64,000 bases of DNA from Chloroflexota bacterium (lineage in GTDB: Bacteria > Chloroflexota > UBA11872 > VXOZ01). Location: positions 2,784,001 through 2,848,000 of the forward strand of contig OZ244922.1 in assembly GCA_965221905.1 (NCBI GenBank), in the 5' to 3' direction. How positions within the stretch are numbered: position 1 is the stretch's first letter; each line of letters opens with the position of its first letter. A model generated the notes under the pieces. The model was given only the letters and a program-made list of their open reading frames with translations, ran no database searches and was not told the origin of the DNA. The translations under genes and the position numbers were made by a program. Shown piece by piece: positions 1 through 64,000 of this stretch.

Positions 1-2
1 AG

Positions 3-86
3 GGCCAGGAAACTCTCACATTAGAGCTGCCTATCCGCCAACCGGACGTCTATACGCCGGTAGTTGAACTTTTCCTGACTGATTGA
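3..86 (+). CDS. C-terminal fragment of a gene entering from the left edge, possibly an alpha-L-fucosidase (GH29)
   Basis: Frame 3 reads GQETLTLELPIRQPDVYTPVVELFLTD-stop, resembling the LTLxLPxxxPDxxxPVxELFL tail I recall from GH29 fucosidases; only 27 aa visible. Confidence 0.45.
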   Translation, partial: GQETLTLELPIRQPDVYTPVVELFLTD

Positions 87-243
87 TAAACTACACGTAC
101 CGGTAAACTAGACACCTGGATTTACTCGAGACGGTCTTGCCAGCGCCAGTTCTAGCTTTACGACCGAGTACGATCGAGTAGTCGAGTGTAGGGGCGTAGT
201 CGAACCGTGGGCGACAGGTACGACAGTCTCGAAGGGGCGTGAC

Positions 244-277
244 CGGGGACAGGAATGCACGTGCATCCCTGTCCCCG
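244..277. repeat. 34-bp near-perfect palindrome upstream of the SBP gene
   Basis: CGGGGACAGGAATGCAC|GTGCATCCCTGTCCCCG, one mismatch. Confidence 0.8.
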
Positions 278-365
278 ACACAGGCTTGGAAAGGAGGTAT
301 GAAGAGACTCCAACGGAGTGAAGGTGAAGCGTTGTCTGATTCCTAACAACCGGAGGTGAAGTATC

Positions 366-1778
366 ATGACGAAACGCAATTCGGCACTCAGCGCGTTGAC
401 GCGCCGCAACATGCTCTTGGGATTCGGTGCGCTCGGCGCGGCTAGTATGCTCGCCGCTTGCGGTACCGTAGCGCCCGCTCCGGCCGCGCAACCGGAACAG
501 TCCGCCGAAGAAGAAGCGCCCGCCAAGACCGAAGAAGCCCCCGCGCCTGCGGAACGCGTAACGGTCTCTCACTATGTGGCCCTCAATGCTCGCCACGCCG
601 AACTCTATCCCACCCTCATCGAAGAACCCTTCGAGAACGACTATCCGAACATCGATCTCGAGACCATTCTCAGAGAAGGCCCGTATTACACCAAGTTCAA
701 TACCCTGGTTGCCGCCGGTGAGCCGCCGGACGTGCTCTGGCTTTCACAGACGGAGGTCTTTACCCAAGGCCACACCATCGACGTCGGACCGTTTATCAAG
801 CGCGACAATTTCGATCTCAGCGTCTATCCGGAGCAGCTCTTCCGCGACGGCGTCATGTACGAGGAAAACACGCTCGGGCTGCCGAACCAATCGGGCGGCA
901 ACTGGCCGGTGCTGCCGTACAACAAGGAAATCCTGGCCAACGCAGGTGTGTCCGATCCTCCGGTGGAATGGGGCGATCCGAGCTGGAACGCGGAATCGTT
1001 CCTGGAAGCCCTGGTTAAGACTACCCAGCGCGAGGGCGAAAACCCGGTCACGTTCGGCGTTGGCAACATCGGCCGCGGCGTAATCGCGGCTAACTGGGGA
1101 CCCTTCTGGGGCACCCGCTGGGTGGCGGAAGACTTCAAGACCGTGGTCTGCGACTCACCCGAGATGATCGACGCCATCCGCTACCTTACCGATTTGTCGT
1201 CGAAGCATCGCGTGATGCCTTTTCCGGGCGAACTCAATGACACATTCGGCACCGGCAGTACGCGCACGAATTTCCTCAATGGCAAGCTCGCGTTCTTGCA
1301 GACCTCCGGCGGCGGCACGTTTTCGATTGCCCAAGGTGTGCAAGAAGGTAAACCCTTTGCCTACGCGCCGCTGCCTACGTTCATGCATACCGCCTCTGCC
1401 CAGGCACTCGACTCCAACGGCTTGCTTGGCGCGAGCAAGGTGCAGGACGAGGGCTGGGAGCTCATCAAGTGGCACGCCACGCACCCAAACTGGGCCATCG
1501 GCCGCGGCAATGCACCGGCGCGTCTCGATCACTTTGAAGCCTGGGCGCGTGAACTCTACGGCGGCGACGTGGCAGAGAAGATTCGCGTGGAAGCCTACGC
1601 CAACTCGCTCGCAAACGCGGGTCGGTACGACGGCCTGCGCGTGCTGCCTAACTGGCGTAACCCCATCTTCGACAAGATCATCACGCCCGCGTTGGACGCA
1701 CTCTATCGCGGCCAAGGCGAGGTGGTCGAGACGATGTCGGCTCTGAAGCAGCAAATCCAGGCCGAGATTCCCGAGTAG
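366..1778 (+). CDS. Sugar-type ABC extracellular solute-binding lipoprotein (Tat-exported)
   Basis: TRRNML twin-arginine motif, LAAC lipobox, Ala/Pro/Glu linker, SBP_bac_1-like YNKEIL and W..E.FL motifs; RBS GGAGGTG. Confidence 0.85.
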   Translation: MTKRNSALSALTRRNMLLGFGALGAASMLAACGTVAPAPAAQPEQSAEEEAPAKTEEAPAPAERVTVSHYVALNARHAELYPTLIEEPFENDYPNIDLETILREGPYYTKFNTLVAAGEPPDVLWLSQTEVFTQGHTIDVGPFIKRDNFDLSVYPEQLFRDGVMYEENTLGLPNQSGGNWPVLPYNKEILANAGVSDPPVEWGDPSWNAESFLEALVKTTQREGENPVTFGVGNIGRGVIAANWGPFWGTRWVAEDFKTVVCDSPEMIDAIRYLTDLSSKHRVMPFPGELNDTFGTGSTRTNFLNGKLAFLQTSGGGTFSIAQGVQEGKPFAYAPLPTFMHTASAQALDSNGLLGASKVQDEGWELIKWHATHPNWAIGRGNAPARLDHFEAWARELYGGDVAEKIRVEAYANSLANAGRYDGLRVLPNWRNPIFDKIITPALDALYRGQGEVVETMSALKQQIQAEIPE

Positions 1779-1889
1779 CCGGTCTGCCTGGAGTGCCGTC
1801 GTTGATGAAGTCTGCTGTGCCTGTACTTGCGCAGGACGGCGAGCATGACGCGAGGCCAGCCGGCGGTCGTCTTTGAGCAGGTGAATCAG

Positions 1890-1913
1890 AGGGGCACGGT
1901 GCACCGTGCCCCT
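1890..1913. repeat. Perfect 24-bp palindrome (GTAG-type REP-like)
   Basis: AGGGGCACGGTGCACCGTGCCCCT. Confidence 0.75.
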
Positions 1914-1936
1914 TCGCTATAGAAAGGTGTTGGTGC

Positions 1937-3199
1937 ATGTCCGTTTCCGTCGATCAACTTGCCGTCGCCGGTGGGACGCCGGTACGAGATACCGCAGCGC
2001 GTCCGTGGACCACGTGGCCCATCGCGACTGAAGAAGACATCGCCGCCGTTGCCGACGTGCTCCGCAGCGGCAAGTGGAACCGCTGGCGCAGCGACCGCGT
2101 GGACGAACTGGAGGCGGCACTGCGGGAATTCACCGGCGCGGCCCATGTGGTGGCGCTGGCCAGCGGCACCGCCGGTCTGGAAGTCGCCCTCAAGGCCGCC
2201 GGTGTTCGCCCCGGCGATGAGGTTATTTTGCCCGCCTACACCTACGTCGCCACGGCCACGGCGGTACTGCAGGTTGGCGGCGTGCCGGTCTTCGCCGACA
2301 TCATTCCCGAAACGGAAAATATCGATCCCACCTCGATAGCGTCATTGATCACCGAGCGCACTCGCGCGCTGCTGCCCGTGCACATTTCGGGCCTCCCCTG
2401 CGACATGGCGGCCATCAACACGCTTGCGGCGCGGCATGGTCTCCGCGTCATTGAAGACACCGCCCAAGGCATCGGCGGCATGTGGAACGGGCAGCGTCTC
2501 GGCACGATTGGGGACGTGGGCGAATACTCCTTCCAAGCCAGCAAGAACCTGCCGGGCGGCGAAGGCGGCGCAATCGTCACCAATGACCCGGCAATTGCCG
2601 AAAGAGCATTTATGTTGATGCACATCAACAATGAGGCCCTGGGCTGGAATTATCGGCTTACCGCGATGCAGGCCGCGTTGATTCTCTCCCAGCTCCAGCG
2701 TTTCCCTGCGCAGCAAGCCCGCCGCCAGGCAAATGCCGCCTTCCTGCGCGATGCCTTGGCGGAAATTCCCGGCATTGTGCCCACTCGCGAGGATGACTTT
2801 GTCACCGGCCACGGCCTGCACGGGCTGGGAGTGCGCTTCATCAGCGCGGAGTTTAGTACCGGCGCTCCCGTGCCGCGGGAAGTTTTTTCCAAAGCCCTGC
2901 ACGCCGAAGGCATCCCATGCGCTCTGGGCTACAGCGATCCGGTGTACAAGCTCCCGCTCTTCCAAGAGGCGCACACACGCATGCGGGACCACTGCCCCGT
3001 GGCTTGCAACCATCCCGCCATGGAATCCATGGACTACGCCAAGCTGCACCTGCCGAATGTGGAGCGCCTCTGCAGCCAAGAGGCCCTGCGCTTCAACCAA
3101 CCCCTCTTGCTCGGCACTCGCGAGGACATGGAAGACATCGTTGCCGCCGTCGTCAAGGTTCACGCTAATCAAGAGGCGCTCGCCGTAATTGTAAACTGA
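1937..3199 (+). CDS. DegT/DnrJ/EryC1/StrS family PLP-dependent aminotransferase
   Basis: SGTAGL, GDEVILP, IEDTAQ, SFQASK(PLP Lys)NLPGGEGG, GWNYR. Confidence 0.9.
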   Translation: MSVSVDQLAVAGGTPVRDTAARPWTTWPIATEEDIAAVADVLRSGKWNRWRSDRVDELEAALREFTGAAHVVALASGTAGLEVALKAAGVRPGDEVILPAYTYVATATAVLQVGGVPVFADIIPETENIDPTSIASLITERTRALLPVHISGLPCDMAAINTLAARHGLRVIEDTAQGIGGMWNGQRLGTIGDVGEYSFQASKNLPGGEGGAIVTNDPAIAERAFMLMHINNEALGWNYRLTAMQAALILSQLQRFPAQQARRQANAAFLRDALAEIPGIVPTREDDFVTGHGLHGLGVRFISAEFSTGAPVPREVFSKALHAEGIPCALGYSDPVYKLPLFQEAHTRMRDHCPVACNHPAMESMDYAKLHLPNVERLCSQEALRFNQPLLLGTREDMEDIVAAVVKVHANQEALAVIVN

Positions 3200-3358
3200 T
3201 TCGCATGGGCCTGCTCTAGGAGAATTAGAACGGGACAGCCAATTTCGACTTGACCTAGAGCTGGGTCTATAATTTTGCCACTCTCAAGACTGTTGCCTAA
3301 TTCATTGGCATATCTTGCCGTTTGGCTGCCACTAATGGATAAACGAAGCACCCAACAC

Positions 3359-3426
3359 CGTCATTCCGGCGAAGGCCGGAATCCATCTTCACTCCACCAC
3401 TGGACTCCGGCTTTCGCCGGAGTGAC
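3359..3426. repeat. REP doublet (REPIN-like), family B
   Basis: CGTCATTCCGGCGAAGGCCGGAATCCA ... TGGACTCCGGCTTTCGCCGGAGTGAC inverted pair; related copies near 31573, 36573, 38062, 40596 and 42751. Confidence 0.85.
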
Positions 3427-3599
3427 AGAATTCAAGCCAACGGCAACCCTCGTACCCGATTCTTGGCTTGACACGGCTCCACCTGCGCAATTAGTACTCA
3501 CTGTTGACTATAAGGCCGTCCATGGTTACAGTTGTGCCTCAAAGTTCATTCCGTCATCTAGCGCCAAACGCTCTCACAAAGCCTAGAGAGAACAAATCC

Positions 3600-4868
3600 A
3601 TGCTCCTCGCCGGTGTCGGCCGCACCACCCTCACGCCGCCGCTCGGCACGCCGCTCGTCGGCTACGGCGGACGCGAGCGCGGCACTGACTCCATCCGCGA
3701 CGACATATACGCCACGTCGCTGGTGCTCTCGGACGGCGAAACGACGGTTGCCCTCGTCACCTGCGATCTCTGCGCGCTGCCAATCCGGCAGGTACGGTAC
3801 GTGCAACGGCTGATCGAGGAGCGCACCGGCATCCCGCCTACCCACGTGCTAATAAACACGTCCCATGCCCACTCAGGGCCGCTTACAACATTTAACGAGG
3901 AAACCCCTGAGAGCGTGCGGCAAGTAGTGGTTGCGCTGCTTGACGCGATTGCGGAGTCGGTCGTCCAAGCGGCGGCTGCGCTCGTGCCGTGCCGCATTAG
4001 CGCAGGGCGGGGGTTGGTAAGGGCGAGCATTAACCGGCGCAAGCGCAATGGCTACAGCGATGCGGTGACGCCGGAGTTCCCCGAGGGCACGGTGGACCCG
4101 GACCTGCACGTGGTGCGCATTGATGGCCTTTACGGTACGCCGCTGGCCGTTGTTACCGCCTATGCCTGCCACCCGGTGGCGCTCCGCCCGCCCAGCCACG
4201 CCATCTCAGCGGACTTTGTCTGCGCCCTGCGCGCGACCGTGGAGTCGCAAGTCGGCGCGCCCCTGCTCTTTGCCCAAGGCGCGGCCGGGAACCTGGTGCC
4301 AATCGGCCCTGAGATGGAAATGGAGGAACGGCTTGAGCTAACCGGGAAAGTGCTCGGTACGGAAGCGCTGCGGGTGTATACCGCGCTCGGCGCGGAAGCC
4401 AGCGGCGCTAACGAATCGCTCAGCGGCGCAACACTCGCGCCGCCCAAACCTGAGCTCGCCGCGGCGTCCGCGACGCTCTTGCTCGATCTCTGGACGGAGC
4501 AGCCGCCCATCGCAGACGCGGAGCGGTCGCACCAGACATTTCCCTACCTCACTCCGCCGCTGGTGAACGGCAAGGTGGAGTGCGCGGTGCAAGCCCTACG
4601 CCTGGGCGACGCGGCGCTCGTGGGCGTCGCCGGCGAAGCGTTCGTGGAAATCGGCCTCACCGTGAAGGCACGCTCGCCCATCCCCCACACCATCTTCCTG
4701 GGCTACACCAACGGCTGCCTGGGCTACATCCCCACCGCCGCCGCCTACGAACCCGGCGGCTACGAAGTCCACCGCGCCCACGCCGTCTACCGCCTCCCCC
4801 ACACCATCGCCCCCGATAGCGCGGAGAGAATCATCACGACAAGCCTAAAACTCTTGGGCGAGCTGTAG
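3600..4868 (+). CDS. Neutral/alkaline ceramidase N-terminal domain-type metallohydrolase
   Basis: Start MLLAGVGRTTLTPP at ATG 3600; SHAHSGP, YACHPV, ISADF, GEAFVE, GYTNG..GYIP..AY..GGYE motifs. Confidence 0.75.
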   Translation: MLLAGVGRTTLTPPLGTPLVGYGGRERGTDSIRDDIYATSLVLSDGETTVALVTCDLCALPIRQVRYVQRLIEERTGIPPTHVLINTSHAHSGPLTTFNEETPESVRQVVVALLDAIAESVVQAAAALVPCRISAGRGLVRASINRRKRNGYSDAVTPEFPEGTVDPDLHVVRIDGLYGTPLAVVTAYACHPVALRPPSHAISADFVCALRATVESQVGAPLLFAQGAAGNLVPIGPEMEMEERLELTGKVLGTEALRVYTALGAEASGANESLSGATLAPPKPELAAASATLLLDLWTEQPPIADAERSHQTFPYLTPPLVNGKVECAVQALRLGDAALVGVAGEAFVEIGLTVKARSPIPHTIFLGYTNGCLGYIPTAAAYEPGGYEVHRAHAVYRLPHTIAPDSAERIITTSLKLLGEL

Positions 4869-4964
4869 TGGCAGCCAATTGCAGCCTTCGATTTCTAGTC
4901 ATAGAATAGAGTTGGTCAAGGCGAAACAACTCCCAAACTGCATTCAGTAGCTGGCTAAAGAGAA

Positions 4965-6050
4965 ATGCGGCTCGAGAACACGATTGACAAGACGAGTCTC
5001 CCTTATAATCTAGCTGCCGTAGATCTATTCTGTGGTGCCGGGGGGCTTTCCTACGGAATGAAGCACGCTGGCATCAGAATCAGCGCCGGAATCGACATTA
5101 ATCCTGCTTGCAGGCACCCATTTCAAGCAAATGTCAATGCTGAGTTCTTTGAGAAGGATGTAGCTGCGCTATCGCCTCACTTTGTGGAGTCACTATTTCC
5201 AGAGAAATCTATCAGGATACTTGCAGGCTGTGCTCCATGTCAGCCATTCTCGTCCTACTCCAACAGGAGTCCTCAACACAATGCCCAATGGCAATTGCTT
5301 CCTAAGTTTGGAGAGGTCGTCACCGCACTAGAGCCTGAGATCGTCACAATGGAAAATGTTCCACGTTTGCAGGGGTATGCCGTCTTCGATGACTTCCAAG
5401 ATGTTCTGCATAAATCAGGCTATGATTACTATTACACCGTAGTTCGCTGCGCCGAGTATGGCGTTCCGCAATCGAGAAGACGCTTGGTTCTGCTAGCCTC
5501 AAAGCTCGGCCCTATCCAGATGATCCCTCCGACTCATACCAAGAGGGACTTTGTGACCGTCAGAGATGCGATCCGAAACCTGTCTCACATAGAGGCAGGG
5601 GATGCCTCCCCATCGGATCCGCTGCACAAGACGAGCGGCCTTTCCACAGAAAATTTGGCCCGAATTCAGCACTCTAAGCCTGGCGGAACTTGGCGCGATT
5701 GGAGTGAAGAACTCCGCGCCGAGTGCCACGTGAGGAAGTCTGGTATGACTTATCCGAGTGTCTATGGCCGTATGGAATGGGACAAACTCGCCCCTACCAT
5801 CACCACCCAGTTCCACGGGTACGGCAATGGTCGGTTCGGCCACCCAACACAGGATCGTGCCATCTCATTGCGGGAAGGCGCCTTGCTGCAGACATTTCCT
5901 AAGGAGTACTCATTCGTTCCATCTGAAGGATCTGTTCAGATTTCTTCAATAGCCCGGTTGATTGGCAATGCAGTTCCCGTGAAACTTGGTGAAGCGATTG
6001 GCAGGTCCATAGTCGCGCACTTGGAGGGAGCCAATGGCTCAGGAAGCTGA
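4965..6050 (+). CDS. DNA (cytosine-5)-methyltransferase, M.HgiDII/BbrUII-like
   Basis: Motifs I DLFCGAGG, IV GCAPCQ, VI ENV, VIII QSRRR, IX RAISLREGALLQTFP, X GNAV; TRD YGRMEWDK.APTITTQ..GYGNGRFGHP as recalled for M.HgiDII. Confidence 0.9.
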   Translation: MRLENTIDKTSLPYNLAAVDLFCGAGGLSYGMKHAGIRISAGIDINPACRHPFQANVNAEFFEKDVAALSPHFVESLFPEKSIRILAGCAPCQPFSSYSNRSPQHNAQWQLLPKFGEVVTALEPEIVTMENVPRLQGYAVFDDFQDVLHKSGYDYYYTVVRCAEYGVPQSRRRLVLLASKLGPIQMIPPTHTKRDFVTVRDAIRNLSHIEAGDASPSDPLHKTSGLSTENLARIQHSKPGGTWRDWSEELRAECHVRKSGMTYPSVYGRMEWDKLAPTITTQFHGYGNGRFGHPTQDRAISLREGALLQTFPKEYSFVPSEGSVQISSIARLIGNAVPVKLGEAIGRSIVAHLEGANGSGS

Positions 6051-8076
6051 TACCACATATCGCATGACCCTGAGTCTGCATGTCTTGAATGAGTTGGGCA
6101 TTAACTTGTACAGCAACGTTCCTGCAGTCTTGGCTGAAGTCGTTGCCAATTCGTGGGATGCTGATGCCACTTGTGTCCGCATAGAAATAGATCGCGAGAA
6201 CAGACGTATTGTCATTACTGATGATGGACGCGGGATGCTAGTAGACGAGCAAGTAAACGAAATCAATGCCAAATACCTGACAGTGGGCTACCATCGACGT
6301 GATGAAGATGACGAAGTAGATGAACACGGAAGAATCCTCACGCGAGACGAGAAAGGGAATTCAATCACCCCTAAGTTTGGCCGGCCAGTGATGGGCAGAA
6401 AAGGAATTGGCAAACTCTCTCTCTTTGCGATTGCAGATGAGTTCCATGTTCACACGGCTAGACTTGGACATAAGGCTGGATGTGTTTTGTCTAGCGAGGG
6501 CATTAGGACGCAGCTCAAGGGGGAATCGGGCGTCTACCACCCGCTACAAATTGCCCCCAGTGCAGTAGAAGTCGAACAAGGTACGCGCATAATACTTACT
6601 GACCTGAAGAAAGACATTAGCCAAGCCTCCGGCAACTTGCGCACGCGTCTAGCTAGGAGGTTCGGCATAAGAGGAGAATCGTATGGCTTTAAGATTGTTA
6701 TTGACAACAAGAAGGTTTCAATAGAAGATCGTGATTACTTCCAAAAGGTCCAGCACTTATGGGAGTACGGGGAGTCTAAACCTACCTTCGAATCGCAATG
6801 CAATCGTTTGGCCGTGCATTTTAATAGACCTAACCAAGTTAGTCCCGAACATGATTGGCGAGTATCGGGATGGATCGGCACAGCATATCGTTCAGGTGAC
6901 TTAAAGGAAGGCAAAGAGAGCATCAACAAGCTTGTGATCTTGGTTAGAGAGAAGCTGGCCCAAGAAGACATACTTGAGGAATTCGGTGAAGGCGGGGTAT
7001 ACGCAAGCTACGTTTTTGGCGAACTCCACGCAGACTTTCTAGATATTGACAACGACGATGACATTGCAACTAGCAGTCGCCAGAGGATTATTGAGGATGA
7101 CTTAAGATACGTTGCACTTAGGAGATTCATTGGCGAAGAACTAAAGGAGATTCAAAGGAATTGGACTGGGTTGAGGAATAGAGAGGGTGAAGAAGTAGCC
7201 AAACAGATTCCTGCTATCGATTCCTGGTTTCAGAAGCTAGGTCCAGATCACCGGCAGAAGGCACGGTCAATATTTGGCAAGATCAATCAGCTCAACTTGG
7301 AAGATGATCAGCGTAGAGTCCTCCTACAAAACGGAGTGATCGCATTTGAAACTCTTCGCCACAAGGAACAACTTGAAAAGCTGGAGTCGCTTTCGACGCA
7401 AGACATGTCAACGATAGCAAAGATATTTGACGACCTAGATGATTTGGAGGCTACGCTGTACCATCGAATCGTAGCTGAGCGCCTTCAAGTGATTGAAGCG
7501 TTGAAGAGTGCCGTGGACAACAACGCCCTTGAAAGAGTCCTACAAGAACACATCTTTACCCATCTGTGGCTACTCGATCCATCTTGGGAACGAGCAACAG
7601 CGACTGTCCCATCTTACATGGAAGCATCTGTCACGAAGATGTTCGAGGATGAGGATAAGGATTTAACGAAAGAAGAACGTTCGAGTAGGATTGACATCAA
7701 GTACACTACTGCCCAAGGCAAGCACGTTATCGTTGAATTGAAGAAAGCGGATCGAAGTATACGCACAGACGAGGTTTACAGACAGTTGGACAACTATCGA
7801 AGGGCCTTCGAAAAGGTCGCCCGGCAACATGAAGACCCACCAAAGCCTCTTGAACTCATATGCATTGTTGGCAAAGATCTGCGTGGATGGGTAGATCACA
7901 GAGAACGTGAGCGAACTGCTGAAGCGCTCGCTGCCATTGGAGGGCGAGTGGTCACATATCAACAATTGATAGCTGGCTCAGAGGCAAGTTACCGGGAGTT
8001 TCTTACGCGACACGCGGAGGCAGGGAAAGTCTCTGAACTGATTCGCGAGATCGGTGAATGGGAGTGGAAAGACTAG
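6034..8076 (+). CDS. GHKL(MORC)-ATPase / PD-(D/E)xK restriction endonuclease, HgiDII/BbrUII-like
   Basis: EVVANSWDADA, DDGRGM, GRKGIGKLS, GTRI GHKL boxes; C-terminal RIDI...IVELKK...QLDNY nuclease motif; 17-bp overlap with the MTase. Confidence 0.8.
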   Translation: MAQEADTTYRMTLSLHVLNELGINLYSNVPAVLAEVVANSWDADATCVRIEIDRENRRIVITDDGRGMLVDEQVNEINAKYLTVGYHRRDEDDEVDEHGRILTRDEKGNSITPKFGRPVMGRKGIGKLSLFAIADEFHVHTARLGHKAGCVLSSEGIRTQLKGESGVYHPLQIAPSAVEVEQGTRIILTDLKKDISQASGNLRTRLARRFGIRGESYGFKIVIDNKKVSIEDRDYFQKVQHLWEYGESKPTFESQCNRLAVHFNRPNQVSPEHDWRVSGWIGTAYRSGDLKEGKESINKLVILVREKLAQEDILEEFGEGGVYASYVFGELHADFLDIDNDDDIATSSRQRIIEDDLRYVALRRFIGEELKEIQRNWTGLRNREGEEVAKQIPAIDSWFQKLGPDHRQKARSIFGKINQLNLEDDQRRVLLQNGVIAFETLRHKEQLEKLESLSTQDMSTIAKIFDDLDDLEATLYHRIVAERLQVIEALKSAVDNNALERVLQEHIFTHLWLLDPSWERATATVPSYMEASVTKMFEDEDKDLTKEERSSRIDIKYTTAQGKHVIVELKKADRSIRTDEVYRQLDNYRRAFEKVARQHEDPPKPLELICIVGKDLRGWVDHRERERTAEALAAIGGRVVTYQQLIAGSEASYREFLTRHAEAGKVSELIREIGEWEWKD

Positions 8077-8079
8077 CAG

Positions 8080-8496
8080 CTAATAAGCTGCTAGTATCCT
8101 TGTGGCTGCTTCCTCTGGATTAACGTGTTCCCAAATCCGGATGACCTTCCATCCAATAGAACTCAAGTAATGGTTTGTATTCCTGTCCCTTTCGACGTTT
8201 TGCCAAAGCTTTGGAATCCAGTATTCCTGGTTGGTCTTTGGCGTAGTGCCGTGCTCTGGACACGAATGCCAAAAGCAACCGTCCACAAAAACTGCAATCT
8301 TCTTCCTGGTGAAGGCGATGTCTGCATGCACCGTCCGGCTGTTTGGCAAGCGAATGGGATAGTCTTTCCTGAACCGTAGCCCTCTCCGGTGTAGTAACGA
8401 CCTTAGGGCAATTTCCGGCTTCGTATCTACCCGACGATTAGCACGCATCTTCTTCGTCGCGGTAGCGCTTGTAGGTTTTGGATATGGAAGACTCAT
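8080..8496 (-). CDS. vsr: Very short patch repair endonuclease
   Basis: MRANRRVDTKPE, GLRFR, ADIAF, FVDGCFWH.CP.H, W..K...NVERD, RIWEH; ATG at 8496. Confidence 0.92.
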   Translation of the reverse strand: MSLPYPKPTSATATKKMRANRRVDTKPEIALRSLLHRRGLRFRKDYPIRLPNSRTVHADIAFTRKKIAVFVDGCFWHSCPEHGTTPKTNQEYWIPKLWQNVERDRNTNHYLSSIGWKVIRIWEHVNPEEAATRILAAY

Positions 8497-8517
8497 CGAA
8501 CGCAACTTTCCGCCATG

Positions 8518-9309
8518 CTAGCTACTCGCGCTGGAGTACTTGGTCAGCGCCAGGCGCCAGAAGAGGTGGGAGAGGATGAGGAGGGCGGCGGTCATGGCGA
8601 AGGCGGCGAGGGCAAAGGCGGGGCTGAGGAGGCCCATGAGGGCTTGGCTGGGGACCATGGCGATGAACGCCACCGGCAGCACGAACGTAAGGCCGAGGCG
8701 GAGCGCGCCGCGAAAGACGTCGGTAGGCACGCGGGAAACCTCGATGAGATTGTAGTAGAGGTGACCCACGTTATTGAGCCTACCGGCCCAGAACGTGACC
8801 GACACGACCATGAACCAAAGCGAATAGGCAATCAAGCTCGCGCAGAGTATTAGCCCCACGAAGAGCAGCGCGCCGTGCCACGTAATCGGCTGCGCGAGCA
8901 TCCCGATTGCGTACCACAGTACAGCGCATCCAGTTACCACTTGCACCAGCGGGTCCCAATCGAACCGCCGCGTTGAGACATAGAAGCGCGTGCTTACCGG
9001 CTTGCTCAGCACGAAATCGAGCTCGCCGCGATTGATGAGCCCGGAGAGGGCGTTCATGTTTTCGCCAAAGATCGACTCCACAATACCGTCAACGATCATC
9101 ACGGTGGCCGCCAGCACCAGCATCTGCTCCATGCGCCAGCCAGCGACTGACTGCACGTGGGCGAAGATGAACTGGATCGAAAGCACATAGACCACAGCTA
9201 GGAGGACCGTCGCAATGCTCCAGACCGTGAAACTCAGCCGATATTCCAGCGAGTCGAGGATGGAATTCTTTGCAAAGGCGAGGTAGAGCCGCACGTACCG
9301 TTGCATCAT
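8518..9309 (-). CDS. ABC-2 family exporter permease (DUF990-type)
   Basis: About 6 TM segments; GELDFVLSKP motif; adjacent to a paralogous permease and an ATPase. Confidence 0.8.
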   Translation of the reverse strand: MMQRYVRLYLAFAKNSILDSLEYRLSFTVWSIATVLLAVVYVLSIQFIFAHVQSVAGWRMEQMLVLAATVMIVDGIVESIFGENMNALSGLINRGELDFVLSKPVSTRFYVSTRRFDWDPLVQVVTGCAVLWYAIGMLAQPITWHGALLFVGLILCASLIAYSLWFMVVSVTFWAGRLNNVGHLYYNLIEVSRVPTDVFRGALRLGLTFVLPVAFIAMVPSQALMGLLSPAFALAAFAMTAALLILSHLFWRLALTKYSSASS

Positions 9310-10122
9310 TCAGCCTCCATACGCGCCGTAGCGGCGCACCCCGGCGGCGAACACCCACTGCATGAGCAGGTACGCCAGCACCAACCACATGCCCTGTATA
9401 GCGAGTCCGCCGAGCGCAGACAGAAAGTCAAGCCGACCCTGGAGCAACTGCACCGGGAAGAAGTAGAGGTAGCGAAACGGCAGGAAGAACGTCACGCGCT
9501 CCACTGCCGCCGGCATCAAGTCCAAAGGGATGATGTTCCCGGCCAAAAAAACAATGACTATGGTATACACTTGGGCAATTCCATCCACGCGACCTATCCA
9601 AAACGCCAAAAGGCCCATGGCCAGCTTGAGGCAGTAGCTTAGCAAGAATGAGAGCACCATGCTTGCCAGCAGGATGGGCGCAGTCTCCCACGTGAGCGCG
9701 AATGCATCCAGCAGGCCCCACCCAAGAATGAGGACAATCAATAGAGTGAGCGGAATGAGAAAAAAGAGCCGGACGCCCCTTCCAGCGACTTCACCTGCGA
9801 GCAGCCACAGTTGGAACGGAAACGGCCGCACAAGGTGCAGAGAGATTGTGCCATTTCGAATTAGGTAGCTCGAGTACCCCTCTGGATACGGCGTCAGAAT
9901 CGTGTTCAGGACCAAGAACATGACGTAGTAGTGCACCATGTCCTCGACCGCATACTCTCCAATCCGATCTACGGTGCGGTACGCCGCCAGCCAGAACGCA
10001 ATCATCACGAGCGGTATAACGGCGTCGTTGATAAACCACACAAAGCCTTCGGCGCGATACGTGAGGGCATCTTGCCATGAAAAGAGAAGAGCCGCGCGTA
10101 GTTTACGAAACAGTTTCAGCAT
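9310..10122 (-). CDS. ABC-2 family exporter permease
   Basis: Hydrophobic; IRNGTISLHLVRP, G.IIPLD..P, LPFRY..FFP motifs; ATG at 10122 preferred. Confidence 0.8.
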   Translation of the reverse strand: MLKLFRKLRAALLFSWQDALTYRAEGFVWFINDAVIPLVMIAFWLAAYRTVDRIGEYAVEDMVHYYVMFLVLNTILTPYPEGYSSYLIRNGTISLHLVRPFPFQLWLLAGEVAGRGVRLFFLIPLTLLIVLILGWGLLDAFALTWETAPILLASMVLSFLLSYCLKLAMGLLAFWIGRVDGIAQVYTIVIVFLAGNIIPLDLMPAAVERVTFFLPFRYLYFFPVQLLQGRLDFLSALGGLAIQGMWLVLAYLLMQWVFAAGVRRYGAYGG

Positions 10123-11104
10123 GCGCGGGCCGCCCACCGGAGAAGAACTGACGGATTACCTCGTCAACCTCGGGCTCGACGATGTTCAGGTCCAACACCG
10201 GATAGTCTTGCAGCAGTTGGGCGGAAACCTGCGGCACGGAAGCGCGGGCGATGCGCAGAGTGCTGGTGCGGGGCCGGTAGGCAACCACGGCGCCAAAGGT
10301 TGCCAACGCGGATTCCGCAACCGGCGTTGCGAATGTTGCGGTTAAGAGCTTATAGTCCGCGTAGCGGCGCACGACCGTTTCCAGATCGCCATCGAAGACG
10401 AGGTGGCCGTGGTCGATGATGAGCACACGTTCGCAGAGCGCCTCCACGTCCCGCATGTAGTGGCTCGTGAGAATGACAGTCGCGCCGTAGCGCGCATTGT
10501 ACTCGCGCACAAAATTGCGGATGTTCTGCTGCATCACCACGTCGAGTCCAATGGTCGGTTCGTCCAGGAAGAGCACCTGCGGCCGGTGCAGCAAAGCGGC
10601 CAGCAACTCGCACTTCATGCGCTCACCGAGGGAGAGCTTGCGCGCCTGCACGTTTATCACCTGCTCGAGCTCCAGTAACTGCACTAGTTCATCGAGCGTC
10701 GCCCGAAACTGCGCGTCCGGCACCTCGTAGATTTCTTTGTTGATAAGAAAGGTCTCCATGGGCGGCAAGTCCCACCAAAGTTGGTGCTTCTGCCCCATTA
10801 CCAAGGCAAAGCGCCGCTGAAACGCAGCCTGGCGCTGCCATGGCGTGTGCCCTAGCACTGAAACCTCACCTCCCGTGGGATAGAGCAGACCGGAGAGCAC
10901 TTTGAGAGTCGTGGTCTTGCCGGCGCCGTTGGGCCCCAGAAAGCCGACCAATTCGCCGCTCTCGATGGAGAACGAGATGTCGTCTACCGCCTTTACCGGA
11001 TAGGTCTTGCGCCGCACGAACGACTTGAGCGAGCCCACCAGACCCGGCTCTTTCTGATGGACGTCATAGAATTTGGAGAGATTCTGCACAGAGATTGCGC
11101 TCAT
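10103..11104 (-). CDS. ABC exporter ATP-binding protein
   Basis: Walker A GPNGAGKT, signature LSLGE, Walker B LFLDEPT, H-loop SH. Confidence 0.92.
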   Translation of the reverse strand: MSAISVQNLSKFYDVHQKEPGLVGSLKSFVRRKTYPVKAVDDISFSIESGELVGFLGPNGAGKTTTLKVLSGLLYPTGGEVSVLGHTPWQRQAAFQRRFALVMGQKHQLWWDLPPMETFLINKEIYEVPDAQFRATLDELVQLLELEQVINVQARKLSLGERMKCELLAALLHRPQVLFLDEPTIGLDVVMQQNIRNFVREYNARYGATVILTSHYMRDVEALCERVLIIDHGHLVFDGDLETVVRRYADYKLLTATFATPVAESALATFGAVVAYRPRTSTLRIARASVPQVSAQLLQDYPVLDLNIVEPEVDEVIRQFFSGGRPAHAETVS

Positions 11105-11427
11105 GATGGTCTTGATTCTAACTCCGACTACAGTGGGTTGAACGGCTTGTTCTCGGCGAAGCTTACAGCCCGGCCATCGTCGTCTTCACTGGGGCCACAC
11201 CGGCGCAGACAACGCACTATCTGCATGAATTGCCGCTGCATTCCTCCCGGGCAGACCCGCATGTGCTATTCTAACACGTACCCTTAGCGCCTCTGGCAGA
11301 GGGCCATTTGTGCGGAGGAAGCTGCGCTAAGTCCCTGTCGAAGTCCGAACTATCTGCATATGGTCAAACCGACAGAACCGTGGTGTGCATCACGCCCCGT
11401 CAGAAAGTGCATGCGAGTGATTGCCCT

Positions 11428-12060
11428 ATGGATACGAAACCACAATTAGAATCCCCAGAAGCCACGCCACCAATCGTCAACATCATAGGCGAGAAGGTCG
11501 CGCTAGGTCCGTTGCGCAAAGACCTGATCCACACCTATACGCGCTGGTACAACGACTTCAACACTCTACGCACGCTGGGCGCGATGCCTGTGCCGCTTAC
11601 CGTGGGGCAAGAAGAAAAGTGGTACGAGCGCGTGGTCGCGGGCGGCGGGAACGAAGTAGCCTTTACCGTGTACGAGCAAAGCACCATGCGACCCATCGGC
11701 AATAGCGGTCTCAGCGATATTGACTATCGCAACCGCACGGCCGAGTTCGGGATCACGATTGGCGAACCGGACGCCCGCGGCAAGGGATACGGCACGGAAA
11801 TCGCGCAACTGATGCTCGGCTATGCGTTCACGGCACTCGGCTTACAAAACGTGAAGCTAACCGTCCACGAATACAACCTTGCCGGTATCCGTGCCTACAC
11901 GAAAGCCGGATTCAAGCAATATGGGCGCCGCCGAGAGAAGATTCTAATGGGCGGCAGGCACTGGGACGAGATTCACATGGAGTGCCTGGCTACAGAATGG
12001 GGCCCCAGCCCGGTGCTGGCCGAGATATTCAAGCCCGACGAACCGCGTACGTCACCCTAG
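11428..12060 (+). CDS. GNAT N-acetyltransferase (RimJ/RimL-like), copy 1
   Basis: RGKGYG acetyl-CoA motif, N.AGIRAY.KAGF; ATG 11428 gives 210 aa, matching its paralogues. Confidence 0.88.
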   Translation: MDTKPQLESPEATPPIVNIIGEKVALGPLRKDLIHTYTRWYNDFNTLRTLGAMPVPLTVGQEEKWYERVVAGGGNEVAFTVYEQSTMRPIGNSGLSDIDYRNRTAEFGITIGEPDARGKGYGTEIAQLMLGYAFTALGLQNVKLTVHEYNLAGIRAYTKAGFKQYGRRREKILMGGRHWDEIHMECLATEWGPSPVLAEIFKPDEPRTSP

Positions 12061-12069
12061 CCGTGGCAG

Positions 12070-12232
12070 CCGTTCGCCCTCTAACCCTTACCGTTCGCCC
12101 GCGACACCGTACCGTTCGCCCTGAGCCTGTCGAAGGGTGAGCTATGTCAGCATCAAGACCTAAGGCCGTTCGCGGCCGTTCGTACTACGATCCTTCGGCA
12201 AGCTCAGGACAGGCAAGGCTCAGCACGAACGG
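12070..12232. repeat. REP family A doublet with truncated arms and a nested mini-REP
   Basis: CCGTTCGCCC x2, then CCGTTCGCCCTGAGCCTGTCGAAGGG ... CTACGA[TCCTTCGGCAAGCTCAGGACAGG]CAAGGCTCAGCACGAACGG. Confidence 0.8.
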
Positions 12233-12307
12233 TATTATCACCGTCTTACCGAGTAAACTGGGGTGTGCAATGCATCCGCTTAAAACATTCACGCAGGTAG
12301 GTCTCAA

Positions 12308-12940
12308 ATGAACACGAAACAACCAACAGACTCACCCGAAGCAACGTCTCCGCTGTTCAACATTGTGGGCGAGAAAGTCGCGCTAGGTCCGCTGCGCAAA
12401 GACCTGGTCCCTCTATACGCGCGTTGGTTCAATGACTTTCGCACCTTGCGGATGTTGGGCCCCATGCCCCGGCCGCTTACCTTGGAACAAGAAGAGCAGT
12501 GGTACAAGCGCGCAATCACTCGCGGCGACGCAGTAATTGCATTTACGATTTATGAAAAGGCCACGAGACGCCCCATCGGCAATACCGGTCTCCATGACAT
12601 TGACCATCGCAACCGCACTGCATTATTCGGCATCACAATCGGTGAACCGGACGCACGCGGCAAGGGCTACGGCACGGAAGCAACGCAACTCATGCTCGAC
12701 TTTGCATTCACAGTGCAAGGTCTGCATAACGTGATGCTATTCGTCCACGAATACAACCTCGCCGGCATTCGCACATACACGAAAGCCGGCTTCAAAGAAT
12801 TCGGCCGCCGACGCGAGTGCCACTTCATGGGTGGCAAACGTTGGGACTTGATCCACATGGAGTGCCTGGCTACAGAGTGGGGCCCAAGCCCCGTGCTGGC
12901 CGATATCTTCAAGCCGGACAAACCGCGAACGTCACCCTAG
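12308..12940 (+). CDS. GNAT N-acetyltransferase (RimJ/RimL-like), copy 2
   Basis: Same motifs; close paralogue of copies 1 and 3. Confidence 0.9.
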   Translation: MNTKQPTDSPEATSPLFNIVGEKVALGPLRKDLVPLYARWFNDFRTLRMLGPMPRPLTLEQEEQWYKRAITRGDAVIAFTIYEKATRRPIGNTGLHDIDHRNRTALFGITIGEPDARGKGYGTEATQLMLDFAFTVQGLHNVMLFVHEYNLAGIRTYTKAGFKEFGRRRECHFMGGKRWDLIHMECLATEWGPSPVLADIFKPDKPRTSP

Positions 12941-13133
12941 CAGTGGCAGAATTCGGCCCACGTTACGTGAATCAGGATAGGCCAAATGAAGGCTGGATGC
13001 CTCTATTCATGTTTCGACCCATCGACAGGTTCAGGTTAGGCGAGCTCAGCACGAACGGTATAAATAAGGTCTCACGGAGAAAACTAGGGCGTGAAATCCA
13101 ACCGGTCAGAAAGAACACGCAGGTAGATCACTA

Positions 13134-13763
13134 ATGAGCACGAGTCAAGAAGCAGGTACATCTAAAGCAGCGCCACTCGTCAACATCGTGGGAGAAAAGG
13201 TCGCTTTGGGTCCGTTGCGCAAAGACCTGGTCCCCACCTACGTGCGCTGGATTAACGACTCCCATACACTGCGGACGCTGCTCAAGATGCCCATGCCACT
13301 TACCTTGGAGGAAGAGCAACAGTGGTACGAGCGCGCGAGCACACGAGGCGAGCCCGATACGATGTTTACGATTTTCGAGCGGAGCACGGAGCGTCCTGTC
13401 GGCAACACCGATCTGCACAAGATTGACTATCGCAACCGCACTGCCGGGTTCGGCATCATGATTGGTGAAGCAGACGCACGCGGTAAAGGATTCGGCACCG
13501 AAGCGGCGCAACTGATGCTCGACTATGCGTTCATCGCGCTAGGCTTGCACAACGTGATGCTGCGGGTCTTCGCATATAACCTCGCCGGCATCCGCGCTTA
13601 CACCAAAGCCGGATTCAAAGAGTTTGGCCGCCGCCGCGAATGCCACTTCATGGGCGGGAAGTACTGGGACGTGATCTACATGGAATGCCTTGCTACAGAG
13701 TGGGGCCCAAGCCCGGTGCTGGCCGATATCTTCAAACCGGACGAGCCGCGCCCGTCTCTCTAG
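13134..13763 (+). CDS. GNAT N-acetyltransferase (RimJ/RimL-like), copy 3
   Basis: Same motifs; shared C-terminus MECLATEWGPSPVLA(D/E)IFKPD. Confidence 0.9.
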   Translation: MSTSQEAGTSKAAPLVNIVGEKVALGPLRKDLVPTYVRWINDSHTLRTLLKMPMPLTLEEEQQWYERASTRGEPDTMFTIFERSTERPVGNTDLHKIDYRNRTAGFGIMIGEADARGKGFGTEAAQLMLDYAFIALGLHNVMLRVFAYNLAGIRAYTKAGFKEFGRRRECHFMGGKYWDVIYMECLATEWGPSPVLADIFKPDEPRPSL

Positions 13764-13772
13764 TCGTGGCAG

Positions 13773-13933
13773 CCGTCCGCCCTGAGCCCTTCCCACTCGC
13801 CCGCGACACCTTACCGTTCGCCCTGAGCCCGTCGAAGGGGGAACCATGCAAGCATCAAGACCCCAGCACCCGTAGGCCGTTCATACTTCGATCCTTCGGC
13901 AAGCTCAGGACAGGCAAAGCTCAGCACGAACGG
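13773..13933. repeat. REP family A doublet, paralogous to 12070..12232
   Basis: CCGTTCGCCCTGAGCCCGTCGAAGGG ... AGCATCAAGACC ... CTTCGATCCTTCGGCAAGCTCAGGACAGGCAAAGCTCAGCACGAACGG. Confidence 0.8.
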
Positions 13934-13975
13934 TCTACGGGTACTCTCCGGGAGAATTGAGTTTGCAAGATGCCG

Positions 13976-14761
13976 TCAATCCATACCCAGACGCTTTTCC
14001 AAGAACTCGCGATTATACACTGCCGAGGCATGCGCGTCGTCGCCGGTGGCGGTTTCCAGCACCAGCCAGCCGTCGTAGCCTATCGCTTCGATAGCCGCAA
14101 AGATAGCGTCCCAATCCAGCGGCCCGGCGCCCATGAGCGGGATGCTGTCCGGCTCCTTGGTATGAATCTGGCTGACGAGCCCGTCAAGCGCCCGGAGATC
14201 AGCGGCCGGATCGAACCCTTGCGTATGCGCGTTACCGACGTCGAAGTAGACGCCGAATTGCGGGGAATCAACGGCTGCGACCAAGCGGCGGAAACGCTCC
14301 ACCGACTGTGGATGAGTGCGGCCCACACTCTCCGGGGCCATCACGACGCCCGCCTGTTCTGCCGCGGGCATGATCTCACTGAAGCCATCCACCCAGCGGG
14401 CAAAGGACTCCTCGTAGGGTTGCTCCGGCGGCGCATCCATGGCGCAGAGGATCAGCCGGCCATCAAGTTCCGCAGCAGCCGCAATCGTGTCTGTAGCCAC
14501 GCGAATGCCCTGGGTACGCGCCGCGTCATCACCAGTGAGCATCAGTCCCAGATTGCCGACGCACAACGAACAGACCGCCACGCCCGTCTCCGCCGACTGG
14601 CGCTTGAGCAACTCCCATCCGGCCTTCTCCGCCAGCACATTTCCGTCTGGGTCGCGCGCACTGATGGAGAACTCAACACCTTCAAACCCCAACGAAGCCG
14701 CCAGCGGCAGGGCATCCTCAGGGTCGCCTCCGATTGAGCCGGTACGTGTGCCAATTCTCAT
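13976..14761 (-). CDS. Sugar phosphate isomerase/epimerase (xylose isomerase-like TIM barrel)
   Basis: GFEGVE, APE, FDVGN, IHTKE, G.LDW, GYDGWLVLE. Confidence 0.85.
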   Translation of the reverse strand: MRIGTRTGSIGGDPEDALPLAASLGFEGVEFSISARDPDGNVLAEKAGWELLKRQSAETGVAVCSLCVGNLGLMLTGDDAARTQGIRVATDTIAAAAELDGRLILCAMDAPPEQPYEESFARWVDGFSEIMPAAEQAGVVMAPESVGRTHPQSVERFRRLVAAVDSPQFGVYFDVGNAHTQGFDPAADLRALDGLVSQIHTKEPDSIPLMGAGPLDWDAIFAAIEAIGYDGWLVLETATGDDAHASAVYNREFLEKRLGMD

Positions 14762-15795
14762 TGTGGCACCACTTCCAGGTCATCGGTGATCCGTACTTCA
14801 CGCCGCAGTTCCGCCGACTTCTGACCGGCATAGGTGAAGGCGAACGAGCGCAGCGCGTCGTCGTAGGGTGACAGAATGCCGTCCTGTGTGTTGTTCGCCA
14901 CCGCTGCTACAAATGCCTGATTCATCGAGAGGTTACAGTCTTGATCGGACGTGATGGTTTCCGCCTCTTGGCCGGAGCGCAAGACCGTCGTGCTGTTAAA
15001 TCCCGCCGTCACGGTGAGGTCTTTGGCGAGAATGTGGAGAACGTTGGTGACGTTGGGCGGCACGCCGGCATGTGCCGCCGGAGAGTTGCCAATCATGCCC
15101 ACCGCGCGATTCTTGAAACGCACGGTCATCGCATTCACATCAAGGATGTTGAGGTCCGGCACATCATTAAGCAAAACGGTGTCGCCGGCGGCGTAGATGG
15201 TATCCGGCTCACCCACGAAGTAGCGCACCAGGTCTATGCTATGTGTATGCTGCTCAATCAGCATGCCCCCAGACTGCTCCTGCACCCGCCACCACGGCGT
15301 GCCCGGCAAGCCGCCCCAGCGCACGGCAATGACCATCCCGATCGGCACACCTTCCAGCAAAGCACGCGTTTGCCCGACGGATGGCGCATACCGCATCTGA
15401 TATCCGACAGCATTTACAATTCCCGTCTCGGCAATGTGGGCCGAGATCTCTTTTGCCACGGAAAGCTCGATTGCGATAGGCTTCTCGATCATCACTGCCT
15501 TGCCCGCCGCAATCACGTCGTGGTCAATCTGGCCGTGCGCAAAGGTGGGCAGCGAGATGTAGACCGCATCCATCTCCACCGCATCCAGCATCGCCCGATG
15601 GTCGGTAAAGATACCGGGTTGGATTGGATTTCTGCCGGAAGGCATGACGCCGTTGAGGGTCTCGACTGCCGCCGTGCAGCGCGACTCATCAATATCGCAA
15701 AACGCCACTAGCTCGCATTCGGGAATCTTAATCAGGTCCCGCATCTCATGCACGGAACGTCCGCCAACCCCAATGAACCCAATTCTAACTGTCAC
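14758..15795 (-). CDS. Gfo/Idh/MocA family oxidoreductase
   Basis: IGFIGVG Rossmann motif, EKP, GGMLIEQ.TH.ID; ATGA overlap with the downstream gene. Confidence 0.88.
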   Translation of the reverse strand: MTVRIGFIGVGGRSVHEMRDLIKIPECELVAFCDIDESRCTAAVETLNGVMPSGRNPIQPGIFTDHRAMLDAVEMDAVYISLPTFAHGQIDHDVIAAGKAVMIEKPIAIELSVAKEISAHIAETGIVNAVGYQMRYAPSVGQTRALLEGVPIGMVIAVRWGGLPGTPWWRVQEQSGGMLIEQHTHSIDLVRYFVGEPDTIYAAGDTVLLNDVPDLNILDVNAMTVRFKNRAVGMIGNSPAAHAGVPPNVTNVLHILAKDLTVTAGFNSTTVLRSGQEAETITSDQDCNLSMNQAFVAAVANNTQDGILSPYDDALRSFAFTYAGQKSAELRREVRITDDLEVVPQ

Positions 15796-16053
15796 GATTC
15801 ATTACTCCCTTCGTCACTGCGCTCGCCACACTAGTACCGAGGCACCGACACTCCCCGCGCCGGCCGCTTATCTGCCTATTGTACGTGGCACCGGAAGAAA
15901 CACAAAATTGCCGCCTCACTCGAATTCAATCTGCACACTCCTCTTCACGTACGGGAACAACTGCCGGCGCTAAAATCAAGGCATTTTTTGTCTCGGAGAA
16001 TTCGGCAGACTATACTGAACAGTGAACGCACCTCTTCCTCAGGAGAACGCCCC

Positions 16054-16989
16054 ATGCAATTCACCGGCATCTACCCGCCGCTGGCAACACCATTTGTCAA
16101 CCAGGAACTCGCAGTCACGCACCTTGCGGAAAATGTCAGGAAACTCGCGTCATCGGGGCTTACCGGCTTTGTCGCGCTTGGTTCCAACGGAGAACTACCG
16201 GCGCTCACCGAAGTGGAAAAGCTGCAAGTAGTAGAAACGGTGGTTGCAAACGCCCCTGCGGACGCGCAGGTGATCGTGGGCGTAGGCTACGAATCGACGA
16301 GACAGGCGCTCGCCTTCATCGCGCAAGCCGCCGCACGCGGCGCGCAGGCTGCGCTCGTCCTGCCCCCTTCCTACTATAAGTCCGCGCTCACCCCCGATGT
16401 CCTCCGCGACTTCTACACTGCGCTGGCAGATGATGCCGCACTACCGCTTCTGATCTATAACATGCCCGCCTACACCGGCATCAACTTGGGACCGGAGGTA
16501 GTCGTACCGTTGGCGCAACACCCGCGCATCAGGGGCCTGAAAGATAGCTCCGGTAACATTGTGCAGATCACCGAAGTAATCCGGCAGACGCAAGACTTGG
16601 ACTTTGCGGTCCTGGCGGGCTCGGCGAGTTTCCTATTTACCGCCCTGTGCGTGGGAGCGGCGGGCGGAGTGGCGGCGCTGGCCAACCTGGCGCCACGAGA
16701 GTGTGTGCAACTTTACGATCTCTTCCAACGCGGCGCTATCGACGAGGCGCGCAGACTGCAATACCGGCTCATGGCGCCCAACGCCGCAGTCACCAATCGC
16801 TTTGGCGTTGCCGGCCTCAAAGCAGCCATGACGCTCTGCGGCTACGCAGGCGGTGAGCCCCGCCACCCACTTGTTCCTCTGTCGTCACACCTGCATGAAA
16901 CGGTGCGCGAAATCCTCGCCGATGCACAGCTCCTTCCCGCGGGCGTGAGCCGGCCTGCAATCGCTGCCCGTGCGTCTGCCGAATCTTAA
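16054..16989 (+). CDS. DHDPS/NAL-family aldolase (4-hydroxy-2-oxoglutarate aldolase-like)
   Basis: TPF, GSNGE, YNMP, GLKDSSG Schiff-base Lys; RBS AGGAG before ATG 16054. Confidence 0.85.
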   Translation: MQFTGIYPPLATPFVNQELAVTHLAENVRKLASSGLTGFVALGSNGELPALTEVEKLQVVETVVANAPADAQVIVGVGYESTRQALAFIAQAAARGAQAALVLPPSYYKSALTPDVLRDFYTALADDAALPLLIYNMPAYTGINLGPEVVVPLAQHPRIRGLKDSSGNIVQITEVIRQTQDLDFAVLAGSASFLFTALCVGAAGGVAALANLAPRECVQLYDLFQRGAIDEARRLQYRLMAPNAAVTNRFGVAGLKAAMTLCGYAGGEPRHPLVPLSSHLHETVREILADAQLLPAGVSRPAIAARASAES

Positions 16990-17150
16990 GCAAACCGTTC
17001 CCTCTTGAACAGAACTGCCACTTCGCCGCTTCAATAGCGCTCGGTTCGCTTTCTGCGTAACCGGGTGACTATGACACTACCGCTTCTCTTGATTCAGAAG
17101 CGGTCGCAACGCAAACAAACGGATTTTTGCTATTTTACGCTTTAGAATAC

Positions 17151-17180
17151 TTGACTAATTTCCGCGAAGGGTTTTATAAT
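17151..17180 (+). promoter_or_regulatory. Sigma70-type promoter of the PspC-domain gene
   Basis: TTGACT-18 bp-TATAAT, 43 nt upstream of the ATG; RBS GGAGG. Confidence 0.6.
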
Positions 17181-17223
17181 CCTAAAGAGTATGTTTAGAC
17201 TTCACCGATTGGAGGGGTGAGAG

Positions 17224-18375
17224 ATGGCAGAGAACGTAGAAACCGCCGTGCGTCGCCTCATGCGAAGCCGAACAGACCGCACGTGTGCCGGAGTCTGTGG
17301 AGGCTTAGCGGAGTATATCGACTGGGACCCAACTATCGTTCGTCTGCTCTGGATACTTGCGCTCTTTCTCTCCGGTGGCATGGCGCTATTCGCTTACCTT
17401 GTCTTCTGGATCGTCATGCCTGAGGCGCCGGCATATTCTCGTGCGGACGCTGGCTTTGCGCACGCCAGACGCCTCACCCGTAGCCGCGACGAGCGCATGA
17501 TTTCGGGAGTTTGCGGCGGACTTGCTGAGTATCTTGGCATGGATACTACCCTCATGCGCGTGCTCTGGGTAGTTGCTACCTTCATAAGCGGCGGGGTAAC
17601 GCTCATAGCCTACCCCATCTTCTGGCTGGTGATGCCTGAAAGCGGTCGATACACGTCCGCCGCCGACGATACCTTCAAGAACGTGGCTGAGCGCGTAGAC
17701 CCAATGGTGGAGCGGATTGGCGACCGGGTGCGAGAGACGTTTAGCAGAGAGCCGCGCCCTACCGATCCTGCCGCCGCCAAGCGCGCCCAAGAACAGGAAT
17801 TGGAAAACGAGATTCTCGGCATCAGCGAGGAAGACCTGCAGGGAAAGAGTCCTCAAGAGGCGGCAGCGCCCAAGGTAAAGCCGAAGCACCGCTGGTTGCC
17901 TATTCTCGGCGTGGGTCTCCTTACTCTCGGCCTCATAATTCTTGCGGATACTGCGGACTGGCTCTGGTTCTCTCCTGAGTCGCTAGTCATCCTCGTGATT
18001 GGCGCGCTCTTGCTCTTCTATCGCAGTGATGATACACCGAGACCGGCCTGGCGTACCTGGGTCGGCGGCGGATTGATCCTACTGAGCATCCTAACCCTGG
18101 CGGACAGTCTAGGCCTATTCTGGGTTTCTGAAGGCATTGTCGGCTCCCTCTTCATAATGGGGATCGGCCTAGCGATGCTCCTTCAAAGAAATCGTGTGAT
18201 ACCGCGGCCGGCATGGCGCACCTGGATCGGCGGAGGGATGGTCGCGCTCGGCGGGCTCCTGCTCATCGATACCTTCCTGCCCTCGTTTGTATCCGATCTC
18301 ACCTGGCCGTTCGCCCTGATCGGTGCCGGCGCGCTGCTGCTGTGGCAGTGGAGCCGCCGCAAAGCAACAGGCTAA
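17224..18375 (+). CDS. PspC-domain membrane protein (two PspC domains plus C-terminal TM hairpins)
   Basis: RL.RSR.(D/E)R...GVCGGLAEY...D.T..R.LW occurs twice; repeated RPAWRTW.GGG TM units. Confidence 0.85.
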   Translation: MAENVETAVRRLMRSRTDRTCAGVCGGLAEYIDWDPTIVRLLWILALFLSGGMALFAYLVFWIVMPEAPAYSRADAGFAHARRLTRSRDERMISGVCGGLAEYLGMDTTLMRVLWVVATFISGGVTLIAYPIFWLVMPESGRYTSAADDTFKNVAERVDPMVERIGDRVRETFSREPRPTDPAAAKRAQEQELENEILGISEEDLQGKSPQEAAAPKVKPKHRWLPILGVGLLTLGLIILADTADWLWFSPESLVILVIGALLLFYRSDDTPRPAWRTWVGGGLILLSILTLADSLGLFWVSEGIVGSLFIMGIGLAMLLQRNRVIPRPAWRTWIGGGMVALGGLLLIDTFLPSFVSDLTWPFALIGAGALLLWQWSRRKATG

Positions 18376-18636
18376 GATCGGAGTCATCGAAGACTCTCTC
18401 GGACGAGTAGAAAGAGGTGTGCGCTTGCCCAGCGCACACCTCTTGTCATTCCTTGCCTACACGTGTGGGCAAAAGCGGTCTTGGACTTTGCAAACAGCCG
18501 CGCACGGAGAGAATTAACAAATGCCAGCAAATCGCATCAAAAACCTCCCCGCATCTACTCCACTCTAGCAAAGAGTGCAGGGCACGAGAAATACCATGCC
18601 GCCCTCTACATTCAGACTGCCGGCGCCATACTCACG

Positions 18637-20040
18637 TTACCGCCACTCCTCCGGGCGACGGCTGTAAAGTTCGTTTAGTTCCTGTGCGGAGAGGCGCATC
18701 GCCTCAGCAGCATCCATTTCACCCCTCAACGCCGCAAGAATATGCCCCCGGCGCAGAATCTGCCAGGCTTCGCTCGTCTCGGGCGTCACCAGGCGATCAT
18801 GGCCGTCCGTTTCCCAGACGTTTGCCACTTCCAACACCTTCGTTCCCTCAAATCGCGAAAGCCACTTGGGGTGCTTGCTCGCCCAGACCGTCGGTGGCCA
18901 TGCAATCGCACCGAACTGGGGCGAATCAACCAGCCCCTCCTCCGAATGGAACCACATGAGAAAGTCCCAGGCCAGGTCCGGCACCTCTGAAAAGGTGAGA
19001 ATGGAATAGGCGTTGCCGCCAAGACTGGCTGTCTGCCGCACTCCGCGCGGCGGCGGGGCAAAGTCGAGCTTCTCCACCAGAGGTATGTGCGCCTTGATCG
19101 TATTGTGGCGGAAGATGCCGTTGAACTCCATTGCAACCATCTCCGCTTCCATGGGACGTATACCGGTGGGAAGCGCCTGCCGGGCTTCGGTCGTCGGTGT
19201 AACCCGATGCTTGATGTGCAAGTCCACGTCAAAGCGGAAGCCGCGGATCGCATTCTGGTCTTCCCCAAACACGGCCTTTGAACGGTCCTCGTTAACCAAC
19301 TGGCCGCCAAAGTTGTAGACAAACGTGCCTGCCATATAGTGCAGACCATTTTGTCCGATGAACGCTGCCCATTTCTTGTCGTCAGCATTGGTGAGCTTGA
19401 CGCAGGCGTCCAGGAACTCATCATAGGTCCAGTCTTTGTGCGGATAGGGTATACCCTTCTGGTCGAAGAGGTGCTTGTTGTACATTACCGCCTCGCCGCC
19501 CGACTGGAAGGGCAGCGCATAGAGCTTACCCCGCCAAGACCAAGACTCGATGTCCGCCGCGAAGTAGGTCTCTACCGGCACGTTGCTGGACTTGAGCAGT
19601 TGGAACTTCTCAACGAACATGCCGTTGAGCCCGCCGGTCAGCGCCCAGTTGTTCTGGTTATAGGTTATGTCAACCGTCGTCGTACCGGCAGCAAACTCAG
19701 TGGTGCGTTTCTGCCATACCTCCCGATACTCTTGCGGCGTTTCAATCGTGATGCCCAGGGCCTCAGCTCCCTCCGCAAAGGTCTGGGAGAGCGCGGTCCA
19801 GCGCGCATCCTCCGGACTGTGATAATTGGAGATGCGCAACACTTGGGGTTCAGCCTTGGGGGCCATTTCCGCCTTGGATTCTGCCTCCTTCTCCGTCGGC
19901 GCCGCCTCTCCGGCAGGAGCAGTGGATACCGCGCCACATGCCGCGAGAAGCATGCCCGTACCACCGATCACCGCCCCGCCGAGCACTACCCGCCGCGTAG
20001 GGGCATACAACTCTCTACCTCGTCGTGCTTGGATCGCCAT
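18637..20040 (-). CDS. Sugar-type ABC extracellular solute-binding lipoprotein (Tat)
   Basis: TRRVVL, LAACG, YALP, YNK.LFD, WTYDEFL; RBS AAGGAGG before ATG 20040. Confidence 0.85.
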   Translation of the reverse strand: MAIQARRGRELYAPTRRVVLGGAVIGGTGMLLAACGAVSTAPAGEAAPTEKEAESKAEMAPKAEPQVLRISNYHSPEDARWTALSQTFAEGAEALGITIETPQEYREVWQKRTTEFAAGTTTVDITYNQNNWALTGGLNGMFVEKFQLLKSSNVPVETYFAADIESWSWRGKLYALPFQSGGEAVMYNKHLFDQKGIPYPHKDWTYDEFLDACVKLTNADDKKWAAFIGQNGLHYMAGTFVYNFGGQLVNEDRSKAVFGEDQNAIRGFRFDVDLHIKHRVTPTTEARQALPTGIRPMEAEMVAMEFNGIFRHNTIKAHIPLVEKLDFAPPPRGVRQTASLGGNAYSILTFSEVPDLAWDFLMWFHSEEGLVDSPQFGAIAWPPTVWASKHPKWLSRFEGTKVLEVANVWETDGHDRLVTPETSEAWQILRRGHILAALRGEMDAAEAMRLSAQELNELYSRRPEEWR

Positions 20041-20088
20041 GTCGGCCCTCCTTTCACGAGAAACCGTGACTACCACAAAGCTCCACAC

Positions 20089-20132
20089 GCTTGACAACGA
20101 TATTCTAATATGCATAATAGTGATAGTCAAGC
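20089..20132. promoter_or_regulatory. Overlapping divergent promoters with a central palindrome
   Basis: Plus strand TTGACA-16-CATAAT; minus strand TTGACT-17-TAGAAT; CTAATATGCATAATAG dyad; flanking GCTTGAC/GTCAAGC. Confidence 0.6.
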
Positions 20133-20162
20133 ATTTTAATCCATTTGTGAAAGAGGAATTTC

Positions 20163-21461
20163 ATGGCAAAGACTTTGAGCCCCACGTCCACATTGGCTCT
20201 GGATGGCGGGCCGCAAGCAGTGACTGCTCCAGTTGACGACCGCTGGCAGCGCGTGACCGATCTGGAAAAGGAGTACGTGCTGCGGGTCATGGACGATTTT
20301 GGCGATGCTTACGCCGAGTTAGACCGCTTCGAGGAAGAGTGGCGCGAGTTCATCGGCACCAAACATGCCCTCGCCATGTGCAATGGCACTGCCACGCTGC
20401 ATTCCGCAATTTTCGCCGCTGGCGCACACGCCGGCAAAGAGGTGATCGTGCCCTCGGTCACGTGGCATGCGAGCATAAGCCCCATCCTGCACTGCGGCGC
20501 AACGCCGGTGTTCTGCGATGCGGACCCGGAGACCTTCTGCGCGGACCCGGCAGACGTCAGGCGGAAGATCACCGACCGCACCTGCGCCATCGTCGTAACC
20601 CACGTCTACGGTAACCCGGCAGACCTCGACGCATTCCGCGATATCGTGGACGGCACCGACATCGTCCTCATCGAGGACGCTTCACACGCCCATGGCGCAA
20701 CGTGGGACGGCAAACCGGTGGGCTCGTTCGGCCACATCGGCTGCTTTAGCCTGCAAAAGGGCAAGGCGATGACGGGCATCGAGGCGGGCGTTGCTGTTAC
20801 CAATGACGACGTGCTCTATGACCGCATGCTGGCGCTCGGCCAGTACGGGCGCTGCGGCAAGCTCTGGTCCACTGCCGAATTCGCAGACCTGCGCAATATG
20901 GGCTTCGGCGTAAAGTACCGGGCCAACCCGCTTGCCATCGGCATGGTGCGCGCTCAATTCAGACGGCTACCGGAAATGAACGAGAAGCGCCGGGCGTGGT
21001 TCGACCGGCTCGACTCCCTGCTGAGCGCCATCCCTGGTGTGAACCCCCAAAAGGTCTATCCGAAAGCTATCCGGGGCGGCTTGGTGCACTACGCCGGGAC
21101 GCTCGACACTGAGGCAATCGGCGTGCCTGCAAATTCCATTCTTAAAGCGTTGGTCGCTGAAGGCGTACAGACAAAGTCGGAGATCACGCCGTTCGGCTAC
21201 GGCGTGATGCATCTGGAGCCGCTCTTCAACGACTATGCGCTCGAGAACGTCGGCGGACCGTGGAAAGACCTACCGTCCGACTCACGCGTGCGCAGAGGGC
21301 GTGGTCACCTGCCCGTGAGCGAACGCATCCACGATACGGCGTTCTGGATCAAGACGCCCGTCGACCCCAATCCTGAATGGGTAGAGCAAGTCGGCGAGGC
21401 CTTCCACAAAGTGATGGCCAACGCAGACCGCCTCGCGGAGCTTGCTCCGCAAGGAGTCTAA
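20163..21461 (+). CDS. DegT/DnrJ/EryC1/StrS family aminotransferase
   Basis: NGTATL, IEDASHAHG, SLQKGK (PLP Lys), G.KYR. Confidence 0.88.
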   Translation: MAKTLSPTSTLALDGGPQAVTAPVDDRWQRVTDLEKEYVLRVMDDFGDAYAELDRFEEEWREFIGTKHALAMCNGTATLHSAIFAAGAHAGKEVIVPSVTWHASISPILHCGATPVFCDADPETFCADPADVRRKITDRTCAIVVTHVYGNPADLDAFRDIVDGTDIVLIEDASHAHGATWDGKPVGSFGHIGCFSLQKGKAMTGIEAGVAVTNDDVLYDRMLALGQYGRCGKLWSTAEFADLRNMGFGVKYRANPLAIGMVRAQFRRLPEMNEKRRAWFDRLDSLLSAIPGVNPQKVYPKAIRGGLVHYAGTLDTEAIGVPANSILKALVAEGVQTKSEITPFGYGVMHLEPLFNDYALENVGGPWKDLPSDSRVRRGRGHLPVSERIHDTAFWIKTPVDPNPEWVEQVGEAFHKVMANADRLAELAPQGV

Positions 21462-21496
21462 GCAGGGCGTTCACGATGATGCCGTCGTGCAGTGGA

Positions 21497-21552
21497 CTCC
21501 GTTCGCCCTGAGCCTAGAGTAAACTCCGTTCGCCCTGAGCTTGTCGAAGGGC
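21497..21552. repeat. REP family A copy preceded by a truncated duplicate arm
   Basis: CTCCGTTCGCCCTGAGCCTAGAGTAAA CTCCGTTCGCCCTGAGCTTGTCGAAGGG. Confidence 0.75.
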
Positions 21553-21697
21553 GGCACACGTCCCTTTGCAGTCACGTGTGCAAATTTCAGGCCGGTCAGC
21601 GTTAGAATCTAAATGCTGCCTGTGCTTTGCAGCGCAGGCAGCAGGTCTCTTGATCTGGGAGTGCGATGAATTCCCAAGACGCGTCCCATCAGCCGTC

Positions 21698-23410
21698 TCA
21701 CGCTCGACGACACCGTTCCGTAGCCTCCCGGTCAAGCTCTCCATTAGCGGCTATCACAACGCCGTAGACATCGCGTGCGCGTTCGCGTGACACCTTTTCG
21801 TTGCGCACGTCATCCAGGACTAGCTGCGGGTCTCGCTCCAGAGGGTTTCCCCAGCCGCCGGCCCCTGAAACCATGTGACGGAAGAGGTCGTTCTCAAATA
21901 TCGTCTCGGTCGCCTTGCTCGTTAGAACGCGAGCCTCAGTATCCGGATTGAGGATATTCCGCGAGGGCGCGCCGGGGAGACCTCCGGCGAGTCCGTACGT
22001 TTGAGTCTTATGTCGATCCGAACGCAGTTGCAGCGTCGCGCGCCGCTCGCGCAAGCGGTAGTCCCGCACTAACGCCAGGCCGCCGCGAAATTTGCCGGCG
22101 CCCTCGGAATCCGGCACATAGCCGTACCGTTCGATACGCAAAGGCAGCTCCGCTTCCACCACCTCAACCGGGTTATTCGAGAAATTCACAACGATGCTCG
22201 CCATGGCGTCGGTACCATCGCTCCAAGGCTTACCTCCCCACGACCCGAAGAGGAACTCCAGGTAGACGAAGGGGTTGCCATCGTCGTCGTAGCCTCCAAT
22301 ACTCACACCGGTGTCGCCTCCCACCTCGCATGCCGGAATGCGGTCCGGCGCCAGCTTGGCCAGGGCGCCCATCACAGCATTGGCGGTCCGGTAGCCGGTA
22401 AGGCCCCGCGCGGCCACGGGCGCGGGCATGCTGGGATTGACGACGGAGCTTTTGGGCGCAATCACCTCGATCGGGCGGAAGTACCCCTCGTTATTCGGTA
22501 TCTCTTCCCCCATGAGACTGCGCACGCAGGCATACACGGCCGAACGCGTGAATGGGATTGGCGAATTTATGCCACCGCGCACCTGCGGCGACGTGCCGGT
22601 AAAGTCCACCGTCATAGAGTCTCCGTGCACCCGCACGGTAACGGCGATGGGGATCGGCCCCGGGTCAAACCCGTCGTCGTCAATATAGTCGGTAAATGCA
22701 TATTCGCCATCTGGCATATCGGCAATGGCCTGTCGCGCCAGCCGTTCCGTGTAGTCGAGAAGCGCGGAAAAACGCGCCTGTAGCTCCTCGTGCCCGTAGC
22801 GGCCAAACAGCGGAATCACACGCCGCTCGCCCACGTGGCAGGCAGAGAGTTGGGCGCGAATATCGCCCAGCACCAGCCGCGGCACCCGCACGTTTGCCCG
22901 AATTAGCTTGAAGACACTCTCATTGGGTACGCCGGCATCGTAGAGCTTGAGCGGCGGGATGCGAATGCCTTCCTGGAAGATTTCGGTAGCGTCGCAGCCG
23001 TTCCCTCCTGCTACCATCCCGCCAACGTCGGCATGGTGCGCTATCGTCACAAGGTAGCAGGCAAGTACGCCATCCAAGAATACCGGCTTGAAGATGTAGA
23101 AATCCGGTAAGTGCGTGCCCCCGGCATAGGGGTCGTTGAGCAAGTAGACGTCACCGGGCCGAATGTCACCGCCAAACGTCGCGAAGATACTCTGCATAGC
23201 GTGGGGCACCGAGCCAAGGTGGAGCGGCAGCGTCAGGCCCTGAGCAATGAGCTCGCCGCTGGGCTGGCAAAGCGCGGTGGAAAAGTCCATGCTGTTCTTC
23301 AGATTGTTCGAATACGCCGTACGAAGTATAGTCATCGCCATCTCGTCCACCAGCGATTCCAGCGCGTTCTTGAGGATTTCCGTTTCTACCGGATCGAAGT
23401 CTCCGTTCAC
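21698..23410 (-). CDS. Hydantoinase B / oxoprolinase family protein
   Basis: EMA..I.RTAYS, DFSTA, NDPY.GGTHLPD, HH.DVGG, GAGKFRGG, GAGGWGNP.ERD. Confidence 0.9.
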   Translation of the reverse strand: MNGDFDPVETEILKNALESLVDEMAMTILRTAYSNNLKNSMDFSTALCQPSGELIAQGLTLPLHLGSVPHAMQSIFATFGGDIRPGDVYLLNDPYAGGTHLPDFYIFKPVFLDGVLACYLVTIAHHADVGGMVAGGNGCDATEIFQEGIRIPPLKLYDAGVPNESVFKLIRANVRVPRLVLGDIRAQLSACHVGERRVIPLFGRYGHEELQARFSALLDYTERLARQAIADMPDGEYAFTDYIDDDGFDPGPIPIAVTVRVHGDSMTVDFTGTSPQVRGGINSPIPFTRSAVYACVRSLMGEEIPNNEGYFRPIEVIAPKSSVVNPSMPAPVAARGLTGYRTANAVMGALAKLAPDRIPACEVGGDTGVSIGGYDDDGNPFVYLEFLFGSWGGKPWSDGTDAMASIVVNFSNNPVEVVEAELPLRIERYGYVPDSEGAGKFRGGLALVRDYRLRERRATLQLRSDRHKTQTYGLAGGLPGAPSRNILNPDTEARVLTSKATETIFENDLFRHMVSGAGGWGNPLERDPQLVLDDVRNEKVSRERARDVYGVVIAANGELDREATERCRRA

Positions 23411-25500
23411 GTCAGTTCCTCTCCCACAGTGATCACCACGTTATCCCACGCATCTCGTCTTGCACTGCAATTTGGAGGCACCAATATCGTCGTGTCGTAT
23501 TCCTCCATGATCAGCGGCCCGGGTCGAGCTGCCGTGCCAAGCTCATGCCGCGCCAGTAACGGCACTTTGCGCTCGCCAATTGCAGCGCCAAAGTACGCCG
23601 ACCGCTCTCCCGGACCCTGTGGTGTTTCCTTCTTTGCCGCAGTACTTCCCCACTGATGCTGTCCTTCACGCGGCAGCGTGACTTCAACCCGCAGGTTGAC
23701 GAGTTCCACGGGGTCTTCAGACGCCTTATGGCCGTAGGTGCGCTCATGCTCACGCTCAAAAGCTTCACGCATAAACGCCGGACGAGAGTCTTGCAGCGGA
23801 ATGGTGAGTTCGAAGGACTGACCGGCATAGCGCAGGTCAGCAAATCGCTGCCAAAGGCCGCTTTGCCGAGCATCATCGCCTATCCCAAGCTCTCCGGCCA
23901 AGCGAGACTCCAGCGTAACGTATTGTTCATCGATCTCCTCTTCACTCACCGTGTCGATGGGTAGCAAGACCGTTTGCACGGCGTGTTGGGAGACATCTAC
24001 ACACAAGAGACCGAGTGAGCTAAACAGTCCTGGAAACGGCGGTACGACGACCTGCTTGACTCCAAGCTCCTGTGCCATTTCGGCGGCATGCAGCGGCCCG
24101 CTGCCGCCAAAGGCGAATAAGACGAAATCTGCTGGCGAGCGTCCGCGTTCCACAGTGACCGCCCGTACGGCGCGGCTCATATGGGAGACCGCTATACGAT
24201 GGATACCGTGGGCGGCATCTTCCACACGTAGGCCCAGCGGTTTCGCAAGCCGTTCCTCCAAGACGGAACGCGCGCGCGTAGCGTCAATCGGCAGTTCGCC
24301 ACCCAAGAAATGCGTGGGATTGAGAAAGCCCAGCGCTACATTGGCGTCGGTGAGTGTTGGTTCTTCGCCGCCGAGGGAGTAACACACGGGCCCGGGCTCA
24401 GCGCCCGCGCTATGCGGTCCGACCCGGAGTCCGCCGGCCGGATCGATCCACGCAATGCTGCCGCCGCCTGCGCCGACTTCCGCAATATCTATAGCCGGCA
24501 CACGCAGCGCGTAGCCCCCGCCCCGCTGGAGTCGCGCGCTGAGGCTAATGCCCCCGCCTACCTCATAGTCATTCGTGCGCGTGATGCGTCCGTCCTCGAT
24601 CACCGACGCTTTGGCCGTCGTGCCGCCCATGTCGAGCGTTATTGCATTTTGGGTATTCATCGCGTTGGCCAGCGAAAGCGCGCCCATCACACCGGCGGCA
24701 GGCCCGGACTCAATCACGTGAATTGGCTGTTCCGCCGCTTTCGCCGCGCCCATCATGCCGCCGCCGGACTGCATCATGTATACCGGGGCGGTGATTCGCC
24801 GTTCGACGAAGGCATCGTCCAAGCGGGAAAGGTATGAGCGCATTACGGGAGCAATGTACGCATTGATCACCGTCGTGCTCGTGCGCTCGTACTCGCGAAT
24901 TTCCGGGAGAACGTGGGAGGAAAGGGAAACGAAAACGTCAGGAGCCGCCGCGCGCAGCAACGCGCCAATGCGATCTTCATGTTCCGAATTGCGGTAGGCG
25001 TTGATGAGGCATACGGCAATCGAACGCACATCCGCCTTAAGCAAATGCGCTATTGCCGCGTGAACACTCTCCTCATCGAGCTCATGCACAATGTTTCCCA
25101 AAGTGTCCATGCGCTCGACGACTTCCCGTCGCAACGCGCGCGGCACCAACGGCTTCGGCGGCTCCCAGTGCAAGTCGTAGAGGCGCGGCATTCGCAAACG
25201 CCGTATCTCCAGCACGTCGCGGAAACCCGCAGTTGTGATGAGGCCCGTGGGCGCGCCTTTGGCTTCCAGGATAGCGTTGGTGGCTATCGTGGTGGCGTGA
25301 ATGACTTCACGAATATCCTCACTCGCAGCATTCGTATTGCTGATGAGGGTATCGAGCCCCTGCACTATTCCTTGCGCGAAGTCATCCGTGGTGGAAGAGA
25401 CCTTCGTCCACGCTCGCAACCCTTGGGCATCCATGAAGACAAGGTCGGTGAAGGTACCACCAATATCCACACCGACACGCAATGATGAGTCCACAAGCAC
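23407..25500 (-). CDS. Hydantoinase A / oxoprolinase family ATPase subunit
   Basis: [42 protein letters not shown]. Confidence 0.9.
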
Positions 25501-25503
25501 GGC

Positions 25504-26247
25504 CTAGACGGTCACGGGTAACGGCCCCGCAACGGGGGAAAGCTCAAACACCCTACCGTAACCGGGTATCGCCGCAGTATGTCCCAGCGCGCGCAGGCAC
25601 TGCCAGTAGGTGGCTTGGTTGCTCGTGACAACCGGAATGCCGAGGTCCTCCTCAAGCGCTTGGATAACGTCCATGGTGCGGAGATTAGTGCAACTGATGA
25701 ATAGCGCGTCGGCGCCCGCGTCAACGTGCTCCCGGGCAAAGCGGTATGTTTCCGCAAGCGGCACAACGCCGATGTCGAAGGCCGTGAGAATTCCCATACC
25801 GGCCTGGCTCACCACCTCGAACCCCCAGCCCTCCAGGAACTTGACTTCAAGGTCATTGAGTTCCGGGATATACGGTGTCACCATGGAAACACGCTGTGCA
25901 TTGAGCGCACGAAGGGCACCGGCAACTGCTCCGGCAGTAGTCACTGCCTCAATCCGGCTGCCGCCCCGCAACCGTTCACGCAACGTCTCTTCACCATCAG
26001 TGCCCTCGAAGAAGCTGCCTGCAGTGCAAGCAAAGGCGATGACGTCTACGTTCGCGCTGAGCAATTCGTCTACGCCGCGATCAACGTGCGCACACATTTG
26101 CGCCATGTCGTCGGCATCCGAGCGGGAGTTGCGCATTCGTGTCGCGTAAACGGCAAATCCTTCGGGCAACAGCGCGCAGCCTTCCGGCTCCACCACCGTA
26201 TTCACCGACGGTACGAGTAATCCGATGCGTCCACGCCAACCAAACAT
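25504..26247 (-). CDS. Maleate cis-trans isomerase / Asp-Glu racemase family protein
   Basis: GLLVPS.N..VE, ACTAGS, TPY, SCTNL, TSNQA with two catalytic Cys; RBS GGAGGAG before ATG 26247. Confidence 0.85.
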   Translation of the reverse strand: MFGWRGRIGLLVPSVNTVVEPEGCALLPEGFAVYATRMRNSRSDADDMAQMCAHVDRGVDELLSANVDVIAFACTAGSFFEGTDGEETLRERLRGGSRIEAVTTAGAVAGALRALNAQRVSMVTPYIPELNDLEVKFLEGWGFEVVSQAGMGILTAFDIGVVPLAETYRFAREHVDAGADALFISCTNLRTMDVIQALEEDLGIPVVTSNQATYWQCLRALGHTAAIPGYGRVFELSPVAGPLPVTV

Positions 26248-26461
26248 GCCATCTCCTCCAATCACAATTGCTCAAGCGCCGTCGAGGGCTCAAGGTTGTT
26301 GCACTTCTTGGAACTCTAAAGCTAAAGAACACGATTACAAGACGTGTGCGACCGCAAAATTGCCGCTTCAACCCTCTATGCCGCACATCGCTCGTCGTTC
26401 GCTCTCTTGGAGCGCAAATTACTACAACGATGATAGCGCAGCAACCATGTCAAAACAACTA

Positions 26462-26476
26462 AGGTTGTAACAACCT
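26462..26476. promoter_or_regulatory. Candidate operator palindrome
   Basis: AGGTTGT-A-ACAACCT perfect dyad in a divergent intergenic region. Confidence 0.4.
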
Positions 26477-26682
26477 CGGTTGTCGCTCAGGCGCTCGCGC
26501 CATACAATACCATACGGATGCCAGGCTGTGGCCGTGTGCAAACAGGCCGCATGGCCGCGTAAGAGTACGGCCGCACTCTCCTGGCGCCAATGAGTCTCCG
26601 GCGAAACGCAGTGTGGCAGCGTCACTATAGGCACTGCCAAGCGGTATTTATGCGTTTTGCCGCAACCCGCAAGGCAAAACTG

Positions 26683-27747
26683 ATGCAAATCGGCATTGTC
26701 GGCATACCGTATTCCGGCAAGACTACAGTCTTCAATGCAATTGCCGGCGGTGGGGCGGAGAATCGCCACCAGACGCACGGCCTGGAACCAACCTTGGCCA
26801 TGGTGAATCTGCGCGATTCGCGGCTTGAGGCGCTCTGTAACCTGTTTGGACCTGAGGAATGCATCCCAACGGAAGTTCAGTACCTCGATTTTCCCGGGGC
26901 CGGTTTCGGCAGACAGGAGAAGGAAGCTGCCTGGGTGGGCACACTCCGCACCGTAGACGCGCTACTAGTCGTTCTTGGCGCATTCAACGACGTGCAGAAT
27001 CCCACCCACGAACTGGAGAGCATTCATCTCGACCTGGTTCTGCCTGATATGCAAATCATAGAGAACCGTCTCCAGCGCCTCGCGCTGCAGATGCGTAGCG
27101 CCCCCGCGACGGAACGCCAGCACCTTGATCGAGAGCAGACGCTCCTGGAGCGCATTCAGAACGATCTTGAACAGGGCCTGCCGGTGCGTGCTCTCGATCT
27201 AACACCCGAAGAGTTGCAGACTATCCGTGGGTTTCAGCTCCTGACCCTAAAGCCCACGCTCGTAATCATCAATTGCTCCGAGGAACAATGGCCCCACGCT
27301 GAAGAAATGGCCGCACACGCCCGGGCTGCCTATCCTCACCCGCAGACTACGATCATTGCCCTCTGCGCACAATTGGAAATGGAAGTAGCCCAACTCCCAC
27401 CGGATGAGGCCGCACTCTTTCGCGAGGACTTGGGATTCGACGAAGCAGGCGCAACACAGGTCGTACGCGAGTCCCACGCACTGTTGGGTCTGATCCACTT
27501 CTTCACGATAAATGATAAAGAGGTGCGTGCTTGGGCCATCCCGCAAGGCACCAAAGCGCAGGACGCTGCCGGGAAAATCCACACGGACATGGCGCGCGGG
27601 TTTGCACGCGCGGAAGTGATCGCTTGGGAGCAATTGATCGAAAACAATAGCTACGCCGATGCGCGTAAGCATGGGCTCGTGCGTCAAGAAGGACGCGATT
27701 ACGTTGTCCAAGACGGCGACGTGCTCTTCATCCTGTTTACGCGGTGA
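26683..27747 (+). CDS. ychF: YchF/Obg-family ATPase (divergent YchF paralogue with TGS/DUF933 domain)
   Basis: GIVG.P..GKTT, DxxG, LLT.KP...N..E, FFT...EVRAW, AGKIHTD..RGF.RAEV, EG.DYVVQDGD. Confidence 0.8.
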   Translation: MQIGIVGIPYSGKTTVFNAIAGGGAENRHQTHGLEPTLAMVNLRDSRLEALCNLFGPEECIPTEVQYLDFPGAGFGRQEKEAAWVGTLRTVDALLVVLGAFNDVQNPTHELESIHLDLVLPDMQIIENRLQRLALQMRSAPATERQHLDREQTLLERIQNDLEQGLPVRALDLTPEELQTIRGFQLLTLKPTLVIINCSEEQWPHAEEMAAHARAAYPHPQTTIIALCAQLEMEVAQLPPDEAALFREDLGFDEAGATQVVRESHALLGLIHFFTINDKEVRAWAIPQGTKAQDAAGKIHTDMARGFARAEVIAWEQLIENNSYADARKHGLVRQEGRDYVVQDGDVLFILFTR

Positions 27748-27991
27748 TGTGGCTGAACATCTGACCGTTCGCGCTGAGCCTGTCGAAGCGTGGCTGAACA
27801 CCTGACCGTTCGCGTTGAGCCTGTCGAGATGTGGCTGAACATCTGACCGTTCGCGCTGAGCCTGTCGAGATGTGGCTGAACTCCTGACCGTTCGCGCTGA
27901 GCCTGTCGAAGCGCGGCTGAACTCCTGACCGTTCGCGCTGAGCCTGTCGAAGCGCGGCTGAACACCTGACCGTTCGCGCTGAGCCTGTCGA
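27746..27991 (+). repeat. Six tandem 41-bp units, each containing a REP family A arm
   Basis: (AGCG/GATG)YGGCTGAACWYCTGACCGTTCGCGYTGAGCCTGTCGA x6, no unique spacers. Confidence 0.9.
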
Positions 27992-28119
27992 AGCGTGGGG
28001 CTTGCTTCACACGAGTAAGCAAAACCCTTGAAACGGTTTGCCGTTGTGCATGTTGACCAGTGTTTATATAATCACCGATGAACAAACTTTACTTGTGAGT
28101 ATCTGGAGGCAATCCGCTC

Positions 28120-29280
28120 GTGGCACCCCTTAGTAGCGCGCAGGCCGTATCCGACCGCATTTTGGCTCTAACACCATCTCCCACAATGGCGATGGACGCC
28201 AAGGCTAAGGCAATGTTGCGGTCAGGTATTGATGTCATCAATCTCTCCGTCGGTGAGCCGGACTTCGACACGCCGGCGCACATCAAGGAGGCTGCCATTG
28301 CCGCGATCCAGGACGGCTTCAACAAGTACACGCCGGCCGGCGGCATCCCCGAACTCAAAGAGGCCATTGCGGAAAAGCTCTCCCGTGAGAACAGTGTAGA
28401 CTACAGCCCGACCGAGGTGGTGGCCTGCGTGGGTGGCAAACAGGCAGTCTGCAACGTGTTTCTGGCGATTTGCAACCCCGGTGATGAAGTTGTCGTTCAC
28501 GCCCCCACCTGGCCGACCTTTCTGGAGCAGATCAAACTCGCGCAGGGAACGCACGTAACTGTCCCGCTCGCCTCGCCGTTCGCGATCACGGCAGACCCGT
28601 TACTAGAGCGCATTTCCGCCAAGACCCGCGCTATCCTCATTAACTCGCCGTGCAATCCCACCGGCGTGGTTGCCGATCCGGCGGAGATCCGTAAACTGGC
28701 CGCAGCCTGCGTGGAACGCGGCATCTACTTGATTGCCGACGAGACCTACGAGCACTTTCTCTATGGCGATGCCGAGCACCTCTCACCTGCAGGCATGGGG
28801 CCGGATGAGAAAGCACACGTCATCACCGTGAATACGGTGTCAAAAACCTACGCTATGACGGGTTGGCGTCTCGGCTACGTGGCCGGACCGGAACCCGTCA
28901 TCAAGGCCATCAACGACTTGATGTCACAGATAACCAGCAACCCAACGTCAGCCTCGCAGAAGGCCGCTATCGCCGCGCTGACCGGGCCGCAAGACTGCGT
29001 GCGGGAGATGGTGGCTGAGTTTCGTGAGCGGCGCACGCTTCTCGTAGAGGGACTGCGTAAAGCGGGCTATGCCTGCGCGCTGCCGGGCGGCGCGTTCTAC
29101 GCCTTCCCGCAAGTCAAGGGCAACGAGCATGATACTTCGGTTGCCGACCGCCTTCTGGAAGAGGCCCACATTGCCACCGTGCCGGGGTCTTCCTTCCTCG
29201 CCGACGGCTACCTGCGCATGTCCTACGCCACCAGCCGCGAGAAGCTGCAGGAAGCCCTCGAGCGGCTGGGCAAGGCATAG
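28120..29280 (+). CDS. Class I/II PLP aminotransferase (aspartate aminotransferase-like)
   Basis: GEPDF.TP, Y.P.GG.PEL, NSPCNPTG, DETY, SKTYAMTGWRLG, GAFY. Confidence 0.9.
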   Translation: MAPLSSAQAVSDRILALTPSPTMAMDAKAKAMLRSGIDVINLSVGEPDFDTPAHIKEAAIAAIQDGFNKYTPAGGIPELKEAIAEKLSRENSVDYSPTEVVACVGGKQAVCNVFLAICNPGDEVVVHAPTWPTFLEQIKLAQGTHVTVPLASPFAITADPLLERISAKTRAILINSPCNPTGVVADPAEIRKLAAACVERGIYLIADETYEHFLYGDAEHLSPAGMGPDEKAHVITVNTVSKTYAMTGWRLGYVAGPEPVIKAINDLMSQITSNPTSASQKAAIAALTGPQDCVREMVAEFRERRTLLVEGLRKAGYACALPGGAFYAFPQVKGNEHDTSVADRLLEEAHIATVPGSSFLADGYLRMSYATSREKLQEALERLGKA

Positions 29281-29344
29281 TAAGCAACCCCGGCGTGACG
29301 GGCGCAGCGCTCCCACGTCCGCAAAGCCCGCGCCGGGGTAAATC

Positions 29345-29645
29345 GTAGGGGCGATTCGCGAATCGCCCCTATTGGCCGTTTGGGCGACCACAAGGGTCGC
29401 CCCTACCAGACGTCCAGGCATCCGCAACGGTCGCCCCTACTGGATGTCCGGGCGTCCGCAACGGCCCACGTACGGGCGACCCTTGTGGTTGCCCGAATAG
29501 ATTGCTGGACGCCCAGGCATCCGCAACGGCCCGCGTAGGGGCGACCCTTGTGGTTGCCCGAATAGATCGCCGGATGCAACCCTCCCTACCATCTTCCTGC
29601 GGTCAGCATAGCAACGGTAGGGGCAACCCTTGTGGTTGCCCGAAT
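29345..29645. repeat. Mosaic cluster of GTAG-type REPs with a repeated linker
   Basis: GTAGGGGCGATTCGCGAATCGCCCCTA; GGGCGACCACAAGGGTCGCCCCTAC; three GGGC(G/A)ACCCTTGTGGTTGCCCGAAT; GGC(A/G)TCCGCAACGG x3. Confidence 0.85.
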
Positions 29646-29803
29646 GTTGCCCGGCACAATTCATACACCTGTGCTACTGTCTCACTAAGAAACTGTTTGT
29701 AGACTGTAGCGCGGGGTCTTGTCCCCCGCCTCCTAATACGAGACGAGAGCCCCGGAACCGCCTGTTTCTCCAAACACAAACAAGCCTGAAGTGGAGGTAA
29801 GCC

Positions 29804-30937
29804 ATGAAAATCAGCGACGTCCAGACCCATACCGTGAACAACGGCACGCGAAACTACACGTTCGTCACCGTTACTGAGGAAAACGGGTTGTACGGCATAG
29901 GCGAATCCGGCTGTTCCGGCAAAGACAACGCGGTCGCGGCAACCGTGGAGCACTACCGTCCGCTGCTCATCGGCCAGGACCCCGCGCGCATCGAGCACAT
30001 CTGGCAGGACCACTTCCGCGGCAACTTCTGGCGCGCGGGCCCGGTGCTCACGGCGGCAATATCCGCGCTAGATATTGCGCTCTGGGATCTCGCCGGCAAG
30101 GCCCTGGAGGTCCCAACCTACCAATTGCTGGGCGGCAAGACCCGCGAGAAAGTGCGCTGCTACGCCCACTTTAGCGGCAACGACCCGGATTCCTGCGCAA
30201 AGGCGGCCAAAGCGCGTGTGGACGAAGGCTTTGAGGTGGTGCGGTTCGGCTTGCTCACTGACCCAGATGACATCTTGGAACCGGCGCGGGCGGTTTGCAA
30301 TACGGTGGAAGCCTTTCAAGCGGTGCGCGAGACCGTGGGACATGAAATCGAAATCGCCCTCGACGTACACACGCGCCTCAATCCGACGTGGGCAATCCAG
30401 TTATGTAAACGCCTTGAGCCGCTGCGCCCCTTCTTCATCGAAGACCCCATTCGCTCGGAGAATCCGCAGTCGTTCGCCAATCTGCGGCACCACACGAGCG
30501 TGCCCATCGCCACCGGCGAACAGCTCATCACCAAGTGGCAATTTCGGGAGCTTATCGAGAACGAGTGGATTGACTATGCACGCGCGGACCTGGGCCTCGT
30601 GGGCGGCATCACCGAGGGTAAGAAGATCGCCGCCATGTGCGAAGTGCACTACATCGACACGGCCTTGCACAACCCGCTGGGCCCTGTGAACACCGCGGCC
30701 AGCGTCCAACTCGACATGTGCATTCCCAACTTCGGCATTCAGGAACTCTCGATGGTCCCACCCGCGATGACGGACATCTTCCCCACACAATGCAGCGTCG
30801 TGGCCGGGCACCTCATTCCCGCCGACGTTCCGGGAATCGGTATCGAATTCAACTTCGAGGCGGCAAAGAATTACTCGTACCAGTACTGGGAACACGCCCG
30901 CTTGCGGCGGGATGACGGCTCGGTGACGGACTGGTAG
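29804..30937 (+). CDS. Mandelate racemase/muconate lactonising family enzyme (galactonate dehydratase-like)
   Basis: G..G.GE, DIALWDL.GK, LDVH, FFIEDP, ATGE, GGITE..K, HNP. Confidence 0.88.
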   Translation: MKISDVQTHTVNNGTRNYTFVTVTEENGLYGIGESGCSGKDNAVAATVEHYRPLLIGQDPARIEHIWQDHFRGNFWRAGPVLTAAISALDIALWDLAGKALEVPTYQLLGGKTREKVRCYAHFSGNDPDSCAKAAKARVDEGFEVVRFGLLTDPDDILEPARAVCNTVEAFQAVRETVGHEIEIALDVHTRLNPTWAIQLCKRLEPLRPFFIEDPIRSENPQSFANLRHHTSVPIATGEQLITKWQFRELIENEWIDYARADLGLVGGITEGKKIAAMCEVHYIDTALHNPLGPVNTAASVQLDMCIPNFGIQELSMVPPAMTDIFPTQCSVVAGHLIPADVPGIGIEFNFEAAKNYSYQYWEHARLRRDDGSVTDW

Positions 30938-31132
30938 ATTCAGTTTTCGGGTATTGCTAATCCATCGCATTGGCCGCTGGATTTAGAACCGGGTTGCCTA
31001 CGTTTCGCCCTCTTTCGGTAGCGTAGGTTTGTAACCTGCGCCCTTCCAACGTAGCCGCTCCAAGTCATCCCGCTTTTTCCTTCCATGTAGCAGCGATAGG
31101 AAGATCACCCTCACCCCGGCCCTCTCCCTGAT

Positions 31133-31364
31133 GAGACCTTTGCATAACCCTTGCTGAGGCGAGAAAGTCCCCTCTCCCGGCGGGAGAGGGTTAGGGTGAG
31201 GGGGAATCTCCGCAATCCGGGCCATTTTCACCGATATTGCACACTTACTTATAGGTCTTAGAGGTAGAAAAGACAGAATAAGCAAGACTCCCCTCACCCC
31301 GGCCCTCTCCCGCCGGGAGAGGGAGTAATTCTTGCGCCGCTGGCCGAAGTTACGCAAAGGTCTC
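31133..31364. mobile_element. 232-bp MITE (16-bp TIR, 5-bp TSD CTGAT) carrying an inverted REP pair
   Basis: CTGAT-GAGACCTTTGCATAAC ... GTTACGCAAAGGTCTC-CTGAT (15/16 match); removal restores the hairpin CCCTCTCC-CTGAT-GGAGAGGG. Confidence 0.8.
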
Positions 31365-31472
31365 CTGATGGAGAGGGTGTTTTCCTTACCTCTGTTCGGG
31401 CTAAGCACGGCTCTCCTGAGAGAAAGGAGGTTTCCAATGACTCTGATCGAGACTATGCAACGCTCGCCTTAG

Positions 31473-31614
31473 GGGACCTTTGCGATACCCCTTCCCCCTT
31501 GAGGGGGGAAGGTTGGAATGGGGGTGAAAAGGGCCTCACGGCAAGGTTCCGCGCTCTTCCCGCCTCCCCTGTATTCCGGCTTTCGCCGGAAAGACGGAGT
31601 TGTTCAAAGGTCAC
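31473..31614. mobile_element. Degenerate second MITE-like element with related ends
   Basis: GGGACCTTTGCGATAC ... GTTGTTCAAAGGTCAC enclosing two REP-like hairpins; no clean TSD. Confidence 0.45.
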
Positions 31615-31709
31615 CCTAAGGAGAGGAATCGATTGCGGATGAGGATAGGGAGAAGTGCGCCACCACAATATGAGCCGAATAGACCTCCTACTTACGCAAA
31701 CCGGCGCGG

Positions 31710-32264
31710 CTACGGTTGCGGACAAGACAGCAAGCGTTCAGCGATCCGCTTCACGATGTCCCAGTCCTGTTGCTTTGCCTTGAACTTGCCACTGACCTGC
31801 ACGCTCCATCCCTGAAACTCCCCAGCGTGGCTCTCGATTTCCACGTCGCCGGTCTTCTTGACGAATGACTTTATCGCCGGCTCGTTGGCGAGGACGCTAA
31901 GCAACCGCGTGGCGTGGTCTTCACCCTGCCACGTCACATCCACCACTTTCCCGAAGAGTGGGAAGGACTTGCTACGCACGGTCTTGATCTTCACCGCACG
32001 TTGCTCTGAGAACGGTCTCTCATCCGGGATGCCGAATACGGTCCACCATTGCGGTGGACTGTACTGCGAGCCGTCTTGTTTCAAGCAGTTTACCCACCGG
32101 ATCGACCCCTCCTGCACGTCGATGATTCCCTGGGAACGGTTCGACCAGGCATTCTGGATCTTCTCCTCCGGTCGTTCGCGCTCCGCCAGCGTGGCTCTAA
32201 TGCCCAGCGCGTTCAAGGCAAGCGTCAGTTCATCTCTCGTCTTGTCCCGCAAGCGTTCCTTCAT
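31710..32264 (-). CDS. Hypothetical protein (184 aa)
   Basis: ATG ORF with plausible composition, directly downstream of the SPFH gene; family not recognised. Confidence 0.6.
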   Translation of the reverse strand: MKERLRDKTRDELTLALNALGIRATLAERERPEEKIQNAWSNRSQGIIDVQEGSIRWVNCLKQDGSQYSPPQWWTVFGIPDERPFSEQRAVKIKTVRSKSFPLFGKVVDVTWQGEDHATRLLSVLANEPAIKSFVKKTGDVEIESHAGEFQGWSVQVSGKFKAKQQDWDIVKRIAERLLSCPQP

Positions 32265-32294
32265 CTATTATCTCTTGGTCAAGGCTGCTATTGG

Positions 32295-33152
32295 CTAGTT
32301 GGAAGTGGTGTTGACCACGGGTTGGATGGCGTTTTCGCTGGTGAGGACGACGAGCAGATTGCTTACCAAGGCTGCCCGGCTCTTCTTGTCGAATTCGATG
32401 ACTTCGCGTTCGGCAAGCATGCCGAGCGCGTTTTCGACCATACCCACGGCCCCTTCAACGATCTTCTGGCGGGCGGCGATTACGGCGTCGGCCTGCTGGC
32501 GACGCAGCATGACGGCGGCAATCTCCGGTGCATACGCCAGGTGGCTAACTCTCGCCTCCAGCACCTCCACGCCGGCTTGCGCCAGACGCTCCTGAATCTC
32601 GGTCTTGAGCTGATCTGAAACCTCCGCGGTGTGGGTGACGAGGCTAACCTCTTCTTCTTCGTGCGCGTCGTAGGCGTAGCCGGTCGCCAAGTTGCGCACC
32701 GCCGCTTCGCTCTGCACGTGGACGTAGTTCTCGTAATCGTCCACTTGGAACGAGGCCTCGGCCGTATCCACCACCTGCCAAACGACGACGGCTGCAATCT
32801 CAATGGGGTTGCCGCGGCGGTCATTCACCTTGACCCGACCGGTCTCGAAATTACGCACACGCAACGAAATTCGCGCTTTGCTGTAGAACGGATTGGTATA
32901 GCGCAAGCCGGGCTTGCGGGCCGTGCCACGGTACGCCCCAAAGAGTTGGAGCACCTTTCCCTCATTGGGCGCGACTTTGAAAAATCCAAATACGCCGATT
33001 TTGAGCGCGAAAAAAATGATGATCGGCAAGACGAGCAGCAAGGACTCCATTGCTATCAAGACGACAAATCCAGCAATGTCTGCAAGCAGCAGCACGAGCC
33101 AAAGGACGAGCAATCCTATACCGGGAAGGCCGTCACGACGATTCTCTTGCAT
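32295..33152 (-). CDS. SPFH/Band 7 domain membrane protein
   Basis: Two N-terminal TMs; VNDRRGNPIEIAAVVVW, HLAYAPEIA..ML.RQQA, IVEGAVGMV. Confidence 0.9.
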   Translation of the reverse strand: MQENRRDGLPGIGLLVLWLVLLLADIAGFVVLIAMESLLLVLPIIIFFALKIGVFGFFKVAPNEGKVLQLFGAYRGTARKPGLRYTNPFYSKARISLRVRNFETGRVKVNDRRGNPIEIAAVVVWQVVDTAEASFQVDDYENYVHVQSEAAVRNLATGYAYDAHEEEEVSLVTHTAEVSDQLKTEIQERLAQAGVEVLEARVSHLAYAPEIAAVMLRRQQADAVIAARQKIVEGAVGMVENALGMLAEREVIEFDKKSRAALVSNLLVVLTSENAIQPVVNTTSN

Positions 33153-33198
33153 CGTTCAATTACCCTTTCAGTGCGGTGAGTTCGGTTACCTGATAGTC

Positions 33199-35310
33199 TT
33201 ACGAAATTCCGCGGTCTATCCAGACTGCCGCATAGAATTCTAACCGCGGGAGACGAACGCTCAGTTTACCGTCTGTGTAATTGGTTTCAAGCGCGCTGCC
33301 ATGCAAATCCCACGCCGACGTTGTCCGGTCGTTCGGCAAGGGTATGTGAAGAGTAATGTCATGCACCGGCGCTACGTGGCGAAAATAGCCGCGACTGGTA
33401 AGTGTAGCAGATAGATTGACAAAAAAGAACACGGATTGGCCCGCGGGCGCTTCTCGCCCCATGACGAGGACAGTGGGCGGCGCGTTCTCAACAGTGAATG
33501 GTAACGCTCCACCCACGTGCCGAATACACTTGACGAGCAACTGATTCAACTCGTCACAGGATTCTCTTGCTGCTGCGCACTCGACGGGCGCGGCGAAATA
33601 GACCACGTTGCCGTGTACCGTTGCTAACGGCATCTGCGGAACACCCGCAAAGGGCATCCGGCGGTTGAAGAGCGCGGTGTTTATCAGCGCTTGGTCGAAA
33701 TCTAGCACATCGGCAACTACCGTAGTGCCTGTAAGCGGCTCCGCTTGCACGACAGGCGCTTCGAAGTCCAGTCGCACGCCGGTCAAATCGTCCATGAACG
33801 CGGGCGCGTCATTCCGAACCCGCCCGTAGAAAAAGTCGCTCGCATGCTGACTCGGTACCGGGACGTGTGGTGAGAGATCGGCAACTTGACGGTGATGCGA
33901 CAGCGTATCAAAGCGGGTCACGCCAAGGAGATCACGTAGGGGATCAATGGCAGTGCCGTCTGATTTCGGTTCCGGCGCACTGCCCGTTCCCAGCCCGGTG
34001 CGATAACTTGCCAACAGGCCGCCTCCCTCTGCGACGAATTCCTCCACCTTTGCCACAATCGCCGCAGGTAAGACCTCCGCATTGCCCAGCAGCAGGCACG
34101 CATAGTCGCTGAGCGCACCGCAAGCAATGTCATCTTCGGTAACGATGGCGAACGGAATGTGCTCCTCGCACAGCAAGCGGTACCAACCATAGAAGCTAGC
34201 ATCATAGGCTTCGCCGCGTTGCCTTTGCGTTGCATGCGAGTGCAAGAGCGCAGCATAGCGTATTGGCGCCGTATCCACCGCCTCGGCATGGACGTTGCTT
34301 AACTCACGCAGCGCCGTGAAGAGCCGCCGGCGCTTTGGCTCCGGGTCGGTATCGAGCGCATCTTGATCGCGGAAGACAATCGGGTTGCCATTCGCCACCG
34401 CTGCCGCCGACTGCACAATGCCGTGCACGAGCGGCACGGAGCGCGGGGTGTAGTTGTCGTACTTCACTTCGCCATAGGCAGGAGCACCGCCGTACCGCTC
34501 GGTTAGTGTCCGGTCGGCCATTACCCCAATCGTGTCCCGCGAACCGTGACCGCCTTCAGTGCGGGTGCCAGCGACCACTTCCGGCAGAAATCCGTCAACA
34601 ATACCACGTCCCAAGCGTGCCCGGGGTCCGACGAGGTGGTTTGCGACAAGCGCAGTATCGGGACGGATTTCATTGATGACATGGCGTACGTTGCGAAGAA
34701 AGGCTACGCGCTTGGCATCGGCAAACTCCTCCAACTCCCGCTCGTTAGGATTCCCCCAGTAGATGTGGCCGTAGCGATAGCTTGCGGGCGTATCGGCTGA
34801 GAACGGAAGCTCTTTTCCGTAAATCTCTGCGAACTGCTGGCGACAGTACGCACAGTAACAGCCCGTCATCAACTGATCGAAATAGATGCCGTCTACCGCA
34901 TAGTTGGTCAATACTTCGCGCACCTGCGCAAAGACAAAGTCACGAAGCGGCCCATTATAACAAACCAATATGAACGGGCTGCCATCCGGGCCGCGTACAA
35001 TCCAGTCGGGATGTTCGCGAGCCTGCAGCGCATTGCCTGGCAGCGTTCCCAGCCAACACGCTATAAGCCTATTGCCACGATTGTGGTTCTCTGCGACAAG
35101 GGCTTCGAGCAGATCAAAGGCGAGACCCGGGGAGCGAGGCGCTAGGCTGCTATCGTAGATAACCGCGCCGCCGACTTGCACCATGTACTGGTGCACGGTC
35201 GCGCCCATCTCCACCATCTTCACCGCTTGGTGTCGGGCGTAGTCCCGCGTAACCGGACGATCCACGGTGAGCCAATCGAGATAGGCCGTTCCTGCTTGCA
35301 GCCACTTCAT
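33199..35310 (-). CDS. GHL6/GH42-like glycoside hydrolase with beta-galactosidase trimerisation domain
   Basis: HPDW, C.NGP, Y.VDGIYFD, CYC.YC, class I glutamine amidotransferase-like FVAEGGGLL. Confidence 0.65.
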   Translation of the reverse strand: MKWLQAGTAYLDWLTVDRPVTRDYARHQAVKMVEMGATVHQYMVQVGGAVIYDSSLAPRSPGLAFDLLEALVAENHNRGNRLIACWLGTLPGNALQAREHPDWIVRGPDGSPFILVCYNGPLRDFVFAQVREVLTNYAVDGIYFDQLMTGCYCAYCRQQFAEIYGKELPFSADTPASYRYGHIYWGNPNERELEEFADAKRVAFLRNVRHVINEIRPDTALVANHLVGPRARLGRGIVDGFLPEVVAGTRTEGGHGSRDTIGVMADRTLTERYGGAPAYGEVKYDNYTPRSVPLVHGIVQSAAAVANGNPIVFRDQDALDTDPEPKRRRLFTALRELSNVHAEAVDTAPIRYAALLHSHATQRQRGEAYDASFYGWYRLLCEEHIPFAIVTEDDIACGALSDYACLLLGNAEVLPAAIVAKVEEFVAEGGGLLASYRTGLGTGSAPEPKSDGTAIDPLRDLLGVTRFDTLSHHRQVADLSPHVPVPSQHASDFFYGRVRNDAPAFMDDLTGVRLDFEAPVVQAEPLTGTTVVADVLDFDQALINTALFNRRMPFAGVPQMPLATVHGNVVYFAAPVECAAARESCDELNQLLVKCIRHVGGALPFTVENAPPTVLVMGREAPAGQSVFFFVNLSATLTSRGYFRHVAPVHDITLHIPLPNDRTTSAWDLHGSALETNYTDGKLSVRLPRLEFYAAVWIDRGIS

Positions 35311-35336
35311 GCCGTCATCTTTCTATCAGATTCTGA

Positions 35337-36362
35337 TCATGCACGAACAAAAGTAATGTCAATAGTCGCGCCGGCCTGCACCCTGCAGGTAAAGCGTATC
35401 CGCCGTTCGCCGTCCGGAGAGACACTCACGGCTCCATCCGGCCCCTGCACCTGCACGGGACCGTGGTCATCTGCAAAAGTCACGAGAAACGTTAACTCAC
35501 CGTCCTCGATCTGTGTCGGAAGTTGCGGGAAATCAACATTGATAGAGGCACGAGAGTCCGACTCTTGCTCGATGGCAGCCGCGCAATGGCGTCGCAAGTA
35601 GGCATAGCGCACCACGTCGTCCGGATTTGCAGCCCACATTCTGTCGCCAAAGATCGTGCGCATCTGATCGAATCGCCCCTCCAGCGCGCTTGGTGAAATG
35701 CACTTGTGCCCCTGCGGTGTCTTGTAGAGTACCAAGTGCGTGACGTCTACCAGCCACTGCCCCTGCACCCGCTCCGGCTCGAACCCGCCACGCGAGAGCC
35801 ACGTAGGCAGGTATTCTATTTCGTCGTCCTCGCACAGGCGGTTGCGCCAGATGCTGAATGGATCGAAGTCCGGCTGGTTTATGTGTTCAGCGTCGTTGGA
35901 GGCACGTGTCAGACCGAGATAGCCCGGCACACGCCTCACCCACGCCCGCACCGTGTCGTAGACTTCGAAGCTGTTCCAAGAGGAAAAAATCGGCGCCGGT
36001 TGGCCGAGCGCCTGTTCCAAGATGTGGTAGGACTCCACAATCTCCTGCCTGAAGTCAATGCTATCGGGGTCGCGCAAAGGGGGATGGCAAAAGCTGTGAT
36101 TGCTTATGCTCCAGCCCTGCGACAAGAGGAACCTCAGATGCTCCGGCCCCATGTGGAAGTAGTCGTTCAGCGAACTACGCTCAACGTGGCGCTTCTCACC
36201 CAGTTGACCCGCCACCACCGCCACGTCGCCGGGGATGCCATACTGCTGACCAATGGGAAACGCATTCGCCAGACAATCGATGGTTCCTTCATCAAACACC
36301 ACCGAATAGACGAATGTTGCGTCATCTTTCCAGGGCGCAATCTCAACTGACGAAATTCTCAT
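35337..36362 (-). CDS. Polysaccharide deacetylase (NodB)-like protein
   Basis: VFDEG (cf. TFDDG), GW.I.NHS..HP metal motif. Confidence 0.65.
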   Translation of the reverse strand: MRISSVEIAPWKDDATFVYSVVFDEGTIDCLANAFPIGQQYGIPGDVAVVAGQLGEKRHVERSSLNDYFHMGPEHLRFLLSQGWSISNHSFCHPPLRDPDSIDFRQEIVESYHILEQALGQPAPIFSSWNSFEVYDTVRAWVRRVPGYLGLTRASNDAEHINQPDFDPFSIWRNRLCEDDEIEYLPTWLSRGGFEPERVQGQWLVDVTHLVLYKTPQGHKCISPSALEGRFDQMRTIFGDRMWAANPDDVVRYAYLRRHCAAAIEQESDSRASINVDFPQLPTQIEDGELTFLVTFADDHGPVQVQGPDGAVSVSPDGERRIRFTCRVQAGATIDITFVRA

Positions 36363-36572
36363 CGCAACTCCTTCACCCCCGTGAGCTACTTGTCCCTACC
36401 AGCATATCGCTAAAGGAAGCTAAACTGAGATTCTCTCCATATACCTTGAGACTAGCCACTTGAGGCGGTCTTGCTCCGGTAGCGCAGGCTTACAACCTGC
36501 GTCTGCTGCCACAATGCCGCACTAGGACGGCTTCGTCGTTGATTCGGGACAGAATCCCATTCAGCCCACGCC

Positions 36573-36602
36573 TCCTGGACTCCGGCTTTCGCCGGAGTGA
36601 CG
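36573..36602. repeat. REP family B copy
   Basis: CTGGACTCCGGCTTTCGCCGGAGTGACG. Confidence 0.75.
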
Positions 36603-36646
36603 ATAAGCCGTCTCTCTCCTTTCCGCCCGCTTCGCATCTCTCAGAA

Positions 36647-37987
36647 TCAGGATATCCGCGCAGAATCGTAGACGCCCGCCATGCCAAGGTCCAGCGGGTT
36701 TACTTGCACCCAGACCTCGTCCGGCATGGTATCCCCTTCCAGTTCAAGCGAAACCGAGACTCGCTCAAGACCGGGCGCCGGTGCAATGAGATGTCCTATT
36801 TGACGCCGGATCAGTATATTCGATTCTTCGCGATTAGCCGCAGGGTCGGCAGCCGACTTGGGATCGCCGTTGAAGGCGACCGTCAGCATCCGGGCGACAT
36901 CAAAAGCGCCGGTGTTTTCCACAACAATGTCTGCCACAAGCCGACCATCGTCTCGGCGTACCTGTGAAGACGCCGTGTCAATGTGCAATCCTGGTGAAAG
37001 CTCCTGCGGCCTGAGCGAAACGGCCCGGTACGCATCGAAGATGCCATGTCCGAGCAAGGGGTCCCAGCCATTGCCCTGTGACGTGTTGCGCAGTATTTGG
37101 CGAATTTCCCGATTGGAGAGGTGCGGAAAGCGCGAGAAGGCCAGCGCCGCCACGCCGCCGCCAAAGGCAGACGCCATGCACCCGCCCTGGAAAGGAATGT
37201 AGTCGTGGTCGCCGCCGGTGCCCCAAATTGAGTCGGTAGGGTCATCCGTATCGCGTTCGCCGCCGGGCGTCGCCGCTTCCGCATAGTCTGCCGAGGCCGC
37301 GATATTCGCCGCCAAGTCGTGTTTATTCGTCGAGCCGACGGCGAAGACGCTATCCAAACCGGCATTTACCGTCGCTACCCGGCGTCCGCGATTGTCAGCA
37401 GTGCCTTTGAAGATCAGGCAGCCCGACTGGTAGGCGTAGTCGAGCGCCTCGATCAGGCCGATGTTGTCGTACGGATAGCTGAAATCTGTACCCTTATAGA
37501 ACAATGGGACACCGTCGTCGTGGTTCAGCGTGATGTACCCGTGGGGCATTACGAGCACCTTAGCTCCATGGTCGACCGCATAGCGCACGGCGCGCGGCCA
37601 ACTCTTTTGGTGGTGCGGCTCGTACCCCACGCGCAGAATCATGATAGGACACTTGGGAGCGGTCGCCGCTACCTCTCCCACCACAAACGCATGGTGTCCG
37701 CGAAGATACATCGTATCCGAGCGGGACCCTTCGTATTCGAGTGTGGCGTCTTCCTCGGCAAAGTCCCAGCCGTGGACGTCACCCCGCGTGGGGCGCGGAT
37801 TCACCCACAAGTGACCCTCATGATCGGGATGGAAGCGATAGCCCAAATCAATCACCGCCACTACCACGTCAGGGCTGCCCTGCGTAATGGCGTGGGCCTC
37901 CGGCACACGCATCTGATCGAGCGCCCAATCATACGGCTCGCGCACGCCCTCCGGCAGCACACCGCTCTGCTTCTCGGCAATAGCCAT
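36647..37987 (-). CDS. S8/subtilisin-fold protein with a Cys nucleophile (Asp47-His98-Cys270, Asn199)
   Basis: VVVAVIDLG, GWDF, GHHAFVVG, GTADN, VFAVGST, QGGCMASAFGGGVAAL, LGHG..DAYRA; no signal peptide or prodomain. Confidence 0.85.
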   Translation of the reverse strand: MAIAEKQSGVLPEGVREPYDWALDQMRVPEAHAITQGSPDVVVAVIDLGYRFHPDHEGHLWVNPRPTRGDVHGWDFAEEDATLEYEGSRSDTMYLRGHHAFVVGEVAATAPKCPIMILRVGYEPHHQKSWPRAVRYAVDHGAKVLVMPHGYITLNHDDGVPLFYKGTDFSYPYDNIGLIEALDYAYQSGCLIFKGTADNRGRRVATVNAGLDSVFAVGSTNKHDLAANIAASADYAEAATPGGERDTDDPTDSIWGTGGDHDYIPFQGGCMASAFGGGVAALAFSRFPHLSNREIRQILRNTSQGNGWDPLLGHGIFDAYRAVSLRPQELSPGLHIDTASSQVRRDDGRLVADIVVENTGAFDVARMLTVAFNGDPKSAADPAANREESNILIRRQIGHLIAPAPGLERVSVSLELEGDTMPDEVWVQVNPLDLGMAGVYDSARIS

Positions 37988-38061
37988 TCTTGTCTCCTTT
38001 CGTACAGTCTCACTTCAGCCGAATTCGTTATTCCGGTTGAGCATATCGGGTCGACTCTGTC

Positions 38062-38089
38062 CGTCATTCCGGCGTAAGCCGGAATCCAG
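38062..38089. repeat. REP family B copy, with a truncated arm at about 38026
   Basis: CGTCATTCCGGCGTAAGCCGGAATCCAG. Confidence 0.7.
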
Positions 38090-38217
38090 TCCGCTCCATT
38101 AGGGCATTCGGGCGCTCACCGGAACCGGGATTGCCCCCTAGTGATACCTGCAGGAAATGTTAAACCCTATCCCCTCGGTCCATAATTCCGGTGCAAGCCG
38201 AAATCCTGTCTTCATAC

Positions 38218-39327
38218 TCACACAATAGCGACTTCCTGCGGGATCGTCCCCAAGCGCTCAAACCCATCGCTCCTCAGCACATACATGTCCTCCTCCAGCC
38301 AGGAGGACTCCAGAGAGACCACGTTGCCTTCCGCAAACGAAATCTCCGGCCTCACATCAACGGCAGAGGGCAGCAAGCTGCCTATCAACGGTTCCTCGTG
38401 CTTATCCATGCCCACGCCGTGAATCCACCACGAGTACTCCTCCGTATCGCTGAACTCGCGTTGGCAGGCATCGAATACTTCGCGCTTGGTCTTCCCCGGA
38501 CGCACGAATTCTTCCATGAAGAGTTGGCGCTCGCGGTGATTCTGCCAGACGGCCAGGCTCTCCTTGCGCGGCGTACCCACACAGAAGTTGAATTTTTGAT
38601 CGGAAAAGTAGCCGGCGGCGATAGCGGCAAGGTCGACGCGGTACACCAACCCCGCTTCCACCACGCCGGGACCGCGGATCACCGCTGCACCCGGCTGATC
38701 CCGCGAGCTGGAACCGGCGTGGGGCAGCATCCACGACACCGGAGACGTATTGATGGGCAAGGCACCGTTATCAAGCACTGACTTCGCCCATACCGTCACG
38801 AGGTCTTGAAACGTGATGCCCACACGCACCTCCCGCAGCATTTCTCGGTATCCAGATTCGGAGGCGGCAATTGCTTTGCGTAGCCATTGAATCTCCTGTG
38901 GCGTCTTGCGCGCCCGCGCGTCGGCAAGCAAGAGATCGGCGGAGACAAACGTGGCTTCCGGCAGCAGTTCTCTAAGCCGCTCCAAATCGCTCACCGCGGC
39001 AAAGTCCATGTCCAGACCGATACGCGCCCGTGCCAGGCCGCGTTGGCGCATCTCATCCGCCAGCGCCGTCAAACGCGCCGCACGGGTGTGGTCGGGCCCT
39101 AAGCTGTCAACCGGCAAGTCTGTATCCCGGAATCGACTGCCGAACGTAAACGACCGATCGGGAGGTATAAGGCACGTCATCCATGGCGCTAAGCCCTGCG
39201 GCTCATTGAGCCACGGGCCCTCGCTAATTGCACCCGCCAAATAAGCGCAATTCCGCATGCCCAGGACAAGCAGCGCGTCAAACTGCTGCTCCGCCATAGA
39301 CTGTGTTATGCGCACAAAGTCAGCCAT
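38218..39327 (-). CDS. M24 family metallopeptidase (Xaa-Pro/creatinase fold)
   Basis: RARKTPQEI, metal ligands VDL, YFSD, HGVG...HE.P, SLE, EED; start uncertain (39327 or 39351). Confidence 0.8.
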   Translation of the reverse strand: MADFVRITQSMAEQQFDALLVLGMRNCAYLAGAISEGPWLNEPQGLAPWMTCLIPPDRSFTFGSRFRDTDLPVDSLGPDHTRAARLTALADEMRQRGLARARIGLDMDFAAVSDLERLRELLPEATFVSADLLLADARARKTPQEIQWLRKAIAASESGYREMLREVRVGITFQDLVTVWAKSVLDNGALPINTSPVSWMLPHAGSSSRDQPGAAVIRGPGVVEAGLVYRVDLAAIAAGYFSDQKFNFCVGTPRKESLAVWQNHRERQLFMEEFVRPGKTKREVFDACQREFSDTEEYSWWIHGVGMDKHEEPLIGSLLPSAVDVRPEISFAEGNVVSLESSWLEEDMYVLRSDGFERLGTIPQEVAIV

Positions 39328-39464
39328 GCTCGACACCCAAGTCAATCCCAAGAAATGTTCACGCCTTGCCGAGAGACAAATTCCGCCGGAGAAACTGGAC
39401 TGGTCGGTCAGTATTCATTGGCCATGCCACTCCTACACATCGAATAGGCCCAGCATACGGGGCT

Positions 39465-40544
39465 CTATTGACTCTCCCATAGCTCCTTATAGGCCGCATA
39501 TGCGGCTCGCGTCAGTTCGCCCAACTTGTCACTGCGCGCCTCCCAGTCGCTCACTGAGCGAAATGAGAACAGGATCTCTTCCGTCACCCGGTCCGTTACC
39601 TGTGCGCTACGTGGGGTGCGCGTCTCATATGGCATTTCTTGAGCATCCAGCTGATCGAAACTCTCCTTGCAGAGATCAATTGCCCAAGGATAGAATCGCA
39701 CCTTGACGGAATTCTGCCCCTTGTCTACTTCAATGGACGAGAAAGCATTATAGGAATAGCCTCCCGCTTCAGTCGGTTTAGACAGGTAGTAAGTAATTCC
39801 TGTCTTTCTTGGTTCTGGATAGGGATCCGAATACTTCCCTTGTACAATTTCCTTCCAGGACGTAGAGAACATCTCACGCGCAGCAGCCACTAGGTCGTCT
39901 ACGCCCACCTCCCTAGCTAGACTCTTTAGCGAACGCCATAGCTCCTCCCGCGATCTGCCAGGAGCAACCTCTTCTTTCGCAGCCACCTGCACCTGTTTGG
40001 CTAGCAAGGTTTTGCCAAGATATTCAAACCCGTAGAAAGTAAGCAAGGAGATGTCTATGCCGTGCTCGGCCAGATAGTCCACCATGCGCCGAGTTGCGTC
40101 ATCCGTTCCAAGTCCAACTAGGTACATTCGGAGTGGCCGCAGCGAGTCCAGCGAGCCCCTGAACCCTTCCCTGTACCATTCCACAAAGTCGTCGATCTTC
40201 TCTATTTCAGAATGGCCGGAGTTTTCAGTGATAAGGGCTGCCAATTCGCTCTCGCTCATGGCTTCAAGTGCAGAGCCATAGTCTATTACCTGCGCCACCG
40301 CCTCTCGGGATAGCGTGCCGCGCTTTAGCTCGAAAACCACGAGCCTGCCTTCACCATCTAATCCGAGTATATCCAGGAATCCGTCACCTACAGGTGTTTG
40401 GCGACCTATCAACTTTAGGTTCGGCTGCAACATCTCTGGATGCGCGACGAGCGTGTCCTCCAGACTACTCTCCAAGTCCATCGCTGTACGCTCTAATCGC
40501 ACTATCTGAGAGTCTTCAATTGCCCAGACCTCAATTTCATCCAT
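39465..40544 (-). CDS. NucS/DUF91-like PD-(D/E)xK nuclease-domain protein
   Basis: E..LED, GRQ, LDILGLD..GRLVVFELKR, AQVIDY; lower GC; ATG 40544 with GAGG. Confidence 0.8.
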   Translation of the reverse strand: MDEIEVWAIEDSQIVRLERTAMDLESSLEDTLVAHPEMLQPNLKLIGRQTPVGDGFLDILGLDGEGRLVVFELKRGTLSREAVAQVIDYGSALEAMSESELAALITENSGHSEIEKIDDFVEWYREGFRGSLDSLRPLRMYLVGLGTDDATRRMVDYLAEHGIDISLLTFYGFEYLGKTLLAKQVQVAAKEEVAPGRSREELWRSLKSLAREVGVDDLVAAAREMFSTSWKEIVQGKYSDPYPEPRKTGITYYLSKPTEAGGYSYNAFSSIEVDKGQNSVKVRFYPWAIDLCKESFDQLDAQEMPYETRTPRSAQVTDRVTEEILFSFRSVSDWEARSDKLGELTRAAYAAYKELWESQ

Positions 40545-40595
40545 TTGCAACCTCAATGATGATGGGAATCGTACCCACAAAGACGTCAATCGTCA

Positions 40596-42434
40596 CTAGA
40601 CTCCGGCTTTCGCCGGAGTGACGGTGGGCTCCAGCCAGATTGGGCTCGTCCACGCGCGATTGCCGTCCTGCTGGCGCACGCGCAGGTAGCAATAGTGGGC
40701 GTCCATAGGAGAAAACCGCAGCGGCACCTCGTCCTCCAATTGCACGTGCTGCTGACTGGGTGTGTAACTTCTGGCCGTGTCGCCGTTCACCACCAGGTCG
40801 ATCTGTTCGATGTCTGCCGTACCCACCACGTCCGCCGTAAAGCCAAAGCGGTCCGCCTGCACTGTGGAACCCACCCACGCGCCGTTCACGCGAAAATCAA
40901 CGATCATGCGCACGCCGCTTGTAGCGTAGCAGCGCCGGTTGAAGAGCGCATCGAAGATGGACGGTCTGTCCAGCCGTTCCGCCCACACGCCGGTTAGCCC
41001 GGCTACACCAGCCAGCGGCCCCGGTTCTTTGTAGGGATTGGCAGGCCGGCTGTCGTGGGTGTCGCTCCCGCTCACGAAGCCGAGCTTCACGCCTTGCATC
41101 AGGTACTGGTTGATCTTCTCTTCCTCCACCTCGCCGTCCGTTCTCTGCTTCTGATAGATCTCCGCCAGATGTTCTTGGACGTAGAAGTGTGTATGGAAGT
41201 GACCGTGCATTAGAGCTCCGCGGCGTTTCATTTCGCGGTAGAACTCTTGATAGTCGTTGCAGAAGACCGTGTCAGGGTGGAAACGCGCTTGGAGTCTCGG
41301 ATCGTGGGCCGCGGGCCGATCTTCGCAGAAAACCGGGGGCTGTCCCGCAATCTCTGGGAAGAAGGCATGCCGGTGACTGCCGTCGGGGGTGGTGCCGAAC
41401 TCCGCTGAAGGCAGCGCGACGAATTCCCCAGGTAGGTCATACTGCTGCCATGCGTCCTGAAGCGCTTCCCAAGTTTCTTTGATAGAAATACTGTAGGAGA
41501 ACAACTGGCCTCCGGCAAAGTCCAGGTCATTCACATCTTTGCCCCAGGCGAAGTGCTCGACGAAGGGGCGTTGGCTGAAGAGCATGCCGTGGGGATCACC
41601 CCAATAGAGCGAGAAGGGCGGCGGCTCTTCTGCGACCCGCACCGGGTTGCTCACGGCCTCGATGCCCCGATACGACGCCGTGACACTGTCTACCAGTCCC
41701 CGCACGGCTATCGTCCCTTCGGCGCTAAACGAATTAAGCGCGACCGTAGTCTTGCCACTGCCGGAACGCAAGGTCACCTCTCCCTGGGCATCGCGCACAG
41801 GATTGCCAAACCTATCGGTGACGACAACGCGAGTGGTCGCCTGCCCCGTGGTGTGAGAAGGCGTGGTTACTTGCAGGGCCGCCGGTTCAGCCTCCTTAAT
41901 CGCGAGCGGATTGCTCTCCAGCAAGGATAGTTCCGTATTCCGCGGCAGAAAGTAGTGGTGTTTGTCGCGTTCCGGGTGGTAGAACGTAAGCTCGCCAGAC
42001 GGGTCCTCGACCAGCCAAAACCGAAAGGCGTCGATGGCATTGCGGGGTAGCAGGAAGCCGTCAGGAGCAGTCTGCAGTTTCACCGTAACACTCTCTGCGG
42101 CCGTCACCGCGCCCTCAACGCACGTCACATGCACCACGTGGAGGAATTCAGGCGCCGGGAAATGAATATCAAACGTCCGCACCACGCCGCCACCAACGAG
42201 CGCCTCGGCCTCCCATGCCGATCCCGTCGGCCCGTGCACCGCAATCGATTCTGGCGACTCGAAGTTAAGCACCCACTCGTCAAGCTGGCGAATGTCGAAG
42301 AAGAACCAGAGATTCCCACCCGTCTGCAGGCCACCCGCCGGCGGCGTGTAGTGAAGCTGCAGCGTGACCGCTTCAGCAACTCGCAGCGGACCATCTACAC
42401 TGACCCGGAATCGCCCATTCACCCCCAAAGACAT
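40596..42434 (-). CDS. DUF3604-like PHP-fold protein, paralogue A
   Basis: YWGDPH, SGSDTHD, GLTGVWA, AL.NRRCYATSG, YLRV.Q.DG..AW.SPIW. Confidence 0.75.
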   Translation of the reverse strand: MSLGVNGRFRVSVDGPLRVAEAVTLQLHYTPPAGGLQTGGNLWFFFDIRQLDEWVLNFESPESIAVHGPTGSAWEAEALVGGGVVRTFDIHFPAPEFLHVVHVTCVEGAVTAAESVTVKLQTAPDGFLLPRNAIDAFRFWLVEDPSGELTFYHPERDKHHYFLPRNTELSLLESNPLAIKEAEPAALQVTTPSHTTGQATTRVVVTDRFGNPVRDAQGEVTLRSGSGKTTVALNSFSAEGTIAVRGLVDSVTASYRGIEAVSNPVRVAEEPPPFSLYWGDPHGMLFSQRPFVEHFAWGKDVNDLDFAGGQLFSYSISIKETWEALQDAWQQYDLPGEFVALPSAEFGTTPDGSHRHAFFPEIAGQPPVFCEDRPAAHDPRLQARFHPDTVFCNDYQEFYREMKRRGALMHGHFHTHFYVQEHLAEIYQKQRTDGEVEEEKINQYLMQGVKLGFVSGSDTHDSRPANPYKEPGPLAGVAGLTGVWAERLDRPSIFDALFNRRCYATSGVRMIVDFRVNGAWVGSTVQADRFGFTADVVGTADIEQIDLVVNGDTARSYTPSQQHVQLEDEVPLRFSPMDAHYCYLRVRQQDGNRAWTSPIWLEPTVTPAKAGV

Positions 42435-42537
42435 CACCAATGCTCCCTGGGCTCTACCATTTGAAGTGACGGATACACAGTACACTTGTGCTACGGCATC
42501 GTATCATAAACACACCTCTTGGCAGTAAGCAGACGAG

Positions 42538-42725
42538 AAGACGCAGCGGGCGTCCTTGCGCCAATTCGGGCTCGACCCCGGCACCTGACCGTCAGCCTGG
42601 GTCTCGTGCACGTAGTGCCAGGCCGCGCAGTCTTGGGTAAACTCGATTTCGCCCAAAGTCAAGACGCTGCACCAGCCCGGGCTTCCCACCGCGTGCCGGT
42701 CACGGCTGTTCTCTACCACGACCAC
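42538..42725 (-). pseudogene. Decayed copy of the 3' end of the 45124..46674 gene
   Basis: VVVENSRDRHAVGSPGW...WHYVHETQADGQVPGSSPNWRKDARCVF aligns with VVVKNNQDWHVVEKPGW...WYYVRVTQEDGEMAWSSPIWIEDARRIF. Confidence 0.75.
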
Positions 42726-42887
42726 AATGGCAAGCAGGACTGGTTCATGCCGTCATTCTGGCGCGGGCCGGAATCCAAGCTAACTCTTGCTGCCACGCCG
42801 TTCCCGGCCGCAATCCCCCTCTGCTACACAATACGCCGCCCGCCGCAAGACAACACCCAAGCCCTCAAGTGCATTTTTCTACGGCGC

Positions 42888-44702
42888 CTACGCCATGGTC
42901 TCCAGCCAAATTGGGCTCGTCCACGCGCGATTGCCGTCCTGCTGGCGCACGCGCAGGTAGCAGTAGTTTGCGCCGATAGGAGAGAACCGCAGCGGCACCT
43001 CATCCTCAAGCTGCACGTGCTGTCGATTTGGCGTGTAGCTTCTGGCCGTATCGCCATTTACCACCAGGTCTATCTGCTCGATGTTTGCTGTTCCGACCAC
43101 GTCCGCCGTAAACGTGAAGCTGTCGGACTCTACCGTGGAACCTATCCAACTATCGTTCACGCGAAAGTCTACGATGATGCGCACGCCGCTGGTGGCGTAG
43201 CAGCGTCGGTTGAAGAGCGCATCGAATAGTGTGGGGCGGTCCAGCCGCTCCGCCCACACACCCGTCAGTCCTCCGGGACCGGATGGCCCCGGCTCCTTAT
43301 AGGGGTTCGCGGGCCGATTGTCGTGTGTGTCGCTGCCGCTAACGATGCCAAGCTTTAGGCCCCGCATCAGGAACTGGTTGATCTTTTCTTCCTCGGTAAC
43401 CCCGTCGGTCTGCTGCTTCTGATAGATTTCGGCCAGGTGTTCCTGCACGTAGAAGTGGGTGTGGAAGTGACCGTGAATGAGCGCTCCCCGGCGTTTCATT
43501 TCCCGGTAGAATTCCTGATAATCGCGGCAGAATACGGTATCAGGATGGTACCGGGCGCGGAGCTTTGGATCGTTCGCCGCGGGACGGTCTTCACAGAAGA
43601 CCGGCGGTTGGCCCGCAATCTGCGGGAAGAAGCCGTGACGGTGACTGCCGTCGGGCCCGGTGGCGAACTCCGCCGACGGCAACGCAACGAATTCACCCGG
43701 CAGGTCATATTTCGCCCACGCGTCCTGCAACTCTTCCCAGATCTCACTGATACATATGCTGTAGGAAAAGAGCTGACCTCCCGCAAAGTCTAGATCGTTT
43801 ACGTCCTTGCCCCAGGCGAAGTGTTCGACGATGGGGCGCTGGTTGAAGAGCATGCCGTGCGGGTCACCCCAATAGAGCGTGAAAGGGTCAGTATCCTTAT
43901 CGACTCGCACCGGGTTGCTCACGGCCTCAATGCCCCGATACGAGGCCGCGACTCCATCTACAGGACCCTGCACCGGCACTGTTCCCTCAGTGCTGAACGA
44001 GTTGAGCGCCGTCGTTGTCTCGCCGCTGGCAGTCCGCAGAGAGACCTCACCTTCGGCATCCCGGACGGGATTGCCAAATCTATCGGTGACGACGACCCGT
44101 GTCGTTGCCTGCCCCGTGGCAAGAGAGGGCGTGGTCACTTGCAGCACGGCCGGTTCGGCAGCATTGATCGTGAGCGGATTGCTCTCCAAGACCGAAAGTT
44201 CCGCCTCACGCGGCAGGAAGTAGTGGTACTTATCGCGGTCGGGGTGGTAGAGGGTAAGCTCGCCTGTTGGATCCTCCACGAGCCAGAAGCGGAAAGCGTC
44301 GATGGCGTTCTGGGGAAGTATGAATCCTTCAGGAACGCTACGCAGTTGAATGGCGATGTGATCGCCTGCCGCCACTGTGCCACCGACGCACTTCACGTGC
44401 ACCGCGTGGAGGAATTCGGGGGCCGGAGAGTGAATGTCAAACGTGCGCACCGTGCCGCCATCAAGGAGCGCCTCCGCTTGCCAGGCCGTGCCTGACGGCC
44501 CGTGCACGGTAATGGCATCGGCCGTCCTATACGTCTGCCTGCGTTCGCCAAACTGACGGATGTCGTAGAAAAACCAGAGATTGCCGCCAGTCTGCATACC
44601 GCCGTCAGGAGGCGCGTAGTGCAACTCCAGAGCCACAGTCTCTGCAACCTGCAGCGGCCCTTCTACACGTACTTGAAACCGTCCGTTGGCATTCGCCGAC
44701 AT
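42888..44702 (-). CDS. DUF3604-like PHP-fold protein, paralogue B
   Basis: Full-length close paralogue of 40596..42434. Confidence 0.75.
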   Translation of the reverse strand: MSANANGRFQVRVEGPLQVAETVALELHYAPPDGGMQTGGNLWFFYDIRQFGERRQTYRTADAITVHGPSGTAWQAEALLDGGTVRTFDIHSPAPEFLHAVHVKCVGGTVAAGDHIAIQLRSVPEGFILPQNAIDAFRFWLVEDPTGELTLYHPDRDKYHYFLPREAELSVLESNPLTINAAEPAVLQVTTPSLATGQATTRVVVTDRFGNPVRDAEGEVSLRTASGETTTALNSFSTEGTVPVQGPVDGVAASYRGIEAVSNPVRVDKDTDPFTLYWGDPHGMLFNQRPIVEHFAWGKDVNDLDFAGGQLFSYSICISEIWEELQDAWAKYDLPGEFVALPSAEFATGPDGSHRHGFFPQIAGQPPVFCEDRPAANDPKLRARYHPDTVFCRDYQEFYREMKRRGALIHGHFHTHFYVQEHLAEIYQKQQTDGVTEEEKINQFLMRGLKLGIVSGSDTHDNRPANPYKEPGPSGPGGLTGVWAERLDRPTLFDALFNRRCYATSGVRIIVDFRVNDSWIGSTVESDSFTFTADVVGTANIEQIDLVVNGDTARSYTPNRQHVQLEDEVPLRFSPIGANYCYLRVRQQDGNRAWTSPIWLETMA

Positions 44703-44808
44703 AGTTCGCTGCCGCCTTTCGTCTCACTGCTTGAATTGCCTGGTATTTGACACTATGGCCCTGCGGTATCGTATCACAGGATGCGGCAAGGTGCTCTTGC
44801 TCATCGCC

Positions 44809-44979
44809 TGAAGTAGGGGCGGTTCGCCAAATGTTGGGGCGGTTCGCCAAATGTTGGGGCGGTTCGCCTGATGTTGGGGCGGTTCGCCTGCGTCGGGGCT
44901 CATCGCCTGATGTAGGGGCGGTTCGCCTGATGTAGGGGCGGTTCGCCTGATGTAGGGGCGGTTCGCGAACCGCCCCTAC
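44809..44979. repeat. Eight ~20-bp tandem REP left arms ending in a perfect 28-bp GTAG palindrome
   Basis: (TGATGTAGGGGCGGTTCGCC)-like x8; GTAGGGGCGGTTCGCGAACCGCCCCTAC at 44952..44979. Confidence 0.9.
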
Positions 44980-45123
44980 GCAGAATTGCACTCCCACGCT
45001 CGCCAACATGCAGGTACCGCATAGCACGGATGAGGATAAATTCCCGCTTGCGCGGAATTGACAGATCACATTTCCGCTTGAAAGGCAATTGCTGAGAATT
45101 GGAGAACAATCTGCGCAAATTGC

Positions 45124-46674
45124 CTAGAAAATCCGGCGCGCGTCCTCGATCCAAATGGGGCTCGACCACGCCATCTCGCCGTCTTCCTGCGTTACCCGCA
45201 CGTAATACCAGTCTGCCCGGACTTGGGGCATGTCGAGCTGGTCCAAGGTGAAAGCGCACTCCCAACCGGGCTTCTCCACCACGTGCCAGTCCTGGTTGTT
45301 CTTAACCACGACAACCTTAGCAAGCGGCGCCGTGCCGTGGACGCGCACGCGCATCTGCTTGGGCGGCGTTTGCACGCTGATGATTTCGCCCATAGGCTGA
45401 TTATCAACATCGAAGTCGAGATAAATGCGCACGCCGGTCGTGCCGATTGCACGGCGTTGCCAGAGGGAACTAAACATGGCGTCTCGTTCGCGGCGGCGTG
45501 ACCAGAGACCTGTCATGCCGGCGTGGTGGTTGAACGTGGTCAGTTTGATGGGCAAGTGCGCAATCTGCACGCTGCTCGTGGCGCGGCCGTCGTGACTCTC
45601 ACTACCGCCCACGAAGCCAAAGCGAAAGCCCTGCCGCAGTCCGTCCTGCAGAAAGTGACCGGTTGCTTCGTACGGCGGATACTCTGCTTGGGGTTCGTCC
45701 CACTGCGTGCGTTCGTTTCGTCCCTTCAGCGCAAAGGGTTCTCCCTCGTGCTCGCTACTTCCCCAATGGCTAAACACCTCCATGAGGCGCTCGAATTCCG
45801 GGTCCATGGTCTCCCAGTTGTGCCAGATGCGATTTCCCAGGCGCGCCGGGTGGTGAGGAATCGACAAAATGTCTCGGCCCGTGCGCGATATGCGACGAAA
45901 AGTGTTGAATAGGTCTTGCGGCGTGTTGGATCCCTTCCAATTGCTGGATATGAGCGGCATGTCGCCGAAGCGAAAGATGACATTGCGGTGGCCGCAGTCG
46001 GCGTCCGGCCCCCGGTTCCACGACCACTCGTAACCAAGCAACGTCACAAAGCGTTCCGGCTGGTTATAGAACTCCGCTCCTTCTTGAATCTCGCGCCATT
46101 CGTCCGTACTAAGCGCGTAATCATGGTCTGTTAAGGCCGTAAAGTCCAGATGGACCACGTCGCGCGCAAATCGATATACCTCATCGACAGTGGCAGGTCC
46201 ATAGCTCCAGAGCAGGGGGTCTGTGCGCTTGCGGCTGGGATTTTCCAGACGGTGGCAGTGCAAGTCTCCCCAATAGAGCTTGTGGTCGCCCTTGTAGAGA
46301 AACGCCGGCGCCCAACCGGGATTGCTGATGGCTTCTATGCCGGTCTCGCGGTCGCGTGCACGCACACGAAACACTCGGTCCTTCTCTGCAACATGTCCGC
46401 GCTCTGCGTGGTGACTATCGTACTCCGGCAGCATTGGCACGACCGCCGGGACCTCACCACTGGCCCCTTCCAAGGTGAGTTCCAGGTGGGCGCTCTGTTT
46501 GGGCAGGTGAAATCCCCATTGGTCCCGCAATTCAATGCCGATTTTGAATTCGCCATTGCTCACGTCCGGCGGCACAATACTGGGCACGTTCACGCGGATT
46601 TCCGCGAGTTCTGGTGTGCCTTTATAGTCCAACGGCAAGCGGATCAGGTTCGGATCGTATCTCTCTACAGCCAT
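45124..46674 (-). CDS. DUF3604 / PHP-fold metallohydrolase, paralogue C
   Basis: YWGDLHCH, ALTDHD, GYEWS, GHRNV, IPHH, GFVGGSESH; RBS AGGAG before ATG 46674. Confidence 0.8.
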   Translation of the reverse strand: MAVERYDPNLIRLPLDYKGTPELAEIRVNVPSIVPPDVSNGEFKIGIELRDQWGFHLPKQSAHLELTLEGASGEVPAVVPMLPEYDSHHAERGHVAEKDRVFRVRARDRETGIEAISNPGWAPAFLYKGDHKLYWGDLHCHRLENPSRKRTDPLLWSYGPATVDEVYRFARDVVHLDFTALTDHDYALSTDEWREIQEGAEFYNQPERFVTLLGYEWSWNRGPDADCGHRNVIFRFGDMPLISSNWKGSNTPQDLFNTFRRISRTGRDILSIPHHPARLGNRIWHNWETMDPEFERLMEVFSHWGSSEHEGEPFALKGRNERTQWDEPQAEYPPYEATGHFLQDGLRQGFRFGFVGGSESHDGRATSSVQIAHLPIKLTTFNHHAGMTGLWSRRRERDAMFSSLWQRRAIGTTGVRIYLDFDVDNQPMGEIISVQTPPKQMRVRVHGTAPLAKVVVVKNNQDWHVVEKPGWECAFTLDQLDMPQVRADWYYVRVTQEDGEMAWSSPIWIEDARRIF

Positions 46675-46989
46675 GAAATCGCTCCTAAGAAAATACGAGA
46701 TCAAGTATTAGGAGATTTTGGCCTGCAGATGCGCAGCCAATAGCATGCGGTATGTTGTGATTAACCACCGTCAAATTAACGAAAGAGTCAACTATTCGCG
46801 CACATATATCCCAGTACTATTGTAAGAATACATCAATATCGCTATCATTGGCATGCGCAGACAAAGGGAGCCAAAGAAAGCATCAGAACACCGTCTTATG
46901 TCAACGGATTCTTTGTCTCCTTGCTAACTGCTAGAATCCTCACTGCATCTCGACAAGGACTCACCTTTACAGTCATTAGGAGAACCACA

Positions 46990-47655
46990 ATGCGCACACT
47001 GATTAGATCGTTACTAGCACTGCTAGCACTGTTCTTGGTAATCACACCGGTGGCGCTTTTCGCACAAAGCGAAACAGCAAGGCAAATTGTAGAGCTGGTA
47101 TTTTCCGATGACAAGTCTTCAATCACACTTGATGATTCCGTCACAAGCACCGCAGTTGTATCTTTCACTCATGATGGCAAAGACTATCAAATGAAAGTGC
47201 CAGTCACGATCGAGATTGATGAAACCATTGCTCTTCAAGACAGCATGAGCACGACCGAAAGCGCGGCCCGCGTTGGAGTCTATGGGATTGAAGTAACGGC
47301 CTTGGCGGAGACGACTGATGAGATAGTGATAGATTACAGCAGCTTTGAGCCAAGCAGTGATGAGCACAAATTGGCGCTCGTTGGGTTTACTCTTACAAAC
47401 CTCAGTGATTCTGCCAGAGAGTTTTCCTCATGGTTCAGTGCCGAGACCCTCATCGGGATTGATGATGCTGGGCGCAAGTTTGAGAGTGAACGAATACTAG
47501 GATGCGGCGAAGTTAACCCAGGGGACAAAGTCAATTGCATAGCCGTATTCAACCTAGTGAATGAAGTGACACTAACAAAGATTGAGATTCATGCGCTTGA
47601 TGAGAATACGGTTACTTTGCCTGAAGCTGAAGAGTACGAAGAGGTAGAAGATTAG
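46990..47655 (+). CDS. Secreted acidic beta-rich protein (DUF4352-like)
   Basis: Signal peptide MRTLIRSLLALLALFLVITPVALFA; F.LTN.S, D..G..F, VNPG motifs; lower GC. Confidence 0.6.
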   Translation: MRTLIRSLLALLALFLVITPVALFAQSETARQIVELVFSDDKSSITLDDSVTSTAVVSFTHDGKDYQMKVPVTIEIDETIALQDSMSTTESAARVGVYGIEVTALAETTDEIVIDYSSFEPSSDEHKLALVGFTLTNLSDSAREFSSWFSAETLIGIDDAGRKFESERILGCGEVNPGDKVNCIAVFNLVNEVTLTKIEIHALDENTVTLPEAEEYEEVED

Positions 47656-47957
47656 TTATCGAAAAAGATAGGCGCCACATAGGAATTGAGAAGACTTCGC
47701 TAATTCATGTCTCTAGCGAAACGCGCTCGTTTGGCATTGCCACATTTGTAGTACCATCTGTGACTTGATGTCCACAGATTGCCCGCAATGCGAAGAGGCA
47801 CCCAACACCAACACCTAAGAGTGCAGAATCGGATGCCTCTCTTACGTTCAAGCAGTCACCTACTCTGGCTATTGAGCTAGTAAAGTACGCATTACCTTCG
47901 ACGTAACTCAACTGGGTAAGCCTCTCACCTGTCGTAATTTCGGCTCTTGCCCAGCCG

Positions 47958-49325
47958 CTACTCGCGCGCAAGCCACTCGTCGAGCACGGTCTGCGCTTGT
48001 GCCTCAGTGTTGCGCAAGCCTTCCTCGATGGTGATCTTGCCGGTAAGGATGTCCGGCACGCCGCCGCTCATAATGCCCAGCATTTCGTTGGCGCCGGGAG
48101 CCGAAATCACGAAGCGCCGCCCTTCCATCACGTCAACCTGGTGAATGACGAACGGATCGCCCCCGTGGTAGCGCTCGTCGTACGAAGTGTCGACGCGGAT
48201 CGGGAGGCGGTCGAAGTGCTTGGCCCAGCGGATGTTGACGTCCTCGACACCAAAATGCTCCATAAAGGTCCAGCCGAGATCCTTCTGCGTAGAGCCAACA
48301 GGCGATACCCACGTGTGGCAGCCGCCATAGGTGCGGTTGAAGCCATCCGCGGGTTTCGGCCAGTGACCCCAGTGATACTCGAGGTCCGGCGCTTCCTTAG
48401 CAATGCTCTCGAAGCGGATGGAGCCGGTGTCATAGAGGTTTGCCAGACGGCTGGCGTAGAAGTGGGCGCGCGCGTTCTCGTCACCTTTGAACTCTTGCAG
48501 CGCGTCGTAGCCGCCCTGCATATCGTGCACCTTCTTCAGCCAGGCCATGCCTTCACGGCCTTCCTCGGTGTTGAGGGTGATCTTCGTGCGCTCTTCATTG
48601 ATGTTCTCGCCGCCGAGCTGCCACATGGGCACCATCCACACGTGGCGGTTGGCCCACAACGGACCCCAGGCCACCTGTTCAATCGTACCGCTGCCGCCGC
48701 TCTTGAAGGACTTTGTAATAATGTCCTCTATCTGATCCCATGTCTCCGGCGGATTCTCCGGGTCTACGCCCGCATCGAGGTACAGATTGTCGTGGATGTA
48801 GAAGAAGCGCACATCGGGCCCAAAGGGCATGCTCCACACCTGCCCCTTATGGTCCATGTCTATGCGCAGCGAGGGCCAGATGTCATCCTTATTGATCACC
48901 GTTGACTGCGCGTAGTATTGCTCTAGGCTGTCAACGATACCGCCGGCCGCTACCTGCTGGTTCTGCCAGACGCCCACCTGACCGATGTCAGGAGACGCAT
49001 TCGCTGCTTGCGCGGCAATCAAGATGGTGAAGCGATTGCCTTCCGGTATCAGGTCCTTAACGGTAAGGCCCTCCACCAGGGCCTCGATCTCTTGCTTGAC
49101 TTCTAAGCCCAAGCCCGCTGAGAGGTCCCACCGCCTGGTTGTCCAGACTTCAAGCTCGACAGCCTCTGCCGGCGCCGGCTCTGAATCCTCCGCTTTCGGT
49201 GCCTCTTCCGCTGGAGCATCTGCGGACTCCATCGGGGCCGGCTGACCACAGGCTACAAACAATGCGCCTGCAGCGGTCGCGCCAACGCCACCGAGAAATG
49301 TCCGTCTCAGGATGCGGTCTCTCAT
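47958..49325 (-). CDS. Sugar-type ABC extracellular solute-binding lipoprotein (Tat)
   Basis: LRRTFL, FVAC lipobox, AGVDPE.PPETWD. Confidence 0.85.
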   Translation of the reverse strand: MRDRILRRTFLGGVGATAAGALFVACGQPAPMESADAPAEEAPKAEDSEPAPAEAVELEVWTTRRWDLSAGLGLEVKQEIEALVEGLTVKDLIPEGNRFTILIAAQAANASPDIGQVGVWQNQQVAAGGIVDSLEQYYAQSTVINKDDIWPSLRIDMDHKGQVWSMPFGPDVRFFYIHDNLYLDAGVDPENPPETWDQIEDIITKSFKSGGSGTIEQVAWGPLWANRHVWMVPMWQLGGENINEERTKITLNTEEGREGMAWLKKVHDMQGGYDALQEFKGDENARAHFYASRLANLYDTGSIRFESIAKEAPDLEYHWGHWPKPADGFNRTYGGCHTWVSPVGSTQKDLGWTFMEHFGVEDVNIRWAKHFDRLPIRVDTSYDERYHGGDPFVIHQVDVMEGRRFVISAPGANEMLGIMSGGVPDILTGKITIEEGLRNTEAQAQTVLDEWLARE

Positions 49326-49476
49326 TCCGTTTTCCTTTCGATTCATCAGACACGCAACTCATCTCGCCTCATACTTTAGCCCTTTCATTGGAGTGAGTGC
49401 AACCGCATGTGCGCGGGCTTCTCTATACTTAGGAGCAGAAGCAGATTTCCGCAATGCGCTCAGGGAAAAGAAACCC

Positions 49477-50274
49477 ATGACGGAGTGGCGCTACGAAAAG
49501 CTCACCTGGCCGGAAGTGCGGCAGGCGGCGCAAGAGAGAAAGTCCATCCTGCTGCCGGTGGCTGCTATCGAGCAGCACGGCCCGCACCTGCCAATTGACA
49601 CGGACAACGTCGCTGCGCTCGCCGTCTGCGAACGCGCAGCGCAATCCGCTCCACAGAAAGTGCTTTGCGCGCCGATAATCCACTACGGCTTCAACGAGCA
49701 CAACATGGACTTCCCAGGGACGATCTCAGTCCAAGCGCAACACTTCATCGATTACTGCTACGACGTTGCCGTGAGCTTCGCGCACCACCGCTTCCCAATC
49801 GTCCTCTTCGTCAACGGGCACGCCTCAAACGACCCGCTGCTGCAGGTTGCTGCCCGCCTCGCCACGCTGCACTCCGACGCTGCCTGCGCCGTTGTTTCAT
49901 ACTGGGACTTGGCGAAAGAGGACGTTCAGCAATGGCGCGAATCCGAGTACCCCGGCGGCATGGACCATGCCGGTGAATTCGAGACTTCGATTTACCTGGC
50001 TCTAGATCCGACGCGTGTACAAATGGGCAAGGCGCAGGCCGATTACCGCATTCGCACCAAATGGCACTACCGCGACCTCATGGGCGGCTCGCCGGTGAAG
50101 TATGTGGACTACCTCAGCAAGATGACGGCAGACGGCACCGGTGGCGATCCCACGCTCGGCGCTGCCTGGAAAGGCGAGCGCATCCTGGAGACGGTGAGCC
50201 AAGCAATCTTAGAGGTGGTAGATGATCTCAGCAACTTGGCCTACGGCCCGCGGATAGACCACCACGAAGAGTAG
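49477..50274 (+). CDS. Creatininase/MftE family protein
   Basis: EQHGPHLP..TD, H..FPGT, NGH..N, HAGE.ETS; ATG 49477. Confidence 0.88.
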   Translation: MTEWRYEKLTWPEVRQAAQERKSILLPVAAIEQHGPHLPIDTDNVAALAVCERAAQSAPQKVLCAPIIHYGFNEHNMDFPGTISVQAQHFIDYCYDVAVSFAHHRFPIVLFVNGHASNDPLLQVAARLATLHSDAACAVVSYWDLAKEDVQQWRESEYPGGMDHAGEFETSIYLALDPTRVQMGKAQADYRIRTKWHYRDLMGGSPVKYVDYLSKMTADGTGGDPTLGAAWKGERILETVSQAILEVVDDLSNLAYGPRIDHHEE

Positions 50275-50378
50275 CGGACGTACAGGTTGCCCCTAGCTAT
50301 ATGCCGTGTTCAGTAGTGTCTAACCGCACACCCCGTGAACCGCATCTGCCAGCAAAAGACCTTTAGAGTCCGCAAAGG

Positions 50379-50625
50379 CCACTCGTGCTGAGCATGCCCA
50401 ACCGTCCTGAGCCCGCTTAGCCGCTCGTGCTGAGCCACCCCAACTGCGCTGAGCCATCCCAACCGCTGTTGCCGAGCCCGACTAACCGTTCGTGCCGAGC
50501 CACCCCAACCGTTCGTGCTGAGCCTGTCGAAGCATGAAGAGCAATGCGCGTTAGGACTCGCCACAGAATCCGTTCGCCCTTCGACCCTTCGACATGCTCA
50601 GGACAGGCAAGCCCAGGGGGAACGG
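50379..50625. repeat. REP family A doublet preceded by six decayed truncated arms
   Basis: CCGTTCGTGCTGAGC-like units of 19-23 bp, then CCGTTCGTGCTGAGCCTGTCGAAGCA and a partner with nested CCTTCGACATGCTCAGGACAGG. Confidence 0.8.
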
Positions 50626-50743
50626 ATGAGAGTGCACACGGCAACTTCTAAAGCAGCCCCCAGGGCTTTCCTCAATGCCTGTCTAGCAAATTGCTTTTGC
50701 CAGCATCCGTGTAACGCAGGCCCACGCATTCTAGCAGCAGTCT

Positions 50744-52060
50744 CTACACCGGCGCGGGAAACGCGTAGCACAAGTCGAGAACATCCTGCTGCACCCGTTG
50801 CAGGGCAGCCGCATCTTTCCGGTTGTGTACCGCCTCTGCCATGCCCGCGCCGATGCGTTGCATCTCTGTCACGCCCATGCCGCGCGTCGTGACAGCAGGC
50901 GAGCCAACACGAATGCCGCTGGTTACAAAAGCCGAGCGGGTTTCGCGCGGTACCGTATTCTTATTCACGGTAATGTTGGCCTTCGCCAAGGCCGTTTCGA
51001 CGACTTTGCCGGAAGGGCCCTCCTTACCGAAGTCCACCACCATGAGGTGATTGTCCGTGCCGCCGGAGACAACGCGCAGGCCGTGCTGCATTAGCGTCTC
51101 CGCCAGCGCGTGGGCATTGCGCACCACCGCCTCGCCGTAGGTCTTGAACTCCGGCGTCATCACCTCCGCCAGGGCCACTGCTTTGCCGGCCATGATGTGC
51201 ATGAACGGGCCGCCCTGCAGACCGGGGAAGATTGCGCTATCTACTTTCTTGGCAAACTCCTCCCGGCACAAGATAAGCCCGCCGCGAGGGCCGCGCAGAG
51301 TCTTATGCGTGGATGAAGTCACGAAGTGCGCGTGCGGCACCGGGCTCGGATGGAGACCTACGGCAACCAGACCCGCAATGTGCGCCATGTCAACCATGAA
51401 CAGCGCGCCGACTGAGTCGGCAATCTGACGCAAGCGCGCAAAGTCTATGACACGCGAATAGGCCGTGGCGCCGCCGACGATCAAGCGCGGCTTGCATTCG
51501 TGAGCGATGCGCTCTACCTCATCGTAGTCGATGAGCTCAGTCTCCAAGTCAACCCCATAGGGCACGAAATTATAGACGAGGCCGGAGAAATTCCTCGGAT
51601 GACCGTGGGATAGATGCCCGCCCTGGGCCAACGACATGCCCATGACTGTGTCGCCAGGCTCGAGCATGGCTAGATAGACCGCAGCATTCGGATTGGAGCC
51701 GGAATAAGGCTGAAGGTTGGCATGCTCAGCGCCGAAAATGGCCTTGGCGCGGTCAATTGCCAACTGCTCGATCTCATCCACAAATTCACAGCCACCGTAG
51801 TAGCGTCGTCCGGGGTAGCCCTCCGCATACTTGTTCGTGAGAATCGAGCCGCACGCCTCGCGCACCGCAGCGCTCGTATAGTTCTCGGATGCGATGAGCT
51901 CCAGATGGTCTTCCTGGCGCTGGCGTTCCTTACTAATCCATTCGTAGACAGCCGGGTCTTGCTGCGCAAGAACCTCCAGCCCTGGCAACACCTCGTGTAC
52001 GGCGTCTACGACGAAGTCGGCGTCTGCGACGAAATCGGCGTCTGCGGCGAAGTCGACCAC
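50744..52060 (-). CDS. glyA: Serine hydroxymethyltransferase
   Basis: [52 protein letters not shown]. Confidence 0.97.
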
Positions 52061-52376
52061 TTCCTAGCGTCCTTTCTACGATTGCTCGCCTTGCCCGGCG
52101 AGCGCCACGCTCATCATTCTTGCACGGCTCTTGCACGGCAACAGGGAAAAGAAACCTAATTAAATGGTAGCACAGGGTCATGCCTTGCGGCCTATCTCGC
52201 ATGCCGAAATTCCATTTGCCGGACTTTTCCACTGCGAGTGGGGATTGAAGGGAGGCATGCGTCCTGGAGCACATTCGGCAGTTGTTTTCAACAGCAATGC
52301 GGTCAGCGAAAACTTGGAGTATAGTGAAGTGAACGGCACGTTCCTCGGCTTGGCAAGGAATCACGGGCGGTGCGGC

Positions 52377-53687
52377 ATGCAAGACACTGATCGTCAAGCA
52401 GAGCAAGGGTCGGTTCAGGTCCAACTGGAACGGCCGCTCATCTTTGTGCTCACGGCGGGACTGCTGCTCCTCGCATTGATATCGGGCATAAACGTGCTTT
52501 ACTCCTTCCTCTACGCCATGCTCGGCCTTATTGCTCTGAGTTACTTTTGGACGACGAGGAATATCCGCAATCTCTCTGTAGAGCGCCACCTTCTTTCCAA
52601 GTGGGCTACGCTTGGCGACGAGGTAGTGGAGAGCTTTCGCGTAAGCAACGCCGGTGCGCTGCCCGTACTGTGGGTAGAAGTAAACGACCACTCGGACGTG
52701 CCCGGCTACCAAGCGGGCATCGTCACCGGGCTGGGGCCCCGCGAGCACCGCGAGTGGAAGACACGCGCCGTGTGTAGTCGGCGCGGACTCTACCGACTCG
52801 GTCCGTTGCGCGTTTACACTGGAGACCCGTTCGGCATCTTCCGTGCCACTAAAGAACTGCCCGATCAAGCGACGTTTCTCGTCTATCCGCCCATAACTGA
52901 AGTGCCGGGGCTGGCGCTGCCGACAGGACGCCAGAGCGGAGAATCTCGTTCTCTGCGGCGGGCGCTGCACCTGACTACCGATGCCGCCAGCGTGCGTGAG
53001 TACGCACCCGGAGATTCGCTGCACATCATACACTGGCCCACGACTGCCAGGCGCGGCCGCTTGCAGTCGAAAGAGTTTGACATGGAACCGGGAGGAAGCA
53101 CCTGGATTTTGCTTGATCTCGATCAGGCCGTGCAGGCAGGCGAAGAGGATGAATCTACCGAGGAGTACAGCGTCAAGCTGGCCGCGGCATTGGTCTACCG
53201 GTTGATCCGTGAACAGAAGTCAATCGGTCTCATTACGTACGGCGACGAGAACCGCGTCTTGCGCGCCAACAGGGGCAGTCAACACATGTGGCGAATTATG
53301 GAAATCCTGGCGATTGTGCGCGCCCATGGCACCGCGCAGGTGGGCGATGTGTTGTCTGAAGTCGCGCCGCAAATCCGGGGAAGTATGAGCCTTTTCGTAG
53401 TAACACCGAGCACTGATCCCACACTGGTGCCGATTTTGGTCAATATCTCGCGCAGGGGCATTCGGCCCACGGTTCTCCACCTGGAGCCGGAGACGTTTGG
53501 GGCTGCCGGCAGTAGCGTGCCCTTAAAGCAAGCGCTCGCCGCGGCCGGAATATCATTTATTGAGATTGAACGGGGCCAGGAGTTCCGCACGATCGCCATG
53601 GAAAAGGGCGATGAAGACATACGTCGGCGCGCTCAGACGGTAGGAACGACCGCGACGGGGCGGGTTCATGACCTAAATGCAGGATAG
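52377..53687 (+). CDS. DUF58 domain (vWA-associated) membrane protein
   Basis: RRG.Y.LGP, DPFG.F, VREY.PGD....IHW..TAR.G.L..KE; ATG 52377 preferred. Confidence 0.85.
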   Translation: MQDTDRQAEQGSVQVQLERPLIFVLTAGLLLLALISGINVLYSFLYAMLGLIALSYFWTTRNIRNLSVERHLLSKWATLGDEVVESFRVSNAGALPVLWVEVNDHSDVPGYQAGIVTGLGPREHREWKTRAVCSRRGLYRLGPLRVYTGDPFGIFRATKELPDQATFLVYPPITEVPGLALPTGRQSGESRSLRRALHLTTDAASVREYAPGDSLHIIHWPTTARRGRLQSKEFDMEPGGSTWILLDLDQAVQAGEEDESTEEYSVKLAAALVYRLIREQKSIGLITYGDENRVLRANRGSQHMWRIMEILAIVRAHGTAQVGDVLSEVAPQIRGSMSLFVVTPSTDPTLVPILVNISRRGIRPTVLHLEPETFGAAGSSVPLKQALAAAGISFIEIERGQEFRTIAMEKGDEDIRRRAQTVGTTATGRVHDLNAG

Positions 53688-56151
53688 CAGTATGGCAAAA
53701 TCCTTCTACTCCGACATGTCCGCCGAGGAAAAACCGAGCTTACTTGAAACGTTGCTTCGGAACTGGCTGACGCTGCTCCTTTTGGCTGCAATGGTCCTCG
53801 TAAGCTCCTGGGCGATTCATCAGTCAGGGTGGGCAACCGGCACGGACGCCATTTTCTCCACCGCCACTATCGGCATGGCAGTCGGTTTCGTGGCAGCCCA
53901 TACCCGCTGGAGCACACGAAGAGGCTGGATTCTCGGTGTCATAATTGGATTAATCTACTGCTTTCTCCTCGTGGGCGAAGCCCTCCCGCCGGTCGACCGC
54001 ATACTCCAGGACGCCCTGGCACTGCTCTTGAATACGTTCACGTGGATTCTTGGCGCCCTGGGCGGTCTTCTCAGTGGAGCCGGCGTGCCGCAGCCCATTC
54101 CTCCTTTTGATGCAGCGACCACGTTCATAACGAATGCGAGCGACTTCGGCGCTCGCTTGATCGACTGGACGCGAGCGGGCATCCGAGGCACCTACTCAGA
54201 GGACAACGGTGTATTCGTATTCTGGATCACGCTCGTTGGGTGGGCCATCGGGTTCGTAGCGACGTGGGGATTCTACCGCCATAACGACATACTCATCGCG
54301 GCGCTCGTACCCGGCGTTGCAATGGTGATAAATCTGGCGTATTCCGGCCAGGGGCGTTGGCCGTTCGTTCTCTTTCTCGCTGCAACGCTCTTGCTGATGG
54401 TGCGCCTCAATCTCCATGCCCTGCAGAAGCGGTGGGAGTCGAAGAAACTAGACTACGCCACCGAAGTTGGCCTGGACGTACTGATTGCCAGTGTCATATT
54501 GACCACGGCGCTTACGTTCATGGCAACAATGGCGCCGCGCGTCGGCAGCAATCCAATTTCGGAGACGTTTTGGACCATCTTCGGCGGCGAGTGGGCCGAG
54601 ATTGATAACGCCACGAAGCGCCTCTTCTCGGGCATCCAGAATCCAAGCGGCGTGGGCCTCATTCTGGGCTCTGACAACCGTCTCTTCAGCGGGCCGCGGC
54701 GCTTTAGCCAACCCTACCGCATGTACGTCACCACAGACGAGAGCAACTTCAACGGGTATTGGCGGGGAGCTACCTTCGACGCCTATACCGGCTACACCTG
54801 GTACAACACCAGTGGTACACTGCTTGACCGACGTGCCAACGAGGAGCCTATTCCGCCGCCGCCGGTGAGATATCGTCGGCCGGCAACATTCTCGTTCCGC
54901 ATTGTAGACAGTCCGAGCGACATCGTCTTCGCGCCGGATTTCCCAACGAGCATCAGCATCCCATACCGCGTGCAGGTGGCGTCTTCGGACGTTCCGCTGG
55001 ACTATGACCTCTTGCGTGCGCGGCGTATTGCGGTGCCTGACCTTGAGTATACGCTGGAGAGTTTGGTGACCACTGCCACCGAAGATCAAATGCTCAATGC
55101 TCAAGGCGACATTCCGAAAGAAGTACGTCGGTATTTGCAAGCGCCCAAACTTCCCCAGCGGGTAGTAGACCTGACGAAAACTGTGGTGCGCGGGAAGGAA
55201 TCGCAGTATGAGAAGGCCCTGGCCATCGAACTGTTCTTGCGGCGCATTCCATATTCGATCGCTATTCCTCCTCCGCCTGCCGACAAAGACGCGGTTGACT
55301 ACTTTCTCTTCGAGGCCAAGCGCGGCTATGCGGACTACTATGCCAGCACCATGGTAGTCATGCTGCGCACAGTGGGCGTGCCTGCCCGCCTTGCCGTGGG
55401 TTTTGCTACGGGTCGCTACGACGTGGCGCAACGTCGGTTCGTTGTGACCGAAAAACAAGCACACACGTGGCCGGAAGTGTACTTCGCGGGCCTAGGCTGG
55501 ATTCCCTTTGAGCCTAGCCCAAATCAAACACCCATAGACCGCGGCATTCTTGCTTCTGAGATTAGCGGCTCGCCGAACCCTGAGCTCGACGAGTTTTACG
55601 ATGAGTTAGGCGAAGAGGAATACTTGGTTACGGGCGCGGCCGCCGCAATCGGCGGGAGCGTGCCGGGAACCAGCATACTTGGTGTAGAGGTTCCCAACTT
55701 GCCGGACCTGCGCCCTTTGCTGGCAATTTTAGTTGTCATTGGCGTTGGCTGGTTTGCGTACAGTATTGTGCAAGAGCGCCGGATGAACCCCCACCAGATG
55801 GTGCGGCACGTCTATCGCAAGCTCGTACGCACAGGGCGGATTGCAGGCTTTCCGGCCTCGTCCGCGCTCACACCACATGAGTATGGATTTCGCTTACTTA
55901 ACGACATGCATTCGGCTGCTGATAGGCGCTCTGCGGATGGCGCCGTGCGGGCAATCTGTTCCACCTACGCCGAGTCGCTCTACAGCCCACAAGGGATTTC
56001 GTCACAGCAAAAGAAATCTGTGGTCAAGGCTTGGGGACGACTGCGTTGGCGGCTCTATCGGCAGGGTCTAATCTTGGGCATGAAGCGACTCATTCCTTTC
56101 ATACGCAAAAGGTCTAGCGCCAGCATGCCGGCGAGCAGTACAAATCAATAG
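53677..56151 (+). CDS. TgpA-like transglutaminase-domain membrane protein with catalytic Cys replaced by Ala
   Basis: N-terminal TMs, YWRG..FD.Y.G..W, VDYFLFE...GYADYYAS, PAR...GF, HTWPEVYF, GW.PFEP, DUF4129-like tail TPHEY. Confidence 0.85.
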   Translation: MQDSSMAKSFYSDMSAEEKPSLLETLLRNWLTLLLLAAMVLVSSWAIHQSGWATGTDAIFSTATIGMAVGFVAAHTRWSTRRGWILGVIIGLIYCFLLVGEALPPVDRILQDALALLLNTFTWILGALGGLLSGAGVPQPIPPFDAATTFITNASDFGARLIDWTRAGIRGTYSEDNGVFVFWITLVGWAIGFVATWGFYRHNDILIAALVPGVAMVINLAYSGQGRWPFVLFLAATLLLMVRLNLHALQKRWESKKLDYATEVGLDVLIASVILTTALTFMATMAPRVGSNPISETFWTIFGGEWAEIDNATKRLFSGIQNPSGVGLILGSDNRLFSGPRRFSQPYRMYVTTDESNFNGYWRGATFDAYTGYTWYNTSGTLLDRRANEEPIPPPPVRYRRPATFSFRIVDSPSDIVFAPDFPTSISIPYRVQVASSDVPLDYDLLRARRIAVPDLEYTLESLVTTATEDQMLNAQGDIPKEVRRYLQAPKLPQRVVDLTKTVVRGKESQYEKALAIELFLRRIPYSIAIPPPPADKDAVDYFLFEAKRGYADYYASTMVVMLRTVGVPARLAVGFATGRYDVAQRRFVVTEKQAHTWPEVYFAGLGWIPFEPSPNQTPIDRGILASEISGSPNPELDEFYDELGEEEYLVTGAAAAIGGSVPGTSILGVEVPNLPDLRPLLAILVVIGVGWFAYSIVQERRMNPHQMVRHVYRKLVRTGRIAGFPASSALTPHEYGFRLLNDMHSAADRRSADGAVRAICSTYAESLYSPQGISSQQKKSVVKAWGRLRWRLYRQGLILGMKRLIPFIRKRSSASMPASSTNQ

Positions 56152-56290
56152 GAAGGGGCATAGCGTGTAGCGCGCGCCATCGCGGCACTCGCAATCGGGG
56201 GCACGCATCGCGGCCTCGAAGTGCGTATAAACTATAGTTGCCTAGCTTCTTAAAACTTTAAAGAGTCGCTATTGTGAAAGGATTGCGGCA

Positions 56291-56590
56291 TTGGGTCTCA
56301 GCGAGATACGCGATATAGCGGTCATTGTACTCGCTTTCATTTCCGCCCTCATGGCATTTTCGGTACTCTTTCTGGTGTTGGCGGTTGTACGAATGGCCGG
56401 CACGATTCAGGAAGAAATCAGGCCGCTCCTCAAATCCCTTACGGAGACGAGTAATACGGTAAAGGGAACGACGCAGTTTGTGAGCGAAGCCGTTGTACGT
56501 CCCGCTGCCAAAGCTGCGGGGAGAACTATGGGAATATTGCGGTTCGCGCGCACGCTTGCAAATGCTGTTACGCGCATGCAGAAGCGATAG
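56291..56590 (+). CDS. Small single-TM protein (YtxG/DUF948-like)
   Basis: TTG start after AAAGGA; TM followed by an amphipathic helix. Confidence 0.65.
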   Translation: MGLSEIRDIAVIVLAFISALMAFSVLFLVLAVVRMAGTIQEEIRPLLKSLTETSNTVKGTTQFVSEAVVRPAAKAAGRTMGILRFARTLANAVTRMQKR

Positions 56591-56608
56591 GTCAAGGAGC
56601 GTAGTTAA

Positions 56609-56806
56609 ATGTTAAAGTTTATGGTCGGCTTTGCTATGGGGATCTCCCTAGGCACGATAGTTGGCGGCCTTATTGCGCCCAGCAACGGCGAGACATTCCG
56701 CGAGAGTATTCGCCGCCAGATTGAAGTTGCAAGACTCGAAGCGGCACAAGCGGCCCAAGAGACTGAAGAAGAGCTGCTCGCCCGCTACGAGGAAGCAAAA
56801 CAGTGA
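56609..56806 (+). CDS. YtxH-domain protein
   Basis: F..GF..G..LG...G.L.AP..GE..R; RBS AAGGAG. Confidence 0.8.
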   Translation: MLKFMVGFAMGISLGTIVGGLIAPSNGETFRESIRRQIEVARLEAAQAAQETEEELLARYEEAKQ

Positions 56807-56813
56807 GGGAAGC

Positions 56814-57113
56814 ATGACGCTGGCACACTGGCGGGATATTGCTATCCTCATTCTCGTCATCGAAACGGTGCTTGGTAGCGTACTTATCTTGGCTCTCGCA
56901 CTGCTGCTCGCAAGCCTCGTCAGGCGCACAAATGCTGCGCTGCGCGATGTGCTGCACAGCGGACAAGCCTACGCGGCAAGTCTTGCAGCACAGACAGATG
57001 AGGTCTCACGCGAACGCTTGGTCAAGCCGGTCGTGAGTCTGCATGCGGCCAACGCCGGGGCTCGTGCATTCTTGCGGAGTCTCGTTAAGAATGTGCCAAT
57101 AGTGGGCCCTTGA
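56814..57113 (+). CDS. Small single-TM protein, paralogue of 56291..56590
   Basis: RDIA.I.L N-terminus and V(K/R)P...F.R.L C-terminus shared; both 99 aa. Confidence 0.65.
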   Translation: MTLAHWRDIAILILVIETVLGSVLILALALLLASLVRRTNAALRDVLHSGQAYAASLAAQTDEVSRERLVKPVVSLHAANAGARAFLRSLVKNVPIVGP

Positions 57114-59730
57114 CCCCGTCGAATGCGTCTCGTTCAAGAATTGCTTCTCCAATCTCCTGCTCAGCGCAAAGCCCGCTCAAGCCAACCGGGGTAACCTGCC
57201 AACGCTATGCTAAGCATCACCGTTGATCCTGCCCTCGCCTTCAACCTCATCCGCGTCTTCGCCGCGCTGGCCTGCATCGCCCTCAGCGGCTTCTTGCTCG
57301 TCTACTTCGCCTTCGGCATCCGTCATCCGCTAACTGCCATCGCCACCGCACTCCCCATCGGTCTCGCGAGCACATTGCTCGTCTCCAATGTCCTCGCCTA
57401 TGTCCTCGGCACGCCACGCGCTCTCACCTGGGGTTTGCTTGCCGTCCTTGCCATCACCAGCCTAATCGCGGTGGCTCGTCGGCACCTCTTCAAGCCAGTG
57501 CAACCGGTCTCGTGGCTGGACGGCGCCCTCTTCGCCATCGCCGGCATCCTGCTCCTCATCCTGAGCGTAGCAAACTACGCCGTGCTGACAACTTCGAGCT
57601 ACTACATACACTTCTGGCTCGCAAATACAATTCGTTTTGGGAACTTTCCCGTAATGTCACCAGGCGCACCAATGCTGCCTGCCGAGTATCACTATGGCGC
57701 AGACTATCTCGCCGCCATGCTCGCGCACATTGGGCAAGTTGACATTGCCATCATCTTCTTCATCCTGACCCCGCTCGCTGCCACCAGCGCCTATCTCGCC
57801 GCCTCGATGGTGGCCGCAAAGGTGCTTGGCAATCTGCGTCTGGGCTTACTGGCCGGACTCTTCTTCTCTTTCGGGGCAGGCCTGCCCTACCTGCTGGCCC
57901 CGGTGCGCTACATCCACCTCCGATGGTTCAATCCCTCCACCGCTGCCAGCCAAAACGAGCTTCTAGACTATTATCAAAGAATCTCTCCAAACGCATTTGA
58001 GGCTTATCCGCGATTCATCAGCTCGGTTCATTACATTGTTCCTTGGGCAATTCTACTAAGCTGCATTGCCTTGGCTGCACACCTGAATTCGCGTTTGCGC
58101 GGTGAAGACCGGCAAGACACTCATTGGGCCCAATGGGCACTGCTCGGCACGCTCTTTGCAAGCATCGCCTTAATAGAAGAGTCGATCTTTGCTCTTGGAT
58201 TGGTGGGGTGGGGAACCCTCGCACTTTGGCAGACGGCAACGCAGCGCACGTCCGTCTATCTTCGCTGTCTTGTCGTTGCAGCCTTGCCGGCAGCCCTACT
58301 TGCTTTTCTTCAAGGCGGCGTGTTTACCGACGCACTCTTTTCCTCCTCTCCTGATGGCCGAGGTTTTATCGCGGCATTCAACTTTCATCTACTCCCTCAA
58401 TTCACCGGACTATCTCCCCGCTTCGGCGCGACGGAATTGCAGTTAATCCATTCACCACCTTGGGGGGTAGTCTACCTGATCACTCTCGGCCTGCCGCTCC
58501 TCATCGCACCGGCGCTCATCATCTGGGCACTTAGATCAAAGCACGCCAATCCACACATTTGGTTGGCAACGATCGGGCTCGTTGGATTTACTGTCCCCCA
58601 CTTCATCACACATGAGTACTCTTCGAATTTCCTGCGTTGGCTGGAGTTCAGTCATGCGTCCTTTGCGTTTCTCCTTGGAATGGGCATGTTGAATTTGGTC
58701 TCATGCATGCGAAATCGTACGCTCGCTTGGACGCTTGCAGTAACCTGCACGGCATTGACCATCGCGTGGCCTCTGGCCGGCTCTATTCGGAACGTTGCCA
58801 CCGAGAGAAACGTAACCCTGGGCCAGAGTATCGAAGACCACTGGACTATTTCGCCGCCGTTACGCCAAAGAGATCAAGCCGACTGGATCACCGGTAGGCC
58901 TTACACCTTTCTAATGAGCGGTGAAGCACGCCAATTCCTCGGTACGTTGCCGCCAACCGCCCGCGTTCTGACAAACCGCTTTCCAGAAGTACCTCTACTC
59001 ATTCGCGGTCTCGCCCCACACAAGAATACGGAAAGGATTTCCTATACGTACTTCCGGTTTCCTAGTGGGACCTATCTCGATGCCCTTTACGCCCTCGACC
59101 CAACAGCCATGCAGCAGTATGGTATCACCCACCTCGTAATCAACCTCAAGTGGTTCCGTAACTCCCCATCCTCCGTTCAGGCTCTCTTAGAAGTCCCACG
59201 TTACTTTTCTCTGCTATTCTCAGACGAGCAATTCCACGAGGGGCTTGCTTGGCACCGTGTCTACGCAGTCCTTCCTGCCTTCTACGAGGAGCGTCCGCAG
59301 GTTTCCCAAGACCTCTTACGCATTCTGCCTGAACTCGTCCCTCAAGATGGCTCCGTTTACGTCTCTCCCGCCATACCGCCGGACATACGGTGGGCGTTTC
59401 TCTATGCCCTGCGCCAGCGGCAATTGGCGAGCGGCCTTATGGACGAACACCACATTAGGACCAGCTTCGTTATTGCGGAGCCGTTGCCGCGCGACCGCTA
59501 CGACTTTGCCCTGCTCATTGACGAACCGCCGGGAGAACGGTGGCTCAATTGGGCGTTCACTCCCCAAGACCTCCCTTCCGTATGGGGGCTTCATTCTTCA
59601 CAGCGAGTCTGGCATGCCCTCGGCGTCGGCCTCTATGCCCTCAACACCGGGGACTGTCCCGGCCGATCGGTCGCCAGCGTGCCTCCCTTCTGGCAACTCC
59701 CCGCAAACGCGTCTACGACACTCAATCTAG

Positions 59731-60916
59731 GAAAACTCTGAACAAGTCCCTGGCATAGTATCATAGCAAGAAAGCAGGATACGGTGAGGAGCTGGGTAAT
59801 GGAGCAACCGACGTTTGCCGACTTGGAGTACGCGCAGAAGAAGCGCAAGACGCGCCGGGAGAAGTTCTTGGAGCGGATGGACGCGCTGCTCCCGTGGGCG
59901 GAGATGGAGGCGCGCATTGCGCCGTACTATCCCAAGCCAGGGCGGGGGCGGCGGCCGTATCCCTTGTCGGTAATGCTGCGGATACACTGCGTGCAGTTGT
60001 TCTACAACCTGAGCGATCCTGGGATGGAGGACATGCTGTACGAGGTAGAACCGGTGCGGCGGTTCGTGGGGCTGCGGCTGTCAGAGGCGCTGCCGGACGA
60101 GACGACTATTCTGCACTTTCGGCATTTGCTGGAGAAGCACCGGTTAGGAGAGGGGTTGTTGGCGGAGATCAACGCGCATTTGGCAGGTCGGGGCTTGCGG
60201 CTGCGAGCGGGGACGGTAGTGGACGCGACCATCATCGCGGCGCCGACATCGACGAAGAACCGAGAGGGGGAGCGAGACCCGGCGATGCGGCAGGTGAAGA
60301 AGGGGAACCAGTATTACTTTGGGATGAAGCTGCACATCGGCGTCGACGCACAGACGGGGCTCGTGCATAGCTTCACCACCACATCGGCCAACGTGCACGA
60401 CGTAACGCAAGCGGCGGCGTTGCTGCACGGCGCAGAGCAGCAGGTGTGGGGAGACGCCGGGTACGTGGGGGTGCAGAAGCGACCGGAGCATCAGGGGCGC
60501 GCCGTAGCGTGGCAGGTGGCGCTCAAGCCGGGGCTGCGGCGGAAACTGGCGCCTGAGAGCGCGGCGGCGCTGGCAGAGCAGCGCAAAGCATCGGTTAGGG
60601 CCAAAGTAGAGCATCCGTTCCTGTGGGTGAAGCGGCACTTCGGCTACGCCACGGTGCGCTACCGGGGTCTGTCCAAGAACAGGCAACGGCTGGCGTTGCT
60701 GCTGGGGCTGACCAATGTGATGACGGCCGCACGCCAGTTGGCAACATGACACGGGAGCAGTGCGCCCAAAACACGGCCAGGAGCGTATTGCGCTTCCAAC
60801 GGGACCGCATCAAAGCCAAAACAGCCCCTCCCACATGCCAAGACACACCTCAAACCACCCCACAATCCCGCACATACCCATAAACCGATGCATATCCCGA
60901 CTTGCTCAGACCTTTC
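59731..60916 (+). mobile_element. IS5-family insertion sequence, 1186 bp, TSD CTAG
   Basis: CTAG-GAAAACTCTGAACAAGTC ... GACTTGCTCAGACCTTTC-CTAG (15/18 TIR match). Confidence 0.93.
59799..60749 (+). CDS. IS5-family DDE transposase
   Basis: TRREKFL, PDETTI..FRH.LE, VDAT, FGMKLH, GDAGY, RAKVEHPF, RYRGL.KN; RBS GAGGAG. Confidence 0.95.
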   Translation: MEQPTFADLEYAQKKRKTRREKFLERMDALLPWAEMEARIAPYYPKPGRGRRPYPLSVMLRIHCVQLFYNLSDPGMEDMLYEVEPVRRFVGLRLSEALPDETTILHFRHLLEKHRLGEGLLAEINAHLAGRGLRLRAGTVVDATIIAAPTSTKNREGERDPAMRQVKKGNQYYFGMKLHIGVDAQTGLVHSFTTTSANVHDVTQAAALLHGAEQQVWGDAGYVGVQKRPEHQGRAVAWQVALKPGLRRKLAPESAAALAEQRKASVRAKVEHPFLWVKRHFGYATVRYRGLSKNRQRLALLLGLTNVMTAARQLAT

Positions 60917-61894
60917 CTAGATTGCTTGCAGACGGAAGCAGGCGGGAATGGTGAAGGCAGCTCACTGCTTCTCACAATTCTGTCACCCAAGACTTCCCAA
61001 GTAGAGATCGCTGTCAACGGACTCTCCCAAACCGTGCTCCTGGATCCCGGTGCAAACCAAGTACCACTCAATGTGCCGGATACGCGCGGGCTCTCTCTTA
61101 TCCCTACGGATTCGTTATGGGTGCGCGCCCAACGTGTACCGCAATCGAGCGCCAAACCGCAAGCCGGAATTCCGGCCCTCTTGCTTCTCCCCACCTTTGA
61201 CGGCGAAGCACTCACCGTAAGCGCTCAATTCTACGGTGCGCGGCACAACCCTCAGGAAAGCAAGCTCGTCTGGGAACTCGTCAAGCAACGCCGCATCTAC
61301 GGTCACTGGTGGCACTGGTCTTCCTCAAGCCGCGTGGGTGAGTGGCCGTTGGCGCTTGCGGAGCCACCAGACCACGGAGACCAATTCACTTTCGCTCTCA
61401 ACTTCTCTGCTCTGGAGACCGAATTCGCTGTGAACGGCCGCACGATAACTATGGACAGGGAAGTGTCTCTTCCAGCCAATCCTGGCGAGCCGTACGCCGT
61501 TTACTTTACATTGATCCGTGCCGGCACACGGGCGCACAGCCTGCCCGTAGCCTGGATCACCTATTCTCCTGAAGAGAAACCGTCAGTGCTGCTTGCCCCG
61601 CGACTGATCCTGGTTGACGAAGCGCTCCCACAAGACTAAACCTAGGGATCGGTCGCACGTGCTGCCTTTACATCGACCAAGGTTGGCGCAATGTGGAGCC
61701 ACCGCCTTCCAGACGTGCGTGAGCCTCCCTCACCAACTCGATCTGAGATACCTTAGATGCACAACCGGCAAGTCCAAGACCTTTGGAATCGACTTGCAAA
61801 CTTACAAAAAACCAAGTGAACGCCGATCTAGTATCATACTGTTACGCCAATATGTACTCCATCGTGACGAGCCTGGGCCAATGATCGCCCTCTC

Positions 61895-64000
61895 ATGCTA
61901 AGCATAGCCATTGACCCTGCCCTCACCTTCAACCTTTTCCGCGTCTTTGCCGCGCTGGCCTGCATCGCCATCAGCGGCTTCTTGCTCGTCTACTTCGCCT
62001 TCGGCATCCGTCATCCGCTGACCGCCATTGCCTCCGCACTCCCCATCGGCCTCGCGAGCACATTGCTCGTCTCCAACCTCCTCGCCTATGTCCTCGGCAC
62101 GCCGCGCGCTCTCACCTGGGGACTGCTCGCCACACTCGGAATCGCTATCCTCGTCGCGCTAGGTCGACGTCATCTCTATAAGCCTACCCAACCACTCTCT
62201 TGGCAGGATGGCGGCCTCTTCATCGGGGCCGGTATCTTGATACTCATCCTGAGTACCGTCAATTACGCCGTTTATCCGGTTTGGGACTACTACCTCCACT
62301 TCTGGCTCGCAAATACCATCCGCTTTGGAAACTTCCCGGTTATGGCTCCAGGCGCACCCATGCTGCACGCGGAGTACCACTACGGCGCTGACTTTCTCGC
62401 CGCTACACTCGCCCACGTCGGGCAAGTTGACAGTGCCATTATCTTCTTCATTCTCACCCCGCTCGCTGCCACTGCCGCTTACCTGGCCGCATCAGTACTG
62501 GCCGCCACTGTATTGAAAAGTACGCGCCTCGGCCTACTTGCCGGTCTCTTCTTCTCCTTTGGCGCGGGCCTACCCTACCTCATCGGCCCAGCACGCTCTA
62601 TCCACCTTCGCTGGTTCACCCCAGCTTCGGCCGCCGCTGAAGACTTGCTACTCGATTCCTTGGATAGCGTTACGCCAAACGCATTCGCCGCCTATCCGCA
62701 CTACCTCACACAACCACATTACCTAATCGCCTGGGGAATTCTCCTAAGCTGCATCGTCCTCGCTAGCCACTTGAATGCTCGCTCGCAGAGCAACGGTAAT
62801 ACCGTCACCCAGTGGTACTACTGGATACCGCTCGGAGTGCTCTTTGCAAGTGTCGCCTTGATAGAGTCATCAGTCTTTGTGCTCGGCTTGACCGGGTGGG
62901 GAGCCTGCGAAATCTGGCGGACGGCGACTCAGCGCCAGACCCGTTTCATCCGCAATTTCATCATTGCCGCCACACCTGCCGCGCTGCTCGCCCTCTTTCA
63001 GGGAGGCATCTTTTCTGCTCTACTATTCTCTGCTCCGCAAGGTGACGGTGGTCTGCGCGCGGCTTTCGACCTGTCTCTCACTCTTCTGCCCTTTCAATTC
63101 GGTCCGCCTATTCAACAGATCTCCCACGCGCCGCCCTGGATTGCGATCTATCTCATAATCTTTGGCTTGCCGCTCCTCGCCGCACCGGCCCTCATCATCT
63201 GGGCAATCCGATCTAAACACTCCTTACCACTTTCTTGGTTGGCGGCAATCGGTCTCATAGGAATGCTTCTTCCCCACTTTGTCATCTACCAATACTCCAC
63301 AACCTTGTTGCGCTGGATTGCATTTGGACACGCTTCCCTGGCGCTTCTCCTCGGCATTGGTGTTCTCACACTTCAATCTCAAGTGCGTCACCGCGCGCTA
63401 GGTTGGGCGTTAGTCCTCGCCTGCGCCGCCCTTTCCGTCGGCTGGCCGCTCGCTACCTCCATCCAAAACGTCGCGACCGAAAGGGGCGTGGTTTTGGGCC
63501 AGAGTTTAGAAGAGCACTGGACTGTATCACCATTGCATCGCCAGAGCGATCACATCGATTGGATTTCCGGCCGCCAGTACACATTTCTCATGGGGGCAAA
63601 TGCCCGCGAATTCCTTCGGTCTCTCCCGCCCACCGCTCGAGTCCTTACCAACCGCTTTCCTGAAGTGCCGTTGCTAATCCGTGGACTCTCGCCACACAAG
63701 AATGTTGATCTGTTTACCTACACCAATTTTCGTTTTCCCAGTCCAACGTATCTTGACGCCCTTTACGCACTCGATTCATCCACCATGCAACAATATGGAA
63801 TTACACATCTCGTCATAAACCTCAATTGGTTTCGCGGTACCTCTCCTGCAACCCAGGCCCTTCTGCAAAACGACCGATTTTTCAAGCTCCTTTTCTCAGA
63901 TGAGGAGAAACTAGATGCGTTTGCCTGGAACCGCATCTATGAAGTCCTTCCAACATTCTATGATGAGCGTCACCCCATCGCTCAAGACCTCTTGCGCGAC
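61895..64000 (+). CDS. Tandem paralogue of the 57207 membrane protein, running off the window end
   Basis: ATG 61895 MLSIAIDPALTFNLFRVF; same frame at the window end (YDERHPIAQDLLRD vs YEERPQVSQDLLRI); absent from the ORF track, consistent with no stop in the window. Confidence 0.85.
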   Translation, partial: MLSIAIDPALTFNLFRVFAALACIAISGFLLVYFAFGIRHPLTAIASALPIGLASTLLVSNLLAYVLGTPRALTWGLLATLGIAILVALGRRHLYKPTQPLSWQDGGLFIGAGILILILSTVNYAVYPVWDYYLHFWLANTIRFGNFPVMAPGAPMLHAEYHYGADFLAATLAHVGQVDSAIIFFILTPLAATAAYLAASVLAATVLKSTRLGLLAGLFFSFGAGLPYLIGPARSIHLRWFTPASAAAEDLLLDSLDSVTPNAFAAYPHYLTQPHYLIAWGILLSCIVLASHLNARSQSNGNTVTQWYYWIPLGVLFASVALIESSVFVLGLTGWGACEIWRTATQRQTRFIRNFIIAATPAALLALFQGGIFSALLFSAPQGDGGLRAAFDLSLTLLPFQFGPPIQQISHAPPWIAIYLIIFGLPLLAAPALIIWAIRSKHSLPLSWLAAIGLIGMLLPHFVIYQYSTTLLRWIAFGHASLALLLGIGVLTLQSQVRHRALGWALVLACAALSVGWPLATSIQNVATERGVVLGQSLEEHWTVSPLHRQSDHIDWISGRQYTFLMGANAREFLRSLPPTARVLTNRFPEVPLLIRGLSPHKNVDLFTYTNFRFPSPTYLDALYALDSSTMQQYGITHLVINLNWFRGTSPATQALLQNDRFFKLLFSDEEKLDAFAWNRIYEVLPTFYDERHPIAQDLLRD

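Follow-up and report, generated by a model that had tools for sequence, protein, structure and literature searches.

The subtilisin clan is conventionally counted as a clan of serine enzymes. In another fold, the chymotrypsin-fold 3C cysteine proteases carry a natural nucleophile swap with a hydrolytic outcome. MacB-TE, a Cys-dependent thioesterase cyclase, is a natural Ser/Cys swap with an acyl-transfer outcome, as given in the accessible part of its description (PMC13288461). In both cases the nucleophile is exchanged within a conserved triad scaffold, in folds unrelated to subtilisin. In subtilisin itself the exchange is a laboratory one, and thiol-subtilisin is the classic case of a 'synthetic' active site. 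According to the accessible part of one account (PMC7921005), thiol-subtilisin was made chemically in the 1960s and its protease activity was greatly reduced; peptide ligases were later derived from it via P225A and deletion of the calcium loop. The same part describes the engineered Cys221 subtilisins as catalysing acyl transfer well and amide hydrolysis badly, and reports that a small residue at position +4 from the nucleophile raises the synthesis-to-hydrolysis ratio, Gly being among the well-performing +4 variants (PMC7921005). No description of a natural Cys-nucleophile subtilase was found in the literature searched, which included the accessible parts of PMC9825947, PMC6895249, PMC2605481 and PMC9549277; coverage was mostly of non-subscription sources and an earlier report may exist.

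The window analysed here is the whole stretch of 64,000 nucleotides from a Chloroflexota contig. The original prediction placed in it a natural counterpart of subtiligase (S221C/P225A): an S8 fold with a Ser-to-Cys nucleophile and a Pro-to-Ala change four residues later, acting as an acyltransferase, ligase or thioester-forming enzyme rather than as a protease. The gene and the two domains of its product are as follows.

36647..37987, minus strand: thiol-subtilase gene, the maximal complete ORF, encoding 446 aa
36998..37939, minus strand: S8 catalytic domain, residues about 17-330, placed from the Pfam stretch 40-315, AF2 secondary structure and Foldseek
36653..36988, minus strand: C-terminal beta-sandwich, CARDB-like, residues 334-445, with all-beta elements and high pLDDT in the AF2 model

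The predicted S8 fold was borne out. The protein matched PF00082 (Peptidase_S8) over residues 40-315 with an E value of 4.5e-14, scoring 52.9 bits where the cutoff is 21.8, and the AF2 model of the 446-aa protein had a pLDDT of 93.8 and a pTM of 0.92. The subtilisin alpha/beta fold is present in the model: Foldseek returned 382 PDB matches at E<=0.001, of which subtilisins were the best (TMt 0.80-0.86; 0.82 to subtilisin and peptiligase chains). The top match was the peptiligase crystal structure 7am3 (E 7.8e-19), a ranking that comes partly from the shared Cys and shortened loop, and the best PDB match of the family profile was 1gns_A (E 9e-19). The mycosin equivalog TIGR03921 (NCBIfam) scored 94.2 bits, below its cutoff of 278.75. 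For the C-terminal domain, CARDB (PF07705) occurs in 15-86% of the members of the nearest ESM Atlas clusters; no CARDB Pfam match was obtained in the query protein itself. No fused longer forms of the family protein were found at E<=1e-30, which is weak evidence. A 980-aa 'fusion' at locus L037 and extended ORFs at L030 and L038 were discarded as artefacts of first-start choice in GC-rich open frames.

To assign the active-site residues, 60 family members were combined in a profile and aligned to 1gns_A, the PDB chain of a shortened variant of subtilisin BPN' that likewise has Cys at the nucleophile position. C270 takes that nucleophile position, N199 matches the oxyanion Asn, R200 matches the Glu next after it, and H98 corresponds to the leading His of HGTH. 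The same register was obtained when the family was aligned in MAFFT with 40 classical S8 domains, and P148-H149-G150 there stood opposite mostly S-L-G. A pairwise alignment with thermitase, in which the query His region lay one turn off register, was rejected, the profile and multiple alignments agreeing against it. The positions, with their conservation in the 121 family rows, are given below.

37847..37849, minus strand: codon of Asp47, the catalytic Asp, in the motif VAVID; 119/121 rows, 2 gaps; aligns with the classical S8 Asp
37694..37696, minus strand: codon of His98, the catalytic His, followed by the conserved His99; rows with H98 119/121, with H99 114/121; counterpart of the leading HGTH His
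37538..37546, minus strand: Pro148-His149-Gly150, in place of the S-L-G strand; P148 in 120/121, H149 in 119/121, G150 in 115/121 rows
37391..37393, minus strand: codon of Asn199, the oxyanion-hole Asn, in the motif D-N-R-G-R-R; N199 kept in all 121 rows, R200 in 117 of them
37178..37180, minus strand: codon TGC of Cys270, the nucleophile position, in the motif G-G-C-M-A; Cys in 121/121 rows
37166..37168, minus strand: codon GCC of Ala274, at the position of the Pro that most classical rows carry

Re-reading of the ORF recovered D47, H98, H99, N199, C270 and A274, with TGC at 37180..37178 and GCC at 37168..37166, as originally claimed, and the replacement of SLG by PHG likewise stood. Asp, His and oxyanion Asn follow the canonical S8 order and are conserved in 119, 119 and 121 of the 121 rows. 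The Ser of the G-T-S-M-A signature is absent: every one of the 121 family rows has Cys, against Ser in 39 of the 40 classical rows. Both Cys codons are used across loci (TGC in 38 and TGT in 10 of 48), the reading frame is unbroken, with no internal stops, at all loci examined, and the median dN/dS is 0.058 (91 pairs from 14 orthologues). Because Cys is found in all rows, in both codons and at this low dN/dS, Cys270 is neither a chance change nor a sequencing error. The observation extends from the single gene to a whole clade, and the original argument for selection over decay is upheld. The Cys nucleophile is kept by purifying selection across the family. A non-catalytic role, as pseudoenzyme or binding protein, or a serine protease that has decayed or been mis-sequenced, would suit the database name 'S8 family serine peptidase' on proteins that lack the Ser, as well as the greatly reduced protease activity recorded for laboratory thiol-subtilisin in the accessible part of PMC7921005. 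Against the four catalytic positions, invariant or nearly so over 121 sequences, and a co-ordinated remodelling of motifs, this reading is extremely improbable, being close to refuted by conservation.

The remodelling was followed by comparison with classical subtilases (MEROPS S8/PF00082: subtilisin BPN', thermitase, mycosins). The family shares with them the fold, the Asp-His-nucleophile order, the oxyanion Asn and the G-x-x-M-A helix start, but has Cys for Ser, Gly for Thr at -1 and Gly or Ala for Pro at +4. It also has P-H-G for S-L-G, at a strand position which we take, by BPN' numbering, to line the S1 and backbone-binding site, and an Arg-rich D-N-R-G-R-R for G-N-[DE]-G. GGC was present in the query, in the 23 members beside it (24 family rows in total) and in 8 of 11 second-tier rows, whereas the classical rows had mostly GTS. 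The chain is 10 residues shorter after the His helix, with 12 residues from the His to a conserved Pro in the family and 22 (the median in classical S8) in other groups. The missing segment presumably is the calcium-binding loop, by BPN' numbering, and in the alignment of 1gns_A with the family profile it is the shortened post-His-helix segment that aligns without a gap. After the S1 strand the family is longer by a specific insertion of about 20 residues, at 151-172 in the query (strand to next helix, 34 residues vs 14).

At position +4 from the Cys the family has G in 108, A in 11 and S in 1 of the 121 rows, and Pro in none. Of the proposed pairing of Ser-to-Cys with Pro-to-Ala, the Cys and the loss of Pro are therefore fixed, and the Ala is a minority form (11/121 against 108 with G). 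The query itself combines a Cys nucleophile (C270) with a small non-Pro residue at +4 (A274), as subtiligase does. Thiol-subtilisin, subtiligase, peptiligase and omniligase resemble the family in the Cys nucleophile, the small +4 residue and the absent loop after the His helix; the family protein differs from the engineered ligases in being natural and cytoplasmic, with about 20-23% identity to them and an extra C-terminal beta-sandwich. The Met after the Cys is kept in the family, while the peptiligase variants matched carry M222P. Two changes that the original prediction did not list, Thr-to-Gly before the nucleophile and the deletion of the post-His-helix loop, have also been made or exploited by engineers; the former is absent from the engineered chains compared.

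A natural subtiligase would form a thioester acyl-enzyme and resolve it mainly by an amine or another nucleophile, acting as a transpeptidase, acyltransferase or ligase on a metabolite, glycoconjugate or peptide. The family unites the Cys, the Gly/Ala at +4 and the peptiligase-type loop absence (compared with the accessible part of PMC7921005), and the 7am3 match, due in part to these same features, points the same way, as does the acyl-transfer cyclase among Cys swaps in other Ser-hydrolase folds (PMC13288461, accessible part). The natural combination could favour acyl transfer because its engineered precedent, Cys221 with a small +4 residue, does so in the available part of PMC7921005. Phylogeny bears on this reading from the other side. 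In the tree a branch with SH-aLRT 100 split the 40 classical rows (39 Ser, 1 Leu) off from 35 others, of which 33 have Cys, one Ser and one Gly; from the sequences there is apparently a natural 'thiol-subtilase' clade of single origin, and it contains this family. The nucleophile swap is natural and ancient. Sister groups inside the Cys clade retain the Pro and have signal-peptide-like N-termini, which counts against a ligase; given these groups, Cys alone does not imply one. With the gene neighbourhood described below, we consider the ligase reading unlikely.

The protein appears to be intracellular, as had been proposed. Secreted subtilases typically, though not universally, have a signal peptide and/or a propeptide, and neither is evident in the family protein. 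No I9 prodomain was matched by Pfam in the 446-aa protein, and no hydrophobic N-terminal segment was seen; signal-peptide statements here are readings of the sequences by eye. A hydropathy scan of the N-terminus was non-discriminating, its score being dominated by the first beta-strand (VVVAVID). The ORF cannot be extended upstream, and 46 residues precede Asp47 (the family median Asp position is 46). The lack of upstream extension and of an I9 domain, and the Asp lying already at residue 47, are consistent with a cytoplasmic location. The Bacillus intracellular subtilisin proteases (ISPs) are likewise cytoplasmic and without a signal peptide, in the accessible part of PMC9549277. They use Ser where the family uses Cys, and no specific sequence kinship with them was seen, the nearest PDB sequences being thermitase, BPN' and mycosins. 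ISPs have a short inhibitory N-terminal extension.

A general or regulatory intracellular protease, a thiol counterpart of the intracellular subtilisins unlinked to its gene neighbours, has in its favour the subtilase fold with a complete triad, the lack of a secretion signal, the backbone-binding strands of the substrate cleft, and the three Cys-subtilase genes in this genome. Conservation is densest around the S1 and S1' sites (PHG, DNRGRR, HH) and residues 123-128, whose strand would correspond to the S3/S4 wall, vary, which suggests a small specific acyl group instead. The phyletic distribution is also unlike that of a housekeeping protease: the family gene was found in 7/7 genomes of its own genus and in 0/194 other sampled Chloroflexota (E<=1e-80). 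Since a CE4-like gene is moreover repeatedly adjacent, in both orders and across phyla, a general protease is quite improbable.

Outside Chloroflexota, at least 9 phylum-level labels contain homologues with 45-56% identity, and the family has a patchy distribution among many phyla of bacteria, with some archaeal MAGs as well. The gene is accessory within Chloroflexota, and the pattern fits a transferable catabolic trait. Contigs from RNA libraries of two studies cover close orthologues of the ORF, with DNA carry-over possible; the runs in that coverage are contigs, so depth cannot rank expression and uncovered parts are uninformative. These contigs are a faint indication that close orthologues are transcribed.

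Neighbouring genes were compared at 48 loci, de-duplicated to 28 groups. The adjoining features in the window are listed here.

35337..36362, minus strand: CE4-like metalloenzyme (polysaccharide-deacetylase fold), 341 aa, downstream partner; PF01522, E 4.8e-9
36575..36602, no strand assigned: palindromic, REP-like hairpin with a depth spike; lies in the spacer of 284 bp that separates the S8 gene from the CE4-like one
38060..38094, no strand assigned: palindromic, REP-like hairpin; lies in the upstream spacer of 230 bp that precedes the S8 start
38218..39351, minus strand: M24/creatinase-prolidase-like gene, upstream neighbour; adjoins both family paralogues and is conserved only in Chloroflexota loci

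Because spacers of 230-285 bp with REP-like hairpins flank the gene, co-transcription with its neighbours is only putative. A scan of 35200..39600 gave no promoter-like sites and one terminator-like site, inside the CE4-like gene, and was uninformative. No Rfam RNA families and no tRNAs were found in the window, and PADLOC defence models assigned no family to the S8 or the CE4-like protein.

Of the 48 loci, 28 carry the CE4-like gene; after de-duplication it lies next to the S8 gene and on its strand in 10 of the 28 groups, in both gene orders. The partner matched PF01522 with 36.7 bits against a cutoff of 23.1; its AF2 model (pLDDT 89.7) matched CE4 structures in Foldseek, the best being 4dwe (E 2e-9). 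Residues D24, E25, H89, S90, H93 and H209 were invariant in 18 sequences, and D24, E25, H89, H93 and H209 are presumably the metal-site residues of the CE4 Asp/Glu-His-His motif. A complex prediction for the S8 and CE4-like proteins (score 0.00, mark 0.32) spoke neither for nor against binding.

The recurrent neighbours among the 28 groups were CE4-like (14), Gfo/Idh/MocA (14), URO-D/MtaA-like (10), DegT aminotransferase (9) and AraC (8) genes; recurrent neighbours of the sugar type were absent from 5 groups. Sialidase-like, NanA-like, GH78, M14 and solute-binding genes were found at other loci. The region in the window itself is amidohydrolase-rich, with M24/creatinase-like, MR/MLE, hydantoinase A/B, creatininase, SBP and GHL6 genes. 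The AraC regulators, solute-binding proteins, glycosidase-like genes and amidohydrolases suggest a catabolic neighbour set. For the ligase reading, the nearby DegT aminotransferases (9/28 groups) could provide an amine acceptor. Against it, these neighbours indicate breakdown over synthesis, and no precursor-peptide, ATP-grasp, adenylation, carrier-protein or export genes were conserved in the 48 loci, where neither a source of activated acyl donor nor a precursor peptide or exporter was seen. The claim that the enzyme is not a protease but an acyltransferase or ligase found no computed support. RiPP macrocyclases and leader peptidases are represented by PatG-like and LanP-like enzymes. Such a role was set aside as the main reading, since the 48 loci share no recurring genes for precursors, modification or export. 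Nonulosonic acid, rhizopine-like inosamine and muropeptide catabolism are left unclaimed, their basis being single loci or family names.

The best guess, because the gene neighbours point to catabolism, is a thiol amidohydrolase or peptidase on a Cys-His-Asp subtilisin scaffold with a hydrolytic, catabolic role, to which we give about an even chance. From the alignments, Cys270 is predicted to act as the nucleophile, with His98, Asp47 and the oxyanion Asn199 assisting it, and catalysis would proceed via a thioester acyl-enzyme. The active site may have been retuned for sulfur by the Gly before the Cys, the Gly/Ala at +4 and deletion of the post-His-helix loop, and hydrolysis would be the likeliest physiological outcome. 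Such a thiol amidohydrolase would be a cytoplasmic enzyme of narrow specificity acting on an imported amide-containing nutrient. Candidate substrates are amino sugars or sugar acids, N-acylated or decorated with a peptide, and small compounds resembling peptides. The substrate is probably anionic, judging from the conserved Arg200, Arg202, Arg203 and His149 at what we take, from BPN' positions, to be the S1 site. The thiol-subtilase may work alongside the conserved CE4-like protein, a putative de-N-acylase.

The Ser-to-Cys swap known from the laboratory is thus found in nature, under strong selection and with parallel compensating changes. The family proteins are labelled 'S8 family serine peptidase' despite the Cys, a matter for annotation. 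With regard to mechanism, the family illustrates the retuning of a Ser triad scaffold for sulfur, including the Thr-to-Gly change. For biotechnology, it offers hundreds of natural Cys-subtilase scaffolds, calcium-loop-free, cytoplasmically folding and propeptide-independent, for ligase or amidase screening. The conserved S8/CE4-like pairing marks an uncharacterised, probably catabolic module of Verrucomicrobiota, Kiritimatiellia, Armatimonadota, Planctomycetota, Chloroflexota and others. Were the family a natural subtiligase after all, it would be a physiological transpeptidase or acyltransferase with solutions that engineers found later. If the single-origin clade is real, the subtilisin clan would be a mixed Cys/Ser clan with both secreted and cytoplasmic members.

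The S8 gene begins at the first start codon past an upstream stop, so that upstream extension is impossible.

36647..37987, minus strand: S8 ORF, 446 aa, the longest ORF at the site

Peptidase_S8 was matched over residues 40-315 in Pfam (E 4.5e-14; 52.9 bits, cutoff 21.8), with no inhibitor-I9 propeptide match in the window protein, and the NCBIfam mycosin model remained sub-threshold (94 versus 279 bits). Judged from its sequence, the protein appears to carry no evident secretion signal. Its top PDB sequence matches were thermitase, subtilisin BPN' variants and mycosins. The AlphaFold2 model built from A1, a 60-sequence family profile (mean pLDDT 93.8, pTM 0.92), predicts a subtilase domain and, C-terminal to it, an all-beta domain (residues 334-445). 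A Foldseek search with this model gave 382 PDB matches (E<=0.001), led by subtilisins and by chains of the engineered peptiligase series (7am3, E 7.8e-19, target TM 0.82).

To assign the catalytic site, A1 was aligned with 1gns_A, the PDB chain of a shortened BPN' variant that shows Cys as nucleophile in its printed sequence. His98 paired with the leading His of HGTH, Asn199 with the oxyanion Asn and Arg200 with the next residue, Glu, and Cys270 fell on the nucleophile position. The register agreed in a MAFFT alignment of 75 domains, where Pro148-His149-Gly150 replaces the S-L-G found in most classical (Ser) subtilases, as had been predicted. The original prediction's D47, H98, H99, N199, C270 and A274, and its codons for Cys (TGC, 37180..37178) and Ala (GCC, 37168..37166), were reproduced by script. 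A pairwise thermitase alignment was set aside, its His region being one helical turn off register. Alignment and fold match together would bring Cys270, His98 and Asp47 into triad geometry.

A word-indexed search gave 188 relatives. The 120 among the matches listed were 47-97% identical, nearly all about 445 aa long, and every one of them had G-x-C-M-[AS]. Conservation was counted in a 121-row alignment of the family.

Conservation of site residues, in rows of the 121-row alignment
C270: 121/121
N199: 121/121
G268 and G269: 121/121 each
D47: 119/121, with 2 gaps
H98: 119/121
H99: 114/121
P148, H149 and G150: 120, 119 and 115 of 121
R200: 117/121

Four residues past the Cys these rows have Gly (108), Ala (11) or Ser (1), and never Pro. 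It had been proposed that Ser-to-Cys is paired with Pro-to-Ala at this distance; the Cys and the loss of Pro are family-wide, whereas the Ala of the window protein is a minority state. Of 48 genomic loci, 38 encode the Cys by TGC and 10 by TGT; the median dN/dS was 0.058 (91 pairs, 14 orthologues from the window's genus). These results show that the Cys-His-Asp-Asn site on the subtilisin fold is complete, conserved and selected. A pseudoenzyme or an error, which this conservation contradicts, is a very improbable reading.

Only in the window's family is the catalytic His separated from a conserved Ala-Pro by 12 residues; the median is 22 in the second tier (more distant Cys relatives) and in classical subtilases. 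By BPN' numbering, the missing segment is presumably the calcium-binding loop. The family thus has three features in common with engineered ligases, namely the Cys, a small residue other than Pro at +4 and a shortened post-His segment, and adds a change of its own, Thr to Gly before the nucleophile. Excerpts of PMC7921005 describe how S221C turns subtilisin into thiol-subtilisin, how adding P225A relieves crowding to give subtiligase, how small residues at 225, Gly among them, give good synthesis-to-hydrolysis ratios, and how a calcium-free scaffold for peptiligase was obtained by deleting the calcium-binding loop. Engineered Cys-subtilisin chemistry favours aminolysis in the same excerpts; a natural ligase or transferase we regard as possible and rather unlikely. 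The PDB chains seen with Cys at this position were all engineered BPN' variants, judged by printed sequence (1gns_A) or by entry title (peptiligase, omniligase and thymoligase series). In source databases the family proteins are called 'S8 family serine peptidase'. A natural Cys-nucleophile subtilase was nowhere described in the article texts searched, few of them from subscription journals and subtilase surveys and related papers among them, so priority is not guaranteed. By homology the protein belongs to the subtilase superfamily, yet it lacks the 'serine' feature that defines it.

The window's genome (G000; 3.52 Mb, a single contig, 99.6% complete) has three Cys-subtilase genes, two of them outside the window.

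G000 C1 3293031-3294350, minus strand: family paralogue, 58% identical, with S-H-C for P-H-G and H-G for H-H
G000 C1 2509619-2510761, minus strand: Cys-subtilase of a distant subgroup, with Glu for the catalytic Asp and Pro kept after the Cys

At E<=1e-80 the family was present in 7/7 genomes of the window's genus and 0/194 others (201 phylum genomes sampled). Near-identical loci carry Chloroflexota MAG labels. In a species-representative genome collection, 338 of 475 pattern-matched stretches encoded a relative. The 79 loci kept from it were all from MAGs, with no cultured carrier among them; at 45-56% identity their labels included Gemmatimonadota, Verrucomicrobiota, Kiritimatiellia, Armatimonadota, Planctomycetota, Lentisphaerales, Spirochaetales and Clostridia, with a 'Paceibacterota' and a Bathyarchaeota bin. 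This patchy spread fits an accessory, horizontally moving gene.

To characterise the neighbourhood, a simple longest-ORF rule was used to call ORFs in the window and in 48 loci (L001-L048). The ORFs were clustered from an all-against-all BLASTP comparison, and Pfam and NCBIfam supplied names for the cluster representatives. For the counts, subtilase genes were merged at 80% identity, which left 28 groups.

Neighbours of the S8 gene in the window
33199..35310: GHL6/GH42M-like
35337..36362, minus strand: CE4-like (polysaccharide-deacetylase fold)
38218..39351: M24/creatinase-like
39465-40589, minus strand: protein of 374 aa with a NucS_C-like nuclease domain, matching PDC-S11, a candidate single-gene defence family in PADLOC (E 7e-36)
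40596-42485, 42888-44702 and 45124-46704, all minus strand: three tandem DUF3604/CehA-McbA-like metallohydrolase paralogues

Recurrent neighbours: groups with the gene in the locus; groups with it adjacent on the same strand
CE4-like: 14/28; 10
Gfo/Idh/MocA oxidoreductase: 14/28; 4
URO-D/MtaA-like: 10/28; 7
DegT-type aminotransferase: 9/28; 1
AraC regulator: 8/28; 0

None of these five occurred in 5/28 groups. The CE4-like gene was seen on either side of the subtilase gene; in its product D24, E25, H89, S90, H93 and H209 are invariant (18 sequences), and its predicted fold (pLDDT 89.7) matches CE4 structures, best of all 4dwe, an uncharacterised Bacteroides ovatus protein (E 2e-9). A housekeeping protease fits poorly with this conserved pairing and with the patchy distribution, and is an improbable reading. 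The DUF3604/CehA-McbA-like family lay near a Cys-subtilase in 7/28 groups, and an MR/MLE enzyme and a solute-binding protein also surround the S8 gene in the window. Single loci added sialidase-like, NanA-like and FG-GAP genes (L046), PGA_cap, a metallophosphoesterase and a MetH-like corrinoid methyltransferase at 726-3197 (L047), an M14 peptidase (L023), and GH78, PFK and DUF362 (L032). The MetH-like and MtaA/URO-D-like genes suggest a methyl-transfer step in the module, possibly O-demethylation. Adenylating enzymes, ATP-grasp proteins, carrier proteins, precursor peptides and exporters do not recur in the window and L001-L048. On either side of the S8 gene, 21698-26265 and 49312-50274 hold hydantoinase/oxoprolinase B and A subunits, an Asp/Glu/hydantoin-racemase-like (arylmalonate decarboxylase) gene and creatininase; the region is an amidohydrolase-rich catabolic neighbourhood. 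The NucS_C-like gene is confined to some Chloroflexota loci and thus looks like an insertion between the M24 and DUF3604 genes, outside the S8 module. Overall the neighbourhood looks catabolic, with amide-bearing sugars or small nitrogen-rich compounds being taken up and broken down step by step.

In the 121 rows, conservation peaks at the nucleophile helix (GGCMA-x-G/A-F), the His-His pair, the PHG strand, D-N-R-G-R-R and insertion 151-172, whereas residues 123-128, equivalent to the S3/S4-wall strand, are variable. This pattern suggests that what the enzyme recognises may be a small acyl group and not a long peptide, and Arg at the S1-rim Glu position suggests that the substrate may carry an anionic group. 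Given the catabolic context and the conservation pattern, the most likely reading, to which we give about an even chance, is a thiol amidohydrolase or peptidase of narrow specificity that acts together with the CE4-like de-N-acylase. Catalysis would be covalent, via a thioester.

Three metatranscriptomic libraries, from two studies, contain contigs that cover the S8 ORF at 90-99% identity; one of these contigs, 1597 nt long, spans 36574..38069. Such contigs give neither level nor strand and may reflect DNA carry-over; they lend weak support to transcription. REP-like palindromic hairpins (stem TCCGGC / GCCGGA, 3-6 nt loop) occupy both spacers flanking the gene.

36575-36602, 38060-38094 and 38180-38210; by pattern also 3364, 31574 and 38067: REP-like hairpins

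These hairpins occur 111 times in the genome, compared with 0-11 times for ten shuffled stems. In metagenome contigs they produce large spikes in depth and false joints, and they give rise to spurious small ORFs ending '...TPAKAGV'. G+C dips at window 6001-8000 (0.478) and 46001-48000 (0.505) from about 0.59 elsewhere, and a 680-aa ORF at 6034-8076 overlaps the first dip.

An exhaustive search of representative proteins gave 6752 matches at E<=1e-3, of which 31 reached E<=1e-30. The second tier (33-36% identity) also has GGCM, yet keeps Pro-His-Val afterwards; further matches have GTSM. A quick IQ-TREE search covered 75 rows, made up of the query with 23 members of its family, 11 proteins of the second tier and 40 classical domains hand-picked out of 150 listed. 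A single branch (SH-aLRT 100) splits 35 rows from the 40 classical rows. The nucleophile is Ser in 39 classical rows and Leu in one; on the 35-row side it is Cys in 33. The Cys, invariant in the family, extends to this larger clade. The two exceptions lie on long branches inside this clade: P0138 has Ser (G-Q-S-A-A), a possible reversion, and P0145, a possible pseudoenzyme, has Gly, with a Cys immediately before it and Glu in place of Asp. Gly precedes the nucleophile in 24/24 family and 8/11 second-tier rows, against mostly Thr in classical rows, and family and second tier both carry about 20 inserted residues following the S1 strand. A subgroup of four proteins (P0152, P0155, P0163, P0204) has Glu where the catalytic Asp is expected. 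Another four (P0139, P0140, P0142, P0144) form a sister group of Cys-subtilases that keeps Pro at +4; P0140 and P0142 exceed 1100 aa, the former with a lectin-like C-terminal domain and the latter with a weak glycosidase-like match. Signal-peptide-like N-termini were seen in three of the four (P0139, P0140, P0144), and secreted thiol-subtilases would pose a separate puzzle.
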